Of a DNA stretch of 64,000 nucleotides, positions 1 to 64,000 are shown piece by piece (position 1 is the stretch's first letter; the number at the start of each line of letters is the position of its first letter). The stretch lies in the IMG/VR virus record IMGVR_UViG_3300044974_000806; one strand, 5' to 3'. Origin of the DNA: a virus. A model generated the notes under the pieces. It was given only the letters and a program-made list of their open reading frames with translations, was not told where the DNA came from and did not search any database. The position numbers were made by a program, and so were the translations under genes.

Positions 1-99
1 GTTGCGTTTGTATCCATATCCCACGTAACAAGTTGGTATGGACTATCAAACCCGTTTAGTTGGGCGATATATCTGTCGGTAGGTATTGAGATTGCTGCG

Positions 100-684
100 T
101 TGTCAGCTCTTGCTGCCATATCTGCACAGATGGGAAAGAAAGTTTATTTCCCTTTTGGTATTGTAACATTAATTCAATTTATTGGTAACATATTCTTTGC
201 TTATCAGTATATTGACGTTGCATCCCAGTCATTCAAAGATTGGGTAGACCTTGTTGACCCTATTGTAAGTTATTTAGGTGTTGAATCAGGTGACCCAGTT
301 GGACATAAAAGATTCTTGGCATTATTTGCTGGTGGAATGTTACCTATAATCTCTCTTTCATTCTTACACATGTTAGTTAAGTTTGAAGAAGAGGAAAAGA
401 AAAAAATAATTGACACTCCTAAAAACTTGGACATTGACGAGTTAAGTATCCAAGCGGGTAAACTTGAAGCTGAGATTGAAAAAGAAAAATATACACCAAC
501 AAGTGAAGAGTTATCTAAACTTGAGGAAGAATTAAGAAAACTAAACGAACAAAAATTTGGTACTTTAGAAGGTCCAACAGAAGAAGTTGGTCCTGATGAT
601 TCAGGGATGGTAGAGGAACAAGTAATTGAAGAATCAACTGAACCTGAAAAGAAAACGCTTAGTTACCTAAGAAGTCATGGTTAA
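100..684 (+). CDS. Hypothetical membrane protein with hydrophobic helices and an acidic coiled-coil C-terminus. Possible holin-like or lysis-associated protein.
   Basis: ORF of 194 aa. At least two hydrophobic segments (VYFPFGIVTLIQFIGNIFFAYQYI and FLALFAGGMLPIISLSF) are followed by an EEEKKK-rich coiled coil. It overlaps the start of the amidase gene by 8 nt. Confidence 0.4.
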   Translation: MSALAAISAQMGKKVYFPFGIVTLIQFIGNIFFAYQYIDVASQSFKDWVDLVDPIVSYLGVESGDPVGHKRFLALFAGGMLPIISLSFLHMLVKFEEEEKKKIIDTPKNLDIDELSIQAGKLEAEIEKEKYTPTSEELSKLEEELRKLNEQKFGTLEGPTEEVGPDDSGMVEEQVIEESTEPEKKTLSYLRSHG

Positions 685-1282
685 TATTGAGAAATACGGA
701 AACTTCAAACCTATCGGAAAACAAAAACGAAAGAAACAAATAATTCTATGTCATACTTCAAGGGAGGTTGGGGAATACCTGGTCTCCCTTAAGTTTAGGT
801 ATAACTCCAAGTTTGATAAGATACCTAACTATATTGTGACAAGGGATGGTAATATTCTGCAATTACTTCCCGACCAAGCATACACCAATTATTTCGTAGA
901 CGAAGTAATAAATAAAAACTCAATCATCATATCATTAGAGAACCTTGGGTGGTTGGAAAAGAAACCACTATCTAACTATTATATTAACTGGAAAGGAAGT
1001 ATTTATAATCAACAGGTATACGAAAAAAAATGGAGAGATTTCTTCTTTTGGCAACCTTACACTCCTGAGCAAGTTAAATCAACTGCTGATTTGTGTAATC
1101 ACCTAACAGAAACTCTTCAGATTGATAAGACGTGTATAGGTCATAACACAAAGGTTGATGGTATGAAAAACTTCGAAGGTATATCATCCAGAAGTAATTA
1201 CGACACCTCCTTTACAGACTTAAACCCATCATTCAATTTCGACACCTTTATTAAATTTTTAGAAAATGAACAATTTGCATAA
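677..1282 (+). CDS. N-acetylmuramoyl-L-alanine amidase of the Amidase_2 / PGRP / T7-lysozyme family. Putative endolysin.
   Basis: Motifs typical of Amidase_2 are present: IILCHTS, NYIVTRDGNILQL, SIIISLENLGW, YTPEQVKSTADLCNHL and IGHNT. Confidence 0.7.
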   Translation: MVNIEKYGNFKPIGKQKRKKQIILCHTSREVGEYLVSLKFRYNSKFDKIPNYIVTRDGNILQLLPDQAYTNYFVDEVINKNSIIISLENLGWLEKKPLSNYYINWKGSIYNQQVYEKKWRDFFFWQPYTPEQVKSTADLCNHLTETLQIDKTCIGHNTKVDGMKNFEGISSRSNYDTSFTDLNPSFNFDTFIKFLENEQFA

Positions 1283-1838
1283 CGAAAGATACGACGAGAT
1301 TAAATCTCTGTTAAAGAAGTCCAGATTTTTGTTTGAACAAGAAGGACAAATAAATGTTGCCAAAGATGTTGAGAGTAGATTGAAACAAGATGTTCAATAC
1401 GACACTGCAGAAACTGAAATTGCAAATGGAGAAGAACCATCACCAAAAGATAAGACACAGAAATATAGAATTTCTGGTGGAATCATGGCTCTTCATGGTA
1501 AAGACAGAAGTGAATTAGACATCACCACTGACGAGAAGATTGCATTCCAAGAAACAATGGACGAGTTTGTTGAAGAGGTTTCAGACCTTGTTGACTTCAA
1601 CACTTTAAATGTGTATCCACAAAACGTTGAATGGTCTGGTAAACTTATTGATGAAGACCTTGAATTTATATTCACAATTGGTGAAGACAGCGGAATTTAT
1701 ATTAACGGACAGATGATTAAAGTGGACGACGAGTTCCTTGCAATGATTAATAAACTTCAACAGTATTATCAGAAGTTTAAATCTAAATGGGGTAAAGTTT
1801 TGGCAAGTAGAAAGAAAACAAAAGAATCACCAGTTTAA
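1266..1838 (+). CDS. Hypothetical protein.
   Basis: Long ORF of 190 aa with no recognised motif. It lies in the same orientation as the lysis cluster. Confidence 0.45.
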   Translation: MNNLHNERYDEIKSLLKKSRFLFEQEGQINVAKDVESRLKQDVQYDTAETEIANGEEPSPKDKTQKYRISGGIMALHGKDRSELDITTDEKIAFQETMDEFVEEVSDLVDFNTLNVYPQNVEWSGKLIDEDLEFIFTIGEDSGIYINGQMIKVDDEFLAMINKLQQYYQKFKSKWGKVLASRKKTKESPV

Positions 1839-1839
1839 T

Positions 1840-2190
1840 ATGAGAGAAACTATAAATAACAACAAACAAAACATATTACTAATCATAGTAATAGTTTTAG
1901 CCGCTTGGAATATCTTTAATACAAATGGGATTAAGACTGATGTTAAATCCTATAAAGAAAAGATTGAAAGTATTCAAGTACAAGTTGATTCTGCACAATC
2001 AGTCAACAAAGAAATAGATGTAAAAGTTTCGAGTGTAAAAGAGAATGTAAATTCCATTACAAAAGAAATTCATCATATTGATAACAACCTAACTATAGTT
2101 AAAGAAAAAACAAATGAAAAAGTTATTAGTGTTGAGCTTATTGGTAATGTTGAGCTTGAAAGGCTTTTCGCAGAACGTTACGGAAACTAA
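1840..2190 (+). CDS. Small protein with an N-terminal transmembrane helix and a coiled-coil region. Possible holin or i-spanin-like protein.
   Basis: N-terminal TM segment ILLIIVIVLAAWNIF is followed by a heptad-like coiled coil. It sits immediately after the endolysin. Confidence 0.35.
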   Translation: MRETINNNKQNILLIIVIVLAAWNIFNTNGIKTDVKSYKEKIESIQVQVDSAQSVNKEIDVKVSSVKENVNSITKEIHHIDNNLTIVKEKTNEKVISVELIGNVELERLFAERYGN

Positions 2191-2536
2191 GACGGATACA
2201 ACAAAAGTTATTTTACCTGTAAAGGTTGCCAGATTAATATACCAAGACCTATTGAAATATGATGGCCTTAAAGAAGAAATGGGTTTATTGAAACTTAAAC
2301 TTGTAAAAGTTGAGGAGAGAGAAATTCAAAAAGATACAATCATCAATCTATTAACAAAGAAAGATGAGAACAATCAATTTATTATCGGTAAGAAAGATGA
2401 ACAGTTACAAGTATCAAAAGAACTAACCGATAAGTTACACAAAGAATTGAAAGGACAAAGAACCAAAACATTTTTATGGAAGTTGGGAACTTTTGCTGGA
2501 ATTGTAACATCAACATTTTTATTAATTGGTAAATAA
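2114..2536 (+). CDS. Signal-peptide, coiled-coil protein with a C-terminal transmembrane helix. Possible spanin-like protein.
   Basis: N-terminal MKKLLVLSLLVMLSLKGFSQ looks like a signal peptide, and the C-terminal LGTFAGIVTSTFLLIG is hydrophobic. It overlaps the previous ORF by 77 nt in another frame, as embedded spanin pairs do. There is no lipobox cysteine. Confidence 0.3.
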   Translation: MKKLLVLSLLVMLSLKGFSQNVTETKTDTTKVILPVKVARLIYQDLLKYDGLKEEMGLLKLKLVKVEEREIQKDTIINLLTKKDENNQFIIGKKDEQLQVSKELTDKLHKELKGQRTKTFLWKLGTFAGIVTSTFLLIGK

Positions 2537-2782
2537 TGGCACTTACAAGTTCAGAGGTAAAGGAGATTGAAGTTATGATTCGTAAAGAAATTAGGTCTTT
2601 TATGGACAATAACACAATTAAACAATTCGAAGACAAGTTAATGGATAAGATACAGAGAGAAATGAAAAGAGGAAAACTTGAGGGAGAAGTTAAAGATATC
2701 ACATTAAAAATGTTCCGTGAGTTCTACCAATTTATGTGGGTAAATAGAAGTTATTGGGAACCAAGATTAAAAAACGCGTAAA

Positions 2783-3790
2783 ATGAAAAGTTCTAAGGAT
2801 GTATTCAAAACTAGTTTAGACAAAGCGTTCTCAACAATATCATTAAACGCTTCAACATTGGGAGACCATATGAAATACAAACAAGGATTTACTGAACAAA
2901 GTTTAGAGGGTGGACTTGCTGATGGTTCAACATTAATGGACCTTGCACAAAAACATTCAACTTCAAAAGGTAATATACAAGACATGTATAAAACTTTGAA
3001 GTTAGAATTAGATAAAGGTGTCAAAGTTGAAATGGAACATACCAAGAGTAGAGTTAAAGCAAAAGAAATAGCTATGGACCATTTATTCGAAGACCCTGAG
3101 TATTATAACAAATTACGTAAATCCGAAACTAAAGAAGCTACGGGTTCTGGTTCGTCAGGTGCGTTTGTAGGTCCTGTATTTGGTGGTGATGATGCGTTTT
3201 GGGAAAGAAGCAGAAGTGAAAACCCTAAGTTAGAAGAACAAAGACGCAAGACAATGAAAGCCGCAAAAGAAGTTAAAAAGGCGACCAACAACGAAGGAAA
3301 TACTTTTAAAGTTGGAGATAAAGCTAAAACTTACGATAGAAAAGAAGACATTAAAATTAAGGCTTTATGGGAAAAAAATGGTAGAGTTAAGGCATTTTAT
3401 ATGATAGGAAACAGCGGGCACGAAATTGATATCGACGGACTTGACCCAATTAAAGAACAAGTTGAAAAGGTTGAAACAAAAGAAGCAACAGGTTCAGGTT
3501 CTGTAGGTGGATATGAAACACCTGCAATGTGGGCTAAATCAACTAAAAAGAAAGATTGGGGACCTAGCAGAAAAACTCAAATACCTGGTGGAGGATTCGT
3601 AAAAATTAAAAAGAAATGTACTAAATTTCCTTACTGTAACCAAGGAGACATTAATAATGTAAAAATCAGTAAAAACGAATCGGTTAAAGAGGCTATTAAA
3701 ACAGTTGCTAAAAAACTAAATATAGGTGAGAACGTAATCATAACTATTTTAGAACATGAATACGAAAAGAGGAGTAAAAGAAATAAATAA
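2783..3790 (+). CDS. Hypothetical protein with an internal duplicated ETKEATGSGS motif.
   Basis: ORF of 335 aa. The motif ETKEATGSGS occurs twice, near codons 110 and 232. Lys/Glu-rich. Confidence 0.5.
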   Translation: MKSSKDVFKTSLDKAFSTISLNASTLGDHMKYKQGFTEQSLEGGLADGSTLMDLAQKHSTSKGNIQDMYKTLKLELDKGVKVEMEHTKSRVKAKEIAMDHLFEDPEYYNKLRKSETKEATGSGSSGAFVGPVFGGDDAFWERSRSENPKLEEQRRKTMKAAKEVKKATNNEGNTFKVGDKAKTYDRKEDIKIKALWEKNGRVKAFYMIGNSGHEIDIDGLDPIKEQVEKVETKEATGSGSVGGYETPAMWAKSTKKKDWGPSRKTQIPGGGFVKIKKKCTKFPYCNQGDINNVKISKNESVKEAIKTVAKKLNIGENVIITILEHEYEKRSKRNK

Positions 3791-3817
3791 AGATATTTAT
3801 TATAAAAATAATCGACA

Positions 3818-5557
3818 ATGAGTAATTTTAAAAACAATATTGATAAACTAGTTTCCAGAATTTTGAATGAGGAAATTGAAAATAAAGTTAAACAACTTTC
3901 AGAAGGTATGCACGAAGGAGAGTGGACTGAGATTGAGGTTGACGAAGAATTGCACGGTAAACAGAAAAAAATTGATGTTGCTGAGCCAAAAGGTAAAATA
4001 ACTGCCGACGACTTCAAAAAGTTAAGACAAGCTAAAGCTCACAAAGAAGAAGTTGAGGAATGGTTTTTCTTTGACGACGAGGAAGATAAATCAGTTCCTG
4101 GTGACTACGAAGGTGACGAAGAAGAAGAGGAAGAAGCCGAAGAATTATCTGCTCAAGAACCAACTTATGTTGGTAGAGGATTAGGTGACAACCAATGGGA
4201 TGTTAGTCGTAGACCAAGAATGATGGCATCATTTGATGATGAGCATGGATGGTACGATGATATTGATAGACCATATAGAGGTAAATTTGATTTTGATTAT
4301 GATGAAGAAGAATTCGAAGACTTTCCATCATTGATGGATAAGTACGGTGACAAACAATCTTGGTTTGACCCAAAACACGGAGAAAAGTTCTTCAACAGAT
4401 ATAAAGAAATGTATGGAGGAAAACCATTCAGAATAAGAGTTCCTAAAGGATTAGAGGAAGAGGCAGAAACAGAAGAAGGAAATGCATTTACAGGTGCTTT
4501 AGCTGACGCTAAAAAAAGTGGAAAAGATTCTTTTGAAGTTGACGGTAAAAAATTCAACGTAAAAGAAGCTGAAGAAAAGTGGATTCAAAAAACAAAGATG
4601 AATAAGGGAGCTCTTCACAAGAAATTGGGAGTACCTGAAGGAGATAAAATTCCTCAAGCTAAATTAAAGTCTTTGAAGAAAGAATTAATGAAAAAGGGAG
4701 AAGGTGATAAAAAATTATCTGCGGCAGATTCTAAATTATTAAAACAAGTCAATTTGGCGTTAACACTTAAAAGTGTTAAGGAGAGTGTAAGTTCTTTAAG
4801 ATTGACTGAAGATGAATTAATCGATATGATTGAAAATATAGTAATTGAACAAAAGGTTAAGGACAATGCTGAGAAAGAAAATATTAGTAAAAAATCACCT
4901 GAAGGTCTTAAAAAGACTATGAAAGCGTTAGATGGTTCTAAAAAAGAGAATGACGATTACGCTAAAGATGTTGTTAAGAAAATGAAGGATTATATGAAAG
5001 ATATGTTCTCAGGTGGTAATGGGTATGAAGAAAACCCTGACGATTTCCCTCAAAGTAATTATGATATGGAGAAAGAACACAATGAAATGAAATATCACCC
5101 ATCAGATGCTGTTGAAGAATATATTGAGGCATTTGCATACCCTGGTATGACAAATCTTGTTTATGATGAAATCAAACCAGACGATGAGATGATTGAAAAA
5201 CAAATGAAAGGTGATTCTAAAAATGGTAATGCTGTTACAGGTAAAGACGGTAAGGCTTTAGGTAACGTATCTAAGAGAAGTGAAAAAGTTGGAGAAAGAT
5301 TCAAAAAGAACTTTGACGAAAACTTATATGGTGCTGAACAAATGAACGTATCATACAAAAGACAACCTCAACCTGTTGATGTTGGTGGAAGTAAAACACA
5401 GGCGGGGTCATTAAAAAGTATCAGAAAAGGGTCAACTAACAAAGCACAAAAAATCATGAACCAACTTGAGTCAACTGAAGATAAAAAATCTAAAGTTATT
5501 GCTGAAGAAATGGAGAAAATGAAAAATCTTATCGGATACAATAGAAAGACACAGTAA
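3818..5557 (+). CDS. Large acidic hypothetical protein. Possible virion or internal protein.
   Basis: ORF of 579 aa that is very Asp/Glu/Lys-rich. It is followed by a perfect rho-independent terminator. Confidence 0.5.
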   Translation: MSNFKNNIDKLVSRILNEEIENKVKQLSEGMHEGEWTEIEVDEELHGKQKKIDVAEPKGKITADDFKKLRQAKAHKEEVEEWFFFDDEEDKSVPGDYEGDEEEEEEAEELSAQEPTYVGRGLGDNQWDVSRRPRMMASFDDEHGWYDDIDRPYRGKFDFDYDEEEFEDFPSLMDKYGDKQSWFDPKHGEKFFNRYKEMYGGKPFRIRVPKGLEEEAETEEGNAFTGALADAKKSGKDSFEVDGKKFNVKEAEEKWIQKTKMNKGALHKKLGVPEGDKIPQAKLKSLKKELMKKGEGDKKLSAADSKLLKQVNLALTLKSVKESVSSLRLTEDELIDMIENIVIEQKVKDNAEKENISKKSPEGLKKTMKALDGSKKENDDYAKDVVKKMKDYMKDMFSGGNGYEENPDDFPQSNYDMEKEHNEMKYHPSDAVEEYIEAFAYPGMTNLVYDEIKPDDEMIEKQMKGDSKNGNAVTGKDGKALGNVSKRSEKVGERFKKNFDENLYGAEQMNVSYKRQPQPVDVGGSKTQAGSLKSIRKGSTNKAQKIMNQLESTEDKKSKVIAEEMEKMKNLIGYNRKTQ

Positions 5558-5585
5558 AAATTCACATTTAAAGATTTTATATTAT

Positions 5586-5621
5586 ATTCTCCATAGATGG
5601 CCTCTATGGAGAATTTTTTTA
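5586..5621 (+). terminator. Rho-independent terminator.
   Basis: Perfect 11 bp stem ATTCTCCATAG / CTATGGAGAAT with an ATGGCCT loop, followed by TTTTTTT. Confidence 0.6.
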
Positions 5622-6073
5622 ATTGGATGTCTAAACCAATTCCAACAGACGAAGTAGTAATATGGTTTAATGTTCATAACATGATTTATGAACGAATAGA
5701 ACTATATGGTGATATATTCAAAACATTGAATCATATCATCGTAGACACGTATATGGGTGAACCAATAGGTAGTTCATCCGAGACCAAAATATCTTTAACC
5801 CCAGAAGATAAGAACCTTCACTTTGAATGGTGTTGGAATAAAACAGTTGAAAATTTCAAAAAAGAAAATATTAATATTAATTCAACTGGTGACCACAAAG
5901 ATTATTTCAAATCTTTTTATATGGATACCTTTTACAATCAACTTGAAAGAAGTGTTAAAGAATCCATTCCTGTTTTTTTAGATGAAATATTTGATGTGTT
6001 TAAACCTTTTAGTAAATCTGACTTAGATATGATTACAGAGATGTATAAGTTGATGGAAAAAAATGTAGAATAG
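5597..6073 (+). CDS. Hypothetical protein. The true start is probably the downstream ATG near 5627.
   Basis: The first ATG of the tracked ORF lies inside the loop of the upstream terminator hairpin. MSKPIPT at about 5627 is the more plausible start. Confidence 0.45.
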   Translation: MASMENFFNWMSKPIPTDEVVIWFNVHNMIYERIELYGDIFKTLNHIIVDTYMGEPIGSSSETKISLTPEDKNLHFEWCWNKTVENFKKENININSTGDHKDYFKSFYMDTFYNQLERSVKESIPVFLDEIFDVFKPFSKSDLDMITEMYKLMEKNVE

Positions 6074-6154
6074 AAAAAAACCTTTATTCTATTTACACCA
6101 GAGTAAAAAAAGTTAATATTTGAGAATAAACAATAAACGTAAATTATATTACAA

Positions 6155-6337
6155 ATGGAAACATTAGAAAAAATTAAAGAACTAACTGAATTGTTATCAG
6201 TTGACGCAGCTAAATTTTACAAAGGTAATAAAAGTGCTGGTACAAGAGCAAGAAAATCTGCACAAGAATTAAAAGCATTACTTCAAAAATTTAGAGCAGA
6301 AGTTCTTGAACACAACAAGACAGAAAAAGATGCATAA
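6155..6337 (+). CDS. Bacteroidetes-type histone H1-like small basic DNA-binding protein.
   Basis: 60 aa protein. FYKGNKSAGTRARKSAQELKALLQKFRAEV resembles the roughly 60 aa lysine-rich histone H1 proteins of Flavobacteria and Bacteroides. Confidence 0.5.
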   Translation: METLEKIKELTELLSVDAAKFYKGNKSAGTRARKSAQELKALLQKFRAEVLEHNKTEKDA

Positions 6338-6514
6338 TATTGACACAATATATTTTTTTATATTTGTTTTTACAATATTAGTGTCATTGAAAAATGTCAC
6401 GAAGTTTATAGGTGCCCTGTTACAAAGAGAACCAAAACCATTGGTTTATAGTAACAGGGAACTTATATTTCTAGGATTATCAATAAGTTACATAATAACA
6501 TACCTTTACACATC

Positions 6515-6988
6515 ATGAGTTTATATAAAGAATTAGCCCCTTTTGTTGAAAACATACATTCAATTAGGAAGTTGAAAAACTATCTTAGTTTTGATATGGT
6601 GTTTCCCGCAAAATGGTCCCTACCTAAAAGTATTGTTGAGGAAGGACAATTAGTTGGGTTTGAGGTAGAGAATCAAAATACAAAAGGAGTTTCATTTGTT
6701 TCGCCAATAGATGAGGCCGAGGTCTCAAAGACACTTACTAAAATTGCCAAAATAATTAAATTAAATAAAGAAAAAGAACTTAAGGAGAGATTGTTCAAAC
6801 AAACAGTTGAACAATTAAAAACTACGTTTGAAAAAACTGATTTGGATAAACTTAAGGGTCTATATTTTGACTTTGATGAAGGGGATGATACTCCTGAGTT
6901 AGATGTTAATTTAGATGATACTGAAACCGAAATGGACTATGAGCAAGAAGGACAAAGTACAGTTGGAGTTACTGAGGACTCAGAGTGA
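6515..6988 (+). CDS. Hypothetical acidic protein.
   Basis: ORF of 157 aa with no motif. Confidence 0.4.
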   Translation: MSLYKELAPFVENIHSIRKLKNYLSFDMVFPAKWSLPKSIVEEGQLVGFEVENQNTKGVSFVSPIDEAEVSKTLTKIAKIIKLNKEKELKERLFKQTVEQLKTTFEKTDLDKLKGLYFDFDEGDDTPELDVNLDDTETEMDYEQEGQSTVGVTEDSE

Positions 6989-7301
6989 GGAGCGTAAAGA
7001 CGCCAGACAAGTTGAACAGATTAAACAATCTTACATAAAAGAAATAAGTAAGTTTAAAAAGGAGGACTTGTTTCCTATACCAAAAAAACTAACACTATGG
7101 CAGAAGATAAAAGTATTGATTTTGGGGAATTAGAAAAATTGGCGTTGATTGCTGAATCTTGTCAAACAATTTTCAGTGGAAAGGCAACCATTGTTTTTGA
7201 GTTGCCAAAAGGAGAATACACCAGTGTGATTAATCACTTCAGAGAAGTGGACAGACATCACAAACAATTTTCAATAGACATATCAGGAACTGAGTTCCAT
7301 T

Positions 7302-7946
7302 TTATTTTGACTGAGGCAAAGTCGTAAATTTTCTATAGAGAATTTTTTTATCGATACCGTTGGATTCCAACAAAGAGTATAGATATTTTCTTTGAGCGGT
7401 TGAATAATCTTTAACGAACAAACAATCACCTCTTTTTATCTTAAAGAAGTGAAGAGACATACAATCAATAAATCTTGAAGATTCACTCTCAGACTTTAAA
7501 GTAAAGAGGTGAATCTTTTCGTCTTCTTGGAGTACAATCTTGTTATTCAATACGGATAACATTTTTAAACCATCTCCTTTCATGTACCTTTTTATTAAAT
7601 CAGACATTGTGATTTTTTTTCTTTCTTTAATGTCGTAAATGGTTTCTTCTTTTTTATATGGTTGAATTTTAAATAAAGTCATACCATCCTCATCCAATTT
7701 AACTTTAACGCTTCTACCAAATTCATCGGTCATATAAACTGGTACAAGTTGTTTTGAACTCATCTCAACAATACCAATTTCGTAATTACATTCTTTACCA
7801 CCTTCGACTCTTATTTCAAATAAGACCTCGTTTGATTCTTTGATTAACTTTTCGTAAAATTGTTTAGCACGGGAGAACGTTATAAACTTCTTTATAATTC
7901 GTTTCTTTTTCTTATTCTTAAATAATACTACAATGTAGTTCTCCAT
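7302..7946 (-). CDS. Hypothetical protein. The start has been trimmed to MENYIVV.
   Basis: The minus-strand ORF is divergent from dnaJ. The upstream extension of the tracked ORF overlaps the dnaJ start, so the internal Met is the more plausible start. Confidence 0.45.
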
Positions 7947-7948
7947 AT

Positions 7949-8875
7949 ATGAAAGATTACTATAAAATACTAGAAGTTGAAGAGAAAGCTTCAATAGATG
8001 AAATAAAAAAATCATACCGAAAACTTGCGGCTCAATACCATCCTGACAGAAATCCTGATGGAGAGGAAAAATTTAAAGAAATTGCTGAGGCATACGAAAC
8101 TTTGGGAAACCCCGAGAAAAAAGAAAAATACGACAACAAAAGTAAAAACCCATTCCAAGGAACACCATATGAGGACATGTTCTCACAAATGTTTGGTAGT
8201 AGAAATGGGTTCCAACAACAAAGAAGAAAATCCGCACCTGATAAAGTTGTAAGAGTTCAGATTACTCCAATTGAATCTTATAAAGGTGAAGAGAAAAGTA
8301 TCCAATACATGAAAGACAATCATTGTAATGTTTGTAACGGTAGTGGAGGGGAACAACAAGTTTGCGGTACCTGTGGAGGACAAGGATTTCAAATTAAGTC
8401 ATTCGGAACTGGATTCATGATGCAACAAATCAGAACTGCATGTCCAACATGTGCTGGTCGTGGTTATACTTTGATTCATAAGTGTTACGGTTGTGATGGT
8501 AGGGGAACAAAATCCGCGGCTCACGACCTTAGAATTATCTTACCCAAAGGAATTGATAGTGGCCAATATTTAAAAATTGAAAATGCTGGCGATTTTAAAA
8601 ATGGAGAGTATGGAGATTTAGTTATACAAATTGAAGTTATGCCAAAAGACGGATTCGAAAAAATAAATAACGACTTAATATACAACTTGTTTCTAAACTT
8701 AGAACAAGTTAAAGAATCTAATTTCTTAATACCACATCCTGATGGTGAACTAAAAATGGAGTCACCAAAAATATTTGACACTTCAAGACCTCTCAGACTT
8801 AAAAATAAGGGATATAATGGCGGGGATATGTATGTAAAACTAAATGTTAAATTTAATAGAGAATCAGTTAAATAA
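7949..8875 (+). CDS. dnaJ: DnaJ-type co-chaperone with a J domain and a CxxCxGxG zinc-finger domain.
   Basis: J domain [33 protein letters not shown] with the HPD tripeptide. Four CxxCxGxG repeats follow ([32 protein letters not shown]). Confidence 0.85.
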
Positions 8876-9224
8876 ACTGATAATTAATTCAAACAATTTA
8901 ATTGTACCGTAGATAGATGAACCCAACATATACAAACCTAATGCAATAGTAGCATATTGTAATTTACTTGTTGGTTTTTGGTTGCATTTTTGACATTCAG
9001 ACATAATTATAAGTATGTTAAGTGAACAAATTCGTAGAATTCTTTATATGTACCTTGATGAGAAGGAACAACAAAAGTATAAGAAACCTCGCAAATATAG
9101 TAAATCGTATTGTACATCTACACCATGTAAAGAAATGGGGTTCACACAGAAAGCATCTTGTAGACCTTATAAAAATTGTTATAAGTAGATTTGCCTTTCT
9201 TGTTTTTTTTACTATATTTGTCCT

Positions 9225-10064
9225 ATGATAAGTTATATAGGAGGAAAATCAAAAATCGGAAAATGGATAGTACCGTACTATCTTGAAGACATGGAAACAT
9301 ATGTTGAACCTTTTTCAGGTATGTTTTGGTGTTTTTTTAACATGGATTTGGAAAGATACCCAAATCTAAAAAGAGTTGTCTACAACGACTTCAACCCACT
9401 AAACTACAATCTTTTTCAGTGTGTACAAAATCCTGCGGAATTACAACGAGCAATGGATGCGATTACTGTACAACAAGTTGGAGTTGATAATACACCACCA
9501 GAGTTTAGGGAAAAATTTATCAGCTTTCAGGCTGAAATTTTTGGAGAAAACTTCAGCGTACAACCTTATGATTACGTAACGGCAGCAAAGTATGTTTACG
9601 TATTGTCACAAGTTTTTAGTGGAAGTAAACCTGAAACATCTAATTTTATAGACCTGAAGGGTAAGTACCGTTCAAAGTATCTTGCCTTCAGAGACAAGTT
9701 GAGCAAACCAGCATGGGTTGAACATTTTACAAAAATAACGCACGTTGAAAACTTAGATTTTCAAGAGGTTATTGAAAAATATGATTCACCATCAACTTAT
9801 ATCTATTTGGACCCACCTTATTGGAAGACCGAGAACTATTATAGTAATCATGATTTTGACAGAGCGGACCATGAAAGATTGGCAAATGTACTAAATAATG
9901 TACAAGGTAAATTTAGTTTATCTTATTACGATTTTGATTTATTACATCAATGGTTCCCTGAAGATAGGTTTAGATGGGAGAAAAAAGAGTTTGCAAAAGC
10001 TGCTGCGGCAAAAAAAGGTGTAAAACAAAATATGGCTCAAGAACTTCTTATATTGAATTATTAG
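9225..10064 (+). CDS. dam: DNA adenine methyltransferase, D12 class (Dam-like).
   Basis: N-terminal YIGGKSK motif and catalytic IYLDPPYW (DPPY) motif in a protein of about 280 aa. Confidence 0.8.
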   Translation: MISYIGGKSKIGKWIVPYYLEDMETYVEPFSGMFWCFFNMDLERYPNLKRVVYNDFNPLNYNLFQCVQNPAELQRAMDAITVQQVGVDNTPPEFREKFISFQAEIFGENFSVQPYDYVTAAKYVYVLSQVFSGSKPETSNFIDLKGKYRSKYLAFRDKLSKPAWVEHFTKITHVENLDFQEVIEKYDSPSTYIYLDPPYWKTENYYSNHDFDRADHERLANVLNNVQGKFSLSYYDFDLLHQWFPEDRFRWEKKEFAKAAAAKKGVKQNMAQELLILNY

Positions 10065-10108
10065 TTATTTTTGCTCTGGCAATATATTTATTATTAAATT
10101 AAGAATAG

Positions 10109-11428
10109 ATGAAATTTACTTCGTTATTAAAGTCGTTAATAGTTGAGCAGTCAAGATTTGAAGTGTTGTTTAACGCTTTGACAAAACCTGGCCAAGATAA
10201 AGAGGGAAAGAAAACAAAACCAAAGTTATCTAAGGATGAATTTTTGGCTCTTGTGCAAGCTGACCCAACAACCAGAATGAACAATGTTGATTTAGATACC
10301 GCGAGTTCAGAAGATTTAGCAAGAGTTAAAGCTGGTAGCTATGTTCAATGGTTAGTTAAGAATTACTTAATGCCAAAAACAGAAAGACAACCTGGTGATA
10401 ATGGGTATGAGAAAGAAGTAAAACAAGTTAAGGACACGTTCATGGAGGACTTGTATAAAGTTACCGATGACTTAAAAAAATTCGAAAGATTCAAAGGTAG
10501 ATTACCTAAGGAGATGAGAGATATTAACAAGTTGACTCCTGATTCATTATACGACGCTGTTAAAGATTTTGATTTAACTTTGGCTTCAACTACTAAAGCC
10601 GAAAGAAAAAGTGCTGAGGTTCACCCTGGTGCTAAATTAGTTTATGACGGTGAAAATTGGAGAGTTGTTGAAATTAAAGATAAAGGTGTTGTTGGTAAAG
10701 AAGCTGCATGTTTCTATGGTGGTAATAATCAAGAAACAAGATGGTGTACATCTGCACCAGGAGCTTCTTGGTTTGACAGATACATTAAAGACGGTCCATT
10801 ATATGTAGTATTCAATCCTAATGATACAGATGTTGCGCCAGGTACAGGATTACCTAAAACACGTTATCAATTCCATTTCCCTTCTAATCAATTTATGGAT
10901 AAGGATGACCGTCAACAAGATTTAGTTCAATTACTTAATGGTCCTATGCAAGAACTTAAGTCATTCTTTAAACCTGAGTTTGCAAAAGGATTGACTGTTG
11001 GTGGTGAAAAATTAGTTATTGATAGTTTTAGTCACGGAGCAATTGGTAAGTTTATTGCCTTATACGGTTTGGAAGACTTAATTGGAAGTTTACCTGACAC
11101 CCTTAAAGAATTCCAAATTCAAAATAGAGATGGAAAATCAAACGTAACAATTAACATACCTGAAGAAATAGGAAGATTTAAGGATTTACACATGATTCTA
11201 TTAGATAATTGTGTTGACAGTATTCCTGAATCTATTTGTGAATTACCTAAGTTAAGATTCTTAGCTTTGATTAACAATCCAGGTTTAAGAACCATCCCTT
11301 CATGTATTGCGGACCTACCTAACTTATATTTCTTGAATTTAAAAGGAAGTGATAATGTTCAGGTTCCTGAGTCAATCAAATCTAAGGGTACTGACATGGG
11401 TGGAGGTATGTGGGATTTACAGGACTAA
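10109..11428 (+). CDS. Hypothetical protein with C-terminal leucine-rich repeats.
   Basis: The C-terminus has LxxLxLxxN-like repeats (IPESICELPKLRFLALINNPGLRTIPSCIADLPNLYFLNLKGS). Confidence 0.5.
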   Translation: MKFTSLLKSLIVEQSRFEVLFNALTKPGQDKEGKKTKPKLSKDEFLALVQADPTTRMNNVDLDTASSEDLARVKAGSYVQWLVKNYLMPKTERQPGDNGYEKEVKQVKDTFMEDLYKVTDDLKKFERFKGRLPKEMRDINKLTPDSLYDAVKDFDLTLASTTKAERKSAEVHPGAKLVYDGENWRVVEIKDKGVVGKEAACFYGGNNQETRWCTSAPGASWFDRYIKDGPLYVVFNPNDTDVAPGTGLPKTRYQFHFPSNQFMDKDDRQQDLVQLLNGPMQELKSFFKPEFAKGLTVGGEKLVIDSFSHGAIGKFIALYGLEDLIGSLPDTLKEFQIQNRDGKSNVTINIPEEIGRFKDLHMILLDNCVDSIPESICELPKLRFLALINNPGLRTIPSCIADLPNLYFLNLKGSDNVQVPESIKSKGTDMGGGMWDLQD

Positions 11429-11791
11429 TTGTTTAACTTTCAAAAATTTAACATATGAGTGTTGATGTTGAAATATACATGAATGGCATTCTCAAATTCT
11501 TCAGAGAAAATCCAAATGATTTATTGAATCTGGTTCCAAAAACCAAAGAGGAAGAGTTTTATAAAAAAATCAAAGAAGTTGCTTTAAAAAATTATGAGAA
11601 GGGTGAGGAAGTTAGCCTTACCCAACCTCAACTTATTGATGTTTGTGTTGAAATTAATAAGCCTAAAGCCAAAAAAATTGAAAAATCTGTTAATCATCTT
11701 TTTGTTCAGACAAAATTTGGTGAATATTGTTTGAATTAAATTTGGTAGTCTGAAACGTTTAGATTATCTTTGTATTCTAAATCAATCAGAT

Positions 11792-12541
11792 ATGTTATCA
11801 ATAGAAACCCTCAAGCAAGTTACCCCGTCAGTATTCGCAACATCTCCATCCCCAAAGATGTCCCAAAAGTACACTTTCGTACCAACTATCGAAATCGTTG
11901 AAAATTTCGACAGAGAAGGTTGGAAGGTATATTCAGCCAAACAGGTTGGTTCAGGTCAATACGCACAACACGAATTACGTCTTCGTAATGGTGGTTTACC
12001 AAACGTAGGAGATTCTTTAATCGAAGCGGTTATCAGAAACTCACACAATGGTCTAAGTGCATTCTCAGTAAGTTCTGGTTTACACAGATTAGTTTGTTCT
12101 AACGGACTAACAGTTCCAACATCAGTTGCAGATTCTATTTCTGTTAAACACATGAAGTTTGACATGGGAATGGTGAGAGAAATCACAGACCAATTTGCAG
12201 AGAGACTTCCTGTAATTCAAAGGTCAGTTGGAAAGATGGAGACAACATTTCTTGAGGAAGATAGATTGGTTGATTTTGTTAACAAATCCGCTCTCATTCG
12301 TTGGGAGAAAGGTTCGTTACCTAAGATTAATGTTGAGGACTTCTTACGTCCTGAGAGAGACGGAGATGTAGGAAACTCAGTTTGGAAAACCTTCAATGTA
12401 ATTCAAGAGAAGTTTGTTCGTGGTGGGTTGAAATACCAATCAAAAAAAGGACGATTTACCTCAATGAAGGAGTTGAAAAACTTCCAAAACATCAATAAGA
12501 TTAATACTAATCTTTGGGAGCTAGCCGAATCTTATTGTTAA
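11792..12541 (+). CDS. DUF932-family phage/plasmid-like protein.
   Basis: IRNSHNGLSAFSVSSGLHRLVCSNGL resembles the conserved core of DUF932. Proteins of this family are typical of mobile elements. Confidence 0.45.
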   Translation: MLSIETLKQVTPSVFATSPSPKMSQKYTFVPTIEIVENFDREGWKVYSAKQVGSGQYAQHELRLRNGGLPNVGDSLIEAVIRNSHNGLSAFSVSSGLHRLVCSNGLTVPTSVADSISVKHMKFDMGMVREITDQFAERLPVIQRSVGKMETTFLEEDRLVDFVNKSALIRWEKGSLPKINVEDFLRPERDGDVGNSVWKTFNVIQEKFVRGGLKYQSKKGRFTSMKELKNFQNINKINTNLWELAESYC

Positions 12542-12589
12542 TTTAAATGGGGAATTAAATTTCCCCATTTTTTTTATTACATTTGACAA

Positions 12590-14284
12590 ATGAAAGAAGA
12601 AATTTTTAAAGTTAAGTTTGAGAAGTATGAGTGTGTGACATTTCACGACTCAACTACATTGTCATATCCACACCCAAGAATAAACAATCCTTTAACGGTA
12701 GAATCTCCTTCATGGATTGATGAAGAGGTTGAAGAAAAACCACAACGAACTCCAAAAAAAAGAAATGAAAGATTGGTTTGGATAGAAAAAGAAAATTTTG
12801 ATTCTGACGAGAAATATATCGAAAATTACGGAAACCCTCTAACCAAGGTTTGTAAAACTTATTCCATGGTTGTTGTTGAAAAACAAGAACATAAAGTTTC
12901 TATGAAATTATTTTGGGGTTTCAGAGAAAGAAGAGTTGGAAATACTTGGTTTAAAACAAGTAAAAATGTTGAGTACATTACTGTGAATACAAAAACAGGT
13001 GATGTATACACAGGATATTTGCATAATTTTCAAAAAAAGAGAAAGGCAACAAAAAAAATAAATAAAAACTCTTTTATTTCTGAACCAATCAATACGTTTA
13101 AGATGAAACTCAGAAACCTCCTTACTACTTTTACGACAAAACATTATGAGATATCTATGGAGGCAATTTCTAAGTTTATTTTTGAAATAGACAAAAGAGA
13201 AGATTTTGAAAAGTTAGATTTTGAAAAAAGATTATTTAGATTTTATTTAAATAATAAAGGAATAAAATACCCAAACAATTTTCACCTTTATTCTAAAGTA
13301 TTAATTGGACCAAAAATTAGAAAAGAGTTAAAAAAACGCGACAAAAAATTGGTTGATGCGTTTATGGGGGAAAAAGGGTTGTCTGGTAAAAAACTAAAGA
13401 CCGCATTACATAAATGTTCTTCATTGAATATAGGACTTTATGAGTGTGCTAAAAAATTGTTTGGGGATGATTGGGTAAACCAAGAGCCAGATTTCATTAT
13501 CAATACTTTGAACTGTGAACATAGTAATTTTGACAGGTCTGTTCCTGTTGAGTTTGTAAATGTTATCAGTAAAGAAGAACTTAGACGAGTTTTTAGGTTA
13601 TTCAAACGAGTGTATTTTGATGGTGTGTTAGATTACTTTACTTTCATAGACCACATCCGTATGTATACTGAACTTAAATTATATGGTGAACAGGATTTGA
13701 AATGGATGAGTGATGAGGACAGTAAGGAGTTTTTCAGAGAAGAACATTTGGATTGGACCGACAAGATACAGTTTTACAAGAGAGGTCACTACAATAGGAT
13801 ATATCCAACATGTTTGTACGATTTGATTGAGAAACCAATAGGTGATTATTATCCAGTGGTTCTTAATAGCTCAACGAATTATAATGAGGAGAGTTCATTA
13901 CAGTCAAATTGTGTGAAAACATATATCGGTAGACCATCGTCTTTAATCATTTCATTAAGAAAAGGTTCTCCAAATGCTGATGATAGAGCAACAATTGAAT
14001 ACAAACTTTCAAACAATGGAAATTATGTTGTTAGTAATAGAGTACAAAGTTTGGGTAGGTTTAATAGTAAACTTGACGAACATTGGATAACTCCTCTATT
14101 TAAATTAGATGAACATGTATTATCTTATGTTAAAGATAAAAAGTTTGAAACTGTTAAGTTAACCAAGAAATGTGCAAACGGAACTCTATTAGAATCTGAT
14201 TCAGAATGGGACGAGTTTGGTACGTTGAGGTGGACGTATAAAGGAATCGAAGGAATACACCAAAGTATATTTAATTGGATATAA
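12590..14284 (+). CDS. Large hypothetical protein.
   Basis: ORF of 564 aa, Lys-rich, with no recognised motif. It is adjacent to the DUF932 gene, and in other mobile elements DUF932 often pairs with PcfJ-like proteins. That identity is unverified here. Confidence 0.45.
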   Translation: MKEEIFKVKFEKYECVTFHDSTTLSYPHPRINNPLTVESPSWIDEEVEEKPQRTPKKRNERLVWIEKENFDSDEKYIENYGNPLTKVCKTYSMVVVEKQEHKVSMKLFWGFRERRVGNTWFKTSKNVEYITVNTKTGDVYTGYLHNFQKKRKATKKINKNSFISEPINTFKMKLRNLLTTFTTKHYEISMEAISKFIFEIDKREDFEKLDFEKRLFRFYLNNKGIKYPNNFHLYSKVLIGPKIRKELKKRDKKLVDAFMGEKGLSGKKLKTALHKCSSLNIGLYECAKKLFGDDWVNQEPDFIINTLNCEHSNFDRSVPVEFVNVISKEELRRVFRLFKRVYFDGVLDYFTFIDHIRMYTELKLYGEQDLKWMSDEDSKEFFREEHLDWTDKIQFYKRGHYNRIYPTCLYDLIEKPIGDYYPVVLNSSTNYNEESSLQSNCVKTYIGRPSSLIISLRKGSPNADDRATIEYKLSNNGNYVVSNRVQSLGRFNSKLDEHWITPLFKLDEHVLSYVKDKKFETVKLTKKCANGTLLESDSEWDEFGTLRWTYKGIEGIHQSIFNWI

Positions 14285-14608
14285 TGAATAAACCATATTA
14301 CATACAAAATTTAGAATCCAAAGAAGGCGCTCTATCGGAAGTCGTTTGTCATCAATTGGAAGGAGAATTTTTTAAGTTTTTAAATAAAAAGAAACTTATG
14401 ACGGTTTATGAAAAAGTATCTTCAAATAAAGAGGGATTAATCAAACATGAAGAAGTAATTTTCAGAAGCCAACAAGGATTTTATTTATGTATTGAAAACA
14501 AAACACAAATATCCGCAGAGCCCAAATTTAATCTAACTATTTATTATAAAGTAGAACAAAATACTGAGTTATTTATGTTCTTATCACAATTATTAAAACA
14601 ATTTAAAA

Positions 14609-14932
14609 ATGACACAACAACTAACAAGTGAGGAATTAAAACAAAAGATTACAAGTAATGAAAACTTTGTTCTTGATTTATTTGCCACATGGTGTGGACC
14701 ATGTAAGATAATGTTATCTAACTTAGAAAAGGTTAACGAATCATTAATCAAAGAATCTAACGGCTCACCATCATATAATGTATACAAATTCAACATTGAA
14801 GATGACATGGATTTGATGGCAGAGTGGGGTGTTAGAGGTGTACCAACCATAAAAGTATTTAAGGAAGGAAAAGAGACATTCTCTCGTGCTGGTGTTATGT
14901 CACCTGACATGGTTCTTTCCCAACTAAATTAA
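14609..14932 (+). CDS. trx: Thioredoxin.
   Basis: WCGPCK active-site motif in a protein of about 107 aa with a thioredoxin fold. Confidence 0.8.
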   Translation: MTQQLTSEELKQKITSNENFVLDLFATWCGPCKIMLSNLEKVNESLIKESNGSPSYNVYKFNIEDDMDLMAEWGVRGVPTIKVFKEGKETFSRAGVMSPDMVLSQLN

Positions 14933-14936
14933 TGTT

Positions 14937-15236
14937 ATGAAAGAATTAAATGTTATTGTTTATACAATGAAAGGTTGTCCCTTCTGTGTTGACTTCAAAG
15001 AAATGTTAACCAAAGAGGGTATTGAGTTCTATGATAGAGATATTGATGAATATAAAGACGAATATGATACCTTCAGTGAAATAACTGAAAATGATATGAT
15101 TCCAGCTTTATTAATTATTGAAGGGAATGGTAAAAATTATAAATCATTCTTATATGCTCCTGATAGAAACTACAACGAATTAACCGAAGCGGTTCAGATT
15201 ATAAAAGAACACCGTAAAAAAGTTGGAATTGTTTAA
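14937..15236 (+). CDS. Glutaredoxin / NrdH-like redoxin.
   Basis: CPFC active site near the N-terminus of a 99 aa protein, immediately downstream of the thioredoxin gene. Confidence 0.6.
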   Translation: MKELNVIVYTMKGCPFCVDFKEMLTKEGIEFYDRDIDEYKDEYDTFSEITENDMIPALLIIEGNGKNYKSFLYAPDRNYNELTEAVQIIKEHRKKVGIV

Positions 15237-15979
15237 AAAATAACAAAGTCTTTATTTCTTTTCTTAACGAAAGGATATTCTTCAAGTGGATTTGTGAGTT
15301 CAATACTCCAATCCACTTTTTTCATTTCTGAATTAATTGATGACATATCAAAATCAAATACATCAAGAATTGCGGAACGTAGAATCTCATCATCAGACTC
15401 TTTATACGAGTTATAAACCGAAATAATATTTTCACCTTCCTCGTTTTTATCTGTTGATAGAGTAAATGATATGGTAGATACGGGATAATTTAAAGGTATA
15501 CTATAAAAGATGTGTTTTCCATAAAGATATATTAATCTACCTTGGTTTAAAGAATGACCATGTGGAAATTCAGAAGTTATTATCAATTGGTCGTCATTAA
15601 ATTCAATTGGTTGGTACTCAAACGAATATGAGTTTTCACTCTCAACAAAATTACTAATTTGAGTTTTATGGTATGAACAATTTTCGGATTTATGTAAAGT
15701 GAATGATAACTCTTTTACTTTGGGTAATCTAATACCGTACTCAATAAGGTCTATTGTATGGGATATTGGAAATTTTGGGTTGTATTTTTCATTAAACTCG
15801 GTAGATATTGAATTTATGTCCAATATTTCTTTATGCGAGGTTTGACCTTTTATTACTATAAAATTTTTACAATCAGATATGGATATAACCGTATCTTCTG
15901 TTTGTGGTATTTTGGATAAAATAAAATCGGCAAATAAATTAACAGTATAAACCCGACTGTTCTTTTTCTTTAGAATCAT
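15233..15979 (-). CDS. Hypothetical protein.
   Basis: Minus-strand ORF of 248 aa, convergent with the redoxin genes. Confidence 0.45.
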   Translation of the reverse strand: MILKKKNSRVYTVNLFADFILSKIPQTEDTVISISDCKNFIVIKGQTSHKEILDINSISTEFNEKYNPKFPISHTIDLIEYGIRLPKVKELSFTLHKSENCSYHKTQISNFVESENSYSFEYQPIEFNDDQLIITSEFPHGHSLNQGRLIYLYGKHIFYSIPLNYPVSTISFTLSTDKNEEGENIISVYNSYKESDDEILRSAILDVFDFDMSSINSEMKKVDWSIELTNPLEEYPFVKKRNKDFVIF

Positions 15980-16102
15980 TAAAACAAGACTTAATATTTA
16001 TTGTTGAGGAAATTATAATAAATTTTATAAACAAAACGAATACAATTGTTTGGTAAATAACGAATCTTAGTTGTATTTATAACATAATAGAAATACATTT
16101 TC

Positions 16103-18502
16103 ATGGCTAAAAATATTGTAATCACCCCAAGAGTATCTGTACCCAACATATCATTTGACAATGGAGGGGAAATTACGTTGACGGTGACCCAAGGTGCAAG
16201 GATAAATTTTAATACTTCTTCTCAATCCAATCTACTTTACATTGATATTTCTAACAAAATAATTTCTGTTGGAAATACTCTTAACGTTAAAGATAATTTA
16301 ACCGTTGGCGGAACTCAAGTTATTAATGGAACTGCAAATTGGGTTGGTCCAACAACTGGTATTTTGGGGAGTCAAGGTGCTAAAGGAGGCACAGGGGCTC
16401 AAGGTAGTGTAGGTGAAATAGGGTCTACAGGTGCACAAGGTACTCAAGGACCTAATAATACAACTCAAGGAGCGCAAGGAGCCACAGGAAATGTTCAAGG
16501 TGCTCAAGGACCTCAAGGCGATATTGGAGCGACAGGCCCCCAAGGACCAACAGGTTCACAAGGTAGTTTGGGACCAACAGGTGCACAAGGTAATACAGGC
16601 GCACAAGGTAATACAGGAGCCCAAGGTCATACAGGAGCTCAAGGAGCAACAGGACCAACAGGACCAACAGGAACTCAAGGTAACACAGGACATCCAGGAG
16701 CTCAAGGAGCAACAGGACCAACAGGACCAACAGGAACTCAAGGTAACACAGGACATCCAGGAGCTCAAGGAGCAACAGGACCAACAGGAAACACAGGAGC
16801 CACAGGACCAACAGGTTCACAAGGAGGAATAGGACCAACAGGACCAACAGGTGCACAAGGTAATACAGGTTCAACAGGACATCCTGGTGCTCAAGGAAAC
16901 ACAGGTCCAACAGGGCCAACAGGTAACACAGGACCAACAGGTAATACAGGCGCTCAGGGTTCAACAGGGCCAACGGGACCAACAGGTTCACAAGGAGCAA
17001 CAGGTCACCCTGGAGCTCAAGGAGCCACTGGTACTACAGGACCAACAGGTAATACAGGACCAACAGGTAATACAGGAGCCCAAGGAACAACAGGTCCGAC
17101 AGGACCAACAGGTTCACAAGGAGCAACAGGTCACCCTGGAGCTCAAGGAGCCACTGGTACGACAGGACCAATAGGTAATACAGGACCAACAGGTAATATA
17201 GGTGCTCAGGGTTCAACAGGACCAAAGGGACCACAAGGTTCACAAGGAGCAACAGGTCACCCTGGTGCACAAGGTTCAGGAGGTGCAACGGGAGCACAAG
17301 GTTCAACAGGAGGACAAGGAGCCCAAGGTTCTCAAGGAGGTGTGGGACCAACGGGACCACAAGGTTCACAAGGAGCAACAGGTCACCCTGGTGCACAAGG
17401 TTCAGGAGGTGCAACGGGAGCACAAGGTTCAACAGGAGGACAAGGAGCCCAAGGTTCTCAAGGAGGTGTGGGACCAACAGGAGCCCAAGGTAATCCTGGT
17501 GCAACAGGACACCCTGGTGCACAAGGTGCTACGGGTGTAACAGGAGCACAAGGTTCAACAGGAGGACAAGGAGCCCAAGGTTCTCAAGGAGGTGTGGGAC
17601 CAACAGGAGCCCAAGGTAATCCTGGTGCAACAGGACACCCTGGTGCACAAGGTTCAGGAGGTGCAACGGGTAATCAGGGTGCTCAAGGAGTTGGTGCATA
17701 TCAAGGAGCACAAGGGGCTCCTGGTGTGAGTGCTGGAGGACAAGGAGCCCAAGGAGCTCAAGGTACAAATGGAACTCCTGGAGGACAGGGTGCACAAGGT
17801 GCGATAGGTTTTACACCAGGTACCTCAGGACCACAAGGAGCCCAGGGTGCTGGAGGACCAGGTGGAGGTCCAGGACCAACAGGTGCTCAAGGTAACGTTG
17901 GACCAACGGCAACAACTTGTTATTCCCATTCAGGATGTGCTGGTTCTAGTGTTCTCCAAGCTTGTAATTGCGTTCAAACCGCATTTTATTATCAACAAAC
18001 TTCGTTTAACGACTTCCAAGGAATAAAATATAATAATTTAACCAATTGTCAAAACTCTACTTGTGATTGGAATGGTACTTATGATTATGTTGGTAGTGCT
18101 GCGGCTGCTTATGGTGCTTTAGGTTATAGTTGTGGTAGTGGTGGTACAGGATATCTTTGTGGTGGTTCACCATATTCAGATGAGAGACTAAAAAATGGAA
18201 TTGAGACTCTTAAAAATGCTTTAGAAAACATAATGAAGATTGAGGCGGTTGAATATGATTGGAATGAAAATTTAAGAGAATACGAATATTTCAAAACCCA
18301 ACAAAAATTACATACAATAGGACTTATTGCCCAAAACGTTAGATTATATTATCCTGAAGCGGTAAGAATTAATAATGACGGGTATTATTCAATTGATTAT
18401 ACAAAATTAAATGCTGTGTTGGTAGAAGGTATCAAAGAGCAATCAATATTTATCGAAAGTATCGATAAAGAATTAGATTATATAGAAACAAAACTTAGTT
18501 AA
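16103..18502 (+). CDS. Collagen-like fibre protein 1 with a Cys-rich module and a C-terminal Peptidase_S74 intramolecular-chaperone domain. Putative tail fibre.
   Basis: About 500 aa of uninterrupted Gly-X-Y triplets (GAQG, GPTG, GHPGAQG), then a Cys-rich segment, then [31 protein letters not shown], which is the S74 auto-cleaving chaperone signature. The N-terminus MAKNIVITP is shared with the next two genes. Confidence 0.8.
16380..17900. repeat. Tandem 9-nt-periodic GXY-coding DNA repeat array with nested longer repeats.
   Basis: Blocks of 54-120 nt recur, for example the ...CAAGGAGCAACAGGTCACCCTGG... blocks. They also generate long spurious antisense ORFs. Confidence 0.85.
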
Positions 18503-20694
18503 TGGCTAATATTATAATATATCCCCAAGGTAATGTAGGAAATACGAATCCACAAGTTGTTTTCAATGACGGTTCTACCACATTGCAATTCAATGTTGGA
18601 GTATCGACATTAACTCTTTCATCTAGTACTGTATCTTCAGGTGTTCAATTAGGACCACAAAATGTTGTTGTTTCAGGCGCTAGTGCGCAAGGTACAAGTA
18701 TCTCAGAAGGAAACGTATACGTTGGTGGGGTTAAAATGATTAACTATGACGCAACTTGGGTTGGTCCATCATCAGGAATTGCGGGGGCACAAGGACCAAC
18801 AGGTGCACAAGGTAATACAGGTGCACAAGGTAACAAAGGAGGACAGGGTTCTCAAGGAGCAACAGGAAGTTTAGGAGCGGATGGAGCTCAAGGGCCAATT
18901 GGACCTCAAGGGTCTCAAGGAAATGTTGGTTTCCAAGGAACACAAGGTTTCCAAGGACCAACAGGACCAACAGGTGCTCAAGGTGCTAATACAGGGGCGC
19001 AAGGAAATACAGGAGCACAAGGAGGACAAGGGGCTCAAGGTACCCAAGGTGCGAACACGGGAGCTCAAGGAAACACAGGTCCAACAGGACCAACAGGTGC
19101 TCAAGGGACACAAGGAGCCAATACAGGTGCTCAAGGAAACACAGGTCCAACAGGACCAACAGGTGCTCAAGGGACACAAGGAGCCAATACAGGTGCTCAA
19201 GGACCAACAGGACCACAAGGGGCTCAAGGACCTACTGGCCCGACAGGGGCACAAGGTCCAACTGGACCACAAGGAGCTCAAGGTTCGACAGGTGCTCAAG
19301 GTACACAAGGTGCTAATACAGGAGCCCAAGGTGCTTTAGGTTCTCAAGGAGCACAAGGACCAACAGGACCACAAGGAGCACAAGGTACAACAGGACCACA
19401 AGGTACAACAGGACCACAAGGTGCTCAAGGTACACAAGGGGCTAATACAGGTGCCCAAGGTGCTTTAGGTTCTCAAGGAGCACAAGGTCCAACAGGACCA
19501 CAAGGTGCTCAAGGGACAGGAGGACCACAAGGTACAACAGGACCACAAGGTGCTCAAGGGTCTCAAGGAGGAAGTACAGGAGCCCAAGGTGCTTTAGGTT
19601 CTCAAGGAGCACAAGGTCCAACAGGACCACAAGGTGCTCAAGGGACAGGAGGACCACAAGGGCCAACAGGTATATCAGGAGCTCAAGGTACACAAGGAGC
19701 CAATACAGGAGGACAAGGAAATGTTGGTAATACAGGAGCTCAAGGTGCTGTAGGGTTCCAAGGAGCTGGAGGTCCAGGAGGACCACAAGGTACAACAGGA
19801 CCACAAGGTGCTCAAGGGTCTCAAGGAGGAAGTACAGGAGGACAAGGAAATGTTGGTAATACAGGGGCTCAAGGCGCTGTAGGGTTCCAAGGAGCTGGAG
19901 GTCCAGGAGGACCACAAGGTTCTCAAGGACCACAAGGAGCCCAAGGTTCTCAAGGTGGAAATACAGGTGCTCAAGGACCTTTAGGAAATGTTGGTGCTCA
20001 AGGTGCTGTAGGGTTCCAAGGAGCTGGAGGTCCAGGAGGACCACAAGGTTCTCAAGGACCACAAGGAGCCCAAGGTTCTCAAGGTGGAAGTACAGGTGCT
20101 CAAGGCGCTCAAGGTTCTCAAGGAGACGGTGGAGGTACTTTATCTGGACCACAAGGAGCTCAAGGAGCCCAAGGTGCGGTAGGTACACCTGGTGCAACAG
20201 GAGCCCAAGGTGCGGCAGGTAACAATGGTACAACAGGAGCCCAAGGTGCTCAAGGACCCTCAGGTGGAATACCAACAGGTAATACAGGAGCACAAGGTGG
20301 ACCAGGACCAACAGGACCACAAGGTGCTCAAGGTTCACAAGGACCACCATCAGATAGAAGATTGAAAGATAATATCAAGAAACTTGAAAATGTTATTGAT
20401 ACTGCAAAAAAAATACAAGGGGTTTCTTTTGAATGGGATGAAACTCATGAAAAAATATCAAAACATGAGTATATCCACTTCAAGTCTGCGTTTTCTGGAA
20501 CTGCAATTGGATTCATTGCTCAAGAGATAGAAAAAGTTGTCCCTGATGTTGTATTTACAAGTGACGATGGATTCAAATCGGTTGAATACGGACAATTAGT
20601 TAGTATTGGTGTTGGAGCGGTTCAAGAACAACAAACAAGGATAGAATCTATTTATAAAAGAATAAACAAACTTAAAGAAGTAATAGGTGGCTGA
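18502..20694 (+). CDS. Collagen-like fibre protein 2 with a C-terminal Peptidase_S74 chaperone domain.
   Basis: Paralogous N-terminus MANIIIYP, a long GXY array, and [31 protein letters not shown]. The start overlaps the upstream stop (TAATG). Confidence 0.8.
18780..20340. repeat. Tandem GXY-coding DNA repeat array.
   Basis: Repeated GCTCAAGG / CAAGGTGCTAATACAGG units and near-identical blocks of about 120 nt. Confidence 0.85.
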
Positions 20695-22771
20695 GAATAT
20701 AATTATAACGCCAGGTAGTGGTACAATCGATTTTTACGATTCAGGTAATACTTTAACGACATTAATTGTTGAATCAGGTAGCTTAAAATTTAAAAGAGCT
20801 GGGGGAACATACCTTGCTTTGGATAATACATATCCAAACTTTAAAGTTACTCTTGGTAATTTATATGTAGGAAACGCACTTCAAAATAACTTTGGAAATG
20901 TAATTAACTCTACAGGTTGGTTGGGAAATCCATTACCAACAGGTCCACAAGGTGCTCAAGGTTCACAAGGTGCTCAAGGTTCACAAGGACCCACAGGACC
21001 ACAAGGAGCCCAAGGTAATCAAGGGGCTCAAGGACCAACAGGGGCTCAAGGACCAGTTGGACCAACAGGTGCTCAAGGGCCACAAGGAGCTTTAGGTCCT
21101 CAAGGACCAACAGGTCCTCAAGGAGCACAGGGAGGACAAGGTGCACAGGGAAACCAAGGAGCACAGGGAAATACAGGTTCACAAGGAACTACAGGAGGAC
21201 AAGGAGCCCAAGGAACACAAGGACCGACAGGACCTCAAGGAGCCCAAGGAACTACAGGAGGACAAGGAGCCCAAGGAACACAAGGACCGACAGGACCACA
21301 AGGTGCTCAAGGAACAGGAGGTACCCAAGGAGCAACAGGACCAGTGGGTCCGCAAGGGTCACAAGGACCAACAGGACCACAAGGTGCTCAAGGAACAGTT
21401 GGACCATCACCAACAGGTGCTCAAGGGTCTCAGGGACCTGCAGGAGGACAAGGAGCTCAAGGTCCAAAAGGACCACAAGGTTCACAAGGACCTGTAGGAC
21501 CTCAAGGTTCACAAGGTGCGGTTGGAGCATCACCTGTAGGACCACAAGGGGCCCAAGGAACTGCAGGAGGACAAGGAGCTCAAGGTCCAAAAGGGCCACA
21601 AGGTTCACAAGGACCTGTAGGACCTCAAGGTTCCCAAGGAGCAGTCGGAGCATCACCTGTAGGACCACAAGGAGCCCAAGGACCTGGTGGAGTACAAGGA
21701 GCTCAAGGTCCAAAAGGACCGCAAGGTTCACAAGGACCAACAGGACCTCAAGGTTCCCAAGGAGCAGTCGGAGCATCACCTGTAGGACCACAAGGAGCCC
21801 AAGGACCTGGTGGAGGGCAAGGAGCCCAAGGTTCACAAGGACCTCAAGGTGCTCAAGGTCCAAAAGGACCACAAGGTGCCCAAGGTAATACGGGAGCATC
21901 ACCTGTAGGACCACAAGGAGCCCAAGGACCTGGTGGAGGACAAGGAGCCCAAGGTTCACAAGGACCTCAAGGTGCTCAAGGTCCAAAAGGACCACAAGGA
22001 GCCCAAGGTAATACAGGAGGTTCACCAGGAGGAGCCCAAGGTGCTCAAGGTGGTGGTGGAGGCCAAGGAGCTCCAGGACCTATAGGACCTCAAGGTGCTC
22101 AAGGACCAAAAGGACCACAAGGAGCCCAAGGTAATACAGGAGGTTCACCAGGAGGAGCCCAAGGTGCTCAAGGTGGTGGTGGAGGCCAAGGAGCCCAAGG
22201 AGCCCAAGGAGCAAAGGGTGCTCAAGGGGCTAAAGCGGTACCAGGAGCTCAAGGAGCTCAAGGAGTTCAACCGACATATGCTCAAGGTGCACAAGGTGCT
22301 CAAGGTATTAACAGAGGGGCTGGACCAACAGGTGCTCAAGGAGGAACAGGACCTGACAACCCTGGACCACAAGGTGCTCAAGGACCAGGAGGAGGTCCAG
22401 GACCAACAGGTTCACAAGGAGCAACAGGGTCGCCAGGACCTTCAGATGTTAGATTAAAGAAAAACATTAAAAAAATTGAAAGTCCGTTATCTAAGTTATT
22501 AAAATTAAGAGGTGTTTCATTCATTTGGAATTCCAAAAATCCAAACTTAGAGAATACAAAAGATATTGGTTTTGTGGCACAAGAAATTGCTCACGTTATA
22601 CCTGAATTAGTATTTAAAGAAAATAACGGAAAAGATTTATATAAAGTAAAATATGGTGATATAATAGCACTTTGTTTAGAAGCTGTTAAAGAACATGAAG
22701 AAATGATAAATTCTAAAGAAGAACGATTAAGTAAATTAGAATATAAGGCAAAAGAAAAGGGGTTAATCTAA
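20687..22771 (+). CDS. Collagen-like fibre protein 3 with a C-terminal Peptidase_S74 chaperone domain.
   Basis: GTG start giving MAENIIITP, a GXY array rich in GPQGAQG and GSPGGAQG, and [30 protein letters not shown]. It overlaps the upstream gene by 8 nt. Confidence 0.75.
20935..22440. repeat. Tandem GXY-coding DNA repeat array.
   Basis: Repeated GGACCACAAGG / GTTGGAGCATCACCTGTAGG blocks. Confidence 0.85.
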
Positions 22772-22782
22772 ACCCCTTTTTT
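22755..22782. terminator. Bidirectional rho-independent terminator between convergent genes.
   Basis: AAAA-GGGGTT-aatcta-AACCCC-TTTTTT. The flanking A-run and T-run let it function on either strand. Confidence 0.6.
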
Positions 22783-23640
22783 ATTTATAATATTTTCTAT
22801 TTCTTCTTTGGTGTTGTACAACATTGTTAAGAATCTCGGCCAAATTTCAGGATTAAACTTTTTAATCAATTCAATATAAGTTTTGTAATACGGTTCTTCT
22901 TCACCAGTATTTAATAGTTCAATTGCATCAGGGTAATCTAAAGATATATTTGCAAGTAGTTTAGAAACTCTATTATCGTTAACACCTTCATCATTTATTC
23001 TACGTATAATATCCAAAGAAAGATTTGATAATTGTTCTCCTTTACCAAAATAATTCAAAATATTATTCAAAGATTTTAATAGATACTTTTTATTTTCTAA
23101 GTTTCTTAATCTATTTGCTCTTCTTGAAAACTCATTTACCAAACCTTCAAGGAATTCATTTGTAATTGCCCTGAATTCTATTTTGTGACCCCAATAATCT
23201 TTATCAGATTTCTCATTGTATGTAGATTGATATTTCATATTCATTCTATTTGATTGAGATGGGTCTGTGGCGTGCAACATTTCATGATATATGGTTAAGA
23301 ACAGATTTTTCTTTGAACCATACATTTTCGGATTTAACTGTATTACCAAATCCATAGGGTCTCTTGAACCTTTTGGTCGCGTATCTAACTCACCAAAATG
23401 AGGGTATCTTGGGTTGATATAAATTCTAACTAATGCATCTGTTCCATCAGAAGTTTTAAATTGAAGATGGTCAACTTGAGTTTTTTTATCATACTTTACA
23501 TTTCTATTTGACCATAACTTATCAGTCAACTCCACCAACTTTGTGTAAGTTTCTGGGTCAAACTTGAATCGTTTTTGTTCGGTAAGAACTGAGGATAGTA
23601 TGTTTATAAATTTAATCATCTGTCTAAATCTGTACTCCAA
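22768..23640 (-). CDS. Hypothetical protein with an HExxH motif. Possible zinc metallopeptidase.
   Basis: [15 protein letters not shown] contains HEMLH. It is otherwise unrecognised. Confidence 0.4.
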
Positions 23641-24407
23641 TTAATAGGAATTCTTTTTGGTTTAATTTTTTTCGAATAACTATCAAAAGTATCTACGAAA
23701 GGTATCTGAGCTTTTTTGATGTCTTTAATTCTTTTCATCTCATCACCAATACCTGTAGATAAATAGGCTTGAATCTCATCATCCACCACATTTTCACCAT
23801 AACCCATCCCTGTTATTTTTCTTGAGATAATATCTCGTGTGTTAGGTGAAAGGTTTTCTATGTTAACCATTTGTTTTCTTTTATATATTGGCGACGAAAA
23901 CCATAAACCATGCGCAACTTCATGGAATATAAGTGAAGTGTCTTCACCATCACTTTGGTCTATCCCAATTAAATAAAAGTTTTCAGAACCAACCTTTTCT
24001 CTAATTGTATCAACAACACTAAACATAATAAGGTCGTAGAAGTTAAGGTCGGGGATTTTAGTTATACATGATTCTATTGAGGTACATGGTATATTATAGC
24101 CTGCCCAATCCTCATGATAAGAAAAGTAATCTTTTTTAGTTTTTTCTTTATAGAATTTAACATAGTCATACCATTTAAAACCTTTACCTCTGAATGTGTC
24201 TGAATCTGATTCATAGAACTCTTGGTATCTCATGAATACTCTGGCTCTTAACTTGTCGTCTTTGATAACAAGTGCAAAGATACCAGGTAACATTTCAAAC
24301 AACTCAATCTGAGAAAGGACATTCTTAATGTTTTTTGGCGGAGTTTTTGGAGGGGTAAAACCTCTCTGTTCTTTCAATATGGATAATATTTTATTTGTTA
24401 ATTCCAT
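23616..24407 (-). CDS. Hypothetical protein with an HExxH motif. Possible zinc metallopeptidase.
   Basis: SLIFHEVAHGLWFSSP contains HEVAH. It is adjacent to the other HExxH protein. Confidence 0.4.
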   Translation of the reverse strand: MELTNKILSILKEQRGFTPPKTPPKNIKNVLSQIELFEMLPGIFALVIKDDKLRARVFMRYQEFYESDSDTFRGKGFKWYDYVKFYKEKTKKDYFSYHEDWAGYNIPCTSIESCITKIPDLNFYDLIMFSVVDTIREKVGSENFYLIGIDQSDGEDTSLIFHEVAHGLWFSSPIYKRKQMVNIENLSPNTRDIISRKITGMGYGENVVDDEIQAYLSTGIGDEMKRIKDIKKAQIPFVDTFDSYSKKIKPKRIPINWSTDLDR

Positions 24408-25411
24408 TAAATAAAATCTTGAAAATACATGTTAATATTTTTGTCAACTAATCTTGAATCAGGGTAGTCAGGAGGATATACACTCAGACAATCTACATAT
24501 TCATCTAATATAGATATGTATGAACCCCAGTATTCTAATGTGCCCGAATTACCATATCCTTTATTATCGTTCAAATAGTCTAGTATAACGGTATCAAAAT
24601 TACTTGCTACAGGGATTTTAAATATTTCAACCATCGTGTCTTTCTTATAAGTGTGAGGTCTTGAAGTCCATTCACCTTTACCGTTGAAATATTCATTAAT
24701 TTTGTCAAAAATATCTTCGTAAACTTCTGATTCGTAGGCTGAATTATATGAGTTACTATGGATTGAATATAATTCTGACTTCAAATCTTCTAAAACATTA
24801 TCCAATAAATAATCCATGGAATCTTTGTCATCAATAATTCTTTTTACATTTTCTGAGGTAATGATTGCGAATTCAGGATGACCTTGCTCAGAAGCAATCA
24901 ATTCCAACTCTTCACTCTCAGGCTCAACTTCTCTACCATTTAAAGTATCAACAACATATTCCTGTAATCTTTTATCATTCTCAGGTGTTAACTCTTCTAT
25001 CACATCTCTGTGAACATCATCTGTGGTGTCCCAATACGGTTCCCAAACGTCACCATCACCAGATAAAACTTGCTCAATGGTATCTCTACTAATATCGTTT
25101 CTACCTGAACAAAATAACTTTGATAAACTACCTCTATCCGTTGTTTCTAAAAATATGTTTCCGTTACCATCCATTGTTAAATCACTATTCAACAACCTAA
25201 CAACATATTCGTAGAATTTTTTTCTATCTTCTTCGTAAAGCCAAATAAGATATTCATTTTGCCAATCTTCTGAGTCAGGAGCTGTGGGGTCCACCAAAGA
25301 CATATAACCCCTTTTCTTCAAAATACTGAAAAAGGTACCATAGTCGTTAAAATACTTTGTAACGTCTAAATCTCCGTTATTAAAATCATCTACGATTTCT
25401 TCGAATGTCAT
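24407..25411 (-). CDS. Acidic hypothetical protein.
   Basis: ORF of 334 aa that is Asp/Glu/Tyr-rich. Confidence 0.45.
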   Translation of the reverse strand: MTFEEIVDDFNNGDLDVTKYFNDYGTFFSILKKRGYMSLVDPTAPDSEDWQNEYLIWLYEEDRKKFYEYVVRLLNSDLTMDGNGNIFLETTDRGSLSKLFCSGRNDISRDTIEQVLSGDGDVWEPYWDTTDDVHRDVIEELTPENDKRLQEYVVDTLNGREVEPESEELELIASEQGHPEFAIITSENVKRIIDDKDSMDYLLDNVLEDLKSELYSIHSNSYNSAYESEVYEDIFDKINEYFNGKGEWTSRPHTYKKDTMVEIFKIPVASNFDTVILDYLNDNKGYGNSGTLEYWGSYISILDEYVDCLSVYPPDYPDSRLVDKNINMYFQDFI

Positions 25412-25719
25412 ACTAATAAATACAAAAAAAGGGACAAATTTTTGTCCCTTTCACTAATTTTGGAGAAATCTGTTATTTAGAAGATTTGTTTACGTTGTAA
25501 TACTTCTCAACAGTTTTCTTAATTGCAGCCTTAATACTCTCTGATTGTTGTTGTTTTACTAACTGAGCAGCTTGTTGTTGCTGTTGAGTTTGAGGCTGTG
25601 ATTGATTGTTATTTTTGCATCCGCATCCCATATTGATATATTTTTGTTTTGTTTATGTCTATAAATAGTTCCTGACTCTAATTATAATATACAAAAGATA
25701 TTTATTAAATAAAAGACTA

Positions 25720-27477
25720 ATGGATTTTTTAAAATTGATACAAGAAGGTAGGGTTGAGGATTTCAAATCCAAGTATAGTAATAAGTTTTCACCAGAACAA
25801 CTTAAAAGGATTGTTGATTCAGTTCCTCATAAATATTTGATGTGGGTTGGTAAAACGTTTGATGGAATCAACTTTGAAGAAAACTTTCCAAAATTATATA
25901 ACTCATTAAACAAGTTCACAAAACTATCAACAAACCTACCAAAAACAGACATCAATCAGTATCAAAATTTAGATGACCTTCTAAATGCTATTTCTGTTTA
26001 TGAAAATAGAGAAAGAAGAGATGTGAAAAAAGTTGAGGGTGGTAATGTTGTTTATGACGATGGTAAACTATTCGTTGTTAATCCGTTAGATTATAAAGCC
26101 TCTTGTTATTACGGTAAAGGCACCAAATGGTGTACCGCTGCTGAGACAGACACACAGTTTAAAAAATACAACGAAGATGGTAAGTTGTTTTATATTATAG
26201 ACAGAACCAAACCAACAAGTGACCCACTATATAAAGTTGCGTTATTAAGAAAATTTGATGGGGAAAAAAAATACTTTGATGCAAAAGATGAATATGTAAA
26301 ATCAGGATGGATTTTTGGTACAAAACAATTGAATGATTTGGATAAGACTGTGGACCAATACTTACAAAGTGAGTTTGCGGAGCAGTTAAAGATATTCAAC
26401 GACATAGAACTTGCAAAAAAAGAAAAAGAAAGATTACGTAAATTGGAAATTAATAGGATATTAAACCAAAGACGTGAAGAAGCACAAGAAAGAAGATTGG
26501 ACGGAGATTGGGATTTGAGTAATCCTGATATTGATGAGATTGGACTCAAAGCTCAGGCGTTATTAGAATATTTGGTGGATAATGGGGACGCTCAAGTTTT
26601 AACTAATGAACAAAAAATCGAGATTCAAAGAATCAAAGACGAGATAGAAAGACTTAATACGGAGTATAATGATAGTGAAGATGTAAGAACTGACCTTTTA
26701 ACTCAAATAGAAGAGTTAGAAGATGAATTAGATGATTATGATTCTTACATTGATGTTTATAATATTATACCCGCTGGCGGTTTTTACGATACAACTGAAT
26801 TTGAAGTTATTGATAGTGAGGTTGACAACAACCGATATGCTGTTGGTACAGATAGTGAAATGCAATCAAGTTGTGAGGAGTATATTGAAAACCTTATAGA
26901 TGATATAGGTTATGAAGGGTTTAACGCTGGTTTTGCTAAAGGTTATTTAGATGAAGATGCAATTGCAAATGAAGCTGAAGACATTTATGAAAATGATGTA
27001 AGGGATAATCCTGAGGCATATTTTGATGATAGTCAAAGGATGTTGTCTGATGCTCAAGAAGAAAGAATTAGAATTTTGGAATATACTATTCAGAAGGTAA
27101 ACAAAACAATAGACCAGTTCGAATCAATGATGGACGGGGAAAATGATGATGCAATCCAAGAAAAAATAGAAGAACTACAGGAAAGATTGGAAGAGTATGA
27201 TTCTGAGATTGAAGAAATAAAGGACGACCCTGAAGGTGATTTTCCTGATGAATTGATAGATGATAAAGTAAGTGATTTGGTTAGTGATGTAAAAAGTGAC
27301 CCTGAGTGGTTTTTATCTGAATTTGGTCTTAATTGGGATGATTATGTAAATAAAGAAGAGTTTATTCAAGGAGTTATAGACGCTGACGGTTATGGACATA
27401 CAATCAATAGTTATGATGGAAGTGCTGATGAGATATATGTAAATGACCAGTTATTTTACGTAATGAGAATTGATTAA
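25720..27477 (+). CDS. Large acidic coiled-coil hypothetical protein.
   Basis: 585 aa protein with an extended Glu/Asp-rich coiled-coil centre. Confidence 0.5.
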   Translation: MDFLKLIQEGRVEDFKSKYSNKFSPEQLKRIVDSVPHKYLMWVGKTFDGINFEENFPKLYNSLNKFTKLSTNLPKTDINQYQNLDDLLNAISVYENRERRDVKKVEGGNVVYDDGKLFVVNPLDYKASCYYGKGTKWCTAAETDTQFKKYNEDGKLFYIIDRTKPTSDPLYKVALLRKFDGEKKYFDAKDEYVKSGWIFGTKQLNDLDKTVDQYLQSEFAEQLKIFNDIELAKKEKERLRKLEINRILNQRREEAQERRLDGDWDLSNPDIDEIGLKAQALLEYLVDNGDAQVLTNEQKIEIQRIKDEIERLNTEYNDSEDVRTDLLTQIEELEDELDDYDSYIDVYNIIPAGGFYDTTEFEVIDSEVDNNRYAVGTDSEMQSSCEEYIENLIDDIGYEGFNAGFAKGYLDEDAIANEAEDIYENDVRDNPEAYFDDSQRMLSDAQEERIRILEYTIQKVNKTIDQFESMMDGENDDAIQEKIEELQERLEEYDSEIEEIKDDPEGDFPDELIDDKVSDLVSDVKSDPEWFLSEFGLNWDDYVNKEEFIQGVIDADGYGHTINSYDGSADEIYVNDQLFYVMRID

Positions 27478-27503
27478 TATTTTTAAACCATTATAATTTT
27501 CAC

Positions 27504-28283
27504 ATGGGTAGAAAGAAAAAAATGTCATTCAAATTAAATCCAGAGTGGATGTATAAAGAACCTTTGGATTTTGAATATAACAAATATACATTATTAGATT
27601 ACTTACAAAAGTGTGATAAGAGCTTTGATAAGTTCGAGTTATATCCAAATTTTGTTGAGTTGTCATTACACTTGGCAAACATTCAATCCATAGTTAAAGA
27701 AAATACCCTATTACTTACTGATAAAAAATTTGAATCATTTGATGATGAAATATTGGTTAAAGAACTTATACCAAAAAAACCAAGAAAACTTTCAGAAGAT
27801 GAGGAGGATGAATTAGACAAAACAATCAAATTTTCAGGACCAAAATTATTTGACGCATTTAACATTGCAAAATCAATTTGGAATATTGCATTTGAATCTA
27901 TTGATTTGTATCTAAGAAAGAATCGAAAAAATTTAGTGGCGGGAACTGGATATATTTTCTTTTATAGAAAACAAATTGAAAAGTTATATGTTTGGGAGTA
28001 TGAAATTAAAACAGACAAGAAAGATAAGTCAACTAATAGGACTTATTTAAATTTAATATACGAAGGAGTTGCTGACGAGATACCTTTATCAGAAATTATT
28101 GATACATTTTCAAAATGGAATCAAACTGAATACTACAAAGAACTTCCAATCTTTGAGATTAGATGTTCACAAAATTTTCCGTTTGAGGAAACAATGGTCC
28201 CAATTATAAAGAGAAAAGTTATGTCTTATATTTTTCAAGTTGTTAATACTGAAAAAATAAATAACTTTGACTCTGACAATTAA
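27504..28283 (+). CDS. Hypothetical protein.
   Basis: ORF of 259 aa. Confidence 0.45.
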   Translation: MGRKKKMSFKLNPEWMYKEPLDFEYNKYTLLDYLQKCDKSFDKFELYPNFVELSLHLANIQSIVKENTLLLTDKKFESFDDEILVKELIPKKPRKLSEDEEDELDKTIKFSGPKLFDAFNIAKSIWNIAFESIDLYLRKNRKNLVAGTGYIFFYRKQIEKLYVWEYEIKTDKKDKSTNRTYLNLIYEGVADEIPLSEIIDTFSKWNQTEYYKELPIFEIRCSQNFPFEETMVPIIKRKVMSYIFQVVNTEKINNFDSDN

Positions 28284-29181
28284 TTTTACTATAATTCATT
28301 CATGGGATTCAATAAACGATGGGTCGACCTTGACCGATGTATTAACGCCTTAAAAGTAGGTAAACTCAGAGAGTATTACGGTAAGAGTGATATGTTAGTT
28401 TTCGAGGACGACACTAGCTCATTAATATATGATTTGTACATCCAAGGAAAAACGGATGAAGAAATATTAATTATTATTAACAAACAAAACACGGAGGAAA
28501 AAACCAATGAAGTGCATCAAATCAATCAAAGCAACTAAAAACACCGAAGTAGGTGTTTTTATGAGAACCAGCGAAATCGAGGCTGAAAGTAAAGTTAAAA
28601 CAGGTTATTGGGCATACGCACCAAAGTCTGAGTATAAGTCGTGGAAAAGAGGTACAACTACCGAAGAACCACAATCAACTGAAAAAAAGAAAGATAATCC
28701 AAAACAAATGAATGGTGTAGAAACCGCAGAAACATTTGTAAAAACAAGAAAAAAATCTAAATAATGGACAAGAAACTAGTCAAAATGTTAAAGACCTCAG
28801 CAGAGGCAGATAAAGCTAAAGCGTTATTAACCTTAGATTTATTAGGAAACAGAGGTGTTGGAATCGGAGACCACTCAACTAAAGATTTCTATAACAACGC
28901 TGAAGAAGCATTACACATGTTAATCGATGCTGACGATAGATTAGATGCTATCGAAAAGTATTTTGAGTCTAAATAAACTTTGGAAGATTTTATATTCACA
29001 ATGATAATAATTGTGGGGATATTCTCCATTGGTTATTACATTGGTAAAAGAGACGCAAGATAAATGAAAAAGTTTTTTAAAAAATTGGAGTTTTGGTTTG
29101 ACCTATACTTTGTATATTTTTTATACAATGGTAATAAGACACACAAATACTACGAATACATGGAAAAAAAATGGGGTAAAA

Positions 29182-29406
29182 ATGAGTAAAGAAATGGTAA
29201 ATGGTCCTGCTCATTATGGTGGAGCGGATAACCCATATGAAGTAATTAAAGTGTGCGAGGCTTGGGATTTAGATAAAGACGCATACCTGTTCAACGTTGT
29301 CAAATACGTTGCGAGGGCTGGTAAGAAAGACGAAACTAAAGAACTTGAAGACCTTAAGAAGGCTGCGTTCTATTTAGACAGAAAAATTCAAAACCTTCAG
29401 AAATGA
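29182..29406 (+). CDS. DUF3310-family small phage protein. The start has been trimmed to MSKEMV.
   Basis: NGPAHYGGADNPYEVIKVCEAWDLD...NVVKYVARAGKKD...AAFYLDRKI matches the DUF3310 pattern common in phages. Confidence 0.5.
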   Translation: MSKEMVNGPAHYGGADNPYEVIKVCEAWDLDKDAYLFNVVKYVARAGKKDETKELEDLKKAAFYLDRKIQNLQK

Positions 29407-29837
29407 TAATTTGGTTTACAGGACAACCTGGTTCAGGAAAGACAACAATTTGTAAAAGAATTCTTTGGGACAAGCCAGGTGTTTTCCATATTGATGGTGA
29501 TGACCTAAGAGACCTTTTTGATAACAAAGATTATTCAGAGTTAGGTAGAAGAAAAAATGTTGAATTAGCTCAACAAATTGCCCATTACCTCCACAAAAAA
29601 GGTAAAGACGTGGTTGTCTCATTGGTTTCTCCATACAAAGACCAAAGAGATAAGTTCAAAGAAAAGATTGGTCATAATATGTTTGAGGTTTATGTCCATA
29701 CTTCTGAAATAAGAGGACGAGAAGATTTCTTTGTAAAGGAATATGGACAACCAACTGAAAACTACTTGGATATCGACACAACAAACGAAAGTGTTGAAGA
29801 ATCCATAAAAAAAGTTTTAGATTACGTAAAAAAATAA
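29403..29837 (+). CDS. cysC: Adenylyl-sulfate (APS) kinase-like P-loop kinase, CysC family.
   Basis: IWFTGQPGSGKTTI (Walker A), HIDGDDLRDLF (compare LDGDNxR) and VVVSLVSPYKDQRD (compare ISPY..DR). The protein is about 144 aa, slightly shorter than canonical CysC. Confidence 0.6.
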   Translation: MIIWFTGQPGSGKTTICKRILWDKPGVFHIDGDDLRDLFDNKDYSELGRRKNVELAQQIAHYLHKKGKDVVVSLVSPYKDQRDKFKEKIGHNMFEVYVHTSEIRGREDFFVKEYGQPTENYLDIDTTNESVEESIKKVLDYVKK

Positions 29838-29840
29838 TTT

Positions 29841-30596
29841 ATGATTGACTTAACTATATTTGAAAAACTTAAAACATCATACCAAGGGGCTTATCCATTT
29901 CCTTATGTTGTGATTGATAACTTCCTACCAGAATTTATTATGACCAAATGTCTTGAGGAGTTACAGAATCATAAGGAGTGGAGTAGTAACAAAATGGAAT
30001 GGGTTGAACCATTCCAAGTAAATAAATTCTTTATCCCTGATGAAAAAGATGATATCGAATATGTTAAATCAAAAGTGCCGATTACATCGCTTATACTTGA
30101 TTACTTGAACACCCCTGAATTTCTGAAACATTTGGAGAATTTGACAGGTATTAAGAAATTATTTAGAGACCCTTTATTAATGGGTGGAGGTGTTCACAAG
30201 ATAAATAAGGGTGGGAAATTATCCATTCATATTGATTACAACAATCATCCAATCACGAAACATAGGAGAAAATTAAACTTATTAATTTATCTTAATAAAG
30301 ATTGGGATAAAAATTGGGGGAGTAATTTAGAACTTTGGGATAAAGAACTGACAAAAAAAGTTATAGAGGTTGAACCAATATTCAACAGAGCTGTTATTTT
30401 TACAATAGATGGTGCACCACACGGACATCCACACCCATTGAACTGTCCTGAAAACGTTTCAAGGTATTCTTTGGCGTTGTATTATTTTATTGATGAAGAA
30501 CCTGAAGAAAAACATTCAGTGATTTTTTATAGAAACGATGAAGTTGGTATTACGGATAATAATAACAGTTATGATAAAATTTTTAAAACAAACTAA
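29841..30596 (+). CDS. Prolyl-4-hydroxylase-like 2OG-Fe(II) oxygenase.
   Basis: P4Hc-like N-terminus YVVIDNFLPEFIMTKCLEEL, HxD in SIHIDYN, RKLNLLIYLNKDWDKNWGSNLELW (compare R.T.L.YLN..W..GG.L), and a distal His in GAPHGHPHP. Confidence 0.6.
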   Translation: MIDLTIFEKLKTSYQGAYPFPYVVIDNFLPEFIMTKCLEELQNHKEWSSNKMEWVEPFQVNKFFIPDEKDDIEYVKSKVPITSLILDYLNTPEFLKHLENLTGIKKLFRDPLLMGGGVHKINKGGKLSIHIDYNNHPITKHRRKLNLLIYLNKDWDKNWGSNLELWDKELTKKVIEVEPIFNRAVIFTIDGAPHGHPHPLNCPENVSRYSLALYYFIDEEPEEKHSVIFYRNDEVGITDNNNSYDKIFKTN

Positions 30597-30598
30597 CT

Positions 30599-30997
30599 AT
30601 GAAAATCCATGTTGAAGGAGACCCAAAGCTAAAGAACAATTCAGGTAAACAATATTCAATGTTTATCGGAAGATGGCAACCATGGCACAATGGACACAAA
30701 TGGTTAATTGACCAAAGATTAAATGAAGGTAAGAATGTTCTTATTTGTATAAGAGATATTGAACCAAATGAAAAGAATCCATTTACTGCGGAGGAGGTTG
30801 AGGCAAACATTAAACGTGAGTTGTGGCAACTAATTGGAAATGAAAGAGTTAAGGTTATGATTATACCTGACATCGAATCTGTCAACTTTGGTAGGGGAGT
30901 TGGTTATGATATAATTGAACACATACCACCACAAGAAGTTTCAGATATATCTGCAACAAAGATTAGAGAACAATTAAAAGAAGAAGGTAAATTATGA
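30599..30997 (+). CDS. HxGH-motif nucleotidyltransferase, NMNAT / cytidylyltransferase-like.
   Basis: FIGRWQPWHNGH resembles the GRFQPFHxGH motif of archaeal-type NMN adenylyltransferases and cytidylyltransferases. Confidence 0.55.
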   Translation: MKIHVEGDPKLKNNSGKQYSMFIGRWQPWHNGHKWLIDQRLNEGKNVLICIRDIEPNEKNPFTAEEVEANIKRELWQLIGNERVKVMIIPDIESVNFGRGVGYDIIEHIPPQEVSDISATKIREQLKEEGKL

Positions 30998-31848
30998 TTG
31001 AAATAAATAAGATAATTAATGGAGATTGTATTGAGGAAATGGGTAAAATGCCAGAGTCATCAATTGACCTTTTGGTTACATCACCACCTTATAACGTTGG
31101 AATTGACTATGATACTCACGATGACAATCAGTCCATGGAAGATTATTGGCAATTTACTGAGGATTGGTTGACTCAATCATTTAGAATACTGAAGGATGAC
31201 GGTAGAATTGCTATTAACATTCCTTATGAAGTTAATGTACAAGACAGAGGAGGAAGAGTATTATTCATGTCTGAATTTTGGACGATAATGAAAAAGGTTG
31301 GATTTAAGTTTTATGGACTTGTTGACCTTGATGAGAACTCTCCACACAGAAGTAAAACCACCGCTTGGGGTTCTTGGATGTCACCGTCATCACCATATAT
31401 CTATAATCCAAAAGAGTGTGTTATCCTTGCTTACAAGAAAGATAGAATCAAAAAAGTTAAGGGAGAACCTCAATGGGTTGCAGAAGTTGTTGATGTTGAA
31501 CAAGAAGACGGAACCATAAAAAAGAAGAATGTTTATCAAGATGAAGACAAGAAAGAGTTTATGAGTTTAGTGTACGGACAATGGGAATACTTTGCAGATA
31601 CTAAACAACAAACCAAAGCCACATTCTCAATGGACATTCCAATGAAAGCTATAAAAATTCTTACATACAAAAATGATATTGTTTTGGACCCATTCTGTGG
31701 TTCAGGAACAAGTATGGTTGCGGCTGTTGTTGGTGACCGAAGATGGGTTGGAATTGAATTAAGTCCAAACTATTGTGATGTTGCAAGAAAACGAGTTCAA
31801 CACTTTGTTGACCTTAAAAAACAAGGAGTTTTAAACTTCGGTGAATAA
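30994..31848 (+). CDS. DNA methyltransferase of the N6_N4_Mtase family (SPPY motif). Orphan methyltransferase.
   Basis: DLLVTSPPYNVGIDY (motif IV) and C-terminal LDPFCGSGTSMVAA (motif I), in beta-class order. No adjacent restriction endonuclease is recognisable. Confidence 0.8.
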   Translation: MIEINKIINGDCIEEMGKMPESSIDLLVTSPPYNVGIDYDTHDDNQSMEDYWQFTEDWLTQSFRILKDDGRIAINIPYEVNVQDRGGRVLFMSEFWTIMKKVGFKFYGLVDLDENSPHRSKTTAWGSWMSPSSPYIYNPKECVILAYKKDRIKKVKGEPQWVAEVVDVEQEDGTIKKKNVYQDEDKKEFMSLVYGQWEYFADTKQQTKATFSMDIPMKAIKILTYKNDIVLDPFCGSGTSMVAAVVGDRRWVGIELSPNYCDVARKRVQHFVDLKKQGVLNFGE

Positions 31849-31866
31849 TATAATAATACATAAACA

Positions 31867-31893
31867 TAAAAAGGTCCAAAAGACCTTTTTTTT
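31867..31893 (+). terminator. Rho-independent terminator.
   Basis: AAAAAGGTC-caaaa-GACCTTTTTTTT. Confidence 0.6.
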
Positions 31894-31925
31894 GTTTCTA
31901 TGAATATTTATTAAGAAAAACATTA

Positions 31926-32999
31926 ATGGCTGAAATAATAATAACCGAACGTCAACTACAATTAATCAAAGAAAAAACCCTTTCAGAATACACAGATGAA
32001 AATGGTGAGTTGATTAATGAGGCGGCTTGGTATAATACTGTAATGGACATATTAGGTATTATTGACCCAACACCTGTTGTTGATATCATCAACGCCACAT
32101 CATACTTCATTCAAGGAGACACACTTTTTGGTATTCTAACAATAGTTGGGGCAATACCATACGCTGGTGATTTTGTTGCCAAACCTGTTTTAGGTGCCCT
32201 TAAAATTGGTGGACCATCTGTTAAAGCTTTGGAATCGGCAATAAAAATGTCCAAGGGAGCTGCGGTAGGTAGTAAAGAATACAAAGCGGCTCAAGAGACA
32301 ATTGAAAGATTGGCTAAAGAACCTGGTGTTATTGGAAGTTTCTTACAAAAAATGGGTGGAGGTTTTGGTGACAAGGTTATTAAAACAATTGACGAAATTC
32401 CTGCAGGACCATTCAAAGGAATGAAAGATACAATAAAAAGTTATTTCCAATTGTTAGGTAATGCTGGTAAAAAAAGTGTTATGTTCCAAAAAAGAGCTGG
32501 GGTTCTTGCAAAAAACTTCCAAAAAGGAACTGCCGCTGTCAAAGATGTTGAACTTCTAAAAAATTATCTTAAAACTCAAAAAGTATTTAATCCCGCCACT
32601 CTTACTAAACCAGGATTCTTTACAAATGTATTTTTTGGGGGGATTCCAAGATTATTTAGAAGCCCATCCCAAAGAAGATTAAGAATTTTAATGCAATCTA
32701 CAAAATGGTGGTTAGGATTCCTTGATTACATTGGATTAGGTAACTGGGTAGGTGCTGAAGAATTAGCTAAAAAAATGGGAGAAGAAAATTTTAATAATAA
32801 AGTTGAAGAATATAATCAAACACCCGAGGCTAAACAAAACTTTGAGGACCAATTTGGAACTGAAAACATGCAAGGTCAAACAAATAATCAACAAAGTACC
32901 ACTTCATCAACAACAACATCATCACCTGACATAGACCCATTTGCTAAGTGGTTAAGAAATTTATTGATGGGACAAGTAAATCCAGTTCCTGGAATGTAA
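31926..32999 (+). CDS. Hypothetical protein.
   Basis: 357 aa protein with a Gly/Ala-rich centre and a Thr/Ser-rich C-terminal stretch. Confidence 0.45.
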   Translation: MAEIIITERQLQLIKEKTLSEYTDENGELINEAAWYNTVMDILGIIDPTPVVDIINATSYFIQGDTLFGILTIVGAIPYAGDFVAKPVLGALKIGGPSVKALESAIKMSKGAAVGSKEYKAAQETIERLAKEPGVIGSFLQKMGGGFGDKVIKTIDEIPAGPFKGMKDTIKSYFQLLGNAGKKSVMFQKRAGVLAKNFQKGTAAVKDVELLKNYLKTQKVFNPATLTKPGFFTNVFFGGIPRLFRSPSQRRLRILMQSTKWWLGFLDYIGLGNWVGAEELAKKMGEENFNNKVEEYNQTPEAKQNFEDQFGTENMQGQTNNQQSTTSSTTTSSPDIDPFAKWLRNLLMGQVNPVPGM

Positions 33000-33384
33000 A
33001 ATATTAAGAAATGAAAGAAGAATTAATAAAAAAATTAGTACAAATACAATTACAATGGAAGTTTTTACATTGGCAAACTTTTGGTGATGCCAAACATAGA
33101 TTGTATGGTGAAATTTATGATGGTTTAGGTGATTTAATTGATGAGTTTACAGAAACTATGATGGGAAAATATGGTAGACCCGAGTTTGACCCTGAATTTG
33201 CTTTAATGTTTCAAGACATTAAATCATTGAGTATTCAAAACTTCATGGATGGAATTACTGAATTTTTGGTGAGTTTCTCAGACCAATTGGATTCAAGATA
33301 TGATACCGACCTATTAAATATAAGAGACGAAATGTTAGGTTTAATTAATAAATCTAAATTCTTGTTAACATTAAAATACTAATC

Positions 33385-33720
33385 ATGGCAAAAAAAATTA
33401 TAAGATTAACCGAAGCTGATTTAACCAAATTAGTTAAAAGAGTTATAAAGGAGCAAAATCAAATGAGTGGCGAAGAAGTATTTGAAATCCAAAACGCCTT
33501 AAATGATTATTTCAAAATGAAAGGAATCAAACTTAGAATTCCTACAGATGCAAAGTGGGGACCAGCCACAGTAAACGCTTTGAAAGAATTCCAAAAAAGA
33601 GAAGGTATTGACCCCGACGGTATTGCAGGACCTAATACATATAAAGCACTTCACAAATTAGGATTAAACCAAGATATTATTGATAAGGCAATTGCTTGGA
33701 TTGGTAAACTGTTTGGATAA
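33385..33720 (+). CDS. Small protein with a peptidoglycan-binding domain (PG_binding_1-like).
   Basis: GPATVNALKEFQKREGIDPDGIAGPNTYKAL is the PG_binding_1 signature. Confidence 0.5.
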   Translation: MAKKIIRLTEADLTKLVKRVIKEQNQMSGEEVFEIQNALNDYFKMKGIKLRIPTDAKWGPATVNALKEFQKREGIDPDGIAGPNTYKALHKLGLNQDIIDKAIAWIGKLFG

Positions 33721-33723
33721 TCT

Positions 33724-35142
33724 GTGAGAAAAATAATTAACGAAAGCGGATTAAGAGATATTTCAGCCTTAAGTAAAAGATACCCTAAGGCTGAAATATA
33801 TTTTCACCAAGACTTAGATGGTGTTACAACTGCGATTGCAATGAAGAAATACCTTGAGGACAATGGTATTGATGTTGTCGGTGCACACGTAATTCAATAT
33901 GGGGACAAAGAATTTTCAGTTAAGAAAAACGATGCTCAAGGAGATACAATGCCAGTTCTTGTTGATTTTGCTCACGGTAAACCAATGTTTGTTATTCATA
34001 CAGACCATCACGATAGACAAGCTGGAGCTGAGGATACAAAATCAACATCATTTAGACCTTCTCGTTCAAATGTTGAAACCATATCTCAAGTTGTTTCGCC
34101 AAAAGACTTATTTCCCTCATCAGACATTTTACTGATTAGCACTGTCGATTCAGCAGATTTTGCCAAATACAATATCACACCTACTGAGGTTGTGAACTAT
34201 CTTTATAGGGTTGATAAAGAAAAACCACTACAAAAGAATAAGATGTTGCTTGGATTGGTAATAAATAAATTATTATTAGCTTTCAAAAACAAACCAGGAT
34301 TTTTAGAAGGATTAGTTATGGATTCAGAGCCATCACTTTTATCCATCTTGAATAATATTAAATCTTGGATGAAAAACACAAACGCGGCATCACCAGAAGA
34401 ACTACAAAAAAATGCAGAAGAATACGCAAAACAAATGAAGGACTATCCGACCGTCTCGGACAACATTATATTCCAGTACGGTGGAGGTAGCATGTTTAAG
34501 CCTGGGTCTTATGACAGGTATACCCCATTCAGAAATAATCCTGAAGCAGACTTTCTTATTATGGCATGGCCGATGGGTCTCGTTCAAGCGTCTTGTAACC
34601 CTTTTAAGAAAGAAAGAGAACTTAAAGGTGTTAATCTCGGGGAAATAGCTCAAGAAGTTTTATCCAAGTGGGAAGACCAATTAAAAACAAAAACAATTCC
34701 ACTCTCAACTATTAAATGGGTTAGCGAGACAAGTGTTGGACCTGAGAGTATTGGTTTTACATTTAAAGATTTTGATGCTCTTTATGGTGGAAAAATTATG
34801 TTCATGGAAAATGGAGAACAAATTTTAAATCACATTAAAGATATGATGGAAACACCATTTAAAGATTTAAGTGAGGAACACAGACAAATGTTAGATAAGA
34901 TTGGTATCAATGCTTGGGACTTAATTCAGTCAAACTCAGGGGGACACAAATGTATTACTAACATATCAGGACTTAATTACTTAGGAAGAAGTACGAGACC
35001 GCCTCAAGGTCAATACAGATACAATCCTGATAAAGATGATTCACCATCTGTTAAGTTTACCAAAATGATTGCAACACAATTCCAAAAAGTTTTGAAAGAA
35101 AAAATCGAACAATCAAAACAATCTGTTGAAACAACTAAATAA
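33724..35142 (+). CDS. DHH-superfamily phosphoesterase-like protein.
   Basis: GTG start. YFHQDLDGVTTAIAM resembles DHH motif I/II and VIHTDHHD resembles the DHH motif. The fit is partial. Confidence 0.45.
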   Translation: MRKIINESGLRDISALSKRYPKAEIYFHQDLDGVTTAIAMKKYLEDNGIDVVGAHVIQYGDKEFSVKKNDAQGDTMPVLVDFAHGKPMFVIHTDHHDRQAGAEDTKSTSFRPSRSNVETISQVVSPKDLFPSSDILLISTVDSADFAKYNITPTEVVNYLYRVDKEKPLQKNKMLLGLVINKLLLAFKNKPGFLEGLVMDSEPSLLSILNNIKSWMKNTNAASPEELQKNAEEYAKQMKDYPTVSDNIIFQYGGGSMFKPGSYDRYTPFRNNPEADFLIMAWPMGLVQASCNPFKKERELKGVNLGEIAQEVLSKWEDQLKTKTIPLSTIKWVSETSVGPESIGFTFKDFDALYGGKIMFMENGEQILNHIKDMMETPFKDLSEEHRQMLDKIGINAWDLIQSNSGGHKCITNISGLNYLGRSTRPPQGQYRYNPDKDDSPSVKFTKMIATQFQKVLKEKIEQSKQSVETTK

Positions 35143-35153
35143 GTTTTTTATAT

Positions 35154-35714
35154 TTGTGTATGGCAAAGAAAATATACACAAAAACAGGAGACCAAGGTCT
35201 AACTTCATTATTGGGGGGTACTAAAGTACCAAAGAACGATTGGAGAATTGAGGCATATGGTACGGTAGATGAATTGAATTCATTTATTGGTCTTTTAGGG
35301 GACAAATTACAAAGTAACAACTCTTCATTTTCATTCAGTTTTTTAGAGTTAGAAAAAATTCAAAACAATTTATTCAAAATTGGTTCTGTTTTGTCTTATG
35401 ACATGACCGCTGATTTAAAAATTGAACTACCAAATGTAACCGAAGCGGACGTTAAGAATTTGGAAGACTGGATGGATACAATGGAGTTAACATTACAGCC
35501 TTTGAAAAACTTTATCATACCAGGTGGACACGAGGCGGTTTCATTGGCTCATGTGTGTAGAACAGTATCAAGAAGAGCGGAAAGAAATACCGTACAAGCA
35601 ATTCAATATCCAATCATTATGAAATACATCAACAGATTGAGTGATTACTTCTTCATGTTGAGTAGATATATTGCTTCAGAGGTTGGAGTAGAGGAAAAAA
35701 TTTGGAAAGGTTAA
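35154..35714 (+). CDS. ATP:cob(I)alamin adenosyltransferase, PduO-type (Cob_adeno_trans family).
   Basis: The N-terminus KIYTKTGDQGLTSLLGGTKVPKNDWRIEAYGTVDELNSFIGLL closely follows the PduO/MMAB consensus IYT+TGD.G.TSL..G.RV.K...R.EAYG.VDELNS.IG. Confidence 0.7.
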   Translation: MCMAKKIYTKTGDQGLTSLLGGTKVPKNDWRIEAYGTVDELNSFIGLLGDKLQSNNSSFSFSFLELEKIQNNLFKIGSVLSYDMTADLKIELPNVTEADVKNLEDWMDTMELTLQPLKNFIIPGGHEAVSLAHVCRTVSRRAERNTVQAIQYPIIMKYINRLSDYFFMLSRYIASEVGVEEKIWKG

Positions 35715-36079
35715 TCCAAGATATATTCAACTGAATCACCAGCCTGAATGTTTTTGATTTCACAGGTACCACCTTCGACTTCTAATACTATATTACCATT
35801 ACCACAATAAGAAGGACAGTCAAACTCGTCATCACAAGGAGGGCAACTATGATGAATATTCACAATCACGTTATTTTTAATAACAATGATGTCTAATGGT
35901 ATTAAACAATTTTTCATCCAAAAACATTGTTTCTTACCTCCCATCAAAAACAATAAACCATTAAAGGTTTCATCGAAAGTTTTCCCCATCATTCCAATTG
36001 ATTGGGATTTTTCATCGATAAGTGTTTTGACTTTAAATATATTTTTATTAATTTTGACTTTCATACTAAATAAATACAA
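35711..36079 (-). CDS. DUF192 (COG1430) family protein.
   Basis: GMMGKT...GLLFL...CFWMKNCLIPLDIIVIKNN resembles the DUF192 core GLM.R...GMLF.F....FWMKNT.IPLD. Confidence 0.45.
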   Translation of the reverse strand: MYLFSMKVKINKNIFKVKTLIDEKSQSIGMMGKTFDETFNGLLFLMGGKKQCFWMKNCLIPLDIIVIKNNVIVNIHHSCPPCDDEFDCPSYCGNGNIVLEVEGGTCEIKNIQAGDSVEYILD

Positions 36080-36498
36080 TGGAAAAGAAAAGGTACGTAG
36101 GTGTTATGGTTAAATGTAAAGATAAGATACTTCTTTGCAAAAGAAATAACCAAGGTTCATTCCCAGGTATGTGGTCCATCCCTGGCGGAAAGTTGGAAGA
36201 TAATGAAACCACACAAGAGGGGGCAAAAAGAGAATTCTTAGAGGAAACCGCTGTAGACATTTCTGATATGGACTTACAATTCATTGGTTTAATACCAAGA
36301 CATACTCGTGACGGTAAGAAGGTTAAAGGTCTTATGTATGTGTATCTTTTGACTGTTGAAAATGAAATCGAACCTGATTTGGAAAAAGCGATTGACGGTA
36401 ATGAACATACTGAATGGGATTATTTTCCATTAAGTGGAATCAAACCTGAAAATAGCGGTGAATATATGTATAAACTTGCAGAAATTATATTAAAATGA
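36079..36498 (+). CDS. NUDIX hydrolase.
   Basis: NUDIX box GGKLEDNETTQEGAKREFLEETAV (Gx5Ex7REUxEExGU). Confidence 0.8.
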   Translation: MEKKRYVGVMVKCKDKILLCKRNNQGSFPGMWSIPGGKLEDNETTQEGAKREFLEETAVDISDMDLQFIGLIPRHTRDGKKVKGLMYVYLLTVENEIEPDLEKAIDGNEHTEWDYFPLSGIKPENSGEYMYKLAEIILK

Positions 36499-36616
36499 TT
36501 ACAGTAGTATTGTCATTAATTGGTGTTGTTATATTTGTTGGAGTATATGGATGGATTTCAATCAACAGACAAATAAAAAATATGATTGATGATATTGATT
36601 TTTAAAAAAAATGTTC

Positions 36617-36624
36617 TATCTTTG
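36617..36624 (+). promoter_or_regulatory. Bacteroidetes-type -7 promoter element TATCTTTG.
   Basis: Matches the TAnnTTTG consensus of Bacteroidota sigma-A promoters. An upstream TTTG lies at the expected spacing. Confidence 0.45.
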
Positions 36625-36625
36625 T

Positions 36626-36700
36626 AGAACTTTTGGGGGAAATGGAGATATTTATATGTTCATGTCCGAAAGGACGAACACCCCAAAATAAGTTTCATAA
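36626..36700 (+). ncRNA. Candidate small structured RNA (promoter-proximal hairpin transcript).
   Basis: TTTTGGGGG ... CCCCAAAA long-range stem enclosing a GTCC-gaaa-GGAC hairpin. It lies directly downstream of a promoter motif and has no ORF. Confidence 0.25.
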
Positions 36701-36723
36701 AAAAAAGATTTGATTGTTTGAAA

Positions 36724-36731
36724 AAACATTC
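36724..36731 (+). promoter_or_regulatory. Bacteroidetes-type -7 promoter element TACCTTTG.
   Basis: It is part of a roughly 40 nt element TTTGATTGTTT...AAAACATTCTTACCTTTGTGAAAC that is duplicated at 37150-37195. Confidence 0.45.
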
Positions 36732-36738
36732 TTACCTT

Positions 36739-36795
36739 TGTGAAACGAAAATCCCATAAGAAAGTTTTCGAGAGAATTCAAACCTTGTGGGATTT
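36739..36795 (+). ncRNA. Candidate small RNA or terminator hairpin.
   Basis: AAATCCCA ... TGGGATTTTTT stem followed by a U-run, about 10 nt downstream of a promoter motif. Confidence 0.25.
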
Positions 36796-36828
36796 TTTAT
36801 CTGAAGTTCTTTAATATAAAAATATATC

Positions 36829-36899
36829 GCGAGATAGTAGCAGCGGTAGCTCGCAAGGCTCATAACCTTGAGGTCGGGGGTTCGATTCCCTCTCTCGCA
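36829..36899 (+). tRNA. tRNA with anticodon CAT (Met, or Ile if lysidinylated).
   Basis: Acceptor stem GCGAGA/TCTCGC, anticodon stem-loop CAAGG-CTCATAA-CCTTG and T-arm GGGGGTTCGATTCCCTC. No 3-prime CCA is encoded. Confidence 0.75.
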
Positions 36900-36986
36900 A
36901 CTAAGAATAGGTTGACTACGTTAGTCGTAAAATTACGGTTCCCTATTTTTTTTTACAAAGAGTTTGACAAACTGAAAATGTTTTTC

Positions 36987-36994
36987 TATCTTTG
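36987..36994 (+). promoter_or_regulatory. Bacteroidetes-type -7 promoter element TATCTTTG.
   Basis: TAnnTTTG match with an upstream TTTGACAAACTG. Confidence 0.4.
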
Positions 36995-37172
36995 TAGTCC
37001 AATCGGGTAAAACTGATTGGTGTCTTTGACAAACAGACGAATTAGCCTGTCCTATAAAGTGTAGGAGGTCAACAAGATAGTTGGATGATACTATCAAGGA
37101 AGAATGAATTCGTTTAAATCATCAGTCAAAAAAAAAGTTTCTAAAAAGTTTGATTGTTTCCCAAAACATTCT

Positions 37173-37180
37173 TACCTTTG
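37173..37180 (+). promoter_or_regulatory. Bacteroidetes-type -7 promoter element TACCTTTG (duplicate of the 36724 element).
   Basis: Same roughly 40 nt promoter element as at 36706-36745. Confidence 0.45.
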
Positions 37181-37186
37181 TGAAAC

Positions 37187-37292
37187 AAATGAAGGAGACA
37201 GGTTGTAAAGATTCCTGTTGTTGATTATGAGACCTTTGGTTGATTATGAGACTTACTCAGGTTGTAAAGATTCCTTTCTCCTTCATTTTTAA
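37187..37292 (+). ncRNA. Candidate small RNA forming a long imperfect hairpin with internal direct repeats and a U-run.
   Basis: Outer inverted repeat AAATGAAGGAGA / TCTCCTTCATTT encloses two copies each of CAGGTTGTAAAGATTCCT and TTGATTATGAGAC, followed by TTTTT. It starts about 7 nt after a promoter motif. Confidence 0.3.
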
Positions 37293-37319
37293 AAGTACGT
37301 TCTTTGAATTAAAATATTG

Positions 37320-38165
37320 GCGGTCTATAGTCGTTAAATAAACCATGAAAGTGGTATAAAGTGACTTAGTTTGGTTGAACTAAGTTGCGGCTTCCGAAAG
37401 GGAGCTCGAGTAGACAAGCGAGATATCGTTAGACCTTTAGTACCGAGGGTGACACTGTAGGGAAAATGGTTTGACGACCAAGCGATGTGGGTCGTTTGGT
37501 TGAGGTGGGAACACCAATAAGAATAACTCGTAGAACTGTTGCAAGACATATGGTCATCCAACCATACGATTGCGGAGTTCAATATCAGGGTGGTCTTAAA
37601 ATCGAAAGATAAGACCTCGTACAGGTGGTGCTGTTGTAGTCCTTAACTTGACTCTACCAAGAGTTCTGTTATGAAGATGACCCAAAATATCGAGGCAGGG
37701 ATGTCTCAGAGAGTAGTTTAGTATTCTGTTGTTCAAAAGACGACGGAGCTGGCGACGGGCCACTACTTTCTTAATCCACAAACCACTTACTTTGTTAATT
37801 TTGGTTTAACAAAACTATAAATCAGATAAAGGAAAAGTGCTCGTCAGTTCTGGATGACAGGTCACTACATAGTCGTGAGATGTTCACGGCCATGAAGGGT
37901 CCCAAGCCCGACATGATTTTCACCAAAGTTCTCTAATCTCGCAAGGATTAATTGGGGTGGCAACCTCGAAGAGTGATGAGTAATGAGAGAGTGATTCAGA
38001 ACTTAAGGATTGGTTAATCTAATTGACCGTGACTGAGAGTTACTACTCAAAAGGTAGTGGAAATCGGAGGAAATAATAATCTCCCGTAAAGATTCTCAAA
38101 TTAAGGTGTATTCTCAGCCTGAATGCCAAATTGACCCTGACTATTTCCATAGTTGGGGTTTTTTG
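37320..38165 (+). ncRNA. Large GC-rich structured non-coding RNA candidate of about 850 nt. Possibly a GOLLD- or ROOL-like phage ncRNA.
   Basis: About 50% GC against about 33% in the surrounding DNA. No ORF exceeds 82 aa on either strand. There are many local stems (for example GACGACC...GGTCGTT and CTTCC-gaaa-GGGAG). It ends in GGGGTTTTTT and is adjacent to a tRNA in a phage, which is the typical context of GOLLD and ROOL RNAs. Confidence 0.4.
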
Positions 38166-38178
38166 TTATTATTAATTT

Positions 38179-39096
38179 ATGAATGTAATTATGGTAGCTG
38201 AGGACATCAATAAAGATGGCTCATTCAAACAGACAAAGGGGGAAATCATGTGTACGGTTTCCAATCTTGCATTCATAAAACATTATTATCCTGACTTTCA
38301 CACAATACTTTTTGTAGATAAATTTACCAGACCATATTATGAATCGTTCGGTATTACCGAACTGTTCGATGAGGTTAATGATATCATGCTGAACGAACAT
38401 GTTGATATCGATAAAAATGTGTTTTGGGCGGCGGGTAAACTAATGGCTCAAAGAATAACACCAGGACCAACATTAACTATGGATTTGGATTTTTGGGTTC
38501 GAGCTGACATATCAATGTTTGGAATTTTTGATTCAGATATTTCTTGTCTTTGGGTTGAAGAAATAAATGAAAAGTATTACCATAGACATGAGGATGCATT
38601 AAAAAACTCAAACTTAAAAATTGAATGTGATTGGGACCAATATGGAATAAATGTTTCGTTTCTTTATTTAAAAGATGAAGAATTTAAAAATACATATTGT
38701 GATTTATCAATAGAATACATGAAATCAATGTACGGTAAAATACCAAACAATCTTTCATTTGAAGATAAAACAAAATACATTTTATTTGCGGAACAATATC
38801 TTTTGAATCAAATTGCCAAAAAATATGATAAAAAAGTTAAAGTTCTTGTTGATGATTTTTATGACATTACCAATTTGAAACATGTTGAATCCATTGGTGT
38901 TCATATGAAAACTTGTCCAAAATACATTTATCATATGGGTAACCACAAACACGATTACAGAGCAAAGAATAGTTTTGCCCTTGAAGGAATAGAGATATTT
39001 TATAAAACAACCACATCGGTAATAACCGATGATAGGTTTATTAGAGTAATAAATAACATTTATAACAAATCAGAATATGAAGGGTGTTTTTGTTAA
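38179..39096 (+). CDS. Hypothetical protein, paralog A. Possible GT-A-like glycosyltransferase with a DxD motif.
   Basis: A hydrophobic strand followed by DLD (LTMDLDFWV). It shares FWAAGK and MDLDF blocks with the next gene. Confidence 0.45.
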   Translation: MNVIMVAEDINKDGSFKQTKGEIMCTVSNLAFIKHYYPDFHTILFVDKFTRPYYESFGITELFDEVNDIMLNEHVDIDKNVFWAAGKLMAQRITPGPTLTMDLDFWVRADISMFGIFDSDISCLWVEEINEKYYHRHEDALKNSNLKIECDWDQYGINVSFLYLKDEEFKNTYCDLSIEYMKSMYGKIPNNLSFEDKTKYILFAEQYLLNQIAKKYDKKVKVLVDDFYDITNLKHVESIGVHMKTCPKYIYHMGNHKHDYRAKNSFALEGIEIFYKTTTSVITDDRFIRVINNIYNKSEYEGCFC

Positions 39097-40027
39097 TTGG
39101 ACAAAACCATACGAAGAAAGAAAACGTTTGAGGGGGCACGCCTTCAAAATACACAGAGAACAGTTATCTGAGGAATATACAACAACAGATGAAGAGTTGT
39201 TATTCACAATATTATCTGTTGGATACTGGAAAAAATTTAACGGTCCTACCAAACTTTATACGGATAAAAAAGGTTTGGCTTACTACGCCAAGAATAACAT
39301 GTTGGACTTATGGGATGAAATTGATACTCATACCCTGGAGAACTATAAAGACATTGACCCAGCTCAGTTTTGGACATCAGGTAAATCGTATTGTATAGGA
39401 AAAGAACAAGTGCCATTTTGTTTTATGGATTTAGATTTTATGGTTATGGAGAAATTACCTCAATGGGTTTTTGAGTCTGAAGTAACCATACCATACTGGG
39501 AAATACCAAGAGGATATTATTACCCTAATGAGGACCAATACAAAGAAATAAAACATTGGCAACCCCCATCTGACTATTCATATAAGATGATGATTCCAAA
39601 CACATCTTTTTTATACATTGGGAGTGACAAAGTCCAATCCGAATACCTCAAAGACCATCTCGAGGCGGTTGACACCAAAAATGAAATACCTGAATGGTTT
39701 TGGTTAGTTACTGACCAAGGTTTATTTGGACAAGTTCTTAGGAGGTTCAATGTCAAAACTAATACTCTTACCGATAAAGTATTTTTGTCTGACCACGAAG
39801 GTTATGAAGGTAAAGTCGGTGAAGCAACTGGATTTTACTATTTGACCAACGCGGATTATTCCAAAGACAACCTTAAATGGTGGCACGTATGGACAAGGAA
39901 AGTTTTATACAATCAAGACGAAAATGTTAGAGTTTCTGACTGCAAAGAGTTCTACCAACGAATTATGGATGAACTACCTAAGTACAAACACATACTAAAT
40001 AACCCTCGTTTGGTGAGGTATAGATAA
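39077..40027 (+). CDS. Hypothetical protein, paralog B of 38179..39096.
   Basis: FWTSGK and FMDLDFMV align with FWAAGK and TMDLDFWV of the upstream gene. This looks like a tandem duplication. Confidence 0.45.
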   Translation: MKGVFVNWTKPYEERKRLRGHAFKIHREQLSEEYTTTDEELLFTILSVGYWKKFNGPTKLYTDKKGLAYYAKNNMLDLWDEIDTHTLENYKDIDPAQFWTSGKSYCIGKEQVPFCFMDLDFMVMEKLPQWVFESEVTIPYWEIPRGYYYPNEDQYKEIKHWQPPSDYSYKMMIPNTSFLYIGSDKVQSEYLKDHLEAVDTKNEIPEWFWLVTDQGLFGQVLRRFNVKTNTLTDKVFLSDHEGYEGKVGEATGFYYLTNADYSKDNLKWWHVWTRKVLYNQDENVRVSDCKEFYQRIMDELPKYKHILNNPRLVRYR

Positions 40028-40052
40028 ATTTGGTCAGGTCAAAAAAAGGGCG

Positions 40053-40060
40053 TATCTTTG
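40053..40060 (+). promoter_or_regulatory. Bacteroidetes-type -7 promoter element TATCTTTG.
   Basis: It lies 23 nt upstream of the SPFH gene start. Confidence 0.45.
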
Positions 40061-40082
40061 TGGTGTACCAAACCTAAAATAT

Positions 40083-40622
40083 ATGTTTGATAAGTTAATT
40101 GACCTTATTGTTACGTTCATTAATGACATCCTTCCGTGGAAAATTGTTGACCAATGGGAAGAAGGTGTTCACCTCAGTACAGGTAAATTCAAAAGGGTTG
40201 TAAAACCTGGATTGAATTTCAAAGTACCGTTTTTTGACCAAATTATTACTACACCTGTTATTACCCAAACGGTAAACTTGAAACCACAAACAGTTACATC
40301 TTTTGACGATAAATCAATTGTGTTAACCAGTATTGTTAGGTATCATATTCATGACGTTGAAAAGTTTTTGTTAGGTGTAATGCATGCGAATGACGCACTC
40401 GTTGACACAACTCAAGGAGTTATCCGAGACATAGTTGAAAACACTATGTGGGAAGAGTTGGCTGATTTAGGGTCGATAGTGAAACCTGAAGTTAATGAAC
40501 AAGTATCTAAGTGGGGAATTACTGTAGAACAGATTAGTTTTCCTGACCTTGGAGAAATAAAGACATATCGTATTATGTCTGATGGAGGTAAAGACAACGT
40601 ATTACCAATAAATGGGGACTAA
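40083..40622 (+). CDS. SPFH / Band-7 domain protein.
   Basis: VDQWEEGVHLSTGKFKRVVKPGLNFKVPFFDQIITTPVITQTVNL...VRYHIHDVEKF follows the SPFH pattern V.E.E.GV...GK....L.PGLHF.IPF.D.V. Confidence 0.6.
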   Translation: MFDKLIDLIVTFINDILPWKIVDQWEEGVHLSTGKFKRVVKPGLNFKVPFFDQIITTPVITQTVNLKPQTVTSFDDKSIVLTSIVRYHIHDVEKFLLGVMHANDALVDTTQGVIRDIVENTMWEELADLGSIVKPEVNEQVSKWGITVEQISFPDLGEIKTYRIMSDGGKDNVLPINGD

Positions 40623-40632
40623 TAGTCCTCAT

Positions 40633-41790
40633 TTATTTTTTCCAAGAGTTTCTATCATAATCCCCAAGTTCAAATACTTGGGCATAATTGTAATAAACCA
40701 TGTCTGCAATATTTTGATTATATAATGACCTCCAATCAAAATTTGTATAATCAGAAGAATTTTTTTTAATTAAACAATCTTTTTCCAATTCTCCAGACTT
40801 ATAATACTCTGTATGTCTAACATGAGGAATCTTTAAATAATCATCTAACATAGACTCAACCCTAATGATGTAATCTGGTTTTCTAATTGTGTGGTCATAA
40901 CATGGAAAACGTTGAACATCGTGAATTTCTTCATATAAATAAGAGTATAAAAATTGTTCAAATTGTTCAGATGTCCATTGTTCTTTATCTGTAGATGCCT
41001 TGAAATAAGACACTATCATGTTATATGGGTTCCTTAATGTTGTTATAAAAGATAATTTTTCGTGCCCATAACAGAAAATACAATGATGATGATTAGGGTT
41101 TTCCCTTTGATAAGGTTTCAAAAAACCTCCCTCTTGTTTGTAAAGTTCAAATCCCAATTTTGGTAGTATGAATGACGCTGAAGTTGAGGCGGTTTTTGGA
41201 GGTGTCCACGCGAATATTTTTTGAGTTAAATTCGCTAAAACTAAATTTTCTTTTGGGTATTGTATCTTTTCTAAAGACACCCAATTTACTAAAGAATGAC
41301 GAACCCCCTCTGTAATTGGGGTCACCCTATGTAGTATATCTGAAAAAAATATATGTAAATTACCAACTCCCCTTTCAAATTTAATTTCATTTCCGTTTAC
41401 ATCTTTAAATTCTAAATCACCACCTTCGTATTCATTGTTTAATTGTATAACAATTGAACAATACCTATTTTTATTTTTATTATTATCAGAATCAATATGC
41501 CAACCATAATATTCTCCGACGCCATATTGTGTAAGTTGATATCTACTTAATCCTGTTAACGTATTATCTTTTATTTTTATGTTTTGATTTAAAGTATTTT
41601 TTAATCTATTATCGATTGAATCAATAGTGTCTATAAATGCAACAGAAGATTTTCTCAAATTGTTATCTAATTTACCACCATCAATTAACGCTGGTTCCAA
41701 TTTTAACTTTGACAAGTATGTGTCCAATATTTTTTTACATTCATCTTCTGATAAGAAATTTTTTATTGTAATTGGTTTGCGGTCCTCCAT
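40633..41790 (-). CDS. Bifunctional-looking protein with an N-terminal P4H-like 2OG-Fe(II) oxygenase domain fused to a C-terminal sulfotransferase domain.
   Basis: N-terminal half: FLSEDECKKILDTY, HIDSD (HxD), RYCSIVIQLNNEYEGGDLEF and LHRVTPITEGVRHSLVNW (distal His and RxS). C-terminal half: PPKTASTSASF (5-prime PSB-like PKTGTTS motif) and LRNPYNMIVSYF (3-prime PB-like RNPxDRxxS motif). Confidence 0.6.
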   Translation of the reverse strand: MEDRKPITIKNFLSEDECKKILDTYLSKLKLEPALIDGGKLDNNLRKSSVAFIDTIDSIDNRLKNTLNQNIKIKDNTLTGLSRYQLTQYGVGEYYGWHIDSDNNKNKNRYCSIVIQLNNEYEGGDLEFKDVNGNEIKFERGVGNLHIFFSDILHRVTPITEGVRHSLVNWVSLEKIQYPKENLVLANLTQKIFAWTPPKTASTSASFILPKLGFELYKQEGGFLKPYQRENPNHHHCIFCYGHEKLSFITTLRNPYNMIVSYFKASTDKEQWTSEQFEQFLYSYLYEEIHDVQRFPCYDHTIRKPDYIIRVESMLDDYLKIPHVRHTEYYKSGELEKDCLIKKNSSDYTNFDWRSLYNQNIADMVYYNYAQVFELGDYDRNSWKK

Positions 41791-41836
41791 AATAAACTAT
41801 TTTTTAATTTTCCTTTGTGGTTTAAAATAAAAATAC

Positions 41837-41844
41837 TATCTTTG
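41837..41844 (+). promoter_or_regulatory. Bacteroidetes-type -7 promoter element TATCTTTG.
   Basis: It lies 20 nt upstream of the ORF starting at 41864. Confidence 0.45.
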
Positions 41845-41863
41845 TCAAACAAATCAAGAAATT

Positions 41864-42145
41864 ATGAACATGGCATCCCACAACATCAAGATTCAACACG
41901 AAAAATTCGGTGTCCTTTTGAACGAAACATTCGTAAATCCTATCCAATTCAAGCTTTTCTTGAAAATGGTTCAGGGATGTATTGAGTTAAAAAATGACCT
42001 TACATTCTTCAACGGTACTGATTTCTTTGTACACGTACCTTACAAGCATTTGGTTGAATCTATCATCACTACAGGTGTTGATAACTATACACTCGCAGAA
42101 CACTTGATTAACAAATCTAAAATGGAGGCTGAAGTAACAAAATGA
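41864..42145 (+). CDS. Hypothetical small protein.
   Basis: 93 aa protein preceded by a promoter motif. Confidence 0.35.
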   Translation: MNMASHNIKIQHEKFGVLLNETFVNPIQFKLFLKMVQGCIELKNDLTFFNGTDFFVHVPYKHLVESIITTGVDNYTLAEHLINKSKMEAEVTK

Positions 42146-42408
42146 GAAGACTATTAGACAACTTATTAAGAGCCGCTGGTGTGGGGGCAATTCTCTACGG
42201 AGTTTATAAACTTGGTGAGAAAAACGCTTTACGTTCTATGGAACAAGAACAACCACCACTAAAGATTGAGGAAAAACCAAAGACAGAGAGTGAGGTTATT
42301 TCTGATATGATTGAAGAACTTAAACAAAAACCCAACAAAACTCGAAAAGATAAAGACAATATTGAATTGTTGGAAATAAAACTCAAACAAGTAAAAAATC
42401 AAAAATGA
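42142..42408 (+). CDS. Hypothetical small membrane protein.
   Basis: N-terminal hydrophobic segment LLRAAGVGAILYGVY. Confidence 0.3.
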   Translation: MRRLLDNLLRAAGVGAILYGVYKLGEKNALRSMEQEQPPLKIEEKPKTESEVISDMIEELKQKPNKTRKDKDNIELLEIKLKQVKNQK

Positions 42409-42704
42409 TAACTATTGAGCAAATAATAGGATGGTCTAACCCACATCCAATAGGAAACGGAGCAAGAAGAACTCGTATTCTAAGCGACGCAATTGAGTTT
42501 TCAATTGTTGGTGGAGCAAATGGATTATACGGTAATTTTGACGATACTTTTGAAGTTGCAATCTTTGACAACCAAACAGGGGAGTTTATGACAAGATTTT
42601 TTTATCCTGAAGGTAATGATGATGTTATCCCTTACATGGGAGGCAAAGAGTTGGAAGAACTGGTAAACAAATTAATTAAAGATAAAGATTTCCAAGTTAG
42701 ATAA
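42405..42704 (+). CDS. Hypothetical protein.
   Basis: 99 aa. Confidence 0.35.
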   Translation: MITIEQIIGWSNPHPIGNGARRTRILSDAIEFSIVGGANGLYGNFDDTFEVAIFDNQTGEFMTRFFYPEGNDDVIPYMGGKELEELVNKLIKDKDFQVR

Positions 42705-42747
42705 AACTTGGTGGTGGATGGCTTACAAACCAGTACGGCCCCAAATT

Positions 42748-42773
42748 AAGAGGACTTCGGTCCTCTTTTTTTA
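42748..42773. terminator. Bidirectional terminator between convergent genes.
   Basis: AAGAGGAC-ttcg-GTCCTCTT with a TTCG tetraloop, followed by TTTTT. Confidence 0.6.
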
Positions 42774-43286
42774 TACGTTATTTACAATGTCTTTTCGGTC
42801 GTCCCACCAAATACCGAAACCACAATTTTTATAGACTAATTTGTTACAGTCCTCTCTGATGTCGTCAACCATTTCATCGAAGTCTGCCCATTCACCCATA
42901 CCAATTTCGTCTCCTATTTCTTGAATTGTTTTGTAAGTTTCATTACCATCTTCATCTTGATGTAGAATTTGTGTTTCACCCCAACTCCAATCACATAGTA
43001 CTGTTGTTTCATCGTTTTCTAAATCAAGACGTGGGTTGAGTATATGGATATAGGCGTATTGATTTGAGTCATCATAAAGATTACTAATTCTTATACCATC
43101 TGAAGTTGACATTTTGTTGAGTGCTTTTTCTGTGAAGTCATCGGCTTTTTCTTCACCTATTTCGGCAACCATATCAGGAAGAAACTCTTCCAAATTATAA
43201 TCAACCATTTTGGCAATAGATTGTATGTCAGGATTTGGATATCCGACTTTTTGTAATACTTTTAAAAATCTGTTTAAATCGCTCAT
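42771..43286 (-). CDS. Hypothetical acidic protein.
   Basis: 171 aa. Confidence 0.4.
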   Translation of the reverse strand: MSDLNRFLKVLQKVGYPNPDIQSIAKMVDYNLEEFLPDMVAEIGEEKADDFTEKALNKMSTSDGIRISNLYDDSNQYAYIHILNPRLDLENDETTVLCDWSWGETQILHQDEDGNETYKTIQEIGDEIGMGEWADFDEMVDDIREDCNKLVYKNCGFGIWWDDRKDIVNNV

Positions 43287-43287
43287 A

Positions 43288-44139
43288 TTACGTTGTGTAG
43301 TAATCAGGTTCGTAGTTGTTATACCTATTATCTATTTTCATTTTTTCTGTGAAGTTTAACTTAGGCTCATCCGAATAAAACGTACAGTAAACCTCGTTAA
43401 TTTTAACCCAGTCTTGAAACTCGGCGTGACCATCGTCTTCATATGTTAATACTATATATTCGTCTCTTAATCTGTCAAAATCATATTCGGATAATGCGGG
43501 ATATTTGGTGTTTTCGTTTAATGAGAAATCACCATTAATTGCTCTATTCCATGTTACAACAAGATACGCATCATATTTAAGTTGAGTTGTTTCAACATCA
43601 CCATTACCATTACACTCCCAACATTCATTTTTTCCATTGTCACAATTATCACAACTTAAATAACCTTCTCCACCACAATCAGGACATTTATCGTTGCCAG
43701 TACCCTCACAAGCTTCACAATCTTCCCATTCTCCGTCACCCATTTCTCTACCATCTCCATCACATTCAGGACATGTGACCTCACCACTACCATCACACGT
43801 CTCGCATGTAATTTCACCTCTATCACAGTATTCACAATCAAGTTCACCCTCACCATCACATGAATCACATGTTTTTACGTATTCAGTACCTTCAGTTGTG
43901 AATACGTTGGCAAACCCTAATGATGAAATCATAGTGTCACCAACATTAAATTTACCTGTTGTTTTAAATGAATATATGTAAAAGGTTAACTTAACAATAT
44001 TATCAGGACCCAAATACTTGAAGTAATCGGATTGTTTTTGCATTACAGGGATTAATCCGTCATAGACCTCTTGAGGTGTTTCTGATTTAGGAATTAATTC
44101 CGATAATTTTACTGTTAATTTTTTTAATTTTTCGTCCAT
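43288..44139 (-). CDS. Hypothetical protein with eight or more CxxCxGxG zinc-finger repeats (DnaJ CR-domain-like).
   Basis: CDSCDGEGELDCEYCDRGEITCETCDGSGEVTCPECDGDG...CEACEGTGNDKCPDCGGEGYLSCDNCDNGKNECWECNGNG. Confidence 0.5.
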   Translation of the reverse strand: MDEKLKKLTVKLSELIPKSETPQEVYDGLIPVMQKQSDYFKYLGPDNIVKLTFYIYSFKTTGKFNVGDTMISSLGFANVFTTEGTEYVKTCDSCDGEGELDCEYCDRGEITCETCDGSGEVTCPECDGDGREMGDGEWEDCEACEGTGNDKCPDCGGEGYLSCDNCDNGKNECWECNGNGDVETTQLKYDAYLVVTWNRAINGDFSLNENTKYPALSEYDFDRLRDEYIVLTYEDDGHAEFQDWVKINEVYCTFYSDEPKLNFTEKMKIDNRYNNYEPDYYTT

Positions 44140-44142
44140 AAA

Positions 44143-44601
44143 CTAATTTTCTTCGTAAAGGAATTTGTAACCTAACACAAATTTATGTTTCTCGTCTACT
44201 CTATAATCGGCGCTGAATAGTAAAGGGTCTAAGGCGTAAACATTGCTATTATTGCCACTAACAATTTTTCCTTCCTGATTTACCACAAACTCCAATAGAT
44301 ATTTTTGAAGCTCATTTGACATTTTCACTACATCACGAACAAATTCTGATAATTCTAAATCTATTGCACCGTGATAATCTAATGTGATATCTAAGTCGTA
44401 CCTACTTAACTTCTCTCTTGACTCGTCTGTATATTCGAACTCCACGTAAATATCTTGAATGTCAAACCACTTGGCAGCATTCATCTTAATTAGATATTTC
44501 AACTTTTCTGTTAAAACTTGTTCGTTAATCATATCAATAAATACATTTATTTTTGTATTTAGGTTTATTATGTTTCTTGTATAAAAAAATTCATATGTCA
44601 A
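44143..44601 (-). CDS. Hypothetical protein.
   Basis: 152 aa. Confidence 0.4.
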   Translation of the reverse strand: MTYEFFYTRNIINLNTKINVFIDMINEQVLTEKLKYLIKMNAAKWFDIQDIYVEFEYTDESREKLSRYDLDITLDYHGAIDLELSEFVRDVVKMSNELQKYLLEFVVNQEGKIVSGNNSNVYALDPLLFSADYRVDEKHKFVLGYKFLYEEN

Positions 44602-45014
44602 TACAAATCACAGTAACCGAAGAAGAAATCCTATCAACGCCAAATTACTACGATATGGGTAAGAAAGTTCACGATAAATTCTGGCAAGCTAGAAGGGACC
44701 AAGAAGGACCTCAATTAGGAGATGAACACTTTCATATGTCCATTGATGAAAACGGTCTTGTAACGTCTATAAATCGTCCGTGGACCTGTTCTATCTGTGG
44801 TGAGTCTACCGAAGAAATAGAATATGACTACTTAGTTGGATATGACCATTTAGGTTGTGTTCTAAAAACTGAAGATTCAGGAGACCAATACGATAAATGT
44901 GTTATATGTGGTAAAGAAACTCCTTACCTAAAAAGTACTAACATAGACTACAGAATAGGATATGTTGAAGGTGGGGGACAAGGTTGTTATCAACCAAATA
45001 TTTGTAGTAAATAA
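44595..45014 (+). CDS. Hypothetical Cys-containing protein. The start has been trimmed to MSIQITV.
   Basis: Two CxxC pairs (CSICGES and CVICGKE) suggest zinc binding. Confidence 0.4.
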   Translation: MSIQITVTEEEILSTPNYYDMGKKVHDKFWQARRDQEGPQLGDEHFHMSIDENGLVTSINRPWTCSICGESTEEIEYDYLVGYDHLGCVLKTEDSGDQYDKCVICGKETPYLKSTNIDYRIGYVEGGGQGCYQPNICSK

Positions 45015-45586
45015 TGGGAGAATTATTAGGTTATAATATATCTGAAAAATATAAATGCGAGTGGGTTGCGCCTGAAAGAACTGGTAGTCGTAAAGTTGCT
45101 GAAATACTCACTTTTTTTGGATTCACAAATAATAACAAACCAGTTTATTATTACAATAATCATTTTCATTCACATTATGGTCCAAGCGAAAAATACAAGG
45201 ATTACACTTTGATTTGTAATGCTAGAAATCCATACGCTAGAACGTATTCAATTTTTAAAAATCTATATCCACAATCTCTTGATAAATCTAAAGAGGCTTT
45301 TAAACAATATTTGTTTGAATATATGAATAAGGACATTACTAAAGACATGATTATTAAACCAATATTTTCAAAAAAACCTGACCATATAATTAGGTTGGAA
45401 CATATAGATGAAGACCTTATGAAGTTACCGTTCATATTAGATGTTCTTACCGAACCTAAATTAAAAATGTTAACTCAACACGGTAAACCTTTGGAAAATT
45501 GGGAACAGTATTATGACCAAGAAATCAAAGAATTTGTATATAGTTTAACAAAACACCATTTTGATGAATGGGGATATGAAAAATAA
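45014..45586 (+). CDS. Sulfotransferase-family protein.
   Basis: WVAPERTGSRKVAEIL (5-prime PSB-like) and LICNARNPYARTYSIF (3-prime PB-like RNPxxRxxS). Confidence 0.55.
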   Translation: MGELLGYNISEKYKCEWVAPERTGSRKVAEILTFFGFTNNNKPVYYYNNHFHSHYGPSEKYKDYTLICNARNPYARTYSIFKNLYPQSLDKSKEAFKQYLFEYMNKDITKDMIIKPIFSKKPDHIIRLEHIDEDLMKLPFILDVLTEPKLKMLTQHGKPLENWEQYYDQEIKEFVYSLTKHHFDEWGYEK

Positions 45587-45608
45587 CTTATAAAATCTAT
45601 TTATTGGT

Positions 45609-46121
45609 ATGAAAACACCAGTTGGACAAACTTATTATCATAACGATTTTATAACAGAAGAAGAAAGAATAATAATTAAAGAATGGGCAATAAGGAATGA
45701 GAAATACCTTATTCCAAATCCAAGTGGACCTTTCAGGGCTAGAGAGTTATTTGAACTTATCCCTGAAAAACTTGACTTGCTTGACAAAATTAAAGAAAGA
45801 ATCATAGAAGTTGAAGGAATTGAGGAAGAAGTGTTTGAACCATTCAGAGGTGATTTTGTTAGTATACAAAGAAATGGTGCAAAAGTTCCAGAGCACATAG
45901 ACCACAATCCTGAAAATAAAACTTTATATTCAAGAAGATATAATGTTTTTATTTCCCTACCAGAAAAAGGAGGATTACCAATCTATGATGGTGAGGTATT
46001 ACATTTATCAGAAAAATGTCTTTTAAAGGTCGATTCAGGACTAATACCACATTCAACTACAATTATTGAAGGAAACACACCGAGAATTATTTTATCGTAT
46101 GGGTTTGCTTTTAAAAAATAA
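45609..46121 (+). CDS. P4H-like / 2OG-Fe(II) oxygenase-like protein.
   Basis: N-terminal FITEEERIIIKEW (compare FLSxEEC), EHIDHN (HxD), RYNVFISLPEKGGLPIY, distal IPHST and RIILSYGF (compare RxS). Confidence 0.5.
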   Translation: MKTPVGQTYYHNDFITEEERIIIKEWAIRNEKYLIPNPSGPFRARELFELIPEKLDLLDKIKERIIEVEGIEEEVFEPFRGDFVSIQRNGAKVPEHIDHNPENKTLYSRRYNVFISLPEKGGLPIYDGEVLHLSEKCLLKVDSGLIPHSTTIIEGNTPRIILSYGFAFKK

Positions 46122-46145
46122 TTTTGGCAGTTAAATTTAAATGTG

Positions 46146-46153
46146 TATCTTTG
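46146..46153 (+). promoter_or_regulatory. Bacteroidetes-type -7 promoter element TATCTTTG.
   Basis: It is part of TATCTTTGTATTCACAAAAACA, which is duplicated at 47142. Confidence 0.5.
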
Positions 46154-46176
46154 TATTCACAAAAACAAAGAAACAT

Positions 46177-46635
46177 ATGACAACTACCACCACCCCTTCA
46201 GTAATCAAAGTAACAACAGGTACATTAGCAGGAGACGTATTCTACGGTTCATTCGACACCACAGTAAAAAACAAGAGAGTCTCTGTAATGGTCTCAAACC
46301 ACATTAAATACGAGAATAAAGAGTACGAGTTCCGTATCGCAAACAAATGTCAAGCGGGATTCATCAACATCCACGACAGTAAAGGTACTGCATCTGAAAT
46401 CATCAGAGGATACTCAAAGAACTCCTTGGTTAACATCCAAATGAAAAACGAGTTTGGTCATTGGATGAACGTTTACACAACTAAGGGTGGTAAGTGGTAC
46501 TCAATCGACAAAGGTTTCTTGGATGTGATGACCGTAGGAACTATGAGACAATCATTCCCTGACATGTGTGACATGAGTATTTGGAATCAATTTGGGGCTA
46601 AAACTTGGGCGGATAAAGCCTTCACTCAGAACTAA
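46177..46635 (+). CDS. Hypothetical protein with an MTTTTTPS N-terminus. The start has been trimmed.
   Basis: The tracked ORF begins inside the promoter. The ATG at 46177 lies 24 nt downstream of the -7 element. Codon usage here is comparatively GC-richer, which suggests high expression. Confidence 0.5.
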   Translation: MTTTTTPSVIKVTTGTLAGDVFYGSFDTTVKNKRVSVMVSNHIKYENKEYEFRIANKCQAGFINIHDSKGTASEIIRGYSKNSLVNIQMKNEFGHWMNVYTTKGGKWYSIDKGFLDVMTVGTMRQSFPDMCDMSIWNQFGAKTWADKAFTQN

Positions 46636-46660
46636 AAAAAAAGTCAAAAAAAGTTTGAAA

Positions 46661-46684
46661 GATAGGGAGAAATCCCTATCTTTG
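46661..46684 (+). promoter_or_regulatory. Perfect 8 bp palindrome GATAGGGA-gaaa-TCCCTATC overlapping a -7 promoter element TATCTTTG.
   Basis: GATAGGGAGAAATCCCTATCTTTG. It could be an operator or terminator that overlaps the promoter of the 46702 gene. Confidence 0.4.
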
Positions 46685-46701
46685 TAAATTAAAACTAACA
46701 T

Positions 46702-47103
46702 ATGAACTGGCATGATGATTTTATTGATTTAGTATTGTTGGCACCTAAACAAAACCCTTTTTGGAATAATAAGATTGAGAAAGCTATCCGAGATATTCAC
46801 TCTCATGTAGAATTCCCTCTTACAGATAAACTGAAAGAACAAATACGTAACATAGGGGAACCTTCACCTGAAAAGATGTCCGTGAAATCCAAACAGTATT
46901 TAAATCGAAAATTGAAAGAGTTCGGGGTAAATGACCAAATACAGATTGAACACATGATTTCCGTTAAGACTATAATAAAAAAAATTTGGTTGTTAAAAAA
47001 GGAGAATACAAAGCCGACACCTGAAATGATTAGGACCCTTATGAATCAAAACACGAATTGTATCTACAAATTACGGAAAAAAGAAAAAGAGCTTCACGGA
47101 TAA
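46702..47103 (+). CDS. Hypothetical protein.
   Basis: 133 aa, basic. Confidence 0.4.
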   Translation: MNWHDDFIDLVLLAPKQNPFWNNKIEKAIRDIHSHVEFPLTDKLKEQIRNIGEPSPEKMSVKSKQYLNRKLKEFGVNDQIQIEHMISVKTIIKKIWLLKKENTKPTPEMIRTLMNQNTNCIYKLRKKEKELHG

Positions 47104-47141
47104 TTTTTTTCGAAAAAGTTTTTCGATTTGAAATAAATCAC

Positions 47142-47149
47142 TATCTTTG
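47142..47149 (+). promoter_or_regulatory. Bacteroidetes-type -7 promoter element TATCTTTG (duplicate of the 46146 element).
   Basis: CTATCTTTGTATTCACAAAACAC. Confidence 0.5.
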
Positions 47150-47171
47150 TATTCACAAAACACTACCACAT

Positions 47172-47909
47172 ATGACTCCTACTACCACCCTTCAGAAAGT
47201 TAGAAATTACCAAGGTCAAAACTCTTTCGTATTAAAAATGAAAGACGTAATCGCGAAGTACAACGGGTTAACCCCGAACCAACTCGCAGCTGTTGAGAAA
47301 TGTCTCAACGCGACCACAGAGGTCAAACCAATGGAGTTGACCGAGGACCTTAAGAGAATCGTTGACTACAAGGGTGAGAACCCATTCGTCAAAGACATCT
47401 CCGCTAAGTTCCAAAAGTACGGTACTCTAACCGAGAAACAAATCTCAGCGGGTCTGAAACAAATTCAGAAAGAGGAGGACAAAGAGAAGACCATCCGTAT
47501 GAACTGGCCTACTGTTGGTGAAACCATCAAGTTGGGTCGTAAGGTTGGTCAACAACTGAAAGAGACATACGGTTTGAAGTTCAATCCAATTTTGATTGAC
47601 ATCACTTCTCTAAAAGCGGTCTCTCCTAAAGCGGTTCAATTCACAGGGAAAATGACCGTCAAAAGAGGTAAAGTTTGTACCTGTTGTATGAAGACCCTGA
47701 CTGATGAGTTCTCAATGTTGACAGGAATGGGTAAGATTTGTGCTGGTCACATGGGTGTGGAGTACATTACAGACGCTTCTCAAGCCGACCGTTTCCGTGA
47801 GGAATATCTCAACAGAGTTGAGGAAATCGGGGAGATGGAGTTTTGGGTCCCAAAGAGTCAAATCGTTAAATGGGACGGAGCCACAGAGGCAATTCTGAGA
47901 GCTATGTAA
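47172..47909 (+). CDS. Hypothetical protein with an MTPTTT N-terminus. The start has been trimmed.
   Basis: It has the same promoter, leader and first codons as the 46177 gene. It is followed by a strong terminator. Confidence 0.5.
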   Translation: MTPTTTLQKVRNYQGQNSFVLKMKDVIAKYNGLTPNQLAAVEKCLNATTEVKPMELTEDLKRIVDYKGENPFVKDISAKFQKYGTLTEKQISAGLKQIQKEEDKEKTIRMNWPTVGETIKLGRKVGQQLKETYGLKFNPILIDITSLKAVSPKAVQFTGKMTVKRGKVCTCCMKTLTDEFSMLTGMGKICAGHMGVEYITDASQADRFREEYLNRVEEIGEMEFWVPKSQIVKWDGATEAILRAM

Positions 47910-47914
47910 TGGTA

Positions 47915-47947
47915 AACCCCTGACGAAAGTCGGGGGTTTTATTTTTT
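47915..47947 (+). terminator. Rho-independent terminator.
   Basis: CCCCTGAC-gaaa-GTCGGGGG followed by TTTTATTTTTT. Confidence 0.65.
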
Positions 47948-47990
47948 ACGATATTGCGATATATATGTATTAAAAAAGTACATATACATA

Positions 47991-48383
47991 ATGGAAAAAT
48001 TCAATCCCCATCATCAACATTTGCTGGTTAAGTGTTGGGTAACAAACCCTCCAAAGAAAGAGGAACAATTGAACAAATGGTTTATAAATTTAGTTGAAAC
48101 GGTTGGGATGAAAGTGGTTGCTGGTCCTACAAGTGTTTATGTTTCAGACCCTGGCAATGAGGGGTTAACAGGTACAGTTACTTTGGCAACTTCACACGCA
48201 TCAATACACATTTGGGATGAAGAAAAACCTTCAATGGTACAGTTTGATATCTACAGTTGTAAATGTTTTGAATTGGAACAAGTAATGAAGTGTTTTGAAC
48301 CATTTGGATTAGTTAAGGCAGAATGGGTTATGATAGATAGAAATGATAAACCTACTATTGTGTCAGAAGGAATATGGGAATAA
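47991..48383 (+). CDS. S-adenosylmethionine decarboxylase-like proenzyme (AdoMet_dc family, pyruvoyl-dependent).
   Basis: GTVTLATSHASIHIWDEE matches the ESHxSIHTWPE self-cleavage and pyruvoyl motif. The size of about 130 aa is typical of the bacterial/archaeal small type. Confidence 0.55.
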   Translation: MEKFNPHHQHLLVKCWVTNPPKKEEQLNKWFINLVETVGMKVVAGPTSVYVSDPGNEGLTGTVTLATSHASIHIWDEEKPSMVQFDIYSCKCFELEQVMKCFEPFGLVKAEWVMIDRNDKPTIVSEGIWE

Positions 48384-48691
48384 GGAACCCATTTAAGACG
48401 TGGTCCAAACAAGAGGCTCATTTCACTTCGTGGTTACTTAAAGACGTATTTTGGTGTTTAAAACTACCCTTATTTGCAACTTTAATGGTTATACCAACAA
48501 CATTACTTACACTATACATTCTATTCAAAGAACAGGACAACAGAGATACAAATTTAATACTTTCAAGTTGGGTATTCATGAACATATTTTGGATGTTACA
48601 TGAACTACAGAATTTTCCTTATTGGCCTGTACAGGTATGTATGATTCTCGGAGGACTCGCAGTTATTAATTCTGTAACAAGAAACAAATAG
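48374..48691 (+). CDS. Small multi-pass membrane protein.
   Basis: Three hydrophobic segments. Confidence 0.35.
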   Translation: MGIRNPFKTWSKQEAHFTSWLLKDVFWCLKLPLFATLMVIPTTLLTLYILFKEQDNRDTNLILSSWVFMNIFWMLHELQNFPYWPVQVCMILGGLAVINSVTRNK

Positions 48692-49271
48692 ACCAATCTG
48701 TTATAGGTTTCTTATCAGAGGTATAACCCTGTGAACATATAAAATCGAATGTTGAGGTATCGATACCTTTTTCACTATTAATCTCAATTATTATTACTTT
48801 TGGTTTAACCAAATTAAAAGGAAACTGTCTTATTACTTTGCTATCCAATCCTTCCAAATCAATATTAACTACCTCTAAATCAAACAATTCTCTTTTGGTT
48901 ATAAAGTCAGTAATTGTTTCACAGTCCACCACTTTTTCAACATAAGAATCCAATGGTATTTTTAGTTTACCACAAATCTCTTTTACTTTTTCATAATTAA
49001 AAGTACCTGTTTGATAAAACCATTCAGGGACATTCTTGATTTTCTTTGGTTCATAAAATGTTTTTGAACCTGAAGATGTGTGTATTCCAAGACCAACGAA
49101 TGTATAATCAAAACCAATAAAGTTATCGCGACACTCTGAAAGAACTTCAAAATTTGCATCAACAAAATAACCTGTTAAATTATATTCTAAAATATAGTTT
49201 AGAATTGGGTCATTTGACACACAATCATAACATCCAAAATTAATAAACTTGCCACCTTTTTTAATTTCCAT
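48666..49271 (-). CDS. Hypothetical protein. Weak resemblance to FkbM-family methyltransferases.
   Basis: INFGCYDCVSN and FVDANFE loosely resemble the FkbM DxGANxG region. This is a low-confidence call. Confidence 0.3.
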   Translation of the reverse strand: MEIKKGGKFINFGCYDCVSNDPILNYILEYNLTGYFVDANFEVLSECRDNFIGFDYTFVGLGIHTSSGSKTFYEPKKIKNVPEWFYQTGTFNYEKVKEICGKLKIPLDSYVEKVVDCETITDFITKRELFDLEVVNIDLEGLDSKVIRQFPFNLVKPKVIIIEINSEKGIDTSTFDFICSQGYTSDKKPITDWSICFLLQN

Positions 49272-49497
49272 AATTTAATTATAAAAACATTTCCCTATTA
49301 AAAAAGATTTGTTTAATTTTATAAAAAACAAATATTATGGTAGTGCAACTTAAAGAAATGATTGAGAATAATGAAATTACCGAGATTGAATTGGTTGATT
49401 TTGTCAGAACACTAAAAAAACTCGGAAAGAATAATTTCATGGACAAAAGAAATGTCAAACTAGTAACCAAACACTTTGGTTTTAAAAAGAAAAAAGG

Positions 49498-49926
49498 ATG
49501 GTTAAAGATAGAGAAGGGAAACAAAGTACAACTGTAATAAGAAGAAGGTCTCCAGAATATATCAAGGAGAAAATGATTGAGGATGTGTTGGAACATTTTG
49601 ATTTTGATAAGTGCCAATACGTTATGAAACAATTGAATTGGCAATGGTATGGAAGAGGTATTCCAACCATTGACGAATTAAAATATTCTGCAAGACAAAG
49701 ATTGGAATCTGCAATTGCGGGTGCTTTGGATAGAAAAGATACACTTCCATTAAATTCTTATTATTTTTCTTCAAGCGGAGGATTAAAGGCCACCGCATGG
49801 AGAAACAGATACTGGCATTTAGAAGCCATTAACTTAGAATTCGTCTTGACCGAGTGGGATTCGGATGGAGATTATGTTATAGATAAGAAAAATGAAAACA
49901 AAACTACCGAGCGCAATAATTTATAA
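49498..49926 (+). CDS. Hypothetical protein.
   Basis: 142 aa. Confidence 0.35.
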   Translation: MVKDREGKQSTTVIRRRSPEYIKEKMIEDVLEHFDFDKCQYVMKQLNWQWYGRGIPTIDELKYSARQRLESAIAGALDRKDTLPLNSYYFSSSGGLKATAWRNRYWHLEAINLEFVLTEWDSDGDYVIDKKNENKTTERNNL

Positions 49927-51139
49927 CTTTCATACTGAAGGTGAAATAAAATTACAATCTCAAATTTATTGGGAAGAAGGACTACAAGATGATGTGGTCC
50001 TTTATTCCATTCCATTCAATGAAACCGTTGTTGAGGACTACACCAAATACAGACCTGACTTAATAATTTCTGTTGGAAAGGATATACACATACCTCACAA
50101 CCAACTTAAACAAAGATATGTAAAAGTTGATGAAGGACTTGAAGATTCGGTAATTGCAAATATAATCGCTTGTCAGACCGTTTTTAGAAACTGTAAAGTT
50201 GTTCGACCAAAATTTTCAATATTCACACCAGTATATAAAACAGGCGAAAGAATTCTAAGAACATATCGAGGACTATTAGAACAAAGTTTTTGGGATTGGG
50301 AATGGGTTGTAGTTGACGACTCTCCCGATGACGACACATGGAAACTACTCAAGGAGATAGAATCCAAAGATTACAGAGTTAAGTTACATAGAATTAATCC
50401 AATATCTGGTGGAAATGTTGGTTTAGCCAAACACAGAGCCGCAATGTTATGTGATGGTGATTGGTTAATAGAATTAGACCACGATGATTATCTTACCAAG
50501 CAGGCTCTATCCACATTAGAGGAAGCTATCAACAAGTTCCCTGATGCTAAATTCCTTTACAGTGAATGTTCTGAAATATATGATGACGGTGGATTCAAAA
50601 CCTATGACCATAGATGGGATGGTGATTGGTATGGTAGAGAAGATAATTTCTTTGATTTTGGTTATGCTGGCCATTCACTTGTAAAAGTAGATGATAGAGT
50701 TGTAGTTGCTCATCATTATCCTGATGTTAATCCTTTAACAATACGATTCAATATTAGTATGCCAAACCACGTAAGAGTTTGGGAAAGAAACTTATATCAT
50801 GAGATTGGAGGACATAACAAACATACGCCAGTTGCTGATGACTTTGAAATTATTGTTCGTACATTTTTAAAGACCAAAATGGTCCACATAAAAAAAGTAT
50901 TATACTTTCAATATAACAACAGAAACAGTACTGTGGATAATAATGCAACTGACATAAATAGAAGGGCAAGATTAATCAGAGATTATTACGACAAAGACAT
51001 ACACAACAGAATAATTGAATTAGGATTTGAAGATTGGTGTTGGGATGAAGAAAGACAACACTCACATAAATTTCAAAACCATCAACCCGTCAAAAAATTT
51101 AATGACGAAGAACAAGTAATGAATTACATTTATGAATAA
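49892..51139 (+). CDS. Family 2 glycosyltransferase (GT-A fold).
   Basis: FSIFTPVYKTGERILRTYRGLLEQSFWDWEWVVVDDSPDDDTWKLL follows the GT2 pattern. Confidence 0.65.
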   Translation: MKTKLPSAIIYNFHTEGEIKLQSQIYWEEGLQDDVVLYSIPFNETVVEDYTKYRPDLIISVGKDIHIPHNQLKQRYVKVDEGLEDSVIANIIACQTVFRNCKVVRPKFSIFTPVYKTGERILRTYRGLLEQSFWDWEWVVVDDSPDDDTWKLLKEIESKDYRVKLHRINPISGGNVGLAKHRAAMLCDGDWLIELDHDDYLTKQALSTLEEAINKFPDAKFLYSECSEIYDDGGFKTYDHRWDGDWYGREDNFFDFGYAGHSLVKVDDRVVVAHHYPDVNPLTIRFNISMPNHVRVWERNLYHEIGGHNKHTPVADDFEIIVRTFLKTKMVHIKKVLYFQYNNRNSTVDNNATDINRRARLIRDYYDKDIHNRIIELGFEDWCWDEERQHSHKFQNHQPVKKFNDEEQVMNYIYE

Positions 51140-52289
51140 AAGAGCTAAAATTGTTATGAACTCGATGGTAGGTAATGAAGCCAGAACCATCACAAGAATG
51201 TTAGAATCAGTTGCTCCACACATTGACTATTGGGTAGTTCAATGTAATGGTAATGATGAGACAGAGAAAATAATCAATGATTTCTTTAATGAGAGAAACA
51301 TACCAGGGTTTACCTATCAAGTTGAATGGAATTTCCCTGGATGGAATAGAGACCACACCTTACAAGAATGTTTAAAGGCAGACCACGGATGTGATTGGAT
51401 ATTAAGAATGGATGCCGATGAAACACTTGAAATAGATGAAGATTTTGATTGGGGTATTTTGGATAACACATCAATACAAAGTTTTAATGTTAATGCTTAT
51501 TCCAATGACACAAAGTACTTTAGAACTTGGATGTGGAATGCAAAACTACCATGGTTTTTCCAACATGACAAAAGACATGAAACAATACACTTACCTAATA
51601 TTTCAGAAGATTTTGAAAGAGTTAATTTACCTGAAAGTTTCAGACACAAAGTATCTCAAGATGGTGAAACGTGGTACGTACCAAGAAAGTTCTTGAGAGA
51701 TGCATTGGAACTTGAAATTGACAAAGTTGTTGGATATAAAGTATTAGAAGACCATTACCATCTTTGGTATGTTGCAAAAAGTTATTCTGATTGTTATGGA
51801 AATCCTAACGAATTACCTTTTGGTAAATCACACTCAGATGAATATGCAAGAAGGTCTATATGGTATTTTGAAAAGTTCTTAGAAACCGTACATAATTGGA
51901 GAAACCGTGGCGATGAGATAAAGAGAGAAGACGAGATGGCTTACTATGGGTTAGTTTTAATGGCTATGGCATATAATTTCATTGGTGACTATACAAAATC
52001 TGATGAATGTTTTACTAACGCTGGATTATTCTGCGGGGATAGAAATGAACATTTATTGAATTGGATTATCATATTAGAAAAGAATGGAAGATATGAAGAA
52101 ATTATACCTATTATTGATATAATGGAAGAACCATCAAGAGTTAATCCTTTTCCTAATAAAACTTTTTTAATTGAAAATAGGGCTTACTATAACAGTAGTA
52201 GTTTCCTTAAAGAATTTAGAGAGAGAATTGAAAAAAGGTTAACTGAGCATGTTGTTAACATGACAAGCGTTAAGTTTGATTTTAAATGA
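51132..52289 (+). CDS. Glycosyltransferase-like protein (GT2-like N-terminal domain).
   Basis: IVMNSMVGNEARTITRMLESVAPHIDYWVVQCNGNDETEKII resembles the GT2 N-terminal beta-alpha-beta region with the DxD-equivalent region. Confidence 0.5.
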   Translation: MNKRAKIVMNSMVGNEARTITRMLESVAPHIDYWVVQCNGNDETEKIINDFFNERNIPGFTYQVEWNFPGWNRDHTLQECLKADHGCDWILRMDADETLEIDEDFDWGILDNTSIQSFNVNAYSNDTKYFRTWMWNAKLPWFFQHDKRHETIHLPNISEDFERVNLPESFRHKVSQDGETWYVPRKFLRDALELEIDKVVGYKVLEDHYHLWYVAKSYSDCYGNPNELPFGKSHSDEYARRSIWYFEKFLETVHNWRNRGDEIKREDEMAYYGLVLMAMAYNFIGDYTKSDECFTNAGLFCGDRNEHLLNWIIILEKNGRYEEIIPIIDIMEEPSRVNPFPNKTFLIENRAYYNSSSFLKEFRERIEKRLTEHVVNMTSVKFDFK

Positions 52290-53392
52290 TTCTTTTGAGA
52301 AAAAAACCTTATGATTATTTAATAGTCGGGGCTGGAGTATTTGGTTCCGTCTGTGCTTACGAACTCAATAAAAGAGGTAAGAAGTGTATTGTCATCGATA
52401 AACGAAATGTTATCGGTGGCAATTGTTACACAGAAAACGTTGATGGAATTCACGTACACAAATACGGTGCTCACATATTCCATACAAACGACAAATACCT
52501 TTGGGACTACGTAAATCAATTTGCGGAGTTCAGACAATATACCCACAACGTAATTGCAAACTACAAAGGGGAAATGTATACACTTCCCTTCAACATGTGG
52601 ACATTCAATCAACTTTGGGATGTTAATGAGCCTGAGAAGGCCAAACAAATTCTTGAGGGCCAAACATTTTCAGGTACACCATCAAATTTAGAGGAACAAG
52701 CAATATCCATGGTTGGTAAAGATATCTATGAGAAGTTAATCAAAGGATATACAGAAAAACAATGGAACAAATTGTGTTCAGAGTTACCCGCATCAATCAT
52801 CAAAAGACTCCCAGTAAGATTTACGTGGGATAGCAATTATTTCAATGACAAGTATACTGGGATGCCAATAGGTGGTTACACCCAAATATTTGAAAAAATG
52901 TTAGAGGATACCAATGTAATGTTGAATGCTGATTATTTTAAAGATAGAGAATTTTACGATTCTTTGGCTGAAAAAGTAATATACACGGGACCTATAGATA
53001 AATTTTTTGATTACAAACACGGAGAGTTAGATTACAGAAGTTTGACTTGGGAAACTAAAAAATTAGACAAAGATAATTTCCAAGGAGTTCCTGTAGTAAA
53101 TTATACTGACTCTGAAACCCCATTCACACGTATTTTGGAACACAAATGGTTTGACCCTAACAATCAAAAAGGGACTATTATAAGTTACGAATATCCTGCC
53201 GAGTATGATGGTACCAACGAACCTTATTACCCCGTTAGAGACACTAAAAACACCCTTATTTACGAGAAATACCGTGAGATGACAAAAGAGTTAGACAACT
53301 ACATTTTTGGAGGTAGATTGGGGTCTTATTCCTACTTCGATATGCATCAAGTAATAGCTCAAGCGTTAAAAACTGTAAAAGATATCGTTTAA
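52286..53392 (+). CDS. glf: UDP-galactopyranose mutase.
   Basis: FAD-binding YDYLIVGAGVFGSVCAYEL...VIDKRNVIGGNCYTE...HKYGAHIFHTND is characteristic of Glf. The length is about 368 aa. Confidence 0.85.
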   Translation: MILLRKKPYDYLIVGAGVFGSVCAYELNKRGKKCIVIDKRNVIGGNCYTENVDGIHVHKYGAHIFHTNDKYLWDYVNQFAEFRQYTHNVIANYKGEMYTLPFNMWTFNQLWDVNEPEKAKQILEGQTFSGTPSNLEEQAISMVGKDIYEKLIKGYTEKQWNKLCSELPASIIKRLPVRFTWDSNYFNDKYTGMPIGGYTQIFEKMLEDTNVMLNADYFKDREFYDSLAEKVIYTGPIDKFFDYKHGELDYRSLTWETKKLDKDNFQGVPVVNYTDSETPFTRILEHKWFDPNNQKGTIISYEYPAEYDGTNEPYYPVRDTKNTLIYEKYREMTKELDNYIFGGRLGSYSYFDMHQVIAQALKTVKDIV

Positions 53393-53404
53393 TGATATTT
53401 ATAC

Positions 53405-54388
53405 TTGATGAAAGTATGTATTAAAAATTCAAAGACTGAAATAACAGAAGAACAATTAGAAGTTATATCTTCATTTGTTAAATTCCTACAAAGCCAAGTT
53501 CCGTTATCTTCTGATATTCAGGTTGTTTTAACCAATAATCAAAAGACAACAGGAACAACAGGTATAAGAATGCCTGGCAGTAAAATCTACGTCCTTACAA
53601 AAGGAAGAATGTTGGTTGACATTCTAAGAACTCTATCACATGAATGGGTCCACGAATTCCAACATCAAAAGTTAGGGTTAGATGATAATGCCAAAATCCA
53701 AAACATCGGCGGGCCCGAAGAAAACATGTGTAATATCTTATCAGGAATATTCATTAAGAAATTCGACAAACAAAACCCTGATTACAAAACAACAATCTAC
53801 GAACAAAAAATACTTAATGAGTTATCGCCAAACTCAAGCGGAGTCAGTGATGTTTTATCGTTACTATCTAAAAAACCTGAACTTGTTAAACAATTAGGAT
53901 TTAGAAGTTTAGACGCTGTTCAATATTTTATTGATGGAGCCAGTTATGATGACTTTGATGAATTAAAAGATGATATTGAAAAGTTTTTGAAAGAAAAAGA
54001 ACAATACTTTGAAAAGGAAATGGATGAAATACAAAGAGCGGTTCAAGAACTATCAAGAGACGAAGGGTTAGATATTTCGGTTAAAGATGTTGTTGAATCT
54101 TTTAGAAATTCAAATGAAGTCACACTTACTGATGACATATGGTCAAAGTTAGAAAACACAGAATCCAATCAAGTCAAAAAAGGAGAAATGAAAAAGGTTG
54201 TTGAAATTGCAAAAAAATACGACAAGACATCTCCTTACATATTAAAAAAATCATTACTTAAAGATGATTATGAGAGGCCTCTTATCCTTAAGTTTGGGGA
54301 CAGATATCATCTTGTTGCTGGTAATACAAGACTATGTACTGCATCTGCAATGGGAATGAAACCGCAAGTACTTATTGCGGAAATATAA
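53405..54388 (+). CDS. Hypothetical protein with an HExxH motif and a possible ParB-like nuclease C-terminus.
   Basis: TLSHEWVHEFQHQ (HEWVH) and C-terminal HLVAGNTRLCTASAMG (compare ParB-N GxxR). Confidence 0.35.
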   Translation: MMKVCIKNSKTEITEEQLEVISSFVKFLQSQVPLSSDIQVVLTNNQKTTGTTGIRMPGSKIYVLTKGRMLVDILRTLSHEWVHEFQHQKLGLDDNAKIQNIGGPEENMCNILSGIFIKKFDKQNPDYKTTIYEQKILNELSPNSSGVSDVLSLLSKKPELVKQLGFRSLDAVQYFIDGASYDDFDELKDDIEKFLKEKEQYFEKEMDEIQRAVQELSRDEGLDISVKDVVESFRNSNEVTLTDDIWSKLENTESNQVKKGEMKKVVEIAKKYDKTSPYILKKSLLKDDYERPLILKFGDRYHLVAGNTRLCTASAMGMKPQVLIAEI

Positions 54389-54393
54389 TCTTT

Positions 54394-54591
54394 ATGGACA
54401 AACAAAATAGAATCAACGGAATATACATTCCACTAAAAGTTGGGGATATTATCTACACAGGAAGATTTAAAAACAAAAAAACAACAGTTAAAACAATTGG
54501 TGTGGATGAATACGGTATGCCAACTATCAATGGTAAACGAGCATTTACCTTTAGAATTCTTCCATCAACTCCTCCAAAACCTTCAAAATAA
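54394..54591 (+). CDS. Small hypothetical protein. The start has been trimmed to MDKQNR.
   Basis: The upstream part of the tracked ORF overlaps the previous gene. Confidence 0.3.
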   Translation: MDKQNRINGIYIPLKVGDIIYTGRFKNKKTTVKTIGVDEYGMPTINGKRAFTFRILPSTPPKPSK

Positions 54592-54648
54592 TTCCAATTC
54601 TTTTTTTATCGAAAAAAATAATTTATATTTGCGTAAAATTATGATACG

Positions 54649-55059
54649 ATGAGAATAGGGATTACCGCAAGTTGTTTTGATTTATTACATGCTGGACACA
54701 TATTGATGTTAAAAGAAGCTAAATCAGTTTGTGACCATCTTATTGTTGCGTTACAGGTTGACCCAACAATCGATAGACCAAACAAAAATAAACCAATACA
54801 ATCTTTTTATGAAAGATGGGTACAAGTATCTGCGGTCAAATATGTGGACGAGATAATACCGTATATCACCGAAAGTGAATTACTAACTATTCTACAAAAC
54901 TATGATATAGATGTTAGAATTTTAGGAGAAGAATATGAAACGAAACCATTCACAGGGAATAACTTGGACATGGATTATTACTTCAACAAAAGAACACACG
55001 AATATAGTTCAACTGAATTAAAAAAAAGAATAATTAATGGAACATCAGAGCTCAAATAA
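54649..55059 (+). CDS. Cytidylyltransferase-like nucleotidyltransferase (TagD / RfaE domain II-like).
   Basis: GITASCFDLLHAGHILMLKEA (compare GTFDLLHxGH) and ERWVQVSAVKYVDEII (compare R...V.....VD.V). Confidence 0.65.
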   Translation: MRIGITASCFDLLHAGHILMLKEAKSVCDHLIVALQVDPTIDRPNKNKPIQSFYERWVQVSAVKYVDEIIPYITESELLTILQNYDIDVRILGEEYETKPFTGNNLDMDYYFNKRTHEYSSTELKKRIINGTSELK

Positions 55060-55432
55060 AAATAAGTCAAAGAACGGAACCGCTTTCGAGAAGGAATTCA
55101 CCGACGCAACGGGGATTACAAAAATACGAAAAAAAGACAAACCAAGGTTCAAAAACTCTCACGGGTTATCACAAATCGTAGATTTTGATTTTATTACTAC
55201 AATTGATGAGATTATGGTATGTGTCGACGTTTCGACTACTTTTAGAAGTGACAGATTGAAACAGAAATCATATAACGCATTGATGATGAAACAGAACATC
55301 AAACAAGAATGTAAGTTTTATATGGTGGTTAGGTCTTTAACTGAAAAAGGTAAGACCAAGAAACCTGTGTTGATTGAAGGTATTGATGGTGTTATGGAGA
55401 TTGGGGATTTCCTTAAACTATTAACTAAATAA

Positions 55433-56080
55433 TTATTTATTTTCCTTGAACTCATAGAAGAAATTATCTTCATCACCTGCCGACCACTTAGTACCTTTCT
55501 CACAAATAAACTCTTTGGTTGAAACTTTGAAATCAGGTTTGTTAACTCCAAAAGGTGTTAGAGATTGGTCAAAGAACAAGATTCTATTATTGGGTTGGGC
55601 GGCGAATTGTCCGTTGTCCAACTTGATAATATTAAATGACTTATGTTCGTTAGGGGTTTCAGACAAAGATATGTTTATTTCATTTGGTTCCGAACTACAT
55701 GAATCGATTGTGAACATGTATTGTCCTTTGTGGTATTTTCTATCCTTCATGTAGACCATAACGTCTAACTTAGATAATGTTTTCTTTTCGATTACTGAAA
55801 TATTATAAGAAAAGGCATCCCAAATTTCCAAAAAATCTAATGGTAATTGTTCCTCATCATTTATTTCTGTTTTCCAAACATATGCTGAGATTGGTAATTT
55901 ATCATACAATGCCCCATAGTTTGTTAGTAAAGATTCAATATAAAGGGCTTTACCTTTAACTGATTTTATACTAATCCAATAACAAGGTTCAAACTCACCG
56001 TGACCTTTCTGTAAATCATACAGATATTCTTTTTTAATATAACATTGTACTGGGGGTAAATTAGCAACTAAATAACTCAT
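55433..56080 (-). CDS. Hypothetical protein.
   Basis: 215 aa. Confidence 0.45.
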   Translation of the reverse strand: MSYLVANLPPVQCYIKKEYLYDLQKGHGEFEPCYWISIKSVKGKALYIESLLTNYGALYDKLPISAYVWKTEINDEEQLPLDFLEIWDAFSYNISVIEKKTLSKLDVMVYMKDRKYHKGQYMFTIDSCSSEPNEINISLSETPNEHKSFNIIKLDNGQFAAQPNNRILFFDQSLTPFGVNKPDFKVSTKEFICEKGTKWSAGDEDNFFYEFKENK

Positions 56081-56092
56081 ACCTATAAATAC

Positions 56093-56356
56093 TTATTCAA
56101 TTTCTTTAATCTCAAGTTTATAGGTATTTTTAAACCAAGCAGCAACAACTGTAAGTAATACGTTATCAATATATCCTTTACCGAACTTCTTATACAACGT
56201 ATATTTTGCTTCATCAGACACAAACATAACGCCTGTCTTAATATCAAATAAAAAGAATGCGTTGGCCCAAGTTTGCTCCTCTCTCGAATAATCCATATAC
56301 GGGAAACCAAACTTATCATCGATGAACTTAACGATATGTTTTTCAATTGTTGTCAT
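56093..56356 (-). CDS. Hypothetical small protein.
   Basis: It was chosen over the overlapping alternative-frame ORF 56083..56346 because of its more protein-like composition. Confidence 0.35.
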   Translation of the reverse strand: MTTIEKHIVKFIDDKFGFPYMDYSREEQTWANAFFLFDIKTGVMFVSDEAKYTLYKKFGKGYIDNVLLTVVAAWFKNTYKLEIKEIE

Positions 56357-56391
56357 AAGACAAATATAAGAAAAAATAAGGGTGGGGTAAA

Positions 56392-56712
56392 TTACATATC
56401 AGAATCTGTAACAGAAAGGGAAAACTTATCAGAGAACTTTTCCTGAAAGTACCTGGTAAACAACTCATTTGTCGTCTTATAAGATATTGGCATCATATTC
56501 ATAAAAGACCAATAATAACTTCTCTGAATTAAAAATCCGTAATCGTTGTATTGTATGATAGGATTACCTTCTGAAGTAACCCACTCAACATCATCCTCAT
56601 GTGTTTGCCACCATGGTTTATCTCTATAAGTTAACTCAGAGAACTTATCATCCACTATTCTTTTGAATAACTTATACAGCCTCTCTTGGTCTATTTCATA
56701 TGTTTGTCCCAT
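56392..56712 (-). CDS. Hypothetical protein.
   Basis: 106 aa, Trp/Tyr-rich. Confidence 0.4.
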   Translation of the reverse strand: MGQTYEIDQERLYKLFKRIVDDKFSELTYRDKPWWQTHEDDVEWVTSEGNPIIQYNDYGFLIQRSYYWSFMNMMPISYKTTNELFTRYFQEKFSDKFSLSVTDSDM

Positions 56713-56752
56713 AATCTATAAATAGTTTAAGGTAAACATTATATTTATCAAT

Positions 56753-57661
56753 ATGAAATACGAGATACCTGAAGAGCGTTTATTGGGACTTATAGACAAA
56801 TACATGGAAATTACTTATCCCAATTCTGTTAAAGTTCAACTTGCACCTCCTGGTGGAAACGTCAGTATAACTTCATTGTTTAAGAATTTAGAAGATGCTG
56901 AGAACGGAACCGCAGATGAACATGACGTTCTTATTCACAAGATGGATGCTTACGGTATGTCCAATATCAATATCAACAAAGAGTTTGCAATTTCGGTTAA
57001 AGCCATGTTTGGTGGTATCAAAAACGTTAAAGGTTTATTAGAGAAATGGTTTGATAACAAACCTATAGACGTGGACCTTTTGGGTTCTAACAAACAAGAA
57101 CAGAACGAGGGGGAGATAACCGAAAGATGTTGGAAAGGATATACTCAAAAAGGAATGAAGACAATGTTTGGTAAAAGATATCCAAACTGTGTTAAGATAA
57201 AGAAGAAGAGTGTAAATGAATCCAAGATGATGGATTATTTAAAACAATTTTTATCAGGGGAATTTCTCGACAAATATAAAGAAGAAAAAGGGAGAAAAGA
57301 GTTCCAAAGGATGGTTGACATGGTATACAAAATAACCGCCAAAAATAATCCAATAGAAGGAATGGTCGGGGTTCTTGTTGGTAACATTGATAAAAGCATG
57401 TGGGGACAAAGTTTCAATGACCCAAATAGTGTTGGTGCAAGATGGGATTTTACTGTGATTCTTAGACCATTATTTACAAATTACAATCCAAATAACGAAA
57501 GTGACTATGGTGAAAGAGTGCTGAATTTTGAAAAAGAGTTTAATGAAAATGCAAGGGGAATGGGATTTGAACTTATATCACCAATACAACATGAAAGAGT
57601 AAAAAGTTATAGGGTTAAATTTGAATGGTCTTCCCGTTTGGATGTTAATCCTATTGATTAA
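56753..57661 (+). CDS. Hypothetical protein.
   Basis: 302 aa. It is followed by a terminator. Confidence 0.45.
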   Translation: MKYEIPEERLLGLIDKYMEITYPNSVKVQLAPPGGNVSITSLFKNLEDAENGTADEHDVLIHKMDAYGMSNININKEFAISVKAMFGGIKNVKGLLEKWFDNKPIDVDLLGSNKQEQNEGEITERCWKGYTQKGMKTMFGKRYPNCVKIKKKSVNESKMMDYLKQFLSGEFLDKYKEEKGRKEFQRMVDMVYKITAKNNPIEGMVGVLVGNIDKSMWGQSFNDPNSVGARWDFTVILRPLFTNYNPNNESDYGERVLNFEKEFNENARGMGFELISPIQHERVKSYRVKFEWSSRLDVNPID

Positions 57662-57664
57662 ATA

Positions 57665-57692
57665 AACCCTCACTTAACGGTGGGGGTTTTAT
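57665..57692 (+). terminator. Rho-independent terminator of the CCCTCAC family.
   Basis: CCCTCAC-ttaacg-GTGGGGG followed by TTTT. Confidence 0.55.
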
Positions 57693-57740
57693 ATTTATAA
57701 TAAAACAAATTATAATAAATCAAAAAAATAAAGAATAATT

Positions 57741-58118
57741 ATGTGGAACGTAAACGTAACAATTAAGAATAATACCGATTATACAATTACTACGGTAAAT
57801 AACTATTCACCTCAAGAGGTGATACAACCTGACGGTGGTGAATTCAGTTGGAACACAACTGAACCAAACAATTCAACATCAATTAGATTTTGGAAAGTAC
57901 CTAGTCAATGGTACATGCAGGGTGGAGTAAGTTTTGGACCTGAAGCGGGTGTTTATGTTGACAGAGGATGGATGGCAGACAATGACCAAACAATCTCTAT
58001 GACGGCAGTTGCGAATGGTAAGTCATGGACTCAAACGGCAAACGGTGGTGAAACATTATTGGCGTGGAATGAATTTGAATCAGGTGGTGACATATCACTA
58101 ACCTTCGACAAACAATAA
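57741..58118 (+). CDS. Hypothetical protein. A single-gene unit bracketed by two related terminators.
   Basis: 125 aa, Trp/Asn/Thr-rich. It could be a beta-rich virion or decoration protein. Confidence 0.45.
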   Translation: MWNVNVTIKNNTDYTITTVNNYSPQEVIQPDGGEFSWNTTEPNNSTSIRFWKVPSQWYMQGGVSFGPEAGVYVDRGWMADNDQTISMTAVANGKSWTQTANGGETLLAWNEFESGGDISLTFDKQ

Positions 58119-58123
58119 ATTAG

Positions 58124-58152
58124 AACCCTCACATAACGGTGAGGGTTTTTTA
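58124..58152 (+). terminator. Rho-independent terminator of the CCCTCAC family.
   Basis: AACCCTCAC-ataacg-GTGAGGGTT followed by TTTTT. Confidence 0.6.
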
Positions 58153-58189
58153 TTGATTAAATCTTATTCATTTTTTATATTTAAAAAAC

Positions 58190-59158
58190 ATGAAAGATTT
58201 GATTTTTATTACTGCATATTGCCCAACAACTGAACAGGTTGAGAGATTGGAAAAATGTCTTGATTCTGTTATTAAAACAGGACACCATATTTTACTAATA
58301 TCACATACTCATATTCCAATTCACATTCAACAAAAATGTCAGTATTACTTTTATGATTATCTAAACGAAACCTCAGATGATTATAATTTATTTGGGTTTA
58401 ATAATTATACCTCAAATGATTTTATTATTCAATCAAAGTTTTTTCAAAAGAGTTTTTATGGGTTCGCAATTTATAGAATGTTCTCAATTGCTAGTCAAAT
58501 TGCAATAAACTTCGGATATAAAAAATTACATCATATAGAATACGATTGTGAATTATTAGACAAAACTATAATTGATGAAAATAGTTCACTTTTAGAAAGT
58601 TATGATTCAGTATTATATACTAATGATGGAACTCCTGATGGATTTCTTTTTGGTTCATTAAAATCTTTCAAAGTTGATTCTTTACCTGAATTTTTCAAAA
58701 CTTATAACAAAGATTTTATTGAGAATGAAATGAAAAAGATTGAACCAACTCATTTAGAGTTTTTAACGAAAAAACTTTTCATAAATTCAGGTAATGTTTT
58801 ATTTAAGAATGACAACGATTTATGTAAACAAGGATTCAGTAAAGGTCCCAAATTTTATGCCATAGGAGTACACTATACTTTATATTACAACCCGATTAAT
58901 AATATGATAAACATTTTTTATCTGTCTATGAAATCACATGAAGAAAATATTGTAATTATAGTGAATCATGATAAAATTGTTCGATTCAAAGCATTACCAA
59001 ACCAATGGCATATTCAAAGATTGGGACTACTTGACGAAGTATATAATGTTAGAATAGACAACTCAAAACAATGTTTATATGAAAAATCTTTCGATGAAGA
59101 ATTCAAAAAAGTGTTCATAAATAAATCTTACATCACTTATTATGAAAAAAATAATTAA
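58190..59158 (+). CDS. Hypothetical protein in the glycan cluster.
   Basis: 322 aa with no clear motif. Confidence 0.45.
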   Translation: MKDLIFITAYCPTTEQVERLEKCLDSVIKTGHHILLISHTHIPIHIQQKCQYYFYDYLNETSDDYNLFGFNNYTSNDFIIQSKFFQKSFYGFAIYRMFSIASQIAINFGYKKLHHIEYDCELLDKTIIDENSSLLESYDSVLYTNDGTPDGFLFGSLKSFKVDSLPEFFKTYNKDFIENEMKKIEPTHLEFLTKKLFINSGNVLFKNDNDLCKQGFSKGPKFYAIGVHYTLYYNPINNMINIFYLSMKSHEENIVIIVNHDKIVRFKALPNQWHIQRLGLLDEVYNVRIDNSKQCLYEKSFDEEFKKVFINKSYITYYEKNN

Positions 59159-59966
59159 TTTCACACCTACGGGAACACAAACCACAAGGGACAATTCTTT
59201 AGCTCCATTATTGCCAAGTGAAATAATTGAGGAAGTTCATCAAGCAAATGAATTGGGAATTTCAATTGTGCACTTACATGCGAGAGATGAAGATACAAAT
59301 AACACTTACAAGAAAGAAGTATATCAAAAGATTATAGAAGGGATAAAGAAACATTGTCCTGAACTATTAATTTGTGTTTCGTTGACGGGAAGAAACTTTC
59401 CTGAATTAGAACAAAGGTCAGAGGTATTGCAATTATTACCTGACATGGGTTCATTAACAATGTCATCATTAAACTTCCCATCAGGGACATCAATTAACCA
59501 ACCTGATATGATACTATCTTTAATCAAAGAGATGGATAAGTATGGGGTCCAACCTGAGATAGAATGTTTTGACGCAGGCATGTTAAACTACACAAATTAC
59601 ATTATTTCAAAGAACATATTGAAACCACCATATCACATCAATGTTATATTAGGAAACATATACAATGGTCAATGTGATTTCGGAACTTTGGCAACAATCA
59701 AATCAAACCTACCAACAAATTCATTTACTTGTTTAGGTGGAATAGGTTCCCAACAGATAAAGAGTACCACGTATGGGTTATTAGATTTTGATGGAGTTAG
59801 AATCGGGCTTGAGGATAATCTATATTACAAAGATAAGGAAAAGACAACAAACATAAAATTATTAAAACGAGTACATAGAATAATGGATGAATTAGATATG
59901 ACTCAATATACATCAGACGAATTAAGACAAAAAGGGTATGGGAACAAAATTATTAATAATAGGTAA
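59142..59966 (+). CDS. BKACE-family (DUF849) beta-keto acid cleavage enzyme-like protein.
   Basis: INFTPTGTQTT...PLLPSEIIEEVHQANELGISIVHLHARDEDT...VSLTGRN matches the DUF849 N-terminal pattern (INF.PTG, IVHLHARD, GGR). Confidence 0.6.
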   Translation: MKKIINFTPTGTQTTRDNSLAPLLPSEIIEEVHQANELGISIVHLHARDEDTNNTYKKEVYQKIIEGIKKHCPELLICVSLTGRNFPELEQRSEVLQLLPDMGSLTMSSLNFPSGTSINQPDMILSLIKEMDKYGVQPEIECFDAGMLNYTNYIISKNILKPPYHINVILGNIYNGQCDFGTLATIKSNLPTNSFTCLGGIGSQQIKSTTYGLLDFDGVRIGLEDNLYYKDKEKTTNIKLLKRVHRIMDELDMTQYTSDELRQKGYGNKIINNR

Positions 59967-60579
59967 GGGGGATAATATTATAACCATGGTTTTGGATAAT
60001 CTATATTCCAATAACATCAAACCCAAAGTTACGGTTTATAATAATCTTAATCTACCAATACTTAATTCATTCCAACATGATGATTTCAAAATAGAAATTC
60101 TACCTGAGGTTGACATGAATGAATTTGATGTGTGTGTTCTTGGTGTTTACAAACCAAAGTTAAAGACTAAGATAATTAAAGAATTTGGACTAACCACAGA
60201 TAAATTTATCAATGTAATACACGACGGGTTAGACATTTCTAAAATGAGTACAATCGGAAACGGTTTATTAATTAATTCAAAAGTTTCAATTGCTGCACAT
60301 ACAACAATAGGAAATTTTGTAACAATCAACAGACATGTTTCTATAGGTCATCACACAGTTATTGGTGACTATTGTTCTATTAATCCTGGTACAAACATTG
60401 CTGGCAATGTAAGGATAGGTGAAGGAACAACAATAGGTATGGGGGTAAATATAATAGACGGTATAAAGATAGGGAAAAATACCATAATAGGTGCGGGTTC
60501 TGTAGTAACGAAGGACATTCCTGATAATGTTATTGCTTACGGTTCACCTTGTAAAATAATTAGAGACAATGAAGCATAA
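59938..60579 (+). CDS. Left-handed beta-helix (hexapeptide-repeat) sugar acyltransferase, NeuD/PglD-like.
   Basis: N-terminal Rossmann-like LLIIGKGDNIITMVLD, then hexapeptide repeats (IGNFVTINRHVSIGHHTVIGDYCSINPGTNIAGNVRIGEGTTIGMGVNI). Confidence 0.7.
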   Translation: MGTKLLIIGKGDNIITMVLDNLYSNNIKPKVTVYNNLNLPILNSFQHDDFKIEILPEVDMNEFDVCVLGVYKPKLKTKIIKEFGLTTDKFINVIHDGLDISKMSTIGNGLLINSKVSIAAHTTIGNFVTINRHVSIGHHTVIGDYCSINPGTNIAGNVRIGEGTTIGMGVNIIDGIKIGKNTIIGAGSVVTKDIPDNVIAYGSPCKIIRDNEA

Positions 60580-61165
60580 TCCATATAAAATAGTGGAGAT
60601 GTTCGAAGAGGAGATTGCCGAATATACGGGAGCATCATATGCAGTTGCATTAGACAACTGTACTGACGCATTGTTCTTATGTTGTACCTACTTAAAGGTG
60701 GAAGATGTTACGATACCTAAGAAAACTTATTTGTCGGTTCCACAAGCGGTAATGGCGTCAGGAGGCAAAGTATCATTTGACGACACGGAATGGAAAGGAC
60801 TATACCAATTAAAACCATATCCGATATACGATTCGGCAAGAAGATTTACTTCAGGGATGTATATTCCAAATACATTTATGTGTCTATCGTTCCATCCCAA
60901 AAAGATATTAAAGATGAGAAAAGGCGGAATGATTCTAACTGATGACAAAGATGCTTATTCTTGGTTTAAGAAAGCAAGACACGAAGGTAGAGATGAAATT
61001 CCATACACGCAAGACAACATTAAATTCATGGGGTGGAACATGTACATGACACCACCTGACGCTGCTGAAGGGCTATGGATGATGACATCTATGCCGAAAC
61101 ACAATGAAGATACAATAGAAGATTATCCTGACTTAAGGAGAAACGATTTATATAAGGATATGTAA
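60569..61165 (+). CDS. DegT/DnrJ/EryC1-like aminotransferase fragment. Only about half the normal length.
   Basis: MFEEEIAEYTGASYAVALDNCTDALFLCCTYL...VTIPKKTYLSVPQAVMASGGKVSFDD resembles the DegT N-terminal region, but the ORF is only 198 aa. Confidence 0.4.
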   Translation: MKHNPYKIVEMFEEEIAEYTGASYAVALDNCTDALFLCCTYLKVEDVTIPKKTYLSVPQAVMASGGKVSFDDTEWKGLYQLKPYPIYDSARRFTSGMYIPNTFMCLSFHPKKILKMRKGGMILTDDKDAYSWFKKARHEGRDEIPYTQDNIKFMGWNMYMTPPDAAEGLWMMTSMPKHNEDTIEDYPDLRRNDLYKDM

Positions 61166-61209
61166 AAAGGGGTAGGGGATAAAACGCCAGCCGAACAACG
61201 ACATATTAA

Positions 61210-61515
61210 TTATTCGGTATACTCTACCTCTACATTAAATCTATTTTCAAACCATTTAGTCATGAACGGGATTATATCAAGGACACTCATCGCAAACAAA
61301 TCACTCATAAATTTTTTAAATTGATTATTAATCCACAATCTGCCGTCAGTATTGTCAAACTCCATAATATCATTCCAAGTATCATCTTCATTCTGAATAT
61401 TATCTGAAATAATTATAAAAGGGTTAGAGTTAGATACAATCTTATCTTTTATCATAGAGTCAAGATACTCGGACATGAAGTTATTTAATCTGCTTTCGGT
61501 GATGATATATTTCAT
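61210..61515 (-). CDS. Small hypothetical protein with an MKYIITE N-terminus. It has a paralog.
   Basis: It shares MKYIITE(S/E) and a Trp/Asp-rich composition with the adjacent gene. Confidence 0.4.
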   Translation of the reverse strand: MKYIITESRLNNFMSEYLDSMIKDKIVSNSNPFIIISDNIQNEDDTWNDIMEFDNTDGRLWINNQFKKFMSDLFAMSVLDIIPFMTKWFENRFNVEVEYTE

Positions 61516-61542
61516 ATTACTATAATTACAATGGGTCGGGGA

Positions 61543-61863
61543 TTAGCACTTCTCCCGACCTTTAAAATAAAACTCGGTACACTCAACATAGAACAAATCA
61601 CTTAATATGTCATACATCATATCGTATTCCAAATGACTAAAATTCTCGTCATCATAAAAGTAGGGGTGGAGACAATCCATGAATACAGAGAAGAACTTCT
61701 TTTCAAACTTTTCATAATCGTCTATTCTACATATATCAAACTCCATAAGGTCATAAGTTTCTCTCAATGATACTTTAACCAAATCATATCTCCTCCTAAT
61801 CCAAAAGAGTATAGTTTTATTAACCACTCTATCGTATTGTTCTTCTGTGATAATGTATTTCAT
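61543..61863 (-). CDS. Small hypothetical protein with an MKYIITE N-terminus. It has a paralog.
   Basis: Tandem paralog of 61210..61515. Confidence 0.4.
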   Translation of the reverse strand: MKYIITEEQYDRVVNKTILFWIRRRYDLVKVSLRETYDLMEFDICRIDDYEKFEKKFFSVFMDCLHPYFYDDENFSHLEYDMMYDILSDLFYVECTEFYFKGREKC

Positions 61864-61872
61864 ATAACAAAA

Positions 61873-62139
61873 TTAAGCGAAGCTGACATCAACATAGTCA
61901 CGACCATTTATTTGTTTTTCATTCAAAGAAGCCATTTTAAATAATGTTTCTATTTCCTCGCTAATCTTTTTTTCAATAGAATATTCGGTGCTATTGGTTA
62001 ATAATAAAACACCGTAACGTCTCATACCTCTAAAGAAATCAGATGAGATGATTACATCTGTTATTTCAGGATATTTTGGCATGACGATGGTCTCAATCAT
62101 TCTTCTAAGAATATCCTCTTTTTCTTTATAGTGATTCAT
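61873..62139 (-). CDS. Hypothetical small protein.
   Basis: 88 aa. Confidence 0.35.
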   Translation of the reverse strand: MNHYKEKEDILRRMIETIVMPKYPEITDVIISSDFFRGMRRYGVLLLTNSTEYSIEKKISEEIETLFKMASLNEKQINGRDYVDVSFA

Positions 62140-62155
62140 GATAATAAATACTAGG

Positions 62156-63013
62156 TTATAATATCTTTTTACCTTTCTTCATATTATCTACTCCCCATAA
62201 TGGTTGCAAGTTTGTATAATGATTTAGTGATACCGCCTCATCTTTAGTTTTCGCTGAGGACAAAGGAACAATGTGGTCTATATGCCATCCTCTAAAACCA
62301 TAGTTATCCCAAGACATTCCATCCACGAAGTTAGATTCTATATGTAGTTTTAATTCGGCGGGGGAACAACCAATCATATCCAAAGTCTTCTTACTTATCT
62401 TACGGTTCATATTCTTAATCCTAAGATAACTCTTCAATCTAGAACGTAAGTTAAGACACAGTTTAAACATATCATCATTTTCCCTTCTTTTCTTAAAATA
62501 GTTCCTCTGTCTTGTCATGACCTTTTCTTTATTCTTTCTGTTGTACTCCGTCTTTTTCAAATTCATGTGTGCAGCATTATCCATGTAGTACTTACTAACC
62601 ACAATCTTTCTACATGCCCTACAGGTTGTATTCAATCCATCCTTAGCTAGTTTATGTTTTCCAAAACATTCTTTATCTAATATTTCCTTACAGTCATAAC
62701 AGTACTTCTTATTCTGAGATTCAGCAAGAGCGTGGATTCTCTCCTCCTCTAATATAACATCCATAGAAACACCTCTCTTCCACGCCCTCTTCTTAAGGTT
62801 GTCTTCACGTCTCTCCTCTTTAGTTCTTCCGTTCTTCTTTATTTTATTATTCTCCTTAACCTTTTCATACCACTCAGGATTCTTCTCTCTATGTATTCTA
62901 CCTAACTCGGTGGAACATTTACTACAATAAGCCCTCACACCATTTCTATGCTTATGAAAGTTAGATATAGGTTTTTCTTCATTACACGTATTACACACTT
63001 TTGTCTCCATCAT
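62156..63013 (-). CDS. HNH endonuclease with N-terminal Cys-rich zinc-binding repeats. Possible homing endonuclease.
   Basis: C-terminal GWHIDHIVPLSSAKTKDEAVSLNHYTNLQPLWGVDNMKKGKK is the HNH motif (H-DH...N...N). The N-terminus has several CxxC pairs. Confidence 0.65.
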   Translation of the reverse strand: MMETKVCNTCNEEKPISNFHKHRNGVRAYCSKCSTELGRIHREKNPEWYEKVKENNKIKKNGRTKEERREDNLKKRAWKRGVSMDVILEEERIHALAESQNKKYCYDCKEILDKECFGKHKLAKDGLNTTCRACRKIVVSKYYMDNAAHMNLKKTEYNRKNKEKVMTRQRNYFKKRRENDDMFKLCLNLRSRLKSYLRIKNMNRKISKKTLDMIGCSPAELKLHIESNFVDGMSWDNYGFRGWHIDHIVPLSSAKTKDEAVSLNHYTNLQPLWGVDNMKKGKKIL

Positions 63014-63744
63014 TTACAAAAGTATTAATTTATATTTAGATTATCCAATCAATTCGTTCATTTCGGGACAAACACAATCCACTACACTATCGTTCCGTGG
63101 ATGTCCCTTCATTCACTCATTCATTGTATAATCCTTTTTTATTGTAACCCACGTTACGGTAATCTACATTACTATAATTCCCCCGCCTAAGTATGTTGTC
63201 CCCCACCTAATGAGAGGACATCGAATTACATGGTGTTTAGTAATCGTTAGTTAGATGATAAAAAAGAATATCGTGGATACCCACGATAAATAGGAATATC
63301 ATATATTGACACGATATTATAATTTTCACACGACAAGATATTATAGAAAACCTACGGTATAAATTAGATATCTTCTACTCGTCCCACTTTATCCCACCAT
63401 CTACGATATGTCCGTTGAAGGGGACTGTAATGGTCCATATGAGGGGTCATCTAAGATACCCTAATATTCGTTGAAGTCCTATTATAGGTCCCCTAAAGGG
63501 GACTCCCACGCCTTTATACTTACTAATCCTTTTTTTGCCAATATTCTTATGTAGTAAAAAACTGGTCCTCCTGATAGCGTCAGGGGGAAAAAAGTGGTCA
63601 TTTCACATATGTGGCACAGGAAACGGTGGTAAAAAGTGGGGGGAAATGTTATATAGTGTGGGGGTCAAAACCCGTCAAAGGGATTATCCCCCATGTAACG
63701 CTCCCCTGACATTTTGACAAATCCAAATTTTTTCCCCTAAAAAG

Positions 63745-63809
63745 TTATCCACAATAAAAAAGTTTTCCACATGCAGACCCCTACAGACATAATGTCATGC
63801 TGTGGATAA
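63745..63809. promoter_or_regulatory. Cluster of three DnaA-box-like 9-mers in an inverted-repeat arrangement. Possible replication origin or regulatory region.
   Basis: TTATCCACA (63745-63753), TTTTCCACA (63763-63771) and TGTGGATAA (63801-63809). The outer boxes form the 13 bp inverted repeat AAAGTTATCCACA / TGTGGATAACTTT. Confidence 0.35.
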
Positions 63810-64000
63810 CTTTATTTTTATATGTTCCGCATGTATACTTAATGGTACAGACAATTTACATATGTATACAATCGACACACTGACATATAAGATAGACCAA
63901 ATAGAGGAGGGGAGAATAAGAATCACAGTACACCTCAACGAAGAGGTGGAGTTAGGGGCACTGTATTTCGAGAAGGCCAAGAGGTCCTTCAATAGGAAAC

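Follow-up and report, generated by a model that had tools for sequence, protein, structure and literature searches.

Three consecutive, overlapping genes for collagen-like proteins, each ending in a Peptidase_S74 chaperone domain, are encoded at positions 16103 to 22771 of the window (the whole 64,000-nucleotide stretch of viral DNA analysed). Exactly three such genes, one encoding a tip-bearing chain and two encoding blunt chains, are kept in about 11 related lineages, and within each genome the three collagen domains are matched in length. This matching, across a two-fold range of lengths and without sequence homogenisation, is a new finding. We favour, at roughly even confidence, the reading that a single jumbo-phage operon gives rise to three co-operating, equal-length, dispensable accessory virion fibres, each a homotrimer; a single fibre in which the three chains combine as a heterotrimer is less likely. 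The association of a collagen stalk with a self-cleaving S74 domain is already known in phages and other viruses. What is new, besides the length matching, is the conserved triad itself, the family of N-terminal domains and the Cys-rich tip.

Gene layout and phage context

The window belongs to the genome of an uncultured jumbo phage; it had no match to cultured phages by megablast, an exact 45-mer was found neither in IMG/VR nor among the GTDB species representatives, and the related contigs are viral and up to 317-321 kb in length. The three open reading frames lie precisely where the original prediction had placed them, and the overlaps it described between start and stop codons were confirmed as TAATG (1 nt) between genes 1 and 2 and GTGGCTGA (8 nt) between genes 2 and 3. 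These tightly packed genes are supported as one operon. The features of the region are as follows:

15991..16019, plus strand: promoter-like site TTAATA-17-TATAAT, in the 123-nt gap 5' of gene 1 (consensus match only)
16071..16081, plus strand: TTGTATTTATA, piece of an upstream motif conserved 5' of gene 1 in four lineages
16103..18502, plus strand: gene 1, tip-bearing chain, 799 aa, ATG start
16103-16357, plus strand: gene 1 N-terminal domain, aa 1-85
16358-17908, plus strand: gene 1 collagen, aa 86-602
17909-18175, plus strand: gene 1 Cys-rich module, aa 603-691, 8 Cys
18176-18499, plus strand: gene 1 S74 chaperone, from Ser692
18502..20694, plus strand: gene 2, blunt chain, 730 aa, ATG start
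18502-18774, plus strand: gene 2 N-terminal domain, aa 1-91
18775-20349, plus strand: gene 2 collagen, aa 92-616, with +1 residue interruptions (GANTG) every 43 aa
20350-20691, plus strand: gene 2 S74, from Ser617, junction ...QGPP|SDRRLK
20687..22771, plus strand: gene 3, blunt chain, 694 aa, GTG start
20687-20941, plus strand: gene 3 N-terminal domain, aa 1-85
20942-22441, plus strand: gene 3 collagen, aa 86-585, with 2-residue interruptions every 41 aa
22442-22768, plus strand: gene 3 S74, from Ser586, junction ...SPGP|SDVRLK
22753..22782, strand not assigned: bidirectional terminator-like hairpin, 12-bp stem with T runs on both strands
22768-23640 (minus strand) and 23616-24407: genes for HExxH proteins adjoining the array

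Each collagen stretch is a single stop-free frame, with 4-39 stops in each of the other five frames. Read from its GTG start, gene 3 begins MAENIIITP, comparable to MAKNIVITP and MANIIIYP in genes 1 and 2, and the gene 1 protein has an identical copy in NCBI assembly GCA_043530455.1. Public metagenome annotations show these genes only as fragments, namely antisense ORFs, out-of-frame ORFs and a stub of 110 aa, and collagen fibres of this type are therefore under-counted in protein catalogues. The elevated GC content of the block is a consequence of collagen amino-acid composition; a foreign origin was ruled out, as third codon positions have a GC content of only 0.11 (GC3), with A/T-ending codons used, and codon choice matches that of the genome.

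A scan of the region for promoter-like consensus sites found 21 versus 13.1 +/- 4.2 in shuffled sequence, with no clear enrichment. The motif upstream of gene 1 has the full form GAATACAA...TTGTATTTATA...ATAGAAA in the four lineages; as a candidate shared late-promoter motif it was rejected, its 11 matches in the window (5.7 +/- 2.6 expected) not being significantly enriched. The terminator-like hairpin covers both converging stop codons, that of gene 3 and that of the minus-strand gene 22768-23640, and an equivalent hairpin is present in lineages L003 and L005.

None of the 44 neighbouring ORFs scanned in the window was identified as a tail, baseplate or capsid gene; the one contextual hint of a virion role is that the gene at 25720-27477 resembles a mass-spectrometry-detected virion protein of phage PA5oct. 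A functional link between the fibres and the adjoining HExxH pair, suggested by the absence of all five genes from L002, was rejected because L028 and L039 keep the pair without the fibres. Similarly, none of 22 distant homologues of the 263-aa protein of the pair, encoded by other huge phages, lies within 10 kb of a collagen gene.

Domain architecture of the three chains

The expected N-terminal domain of about 90 aa is present in all three proteins (85-91 aa), with a weaker likeness than the word conserved had implied: pairwise identity is 32-36%, with BLASTP E values of 5e-6, 6e-5 and 0.095, and a profile made from these domains retrieves all three types. Searches of PHROGs, Pfam and cultured phages gave no match for the domain and revealed no recognisable baseplate or tail attachment domain. 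A word-indexed search of 5.8 billion sequences produced a family of only 20 proteins, all short fragments. An AlphaFold2 model of the domain from a 21-sequence alignment was unusable (pLDDT 55).

The central regions matched the Pfam Collagen profile (PF01391) with E values of 5.5e-57, 1.3e-48 and 1.5e-40 for genes 1-3, respectively. They had been described as roughly 500 residues of uninterrupted Gly-X-Y triplets; the length held and the continuity did not, there being 5, 13 and 11 breaks in genes 1-3, which are periodic in genes 2 and 3. The Gly-X-Y runs nevertheless cover 95%-98% of a span of 501-525 aa, the longest comprising 133 triplets. The tracts are long, poor in Pro and rich in Gln, Thr and Ala. 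Linkage of the fibres to the prolyl-4-hydroxylase-like gene is a lead only, as the method used did not find that gene in the related jumbo-phage contigs.

All three C-termini exceeded the cutoff of 22 bits for Peptidase_S74 (PF13884), scoring 47.9, 51.9 and 51.4 bits for genes 1-3, with matches at aa 692-755, 617-684 and 586-642 that cover the full-length profile (1-57/58), and the predicted motifs SD(E/R/V)RLK and VEYDW / VSFEWDE / VSFIWN were all found. Both the Ser/Lys dyad and cutting at the Ser have been established by experiment for S74 domains (PMC3742440). The dyad (S-x4-K) is intact in the window as SDERLK, SDRRLK and SDVRLK; all 12 aligned orthologues share the same S, D, R and K in the motif, and Ser and Lys at i, i+5 are retained in 33/33 proteins examined. 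A profile of the 12 orthologues matched S16 gp37 (6f45, E 1.7e-15), the tail fibre 8jov (4.4e-11), the MYRF ICA (7dc3, 3.5e-10) and the GA-1 neck appendage (3gud, 0.008) in the PDB, and the dyad aligns with the mutated Ser position and K592 of the MYRF chain 7dc3. As the catalytic Ser and Lys are invariant, excision of S74 is the expected outcome. The collagen of genes 2 and 3 runs up to the S74 serine without a single linker residue, so that after excision their mature chains would be expected to end in the triple helix.

A module between collagen and S74 is present in gene 1 only. It had been credited with about 12 Cys; the count is 8 (aa 606-686). The tip is highly variable among lineages, with the S74 domain of gene 1 conserved. 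It opens with a Cys 1-6 residues past the last collagen triplet in 11/11 lineages, and in 7/11 it closes with a Cys directly before the Ser. An AlphaFold2 model of gene 1 aa 585-799 (Cys module and S74, from a 2-sequence alignment) was unusable, with a mean pLDDT of 35. A search for homologues of the tip among 1.84 billion representatives returned three scored sequences, of which two were low-complexity junk and one a true relative. Judged by these searches, the Cys-rich tip appears essentially unique to this lineage, and both it and the N-terminal domain are apparently without known relatives.

A similar C-terminus occurs in more than 1000 records of cultured phages, mostly annotated as tail fibre among the matches listed. 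The S74 domains occupy the same C-terminal place as the chaperones of K1F endosialidase, the GA-1 neck appendage (3gud), T5 pb1 and S16 gp37 (6f45), and share with them the S-x4-K dyad, profile homology to the solved examples and an HMM score above the Pfam cutoff. In the solved examples, however, the chaperone follows a beta-helix or globular receptor-binding domain, whereas in two of our three chains it directly follows collagen. The annotated tail fibre of the T4-like cyanophage S-CAM9 (AOV60402.1, 1830 aa) has the collagen/globular/S74 order of gene 1, and its S74 shares 41.7% identity with the gene 3 S74. It differs in that its collagen is short (59 triplets) and lies inside a much larger multi-domain protein, its tip, of about 160 aa, is not rich in Cys, and it is a single gene with no triad. 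Polinton-like viruses also encode predicted fibres with Collagen and a C-terminal endosialidase chaperone, the same Collagen and Peptidase_S74 C-terminal architecture as the triad; these are eukaryotic virus elements, some with an adenovirus-fibre N-terminal domain (PMC12220804), and a length-matched three-gene set is not reported for them.

In a further reading, the proteins would not be virion components but released or host-surface-directed collagen mimics, for example adhesion or biofilm factors produced in the course of infection, or S74 would be retained as a permanent C-terminal domain. The absence of any identified structural module around the genes would fit such a role, as would the best NCBIfam matches, which are to the bacterial collagen-like adhesins Scl1, Lcl and Scl2, whose Gly-X-Y tracts (Scl1/Scl2, Lcl) are likewise Pro-poor and rich in Gln, Thr and Ala. 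These matches arise from the Gly-X-Y repeats only, and all fall under the curated cutoffs (322 vs 400, 182 vs 500 and 179 vs 325), the Scl1 and Scl2 values being 322 and 179. The original prediction that no signal peptide would be present was borne out by eye, no hydrophobic N-terminal signal sequence being seen in the three proteins, and inspection revealed no LPXTG motif or membrane segment. In Scl proteins, moreover, the trimerisation domain is N-terminal and not C-terminal as here. On these grounds, and because S74 domains whose dyad is intact typify the fibres and spikes of phages, we regard a non-virion role as very improbable, the least probable of the readings considered.

Conservation and length matching in related phages

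The number of genes is invariable, being three or none. L028 and L039 are without the three genes and L002 is also without two neighbours, while these three close relatives otherwise retain the same gene order; the array is therefore dispensable for the phage lineage. The L-shaped tail fibre pb1 of T5 is likewise a dispensable accessory fibre. A scan with the N-terminal domain for the array elsewhere in the genomes without it matched none of those contigs, yet the same scan also missed known positives.

Between genomes, collagen length ranges from 394 to 765 aa. Within a genome the mean CV is only 3.3%, versus 17.5% when permuted (0/20000 permutations were as low), and the lengths of the three chains correlate across genomes with r of 0.96-0.99. 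Repeat period and copy number are also matched within genomes. Triplet counts are nearly equal in five genomes (222/224/223, 195/195/193, 139/138/136, 144/140/141 and 216/221/219), and in L044 the number of repeat units is equal despite differing unit size (39/39/37 aa x 13.7-13.9). Exceptions are a mismatch of about 100 aa in L003 and mismatches of 25-40 aa in L044 and in the window; between independent assemblies of one phage the difference is a single unit of 42 or 41 aa, confined to one gene. Gene conversion was ruled out as the cause of the matching, since the paralogues have no high-identity DNA tracts, their identity of 64-71% being the same as that between orthologues. We propose that selection holds the three rods at the same length in each phage.

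These observations bear on the suggestion that the genes encode three independent receptor-binding tail fibres whose different tips together widen the host range. In its favour, phages commonly acquire several specificities through paralogous fibre or spike genes in tandem, the best PHROG matches are to families annotated as tail fiber (up to E 3.5e-121), and the tip of gene 1 is hypervariable. The PHROG matches come from the collagen and S74 parts only, the N-terminal domains and the Cys module, each searched alone, having none even at E <= 1. The anticipated different tips were not found, as only one chain bears a tip in 11/11 lineages. Nor does a multivalent host-range apparatus agree with a fixed number of genes, an array missing in three relatives, and collagen lengths that are co-constrained and co-vary tightly, which together argue for one co-functioning unit and not three interchangeable specificities. 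Absence from close relatives also argues against an essential receptor-binding device, unless a replacement is present elsewhere in those genomes. Overall, we consider this explanation unlikely.

Proposed fibre assembly and chain composition

In the homotrimeric reading that we favour, the C-terminal S74 domains of three copies of a chain would associate, and the resulting trimer would bring the chains into register and nucleate a collagen triple helix at its C-terminal end, a step functionally like that of the C-propeptide of animal procollagen. S74 would then cut itself at the Ser of S-D-x-x-x-K via the Lys five residues downstream. The mature products would be collagen rods of about 145-150 nm, for which the N-terminal domain (85-91 aa) is the probable anchor on the particle. 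The fibre from gene 1 would bear a small, fast-evolving Cys-rich knob as its likely ligand-binding end, with a putative role in adsorption, and the fibres of genes 2 and 3 would have blunt triple-helix ends. Three points sit uneasily with this scheme: two fibres without a distal domain are odd for receptor binding; triplet counts that agree within 1% in several genomes (222/224/223; 195/195/193) seem tighter than equal reach would require of flexible fibres acting independently; and the constant three genes equal the chain number of one triple helix.

A possible, if doubtful, alternative is a single heterotrimeric collagen fibre to which the three genes contribute chains A, B and C, with the three types of S74 domain co-assembling and bringing one copy of each chain into register. 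The layout recalls that of C1q, in which three tandem genes encode a heterotrimeric collagen stalk; in procollagen the C-propeptide selects and registers the chains and is then removed. As in C1q, the collagen genes of the triad are paralogous, three in number, adjacent and matched in length, and removal of S74 is predicted to be autocatalytic, unlike that of the procollagen C-propeptide. A domain search found no C1q or fibrillar-collagen C-terminal domain in the three proteins. In such a fibre, we tentatively suggest, the diverged self-excising S74 domains might set both chain selection and a one-residue stagger, and the Cys-rich module of 81-90 aa might loop out as a single monomeric, disulfide-closed knob forming the tip at the rod end.

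Several observations are consistent with one heterotrimer. The genes are always three, packed and overlapping, making roughly equimolar synthesis plausible, and the near-equal triplet counts, the equal unit numbers (e.g., in L044) and the lack of any sign of gene conversion point the same way. In 9/11 genomes the distance from the in-phase Gly to the catalytic Ser is 3 residues in gene-2-type and 2 residues in gene-3-type chains, a difference that corresponds to the one-residue stagger required of neighbouring chains in one triple helix, and in L048 the pattern is swapped, not lost. The Cys residues at both tip ends would permit a closed loop. Every tip-type chain has an acidic C-terminal helix (-2 to -4), and in every gene-2-type chain this helix is neutral to basic (0 to +3). 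Against this, the orthologues are related, so that conservation of charge and offset represents few independent events. Gene-2-type chains carry one extra residue per 7 triplets (13-28 per chain) that is absent from the other two, and by inspection two of the three chains have their first Gly in an identical phase with respect to the conserved Trp. The length mismatches in L003, L044 and the window also count against a single helix, as do the one-unit differences between assemblies, which, if real, would mean that mismatches are tolerated. Finally, to our knowledge, the S74-bearing fibres and spikes of solved structure are homotrimers, as is every bacterial or phage collagen characterised.

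We know of no heterotrimeric collagen outside animals and no hetero-oligomeric S74 chaperone, and if the three chains do form one fibre they would represent the first of each. They would then also provide a simple genetically encoded system to register ABC collagen helices, of interest for collagen biophysics and protein design. If, as we favour, the products are three homotrimers, the triad would be a natural example of phage fibres co-selected for length, which could relate to the dimensions of the tail or particle.

Collagen and chaperone domains of three overlapping genes

The collagen-like proteins are encoded by three consecutive + strand ORFs, whose coordinates match the original prediction exactly and which lie between two putative signals:

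15991-16019: promoter-like site upstream of gene 1
16103-18502, + strand: gene 1, 799 aa, ATG start
18502-20694, + strand: gene 2, 730 aa, ATG start
20687-22771, + strand: gene 3, 694 aa, GTG start
22753-22782: bidirectional terminator-like hairpin over convergent stop codons, conserved in the related contigs L003 and L005

The start and stop codons overlap, as had been noted, by 1 nt (TAATG) at the first junction and by 8 nt (GTGGCTGA) at the second, and the promoter-like site and hairpin are plausible operon boundaries. An element, GAATACAA...TTGTATTTATA...ATAGAAA (16030-16100), precedes gene 1 and is conserved in four lineages; it shows no overall enrichment in the window, and a one-mismatch copy lies at 25415-25425, just upstream of a minus-strand gene starting at 25411.

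The collagen stretches are stop-free in the coding frame only, with 4-39 stops in the other five frames, and both of the domains expected were recovered by Pfam in all three proteins: Collagen (PF01391, E 5.5e-57, 1.3e-48, and 1.5e-40) and, at the C-terminus, the chaperone domain Peptidase_S74, hereafter S74 (PF13884, 47.9-51.9 bits, cutoff 22). The Gly-X-Y triplets, described as uninterrupted, contain 5, 13, and 11 breaks in genes 1, 2, and 3, respectively. Those of gene 1 leave a longest continuous stretch noted of 133 triplets, those of gene 2 are mostly one additional residue (GANTG) per 43 aa, and those of gene 3 mostly two residues per 41 aa. The motif GHPGAQG recurs in the gene 1 protein (aa ~180-530), which has 10 His in the X position, and in the gene 1 proteins of L027 and L048; the other two chains lack it. 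In gene 1 the Cys-rich module (or tip) contains 8 Cys (aa 606-686) rather than about 12, and a module between collagen and S74 is found in gene 1 only, where three different tips had been proposed.

The GC content of the three genes (0.46-0.49, vs. ~0.32 in the rest of the window) is a consequence of their amino acid composition. In the collagen parts GC1 and GC2 are 0.73-0.86, GC3 is 0.11, which is below that of neighboring genes (0.22-0.27), and the dominant codons (GGA, GGT, CAA, ACA, CCA) end in A or T, leading us to conclude that the genes are native to an AT-rich genome.

We built a profile from 12 S74 domains, taken from the window plus three related lineages; it matched S16 gp37 (chain 6f45, E 1.7e-15), the tail fiber 8jov (E 4.4e-11), the MYRF ICA domain 7dc3 (E 3.5e-10), and the GA-1 neck appendage chaperone 3gud (E 0.008). 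All four fixed residues of the motif S-D-x-R-x-K are invariant in the 12 domains, and in a wider set of 33 proteins the Ser is always followed by a Lys five residues on, while the Arg varies (SDEALK, SDVNLK, SDKKIK). This Ser/Lys pair is the experimentally defined S74 dyad, with the cut made at the Ser (PMC3742440), and thus self-excision of S74, as originally predicted, is to be expected from the intact dyad in these chains. A cut at the predicted Ser would leave C-termini of ...GGSPY (gene 1), ...QGPP (gene 2), and ...GSPGP (gene 3). More than 1000 cultured-phage records have a similar C-terminus, those listed being mostly annotated as tail fiber; the nearest matches are in T4-like cyanophages, and the S-CAM9 fiber (1830 aa) resembles gene 1 in its order of collagen, globular region, and S74. 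Polinton-like viruses are a further described case of collagen fused to the same chaperone (PMC12220804). The collagen and S74 architecture as such is therefore already known, as a kind of phage fiber.

The same is not true of the N-terminal domain and the tip. The N-terminal domain, run as a profile against 5.8 billion sequences, returned 20 proteins, all short fragments, and had no match in cultured phages or, even at E <= 1, in PHROGs. For the Cys-rich module, 1.84 billion representatives yielded a single true relative. That the N-terminal domain is shared holds in that a profile of the three retrieves all three types, but their pairwise identity is just 32-36% (BLASTP E 5e-6, 6e-5, and 0.095). 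AlphaFold2 models had pLDDT values of 55 (N-terminal domain) and 35 (gene 1 Cys-rich module plus S74) and were unusable. The database homologs of both termini are nearly all fragments of 70-200 aa because the JGI annotation miscalls these ORFs. In other assemblies of the same phage (L014-L017), antisense or out-of-frame ORFs are called in their place (e.g., 302 aa at 19442-20350 on the - strand, and 152 aa at 18881-19339), and a 110-aa S74 stub is named "putative lipoic acid-binding regulatory protein."

The fiber locus in related phages

An uncultured jumbo phage appears to be the source of the window. The window is coding dense with many ORFs lacking a family match, it had no megablast match to cultured phages, and its IMG/VR relatives reach 317-321 kb. 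At least 24 contigs from JGI metagenomes belong to the same phage, which is present in samples such as 3300034023, 3300043324, 3300034012, and 3300042882, and an exact copy of the gene 1 protein is present in NCBI assembly GCA_043530455.1, in which the contig breaks inside gene 2. Identified neighbors include thioredoxin, glutaredoxin, DUF932, endonucleases, a tRNA-Met (CAT; 36828-36901, +), and two DNA methyltransferases (phrog_56; N6_N4_Mtase, E 1.2e-33) at 9225-10064 (+) and 30994-31848 (+), together with a few PHROG families of unknown function and two adjacent DUF6734 paralogs at 38179-40027 (+). A scan of 44 neighboring ORFs did not identify any capsid, tail, or baseplate gene. The N-terminal 138 aa of a 585-residue product (25720-27477, +) resemble PA5oct EST35_0205, which is annotated as structural from ESI-MS/MS and lies within a run of virion proteins so detected; relatives are also present in other ~285-kb Pseudomonas jumbo phages and Salicola phage SCTP-2. 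A sugar-related cluster (49892-53392, +) comprises two family-2 glycosyltransferases (49892-51139, 51132-52289) and then a UDP-galactopyranose mutase (52286-53392; PF03275, E 4.7e-77), ~60% identical to Streptococcus suis phage mutases; fiber glycosylation or host-surface modification would be conceivable roles. A 385-aa 2OG-Fe(II) oxygenase (40633-41790, -; PF13640), whose best solved relatives are Bacillus anthracis prolyl 4-hydroxylases (5iax, 3itq, 5hv0; E ~7e-8), could hydroxylate the collagen-like fibers; no close homolog was found in related jumbo-phage contigs by the method used.

Exactly three collagen/S74 genes occur in about 11 distinct lineages (the window, L003, L005, L009, L023, L024, L025, L027, L037, L044, and L048), and the triplication is thus older than their divergence. 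The usual order is DUF932, 564, 118, Trx, Grx, 248(-), [gene 1, gene 2, gene 3], 290(-), 263(-), 334(-), 585, 259. One chain per triad has a highly variable module of 81-91 aa with 6-8 Cys between collagen and S74, and in the other two, in every lineage, collagen runs directly into the catalytic Ser (blunt chains). N-terminal domain and S74 subtype are conserved by array position, with a different pair at each; in L037 the second gene is the one with the tip.

The interval from 248 to 334 (15980-24407 in the window) is a variable spot whose flanks are 39-84% identical at the protein level: it mostly holds five genes, two in L028 and L039 (290 and 263, with just a 90-nt gap at the fiber site), and none in L002, where 248 adjoins 334 and the fibers, 290, and 263 are all missing. 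The array is dispensable at this locus. The relatives without it are the IMG/VR records IMGVR_UViG_3300017917_003089, 3300032296_001622, and 3300046005_001481. The two neighbors retained in L028 and L039 are possible zinc metallopeptidases, as their HExxH motifs (YHEMLHA in 22768-23640, -; FHEVAHG in 23616-24407, -) are invariant across four lineages, and the first has weak matches to Peptidase_M91 and SprT-like. We considered them as parts of the fiber system and rejected this, since both persist without fibers in L028 and L039 and no collagen gene lies within 10 kb of any of the 263-aa protein's 22 distant homologs in other huge phages.

Matching of collagen lengths within genomes

The main new observation is that the three collagen lengths match within a genome, being near-equal there while differing up to two-fold between genomes.

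Collagen lengths (aa) in each triad and, for five lineages, triplet counts, genes 1/2/3. The window row counts runs of at least four triplets; under a looser run definition it is 517/525/501.
Lineage; length; triplets
L023; 417/430/416; 139/138/136
L025; 433/433/425; 144/140/141
L027; 483/502/480
Window; 490/525/472
L048; 519/493/501
L024; 523/510/533
L005; 586/605/582; 195/195/193
L037; 681/663/664; 216/221/219
L009; 677/700/669; 222/224/223
L044; 765/762/724
L003 (poorest match); 394/498/435

The mean within-genome CV was 3.3%, vs. 17.5% with lengths permuted among genomes (pairwise r 0.96-0.99), and none of 20000 permutations was as low, a figure that is not a true probability as the lineages are related by descent. 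Between L005 and L009, whose fiber genes are the most alike of the pairs compared, the three genes differ by +91, +95, and +87 aa. Higher-order repeats are matched too: units of 42, 43, and 41 aa in the window (7.6-8.4 copies each) and of 39, 39, and 37 aa in L044 (13.7-13.9 copies each). Most other lineages have a 21-aa unit (7 triplets) in the tip-type and gene-3-type chains and a 22-aa unit (7 triplets plus 1) in the gene-2-type chain, in similar numbers. Recent gene conversion does not account for this agreement, because collagen DNA of paralogs in one genome is 64-71% identical, the same as that of orthologs between genomes. Independent short-read assemblies of the phage can depart from one another by exactly one unit in a single gene (gene 1 of L014 is shorter by 126 nt, and gene 3 of L015 and L016 by 123 nt, with gene 2 constant among these and the window), reflecting either population polymorphism or repeat collapse in assembly. 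Copy numbers are therefore uncertain by about one unit, or polymorphic in the population; such noise can weaken a correlation, never create one.

Such matching raises the question of whether the products are chains of a single ABC heterotrimer, which would account for the invariable gene number of three, the tight packing of the genes, and the near-identical triplet and unit counts. Details at the collagen C-terminus point the same way. A conserved one-residue difference separates the Gly registers of the two blunt chains relative to the catalytic Ser (nine of 11 genomes have offsets of 3 and 2, L048 has them swapped, and L044 has 3 in both); the first Cys of the tip lies 1-6 residues past the last triplet in all 11 lineages, and in seven the last residue of the tip, next to the Ser, is also a Cys, so that with a Cys at both ends it could loop out; and the net charges of the terminal helices are opposite (-2 to -4 in the tip-type, 0 to +3 in the gene-2-type chain). 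Conversely, the extra residue per seven triplets occurs in the gene-2-type chain only, three genomes have collagen mismatches of 25-100 aa, single genes differ by a unit between assemblies of the same phage, and, to our knowledge, all known S74 fibers and bacterial collagens are homotrimers. We consider a heterotrimer, the main rival explanation, the less likely, at perhaps one chance in four.

Three proposed homotrimeric fibers

Three co-operating homotrimeric fibers are the best-supported explanation of these sequences. The S74 domains would trimerize and nucleate the triple helix from the C-terminus before excising themselves, in the manner of endosialidase, T5 pb1, and related fibers. Taking 0.286 nm per residue, the length of the resulting rods would come to ~143-150 nm for this phage and to 113-200 nm over the four lineages that were measured. 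The rods would be anchored by the N-terminal domain, the hypervariable Cys-rich knob on the gene 1 product is a plausible binding end, and the products of genes 2 and 3 would be blunt rods, possibly serving as spacers, as lateral support, or for avidity via the helix surface. The observations behind the original prediction are confirmed with corrections and its interpretation is partly supported: its domain assignments and expected processing stand, and neither three different tips nor a multivalent host-range apparatus was upheld.

That some relatives have lost the array points to an accessory role, similar to that of the L-shaped fibers of T5, which are dispensable. What is new here is a conserved triad of fiber genes matched in length and period, with an N-terminal domain and a tip that have no known relatives, and with two chains that have no tip.

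Follow-up and report, generated by a model that had tools for sequence, protein, structure and literature searches.

Three Fe(II)/2-oxoglutarate oxygenases from separate P4H/PHD-like families in a phage genome: candidate tailoring hydroxylases alongside a putative sulfation and glycan-modification module

Principal findings

The DNA analyzed in the present study (hereafter the window; 64,000 nt of the IMG/VR virus record IMGVR_UViG_3300044974_000806) encodes three proteins, P1, P2, and P3, which are assigned by conserved residues, sequence profiles, and, for P3, a predicted fold to the P4H/PHD-like branch of the Fe(II)/2-oxoglutarate (2OG) oxygenases, and which by the same comparisons are members of three separate families, not paralogs. 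We consider it possible, with a probability of approximately 0.4, that they are accessory tailoring hydroxylases carried alongside a phage sulfation/glycan-modification module. This sulfation-linked reading is proposed because P2 is fused to a sulfotransferase-like domain, P3 is paired with a standalone protein of the same type, P1 is located in a run of genes with an APS-kinase-like gene, and the bacterial homologs of P1 are found in polysaccharide clusters. The original prediction, a motif-level reading, had merged the three unrelated families as diversified paralogs that act on collagen-like tail fibers of the phage itself. All three ORFs are present and the predicted enzyme class was confirmed, whereas neither the paralogy nor the proposed substrate found support.

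Assignment to three oxygenase families

P1 (29841..30596, + strand, 251 aa) belongs to the COG3751/PHD-OGFOD1-like family (PF13640 and PF13661), with Pfam matches to 2OG-FeII_Oxy_3 (6.7e-17) and 2OG-FeII_Oxy_4 (1.9e-6), and its profile search against the PDB returned a HIF-PHD (6ey1, 9.5e-9) and OGFOD1 (5.8e-6), both of which outscored P4H. The oxygenase domain of P2 occupies the N-terminal half of ORF 40633..41790 on the - strand (41221..41790, aa 1 to approximately 190) and is a member of the cyanophage-type phrog_61/PKHD family (phrog_61, 2e-34; Pfam 2OG-FeII_Oxy_3, 2.3e-14); its solved relatives included the P4H of B. anthracis (BaP4H, 7e-8), PKHD (3dkq, 6e-6), and PiuC. P3 (45609..46121, + strand, 170 aa) is a minimal enzyme of the small orphan family phrog_13746, for which 73 homologs were found; it has no Pfam assignment, its match in the Pfam search being weak (E = 0.15). 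AF2 modeled P3 as a double-stranded beta-helix (DSBH) with a pLDDT of 92, and the 276 PDB matches obtained with Foldseek at E ≤ 1e-3 were 2OG oxygenases in every listed case. The top match was the collagen prolyl hydroxylase vCPH of PBCV-1 (E = 1.7e-6, TM 0.68), and AspH, PKHD, PiuC, the EF-Tu-binding P. putida P4H, and AlkB matched within approximately one order of magnitude of it (approximately 1e-6 to 1e-5). The DSBH fold of P1 and P2 is taken from Pfam and PDB sequence profiles only, the AF2 model of the P2 N-terminal domain being unusable (pLDDT <50; the alignment is shallow there). PADLOC returned only generic '2OG' domain matches.

The HxD…H iron triad was invariant in the alignment of each family, together with a basic 2OG anchor, at H130, D132, H194/H196, R208, and S210 in P1, at H98, D100, H154, R164, and S166 in P2, and at H96, D98, H148, R159, and S163 in P3, which suggests that all three are active enzymes. 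Conservation of this degree greatly exceeds that expected by chance. The motifs thought to be common to the three proteins were accordingly recovered as regards the HxD, the distal His, and the Arg anchor; however, the anchor of P3 is RxxxS (R159…S163) and not RxS as in P1 (R208-x-S210) and P2 (R164-x-S166), and the N terminus of P1 (NFLPEFIMTKC) does not literally conform to F(L/I)xEEE(C/R)xxI. Regarding the supposed paralogy, pairwise BLASTP comparisons among P1, P2, and P3 gave E values of 1.3, 0.004 (limited to a segment of 28 residues with the HxD), and 5.9, and a profile comparison between P1 and P3 aligned 41 columns with a probability of 16%.

Collagen-type P4Hs anchor the C5 carboxylate of 2OG by a Lys residue, which is Lys493 in the human C-P4H alpha(I) subunit. 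This Lys ligand is absent from P1, P2, and P3, all of which have Arg as the anchor, and R164 of P2 falls on the Lys position of BaP4H in the HMMER alignment (…GVRHS… vs …GEKWI…).

Sulfotransferase-like partners of P2 and P3

In P2, an oxygenase is joined to a divergent sulfotransferase-like domain, which is a rare architecture. The C-terminal domain (40633..41220, - strand, aa approximately 190-385) has a sulfotransferase-like fold and contains PPKTASTS, which resembles a 5'-PSB motif, and RNPY....S, which resembles a 3'-PB motif. A paralog of this domain (BLASTP 4e-11), the standalone ORF45014 (45014..45586, + strand), is located upstream of P3 with a gap of 22 nt. Neither sequence was matched in a Pfam search; the five best Foldseek matches and the PDB profile matches were sulfotransferases, with the RNP..S motif aligned on the 3'-PB motif of SULT7A1. 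Both proteins show the sulfotransferase alpha/beta fold and conserved 5'-PSB and 3'-PB motifs, the predicted PAPS-binding motifs being TPPKTASTS/APERTGSRK and RNPY…S, and in the family alignment (A2) residues R68, N69, P70, Y71, and T15 were invariant and S76 nearly so. Among the relatives, four of 12 matched Sulfotransfer_1 (3.9e-4), and among 41 distant members, 11 matched Sulfotransfer_2 (5.3e-8) and 11 Sulfotransfer_1 (1.7e-6), two sets that may overlap; two of the 41 were fused to GT9 glycosyltransferase domains. A large family of proteins of approximately 200 aa (1,451 cluster representatives) was thereby exposed, of which Pfam misses the copies in the window and most of their close relatives.

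The fusion is limited to one lineage, and the sibling phages L089 and L090 carry two sulfotransferase-like genes and no oxygenase at that place. A 209-aa gene located 5' of the sulfotransferase-like gene in these two genomes was considered as a split-off oxygenase half of P2 and was identified by BLASTP as a second sulfotransferase-like paralog. A 'Rosetta-stone' split of P2 is therefore not seen, and the fusion is specific to its lineage. The pairing of ORF45014 with P3 is maintained in L089 and L090 (50% and 77% identity), and the P3 homologs in L092 and L093 have no sulfotransferase-like neighbor.

The family of the P2 oxygenase domain also bears on a more general explanation. The occurrence of multiple 2OG oxygenases in marine phages is well documented: many such genes were found in 14 of 16 cyanomyoviruses, with proposed roles in 2OG/NtcA signaling or DNA repair (Sullivan et al., 2010; PMC3037559), and phage S-SCSM1 carries 24 (PMC9602691). 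P1, P2, and P3 may similarly be 2OG-consuming auxiliary metabolic genes (AMGs) that modulate 2OG/nitrogen-status signaling in the host or repair or modify nucleic acids in an AlkB-like manner. The window resembles these phages in that several divergent PF13640-type oxygenases are scattered among the accessory genes of large aquatic phage genomes, the P2 N-terminal domain is itself a phrog_61 protein with matches in 313 phage records, the majority from cyanophages, and AlkB-family structures are among the fold matches of P3. It differs in the sulfotransferase fusion of P2, the paired sulfotransferase-like paralog at P3, the kinase/nucleotidyltransferase operon around P1, and the small, orphan family of P3, for which Pfam has no model. 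None of the three proteins is closest to AlkB or TET/JBP, cyanophage hallmark genes were not seen in the window, and the fusion and neighborhoods favor a specific tailoring role; we regard this explanation as highly improbable. The phage function of this gene class is still described as uninvestigated, and the physical connection of at least one 'cyanophage-type' 2OG oxygenase to a sulfotransferase domain provides a testable hypothesis of hydroxylation followed by sulfation.

Genomic context of P1 and its homologs

P1 is flanked by an APS-kinase-like gene on one side and a nucleotidyltransferase gene on the other, and the intergenic gaps over 29403-31848, which covers the kinase, P1, nucleotidyltransferase, and methylase genes, are 3, 2, and -4 nt, with a terminator-like hairpin 3' of the methylase gene at the end of the run. 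The gene order in L007 is sulfotransferase-like, APS-kinase-like, P1, and nucleotidyltransferase, while L091 has the same order without P1. P1 is also missing from this slot in L092; in the window, it is an accessory gene that has been inserted in the kinase/nucleotidyltransferase pair.

The P-loop kinase (29403..29837, + strand, 144 aa) is on record with Pfam APS_kinase, and its leading PDB matches were APS kinases or the kinase domains of PAPS synthases (best 3e-11). Its match to TIGR00455 (1.4e-18) covered residues 1-100 of 144 and scored 67 bits against a curated NCBIfam cutoff of 138.7, and it is short with no recognizable lid, and so departs from a complete APS kinase. It is probably a supplier of PAPS for the sulfotransferase-like proteins. 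Two weak adenylate-kinase matches were present low in the same PDB list. The small HxGH nucleotidyltransferase (CTP_transf_like; 30599..30997, + strand; phrog_10255, 3.4e-14) is conserved alongside the kinase, to which it is fused in phrog_10255 and which it directly follows in L091 and L092. It was NMNAT-like in the PDB search (1e-5). A minimal PAPS synthase composed of the two proteins, suggested by the HNGH motif, was not supported, since NMN adenylyltransferases were the closest relatives of the nucleotidyltransferase.

A total of 1,933 P1 homologs were found, and at least 583 bacterial relatives of P1 are present. Polysaccharide-biosynthesis clusters surrounded the bacterial homologs at 59 of 80 loci, with neighbors for GT2, GT4, a flippase, an ABC exporter, Wzz, an epimerase, a methyltransferase, or a sulfotransferase. 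A Pfam Sulfotransfer_1 gene (4e-24) was present at nine of the 80 loci and directly adjoined the P1 homolog at most of them; eight of the 14 sulfotransferase ORFs were within 300 bp and all 14 were on the same strand. Our literature search found no P1-type enzyme from a polysaccharide cluster that has been characterized. The closest phage relatives of P1 (approximately 60% identity), which are from large phages, are flanked by genes for a 5'-3' exonuclease and DnaB in a replication module, with no sulfation genes nearby.

The position of these phage relatives in a replication/early module is consistent with a role in host takeover, in which non-collagen proteins of the host (or phage), such as EF-Tu or uS12, are hydroxylated in order to retune translation during infection, in the manner of bacterial PHD/P4H and OGFOD1/Tpa1. 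P1 shares PF13640 and PF13661, an Arg-x-Ser anchor, and its best PDB profile matches with HIF-PHD and OGFOD1-Tpa1 (COG3751), and JGI names its family 'Rps23 Pro-64 3,4-dihydroxylase Tpa1-like'; furthermore, the relatives of P2 and P3 include two P4Hs associated with EF-Tu, namely that of B. anthracis, for which EF-Tu is a substrate (5v7y), and that of P. putida, solved as a complex with it (4iw3). These arguments consist of homology only, with family names obtained via COG transfer. OGFOD1/Tpa1 has two DSBH domains, whereas P1 is a single 251-aa domain, and bacterial relatives of P1 are found in polysaccharide clusters and not in translation-related loci, with no substrate protein indicated. 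Since a host-takeover role leaves both the sulfotransferase fusion and the polysaccharide contexts at 59 of 80 loci unexplained, we consider it unlikely.

Collagen-like tail fibers as candidate substrates

The window contains three collagen-like tail-fiber genes (16103..18502, 18502..20694, and 20687..22771; + strand), all of which combine Collagen with Peptidase_S74 and match tail-fiber PHROGs. It was proposed that one or more of the three enzymes hydroxylates Pro (or Lys) in the X-Pro-Gly (or X-Lys-Gly) triplets of these fibers, which would make the triple helix more stable or provide sites for glycosylation, as with mimivirus L230 or PBCV-1 vCPH. A viral precedent exists in L230, which is a collagen lysyl hydroxylase (PMC5802723, PMC9546862). 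vCPH as the best structural match of P3 and BaP4H as the best solved relative of P2 also favor this proposal, as do nine conserved GHPGAQG repeats, found in fiber 1 only, and eight Y-position Lys residues in fiber 3. The repeat had previously been counted approximately 12 times. Furthermore, in the distant lineage L101-L106, identified by anchoring on a 585-aa gene between the fibers and P1, neither the fiber cassette nor the kinase-P1-nucleotidyltransferase block is present in its slot; as this is a single lineage, it represents one suggestive observation.

The fibers themselves do not have the many Y-position prolines attributed to them. Pro was present at the Y position in 19 of 481 Gly-X-Y triplets (13, 3, and 3 per fiber, or 8.0, 1.8, and 2.0%), and at the X position in 21-36% in the three fibers. 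The Y positions are mostly Gln and Thr, which, together with the paucity of Y-position Pro, indicates that the fiber helix is not dependent on Hyp. The genomic association expected of a collagen-type P4H with an X-Pro-Gly-rich substrate was not observed either: no collagen-like repeats were detected within 8-10 kb on either side of 80 bacterial P1 homologs (1.13 Mb), nine viral P3 homologs, and three large-phage P1 homologs, and there were none near the 98 homolog loci outside the lineage of the window and L091. The contigs of related phages compared in the present study were 40 kb or shorter, with flanks of up to 10 kb on each side. The sibling phage L091 has a collagen fiber of 221 triplets, yet no P1 between the kinase and nucleotidyltransferase genes. 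The oxygenase genes of the window are 7-23 kb from the fiber genes, scattered among genes for sulfation and glycan modification.

A comparison with the animal C-P4H, algal Cr-P4H, vCPH, and B. anthracis P4H revealed a common DSBH, HxD…H triad, and P4Hc-like N-terminal helix, and collagen-like proteins in the genome; the differences are the Arg anchor, the rarity of X-Pro-Gly, the lack of co-localization with collagen in the sampled homolog contexts, and the presence of non-collagen hydroxylases (AspH, PKHD, P. putida P4H, and AlkB) that match the P3 fold as well as vCPH. Taken together with the linkage to sulfation and polysaccharide genes, these findings offer no positive support for a phage P4H acting on its own fibers, and our literature search found no paper on such an activity. 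P1, P2, and P3 are most likely not collagen prolyl 4-hydroxylases, and we regard collagen prolyl or lysyl hydroxylation by any of them as quite improbable. If it did take place, phages would have a new type of virion modification, but the evidence points away from it.

A related idea is that the virion is decorated by enzymes of the phage itself, with the Thr/Gln-rich fibers as the most plausible target. Hyp or Hyl at the nine GHPG and eight GPKG sites, or a hydroxylated glycan substituent, would then be sulfated and/or glycosylated by the fused or adjacent sulfotransferases, supplied by a PAPS-generating kinase of the phage, and by the GT2/Glf toolkit. P2 would in this case combine hydroxylase and sulfotransferase activities in a bifunctional enzyme not described before, and the fibers would have a sulfated, glycosylated coat similar to mimivirus fibrils or BclA; we consider such decoration very improbable.

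Sulfation and glycan modification as a proposed common context

Besides the sulfotransferase-like and kinase genes, the window carries a toolkit for glycan synthesis and modification (48666..61165), which consists of an FkbM methyltransferase, two GT2 glycosyltransferases (8.7e-16), a UDP-galactopyranose mutase (GLF, 4.7e-77), a cytidylyltransferase (CTP_transf_like, 2.6e-13), BKACE (7e-62), a hexapeptide acyltransferase (Hexapep, 7.5e-22), and a DegT aminotransferase (3e-20), with Pfam scores in parentheses. Since the neighborhoods connect the oxygenases to sulfate- and sugar-modifying enzymes and not to the fibers, we regard their genes as accessory genes of a kind common in aquatic phages. 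We tentatively propose that the phage carries P1, P2, and P3 as 'moron'/AMG-type genes, and that each enzyme would use O2 and 2OG to place a hydroxyl on a C-H of its substrate, after which a sulfotransferase(-like) partner would move sulfate from PAPS to the new or a neighboring hydroxyl, with the PAPS pool raised by the phage kinase. Among candidate substrates, glycans and the substituents attached to them would be the most likely, whether in the host envelope or in a glycoconjugate of the phage. The connection with sulfation is strongest for P2 and moderate for P3 and P1. Several observations stand against it: the kinase is short, below the cutoff, and without a lid; the nucleotidyltransferase is NMNAT-like and not ATP sulfurylase-like; the fusion is present in one lineage; P3 is unpaired in L092 and L093; and the nearest phage relatives of P1 are in a replication module. 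In addition, glycans already bear hydroxyls and, thus, a sugar would have no obvious need of hydroxylation in order to be sulfated. If envelope or virion glycans are sulfated under the direction of the phage, receptor masking and superinfection exclusion may be affected in aquatic bacteria.

A comparable set of activities has been described in cyanotoxin biosynthesis, in which one product is both sulfated, with PAPS supplied for the purpose, and hydroxylated by a 2OG-dependent enzyme (CyrI/CyrJ/CyrN and SxtN/SxtO; PMC2885083). A hydroxylase, sulfotransferase, and APS-kinase(-like) protein are likewise co-encoded in the window, as predicted from its genes; however, the setting is a phage genome, genes for NRPS/PKS and for a toxin scaffold are absent, P2 contains the hydroxylase and sulfotransferase in one polypeptide, and the sulfotransferases form a divergent family with a relationship to Sulfotransfer_2 (carbohydrate type). 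Mimivirus L230 is also a viral bifunctional protein, with a 2OG hydroxylase and a group-transfer domain, from a virus with collagen-like proteins. It differs in being a PLOD-type lysyl hydroxylase joined to a glycosyltransferase, while the partner domain in P2 is sulfotransferase-like, and none of P1-P3 matched L230 in sequence and fold searches.

A megablast search with 24 kb of sequence returned a tRNA match only and no close relative among 50,697 deposited phage records. Two DUF6734 genes (38179..40027, + strand; Pfam 9.5e-8 and 4.6e-6) adjoin Band_7 and P2 in the window, and a DUF6734 gene is also located directly 5' of the P3 homolog in L093.

Identity and family relationships of the oxygenases

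The three open reading frames predicted to encode 2-oxoglutarate (2OG)-Fe(II) oxygenases were all found in the window: P1 (29841..30596, + strand, 251 aa), P2 (40633..41790, - strand, 385 aa), and P3 (45609..46121, + strand, 170 aa). P1 matched the Pfam families 2OG-FeII_Oxy_3 (6.7e-17) and 2OG-FeII_Oxy_4 (1.9e-6), while the N-terminal half of P2 (P2N) matched 2OG-FeII_Oxy_3 (2.3e-14) and the cyanophage oxygenase family phrog_61 (2e-34). The sequence evidence for P3 was borderline (Pfam, E=0.15; phrog_13746, 1.4e-5; no match in a PDB sequence search); its confident AlphaFold model, built from 28 homologues (pLDDT 92), adopts a double-stranded beta-helix fold and has 276 structural matches in the PDB at E ≤ 1e-3. 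The iron triad and 2OG anchor were invariant in each protein's family alignment (H130, D132, H194/H196, R208, and S210 in P1; H98, D100, H154, R164, and S166 in P2; H96, D98, H148, R159, and S163 in P3). The motifs noticed originally are, thus, not due to chance, and the alignments show three predicted Fe(II)/2OG active sites to be intact.

The proteins had been regarded as paralogs, a view that pairwise BLASTP (P1/P2N, E=1.3; P2N/P3, E=5.9; P1/P3, E=0.004, confined to a 28-residue stretch around HxD) and a profile-profile comparison (P1 and P3 families, 41 columns aligned with 16% probability) replace with three distinct families. P1 belongs to the huge COG3751/PHD-OGFOD1-like family (1,933 matches in a protein search; at least 583 bacterial genomes), P2N is of the cyanophage/PKHD type, and P3 comes from an orphan family that is small (73 proteins). 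Against the PDB, the P1 profile matched a HIF-type prolyl hydroxylase (9.5e-9), OGFOD1 (5.8e-6), and EGLN1/2 (about 1e-5 to 1e-4), with prolyl 4-hydroxylases (P4Hs) ranking below these structures. P2N matched the Bacillus anthracis enzyme BaP4H best (7e-8), followed by PKHD/PiuC, and fell near the NCBIfam PRK05467 Fe2+-dependent dioxygenase models (1.9e-16, below cutoff). The fold search with P3 placed the PBCV-1 collagen prolyl hydroxylase vCPH first (1.7e-6, TM 0.68), with AspH, Shewanella PKHD, PiuC, algal P4H, BaP4H, WelO5, AlkB, and the Pseudomonas putida P4H solved with EF-Tu within approximately one order of magnitude.

These profile and fold matches bear out the predicted placement in the P4H/PHD-like branch of protein hydroxylases. 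A Lys 2OG anchor is a signature of collagen-type P4Hs and an Arg anchor that of the PHD/PKHD type; since the anchor is Arg in P1, P2, and P3 (R164 of P2 aligns with the BaP4H Lys), these sequences do not establish them as members of the collagen-P4H family. The affinity of P1 to PHD/OGFOD1 and the ties of solved bacterial P4Hs to EF-Tu (the enzyme in 5v7y modifies EF-Tu, and 4iw3 was solved in complex with it) would suit a role in hydroxylating proteins of the host translation machinery, such as EF-Tu and uS12; we consider this unlikely, and it leaves the sulfotransferase links unexplained.

Association with sulfation and glycan genes

The C-terminal half of P2 is homologous (BLASTP, 4e-11) to ORF45014 (45014..45586, + strand), which ends 22 nt upstream of P3. 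This domain had no Pfam match of its own; the only PDB structures retrieved with its profile were sulfotransferases, the alignments spanning an invariant RNPY…S motif, and its AF2 model reached a pLDDT of 85-95. An exhaustive search (E ≤ 1e-3) yielded 1,451 cluster representatives, nearly all standalone proteins of approximately 200 aa, and among 41 distant members, 11 matched Sulfotransfer_2 (5.3e-8), 11 matched Sulfotransfer_1 (1.7e-6), and two were fused to GT9 glycosyltransferase (heptosyltransferase) domains. Based on the PDB profile, model, Pfam matches, and GT9 fusions, the domain is taken to be a divergent sulfotransferase, probably of the carbohydrate type. One further family member is fused to DUF5672; those close relatives of the P2 domain (40633..41220, - strand) and ORF45014 that the homologue search retrieved have no precomputed Pfam annotation, and only a minority of the scanned members match Sulfotransfer_1/Sulfotransfer_2. 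The P2 fusion was found in two clusters only and is lineage-specific; the ORF45014-P3 pair is kept in two related contigs (L089/L090).

P1 follows an APS-kinase-like gene (29403..29837), the leading PDB matches of which are APS kinases (best 3e-11), its product being short and below curated cutoffs, and directly precedes a small nucleotidyltransferase gene (30599..30997), with gaps of 3 and 2 nt; the run extends into a DNA methylase and then a terminator-like hairpin. The order in the related contig L007 is sulfotransferase-like, kinase, P1, and nucleotidyltransferase; the sibling phage L091 has the same order without P1, and in L092 the kinase is followed by the nucleotidyltransferase, P1 again being absent. 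A cluster of accessory genes related to cofactors/nucleotides at 33724..36498 encodes a DHH-family protein, a cob(I)alamin adenosyltransferase of the PduO type (Cob_adeno_trans), DUF192, and a NUDIX hydrolase; taken with the NMNAT-like character of the nucleotidyltransferase, it could point to a role of the latter in NAD/cofactor salvage instead of sulfation.

A glycan biosynthesis/modification island lies at 48666..61165, and the glycan genes of the window encode two GT2s, UDP-galactopyranose mutase (4.7e-77), a cytidylyltransferase, an FkbM methyltransferase, BKACE (7e-62), a hexapeptide acyltransferase, and DegT, alongside two DUF6734 proteins. The DegT-family ORF in the island (198 aa) matches just the first quarter of a 360-position profile and is possibly truncated or split.

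When the neighbours of P1 homologues were clustered in 80 bacterial loci, the commonest were GT2 in 21 loci, a Polysacc_synt flippase in 17, an adjoining multi-pass membrane protein in 16, and an ABC exporter ATPase in 15, together with GT4s, a methyltransferase, Wzz/Wzc, and an epimerase; 59 loci had at least one polysaccharide-type or sulfotransferase neighbour. A bona fide Sulfotransfer_1 protein (4e-24) occurred in nine, mostly cyanobacterial, and all 14 sulfotransferase ORFs there were on the strand of the P1 homologue, eight within 300 bp. Cyanobacteria are known for their sulfated exopolysaccharides (PMC8205485). The nearest non-identical relatives of P1 (approximately 60% identity) are on phage contigs of 140-317 kb (L107-L109, match at 8001..8750), between a 5'-3' exonuclease, the stop codon of which they overlap, and DnaB, with gp32-like, RNR, and gp25 genes nearby. 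Because these contexts differ, P1 is regarded as a mobile accessory gene, none of its settings being linked to collagen. The slot is conserved in these large T4-like or jumbo phages and flanked by uncharacterised ORFs of ~2,580 aa and 1,600-1,700 aa.

The oxygenase-sulfotransferase fusion, the recurrence of oxygenase, sulfotransferase-like, and APS-kinase-like genes side by side, and the bacterial polysaccharide context lead us to infer, tentatively (probability of roughly 0.4, with P2 above and P1 below this value), that P1-P3 are tailoring hydroxylases working together with a sulfation/glycan module of the phage. In this scheme, the oxygenase would hydroxylate a substrate C-H, the sulfotransferase would sulfate the product from PAPS, and the kinase would top up the PAPS pool, the same logic as in cylindrospermopsin tailoring (CyrI hydroxylase, CyrJ sulfotransferase, and CyrN APS kinase) and in SxtN/SxtO from the saxitoxin cluster (PMC2885083). 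As a candidate substrate, a glycan of the host envelope or one made by the phage, or a non-sugar group attached to it, would best suit the GT9 fusions and bacterial context. However, the P2 fusion is confined to its lineage, P3 and P1 lack sulfation-gene neighbours at some loci, the kinase is atypical, and sugars require no prior hydroxylation to be sulfated.

Multiple divergent PF13640/PF13661 oxygenases are present in 14 of 16 cyanomyoviruses, for which generic 2OG-consuming or nucleic acid-repair roles as auxiliary metabolic genes (AMGs) were proposed (PMC3037559); such roles appear highly improbable for P1-P3. S-SCSM1 carries 24 such oxygenases with functions "not specifically investigated" (PMC9602691), and viromic AMG lists include phage sulfotransferase and APS-kinase genes. 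Several divergent oxygenases per genome are a long-known trait of marine phages, and P1-P3 are, therefore, of kinds already known; the P2 fusion alone is less ordinary, and opens a way of testing what an uncharacterised class of phage genes does.

Collagen-like fibres as a proposed substrate

The presence of collagen-like fibres was confirmed, with three upstream genes (16103..22771) carrying Collagen (PF01391) and Peptidase_S74 domains and matching tail-fibre PHROGs. Pro occupied X in 21-36% of their 481 Gly-X-Y triplets. Y-position prolines, the collagen-P4H target, had been described as numerous; they occurred in only 13, 3, and 3 triplets of fibres 1, 2, and 3, Y being mostly Gln and Thr. 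GHPGAQG was restricted to fibre 1, with nine copies rather than the approximately 12 described. The L091 fibre (3..2315, + strand) has 221 triplets with 18 X-position and two Y-position prolines and is almost wholly (G-A/G/S-Q)n; fibres of this group, thus, tolerate a near-complete loss of Pro.

The original prediction that the phage hydroxylates its own fibres is distinctly unlikely given this scarcity, the Arg anchors, and the sulfation/glycan surroundings of P1-P3, despite the fold resemblance, nine GHPG and eight GPKG sites, and the viral precedent of mimivirus L230 (PMC5802723, PMC9546862). Furthermore, L091 retains a collagen fibre while P1 is absent from its kinase-nucleotidyltransferase locus, and no run of at least 10 Gly-X-Y triplets was found within ±8-10 kb at the 80 bacterial P1 loci (1.13 Mb), nine viral P3 loci, or three large-phage P1 loci. 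A single observation, from one lineage and ±10 kb, could be read as P1-fibre co-occurrence: the more distant syntenic contigs L101-L106 lack the fibre cassette at its slot and the kinase-P1-nucleotidyltransferase block at its own.

The fibre region (16001..22000) has a GC content of 0.46-0.49 versus about 0.32 elsewhere in the window, and its Gly/Ala/Pro/Gln-rich repeats give rise to long spurious ORFs in alternative frames of both strands. Just past the fibre genes, adjacent ORFs at 22768..23640 and 23616..24407 (both - strand) matched no Pfam or PHROG family; each has an HExxH motif (IFHEVAHGLW in the second), which suggests zinc metalloproteases. The pair travels with the fibre cassette: L001, L004, and L091 have ORFs of corresponding size and location after the fibre gene, and L101-L106, in which fibres are also absent, yielded no homologue.

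Other features of the window

A Cys-rich ORF (43288..44139, - strand) with many CxxC/CxxCxGxG repeats and weak DnaJ central-domain and BSD2 matches adjoins small acidic ORFs, and a DnaJ-like J-domain protein is encoded at 7949..8875. A GOLLD RNA (Rfam RF02032), a large structured phage-borne ncRNA, was detected at 37709..38120 (+ strand; full-length at model positions 1-416 of 416, with 335 bits versus a gathering threshold of 150 and E=2.6e-95). The match, ~800 nt downstream of tRNA-Met (36828..36901), falls within an ORF-free gap (~36500..38180) that is also conserved in the sibling contigs L001-L003.

What the first reader, a model, noticed from the sequence alone, without database searches (positions are those of the whole stretch)
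37320..38165. Stretch of about 850 nt that is GC-rich and ORF-free next to a tRNA: candidate giant structured ncRNA (GOLLD/ROOL-like)
Between the tRNA(CAT) and the next CDS lies roughly 850 nt whose GC content is about 50%, against about 33% for the window. No credible ORF exists on either strand. The only tracked ORFs here are two minus-strand ORFs of 61-82 aa with odd composition. The region has abundant local stem-loops (GACGACCaagcgatgtgGGTCGTT, CTTCCgaaaGGGAG, CGGAGGaaataataatCTCCCG) and ends in GGGGTTTTTT. Large ornate ncRNAs such as GOLLD (about 800 nt) and ROOL (about 580 nt) are characteristically encoded by phages next to tRNA genes and have no known function. Its length and context fit that class. 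It could equally be a new large RNA class.
Basis: partly seen in the sequence, partly recalled or inferred. Interest (0 to 1): 0.78.

Follow-up and report, generated by a model that had tools for sequence, protein, structure and literature searches.

The report
GOLLD giant RNA in a phage

Summary
Window 37319-38120 (+) is a full-length GOLLD RNA gene. The 3' half (37709-38120) matches Rfam RF02032 end to end at 335 bits (threshold 150). The 5' half (37319-37708), which Rfam does not model, aligns with the 5' domain of GOLLD env-38, the RNA solved by cryo-EM as a 14-subunit cage. I collected 111 full-length relatives from IMG/VR and two 630-640 kb phage genomes. On 66 non-redundant 5' domains, 105 consensus pairs are 97% paired and 84 show compensatory changes. 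The window forms 101 of the 105. Residues equivalent to all ten published inter-subunit bridges map to conserved positions; the B7 pairing covaries perfectly in 69 sequences. A strong terminator (38133-38166) ends the gene. The host DNA is a phage, probably infecting Bacteroidota.

A possibly new side observation: a boxA-like motif (GTTCTTTRAA) sits in the leader of GOLLD, tRNA and tmRNA-like genes across the family. It lies downstream of host-type promoters, which suggests rRNA-style antitermination.

Verdict: a new member of a known family. Its function remains unknown.

The parts
36709..36740 (+). Bacteroidota-type promoter-like site (TTTG-N20-TACCTTTG) upstream of tRNA-Met
   Evidence: Pattern TTTG-N19-21-TAnnTTTG occurs 15 times in the window against 2.4 expected, and 0 of 100 shuffles reach 15. 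It is nearly identical to the site at 37149-37180. Function is inferred.
36747..36797 (+). Leader hairpin between the promoter-like site and the box in front of tRNA-Met
   Evidence: Fold energy -19 kcal/mol, z = -2.9. Its role is inferred (boxB-like position).
36806..36815 (+). boxA-like box GTTCTTTAAT, 22 nt before the tRNA-Met 5' end
   Evidence: The same box precedes tRNAs in related loci: 47 copies lie <=40 nt upstream of a tRNA.
36828..36901 (+). tRNA-Met (CAT), with a C1xA72 mismatch at the top of the acceptor stem
   Evidence: ARAGORN and Rfam tRNA at 52.6 bits, with the non-canonical first pair marked.
37149..37180 (+). Bacteroidota-type promoter-like site (TTTG-N20-TACCTTTG), the candidate promoter of the GOLLD transcript
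   Evidence: In 41 of 99 related loci such a site lies within 250 nt upstream of the GOLLD-proximal box on the same strand, against 2.7% of background windows. The transcription start near 37186-37189 is inferred.
37187..37288 (+). Leader hairpin: 16-nt inverted repeat enclosing direct repeats CAGGTTGTAAAGATTCCT x2 and GTTGATTATGAGAC x2
   Evidence: -29.8 kcal/mol, z = -2.9. The inner GTTGATTATGAGACCTTYGGGTTGATTATGAGAC element recurs in the GOLLD 5' leaders of L191, L221, L190, L057, L156 and L199.
37299..37311 (+). boxA-like box GTTCTTTGAATTA, 20-22 nt before the GOLLD core
   Evidence: It is present within 150 nt upstream of GOLLD in 102 of 111 loci and is strand-specific (217 against 42 copies, about 20 expected).
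37319..37708 (+). GOLLD 5' domain, equivalent to env-38 residues 1-420 (the cap of the cage)
   Evidence: Aligned with env-38 and with huge-phage copies. On 66 sequences, 105 consensus pairs are 97% paired, 84 carry compensatory changes, and the covariation score is 0.61 against 0.24 shuffled and about 0.10 slid. The window forms 101 of the 105 pairs.
37709..38120 (+). GOLLD 3' domain (the Rfam RF02032 region), including the variable single-stranded linker at about 37771-37845
   Evidence: cmscan gives 335 bits against a gathering score of 150, with model positions 1-416 of 416 matched.
37831..37832 (+). J13/15 side of bridge B7, which pairs with C37902-C37903 in loop L20
   Evidence: Mapped from the env-38 pairs G546-C618 and A547-U617. 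The joint pair types across 69 sequences are C-G 33, G-C 27 and A-U 9, with no mismatches.
38133..38166 (+). Intrinsic terminator: 12-bp hairpin followed by a T6 run
   Evidence: z = -4.8. Relatives L074, L191, L045 and L118 carry terminator hairpins of unrelated sequence at the same position.

Best explanation
Window 37319-38120 (+) encodes a complete GOLLD RNA of the env-38 type, carried by a tailed phage.

Shown: it has both halves of the family. These are a 5' domain of about 390 nt and a 3' domain of about 410 nt, joined through a variable single-stranded linker. Each half has its conserved helices.

Inferred by homology with the solved env-38 structure: the RNA folds on its own and copies of it assemble into a closed two-shell cage of about 14 subunits. 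The 5' domains would form the caps and the 3' domains the rings, held together by GNRA/A-minor contacts and kissing loops.

Inferred from sequence signals: it is transcribed from a host-type (Bacteroidota-like) promoter at 37149-37180. Transcription passes through a leader hairpin and a boxA-like element (37299-37311) and stops at the terminator at 38133-38166. The neighbouring tRNA-Met has the same promoter, hairpin and box layout.

My best guess for how it works: GOLLD is made as an abundant, Rho-protected stable RNA together with the phage's tRNA genes, and it acts as a self-assembling container or scaffold in the phage's takeover of translation. I give that last functional step about 25% likelihood. 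No experiment has established what the cage does.
For: Identity:
- Rfam GOLLD matches at 335 bits against a gathering score of 150, over the full model.
- The window aligns over its full length with env-38 and with the GOLLDs of two 630-640 kb phages.
- 111 full-length relatives were found.
- 5'-domain covariation: 97.0% of cells are paired, against 78% in shuffles and 37-44% when partners are slid. 84 of 105 pairs carry compensatory changes, and 0 of 500 shuffles reach any measure.
- The window forms 101 of the 105 pairs.

Cage-forming elements:
- Residues of bridges B1-B10 from Kretsch et al. 2025 (PMC12286853, Supplementary Table 2) map to conserved window positions.
- B7 covaries perfectly and the window carries a compensated G-C version.
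- The conserved GAAA loop L11a is present at 37603-37608.

Transcription:
- The terminator fold has z = -4.8.
- The Bacteroidota-type promoter pattern occurs 15 times against 2.4 expected.
- The box is present in 102 of 111 loci, on the GOLLD strand, downstream of such promoters in 41 of 99 loci against a 2.7% background.
- The box resembles accepted boxA instances (PMC7665894 supplement).

tRNA link:
- 65 of 112 loci have a tRNA within 1 kb.
- All 529 tRNAs are on the GOLLD strand.
- The nearest upstream tRNA is Met in 29 of 44 cases.

Phage origin: three tail-fibre genes.
Against: - Nothing contradicts the GOLLD identity.
- Oligomerisation is inferred only. The window, like 54 of 66 family members, lacks the distal P11a extension of env-38. 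Published work shows that peripheral helices change stoichiometry between 10, 12 and 14 subunits (PMC12990946).
- Complementarity of the B4 kissing loops is no better than in shuffled loops (mean longest run 4.5 against 4.2).
- Promoter, boxA and transcript ends are consensus-based. No expression data are available.
- The boxA consensus of Bacteroidota was not verified here.
- A few boxes precede small protein genes.
- The function is unknown in the literature.
Confidence: 0.93

Rival explanations
1. The GTTCTTTRAA box is a phage-specific promoter element for RNA genes, not an RNA-level boxA. GOLLD transcription would then start just after it, at about 37315-37321. The hairpin at 37187-37288 would belong to a separate upstream unit.
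For: - The box sits at a constant 20-22 nt from the mature tRNA 5' end and from the GOLLD core.
- It abuts the core in 12 loci.
- It also precedes a few small ORFs with a ribosome-binding site.
- A sigma-70-like TTTAAA-16-TAAAAT overlaps it at 37288-37315.
- 58 of 99 loci show no strict host-type promoter within 250 nt upstream.
Against: - Sigma-70-like hits are no more frequent than in shuffles (7 against 6.6).
- The box is not a general promoter of this phage (3 copies against 1.1 expected).
- Host-type promoters are about 15-fold enriched just upstream of it, at preferred spacings.
- Its sequence matches boxA instances.
- No -35-like conservation is seen upstream of it.
Confidence: 0.3
2. 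The stretch is a different or new class of large structured RNA (ROOL-like, HEARO, OLE, a group I/II intron, or a novel class) rather than GOLLD.
Against: - The only Rfam match is GOLLD, at more than twice the gathering score.
- No other family matches, even at E <= 1.
- The sequence aligns over its full length with env-38.
Confidence: 0.01
3. The stretch is a decayed protein-coding gene (pseudogene) whose GC content and conservation reflect former coding.
For: A 102-codon stop-free run exists on the minus strand.
Against: - Conservation follows base-pairing. 84 of 105 pairs carry double compensatory changes, and 97% of cells are paired against about 39% when partners are slid by 1-3 columns.
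- The plus strand is the structured, terminated strand.
- 111 relatives keep the same length of 767-846 nt.
Confidence: 0.01
4. A functional alternative: the GOLLD cage does not serve translation. It could instead act as a decoy or shield against host defences, for example by soaking up nucleases or sensors, or as a condensate-forming scaffold.
For: - The function is unknown, and reviews list encapsulation, transport and phase separation as speculations.
- The neighbouring genes here are auxiliary rather than translation genes: NUDIX, DUF192, cobalamin adenosyltransferase, SPFH and a 2OG oxygenase.
Against: - GOLLD is tightly linked to tRNA and tmRNA-like genes, always on the same strand and with a shared leader box.
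- Published observations report tRNAs embedded in the GOLLD linker and ribosome pull-down (PMC12286853).
Confidence: 0.2

Closest known systems
GOLLD env-38 (marine metagenome scaffold JCVI_SCAF_1096627009515; cryo-EM 14-mer, PDB 9MEE; Kretsch et al. 2025, PMC12286853)
   Same: - It has the same two-domain architecture and about the same length (about 800 nt against 833).
- It also lies downstream of a tRNA-Met.
- It aligns over its full length.
- Residues of all ten inter-subunit bridges are conserved or compensated.
- The L11a GAAA loop, L21a and L21b are present.
   Different: - Identity is only about 64% as measured on my imperfect transcription of env-38.
- The window lacks the 17-nt distal P11a extension and has C-GAAA-G directly on the shorter stem, as do 54 of 66 family members.
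- The receptor helices of B1, B6 and B10 differ in sequence.
- Stoichiometry is untested.
Streptococcus agalactiae GOLLD and other Lactobacillales or Mycobacterium GOLLDs (12-mer, PDB 9L0R; PMC12990946)
   Same: It shares the conserved 3' domain (Rfam RF02032), its location in phage or prophage tRNA regions, and cage formation.
   Different: - Those RNAs have a different or reduced 5' domain. Sag lacks P9, P11a-c and P21b.
- The window has the env-38-type 5' domain and keeps L21a and L21b.
- The env-38-type 5' signature is almost absent from reference bacterial genomes: 4 pattern hits, of which 2 are real and both sit on short MAG contigs.
ROOL RNA (Rfam; 8-mer cage)
   Same: It is also a large ornate phage RNA near tRNA genes that forms an RNA-only cage.
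   Different: It has an unrelated sequence and secondary structure. No ROOL match is found in the window, even at E <= 1 in the region.
rRNA-operon and lambda nut antitermination leaders (boxB hairpin plus boxA), and boxA upstream of CRISPR arrays (PMC10250234, PMC7665894)
   Same: - The order is the same: promoter, hairpin, then a G.TCTTTRA box, in front of long untranslated RNA genes.
- The box core is identical to accepted boxA instances (TGATCTTTAATAA, TTTTCTTTAACAA).
- boxA is reported upstream of non-coding arrays in Bacteroidetes.
   Different: - Here the element is in a phage, in front of GOLLD, tRNA and tmRNA-like genes.
- No binding or antitermination test was done.
- In most relatives the hairpin follows the box, as in lambda nut, rather than preceding it.

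Membership tests
GOLLD RNA (Rfam RF02032) | Match to the curated covariance model of the conserved 3' domain, at or above the gathering score | tested here: met
   335 bits against 150, E = 2.6e-95, model positions 1-416 of 416, not truncated (repeated).
GOLLD RNA (Rfam RF02032) | A large structured 5' domain upstream of the 3' domain, giving a total of about 800 nt (env-38 type, P1-P13) | tested here: met
   Window 37319-37708 aligns with env-38 residues 1-420. 105 consensus pairs are 97% paired, 84 are compensatory, and controls are far lower. The window forms 101 of the 105.
GOLLD RNA (Rfam RF02032) | Long-range pairing between loop L20 and linker J13/15, known from covariation and seen as inter-subunit bridge B7 in the cryo-EM structure | tested here: met
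   G37831-C37903 and G37832-C37902. The joint pair types over 69 sequences are C-G 33, G-C 27 and A-U 9, with no mismatches.
GOLLD RNA (Rfam RF02032) | Location in phage or prophage DNA near tRNA genes, on the same strand | tested here: met
   Tail-fibre genes are present in the window. tRNA-Met lies 419 nt upstream on the same strand. Across the family, 65 of 112 loci have a tRNA within 1 kb, and all 529 tRNAs are co-oriented.
GOLLD RNA (Rfam RF02032) | Conservation of the residues that make the inter-subunit contacts (B1-B10 of env-38) | tested here: met
   All loop-side residues are conserved: GAAA 37347-9, GGG..AC 37447-53, GGAA 37508-11, UGGU 37626-9, AA 37735-6, GC 37941-2, GCA 37960-2 and AA 38049-50. 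The exception is B4, where only a 2-3 bp core is conserved and complementarity is not above chance.
GOLLD RNA (Rfam RF02032) | Self-assembly into a closed homo-oligomeric cage of 10-14 subunits | not testable with these tools
   This needs in-vitro transcription followed by mass photometry or cryo-EM. It is inferred from homology only.
GOLLD RNA (Rfam RF02032) | Expression as a discrete abundant RNA during lytic growth | not testable with these tools
   No transcriptome is available. Only a promoter-like site and a terminator support a discrete transcript.
ROOL RNA | Match to the Rfam ROOL covariance model | tested here: not met
   No match at the gathering score in the window, nor at E <= 1 in 36700-38300.
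boxA antitermination element (NusB-NusE binding site) | Sequence resembling the boxA consensus (G.TCTTTAACAA-like) | tested here: met
   The family consensus is GTTCTTTgA[A/C]ATA, and the window has GTTCTTTGAATTA and GTTCTTTAATATA. The reference instances are from PMC7665894, Supplementary file 4. The boxA consensus of Bacteroidota itself was not obtained.
boxA antitermination element (NusB-NusE binding site) | Position in the transcribed leader, downstream of a promoter and upstream of a long untranslated RNA | tested here: inconclusive
   Host-type promoter patterns lie upstream in the window (36709-36740 and 37149-37180) and in 41 of 99 loci against a 2.7% background. The promoters are consensus matches only, and 58 loci show none under the strict pattern.
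boxA antitermination element (NusB-NusE binding site) | Binding of NusB-NusE and suppression of Rho-dependent termination | not testable with these tools
   This requires biochemistry or genetics.

The most novel reading that the evidence does not exclude
In this family of aquatic phages, GOLLD is expressed like a ribosomal RNA. It would be transcribed from host-type promoters through a leader carrying a hairpin and a boxA-like element, which recruits the host Nus antitermination complex. The same leader precedes phage tRNA and tmRNA-like genes. That would make GOLLD part of a co-regulated, Rho-protected module of stable RNAs for translation. The antitermination complex might also chaperone co-transcriptional folding and cage assembly. 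The window's short-P11a form, which is the majority form of the family, might build a cage of different subunit number from the solved 14-mer.
Probability: 0.4. Interest if true: 0.5.

Novelty: new member of a known kind. Interest (0 to 1): 0.3.

Why it matters
The element itself is ordinary in the sense that a routine Rfam scan names it. The value lies in context.

- GOLLD is one of the largest bacterial or phage RNAs with no known function, and its cage structure was solved only in 2025.
- This window provides a complete, cleanly bounded copy in a phage that probably infects Bacteroidota.
- With 111 relatives, some on contigs of 100-480 kb and in two 630-640 kb phage genomes, the env-38-type 5' domain proves to be a large covarying family that Rfam does not model.
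- The copy solved by cryo-EM carries a minority P11a extension.
- GOLLD shares a boxA-like leader with tRNA and tmRNA-like genes.
- If that shared leader is real, it gives a testable handle on how and with what GOLLD is expressed. It also ties GOLLD more firmly to the phage's stable-RNA and translation module.

Tried and rejected
- **Sigma-70 promoter scan.** It gave 7 hits against 6.6 expected and is not informative. The TTTAAA-16-TAAAAT site at 37288-37315 is therefore not relied on.
- **Box as a general phage promoter.** Rejected: only 3 copies in 64 kb against 1.1 expected. The copy at 48524 (-) lies between convergent genes and was dropped.
- **Kissing-loop bridge B4.** Loop-loop complementarity is not above shuffled loops (4.5 against 4.2), so it is not claimed.
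- **env-38 sequence from the PDF supplement.** The text is lossy: 816 nt against the published 833. I corrected the 3' end from the primer and calibrated numbering with 140 lettered residues, of which 129 match. env-38 was kept out of the pair statistics.
- **Published GOLLD Stockholm alignment.** It covers only the 3' end, so the 5' consensus structure had to be derived here.
- **First loose DNA pattern in IMG/VR.** It returned mostly chance matches (14 of 120 were real) and was replaced by a three-block pattern.
- **Window identity.** The window is not in the INPHARED phage collection at megablast level. Only 99.8%-identical short JGI metagenome fragments were found.
- **Genome scan for prophage hosts.** It gave 4 hits, of which 2 are real and both are on short MAG contigs, so there is no reliable host.
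- **Permissive Rfam scan of the tRNA-GOLLD spacer.** Nothing credible was found.
- **Literature.** Morgado et al. 2020 (PMC7549688) is not held. boxA sequences are not spelled out in the main texts searched. No paper with functional data on GOLLD was found.

Full report
**Observation**

The stretch 37320-38165 is real and free of credible ORFs. GC is 42.2% against 34.5% for the window. About 8% of equally long windows are as GC-rich. The tRNA-Met(CAT) lies at 36828-36901, 419 nt upstream rather than adjacent. All four quoted sequence features exist at 37473-37496, 37391-37404, 38065-38086 and 38155-38164.

**Identity**

A gathering-threshold Rfam scan of the whole window returns two matches: the tRNA, and GOLLD (RF02032) at 37709-38120 on the + strand. 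The GOLLD match scores 335 bits against a gathering score of 150, with E = 2.6e-95 and all 416 model positions matched. A permissive scan (E <= 1) of 36700-38300 adds nothing credible. It finds no ROOL, HEARO, OLE or intron.

The Rfam model covers only the conserved 3' half of GOLLD. For the 5' half I took the sequence of GOLLD env-38 from Supplementary Table 4 of Kretsch et al. 2025 (PMC12286853). That paper solved the RNA as a 14-subunit D7 cage, with 5' domain 1-420 and 3' domain 421-833, and notes that it lies downstream of a Met-tRNA. The window aligns with env-38 over its full length, from GGCGG at 37319 to CAGCCU at 38120.

The PDF text of env-38 has lost 17 bases (816 against 833 nt). 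I therefore used it only as a guide and calibrated its numbering with 140 lettered residues from the paper's tables. 129 of them match under a monotonic offset.

**Relatives**

In the INPHARED phage collection, only two unannotated huge phage genomes share the RNA: LR756502.1 (642 kb) and LR745206.1 (635 kb). Homology starts at window 37319. Both carry full Rfam GOLLD matches next to tRNAs.

A three-block pattern from the 5' domain found 117 loci in IMG/VR, many on contigs of 100-480 kb. An nhmmer profile confirmed 111 full-length copies of 767-846 nt. The nearest relative (L074) is 78% identical, and env-38 about 64%.

The window itself is in neither INPHARED nor the IMG/VR loci. Short JGI metagenome contigs are 99.8% identical to 37584-40835, so the phage population has been sampled before as fragments. 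In 185,579 reference bacterial and archaeal genomes the 5' signature gave 4 hits. Only two are real GOLLDs, and both are on short MAG contigs.

**Structure of the 5' domain**

I analysed 66 copies that are less than 92% identical to one another.

- RNAalifold predicts 105 pairs in 23 helices, and 84 pairs carry double compensatory changes.
- With controls, 97.0% of cells are paired, against 78.3% in shuffles and 37-44% when partners are slid by 1-3 columns.
- The covariation score is 0.611, against 0.238 in shuffles and about 0.10 when slid.
- None of 500 shuffles reaches any measure.
- The window forms 101 of the 105 pairs.

**Cage-forming elements**

I projected the ten inter-subunit bridges listed for env-38 (Supplementary Table 2) onto the window through a 69-sequence alignment. 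The loop-side residues are conserved in 65-68 of 68 relatives and are present in the window:

| Bridge | Residues | Window position |
|---|---|---|
| B1 | GAAA | 37347-9 |
| B2 | GGG..AC | 37447-53 |
| B3 | GGAA | 37508-11 |
| B5 | UGGU, with A, C, A | 37626-9, with 37656, 37658, 37659 |
| B6 | AA | 37735-6 |
| B8 | GC | 37941-2 |
| B9 | GCA | 37960-2 |
| B10 | AA | 38049-50 |

B7, the L20 x J13/15 pairing, covaries perfectly: C-G in 33 sequences, G-C in 27 and A-U in 9, with no mismatches. The window carries G37832-C37902 where env-38 has A-U. B4 keeps only a 2-3 bp conserved core, and its complementarity is not above shuffled loops.

The window lacks the 17-nt distal P11a extension of env-38 and carries the conserved GAAA loop on a shorter stem, as do 54 of 66 family members. 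Published structures show that peripheral helices change subunit number: 10-12 for the Streptococcus agalactiae GOLLD and 14 for env-38 (PMC12990946). Cage formation is therefore a well-founded inference, but the stoichiometry is open.

**Context**

The window is phage DNA. It has three consecutive collagen-like tail-fibre genes at 16103-22771. The genes around the RNA genes, in order, are:

- an N6/N4 DNA methylase
- a DHH-family protein
- a PduO-type cobalamin adenosyltransferase
- DUF192
- NUDIX
- tRNA-Met
- GOLLD
- two DUF6734 paralogues
- an SPFH protein
- a 2OG-Fe(II) oxygenase

Across 112 loci, 65 have a tRNA within 1 kb. All 529 tRNAs are on the GOLLD strand. The nearest upstream tRNA is Met in 29 of 44 cases, and downstream tRNAs begin a median of 18 nt after GOLLD.

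**Transcript ends**

*3' end.* A 12-bp hairpin followed by U6 lies at 38133-38166 (-17.7 kcal/mol, z = -4.8). Relatives carry terminators of unrelated sequence at the same place, or run into tRNAs.

*5' side.* Sigma-70-type hits are at chance level. The Bacteroidota promoter pattern TTTG-N19-21-TAnnTTTG (the consensus is from my own knowledge) occurs 15 times against 2.4 expected, and 0 of 100 shuffles reach 15. Most copies lie just upstream of ORFs, which suggests a Bacteroidota host.

Two nearly identical copies, at 36709-36740 and 37149-37180, head the same layout twice:

1. promoter-like site
2. hairpin (36747-36797 and 37187-37288; z about -2.9 each)
3. a box (GTTCTTTAAT at 36806 and GTTCTTTGAA at 37299)
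4. the RNA gene, 20-22 nt after the start of the box

**The box**

- In 111 loci (1.03 Mb), GTTCTT[TA][GA]A[AC] occurs 217 times on the GOLLD strand and 42 times on the other, with about 20 expected per strand.
- It lies within 150 nt upstream of GOLLD in 102 loci.
- 47 of the other copies lie <=40 nt before a tRNA.
- Further copies precede tmRNA-like sequences, other RNA-like sequences and a few small ORFs.
- It is not a general promoter of this phage.
- A strict host-type promoter pattern lies within 250 nt upstream of the GOLLD-proximal box in 41 of 99 loci, against 2.7% of background windows. The spacings cluster at 26-28, 56-66 and 115-128 nt.
- Its consensus, GTTCTTTgA[A/C]ATA, resembles accepted boxA instances: TGATCTTTAATAA, TTTTCTTTAACAA and CGCTCTTTCACAA (PMC7665894, Supplementary file 4).

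Published work provides the comparison. boxA lies after a boxB hairpin in rRNA leaders and suffices to recruit the Nus antitermination complex (PMC10250234). It also protects non-coding CRISPR arrays from Rho, including in Bacteroidetes (PMC7665894).

I therefore read the box as a boxA-like leader element, with a probability of about 0.4-0.5. The rival reading, a phage-specific promoter, gets about 0.3. Neither was tested experimentally.

**Mechanism**

*Shown:* a complete GOLLD gene with both domains and conserved helices, conserved bridge residues, a terminator, and linkage to tRNA genes.

*Inferred by homology:* the RNA self-assembles into a closed two-shell cage of about 14 subunits.

*Inferred from signals:* transcription runs from 37149-37180 through the leader to 38166, giving about 980 nt, possibly followed by 5' processing.

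*Speculative:* the cage acts as a container or scaffold within the phage's translation-related stable-RNA module. No functional data exist in the literature I could search.

**Verdict**

The element is a new sequence member of a known family, so its intrinsic surprise is low. The family-wide 5'-domain alignment and the boxA-like leader shared with tRNA genes are the parts that might interest a specialist.

Noticed in passing
window 36806-36815 and 37299-37311; related loci L001-L230: A boxA-like box (GTTCTTTRAA) precedes GOLLD in 102 of 111 loci. It also precedes tRNA genes, tmRNA-like sequences and some other RNA-like sequences. It is strand-specific (217 against 42 copies, about 20 expected) and lies downstream of host-type promoter patterns.
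   Followed up: partly
window, 15 sites, e.g. 9190-9220, 11741-11772, 36026-36056, 36709-36740, 36963-36994, 37149-37180, 40029-40060, 46654-46684: The Bacteroidota-type promoter pattern TTTG-N19-21-TAnnTTTG is strongly enriched (15 against 2.4 expected, 0 of 100 shuffles). Most copies sit just upstream of ORFs, which suggests a Bacteroidota host for this phage.
   Followed up: partly
window 37187-37288: A 16-nt inverted repeat encloses two pairs of direct repeats (CAGGTTGTAAAGATTCCT x2 and GTTGATTATGAGAC x2). The inner element recurs almost verbatim in the GOLLD 5' leaders of L191, L221, L190, L057, L156 and L199. There it lies between the box and the GOLLD core, whereas here it lies upstream of the box.
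   Followed up: partly
window 36963-37148: A third promoter-like site (36963-36994) points into about 150 nt with no assigned product. That stretch holds a hairpin at 36999-37020 and a 34-aa ORF at 37104-37208 that overlaps the next promoter-like site. It could be a small RNA or a micro-ORF.
   Followed up: no
window 36828-36901: The tRNA-Met(CAT) has a C1xA72 mismatch at the top of the acceptor stem, flagged as a non-canonical pair by Rfam. This is an initiator-like feature, although the anticodon stem has only two G-C pairs.
   Followed up: no
related loci, e.g. L126, L124, L208, L171, L218 (50-75 nt upstream of the GOLLD core): In the clade closest to env-38, a conserved and apparently covarying hairpin (ACATAGTAGA-loop-TCTACATAGT) lies between the box and the GOLLD core. 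It falls outside the boundaries of the published env-38 construct and may be an unmodelled 5' element.
   Followed up: no
related loci L184, L203, L151, L188 (box followed by GGGGGTGCCTGGTTTTGACAGG...); L193, L159, L156 (box followed by ...AGTCTAGGTCCGTAGGGCTACT...); L133, L149: Boxes precede tmRNA-like 5' ends and at least two other recurring, structured-looking sequences that ARAGORN did not call as tRNAs. These may be further phage RNA genes.
   Followed up: no
window 16103-22771: There are three consecutive paralogous collagen-like tail-fibre genes of 799, 730 and 694 aa. This is the most GC-rich part of the window, reaching 57%.
   Followed up: no
window 33724-35142 and 35154-35714: A DHH-family gene is about 79% identical at the DNA level in several GOLLD loci (L051, L166, L012, L191, L192), so the neighbourhood is syntenic. 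Next to it the phage carries a PduO-type cobalamin adenosyltransferase (Pfam E = 2.5e-55).
   Followed up: no
window 38179-39096 and 39077-40027: Two adjacent, overlapping DUF6734 paralogues lie immediately downstream of GOLLD. The same pair, followed by SPFH and a 2OG oxygenase, is found on JGI metagenome contigs.
   Followed up: partly
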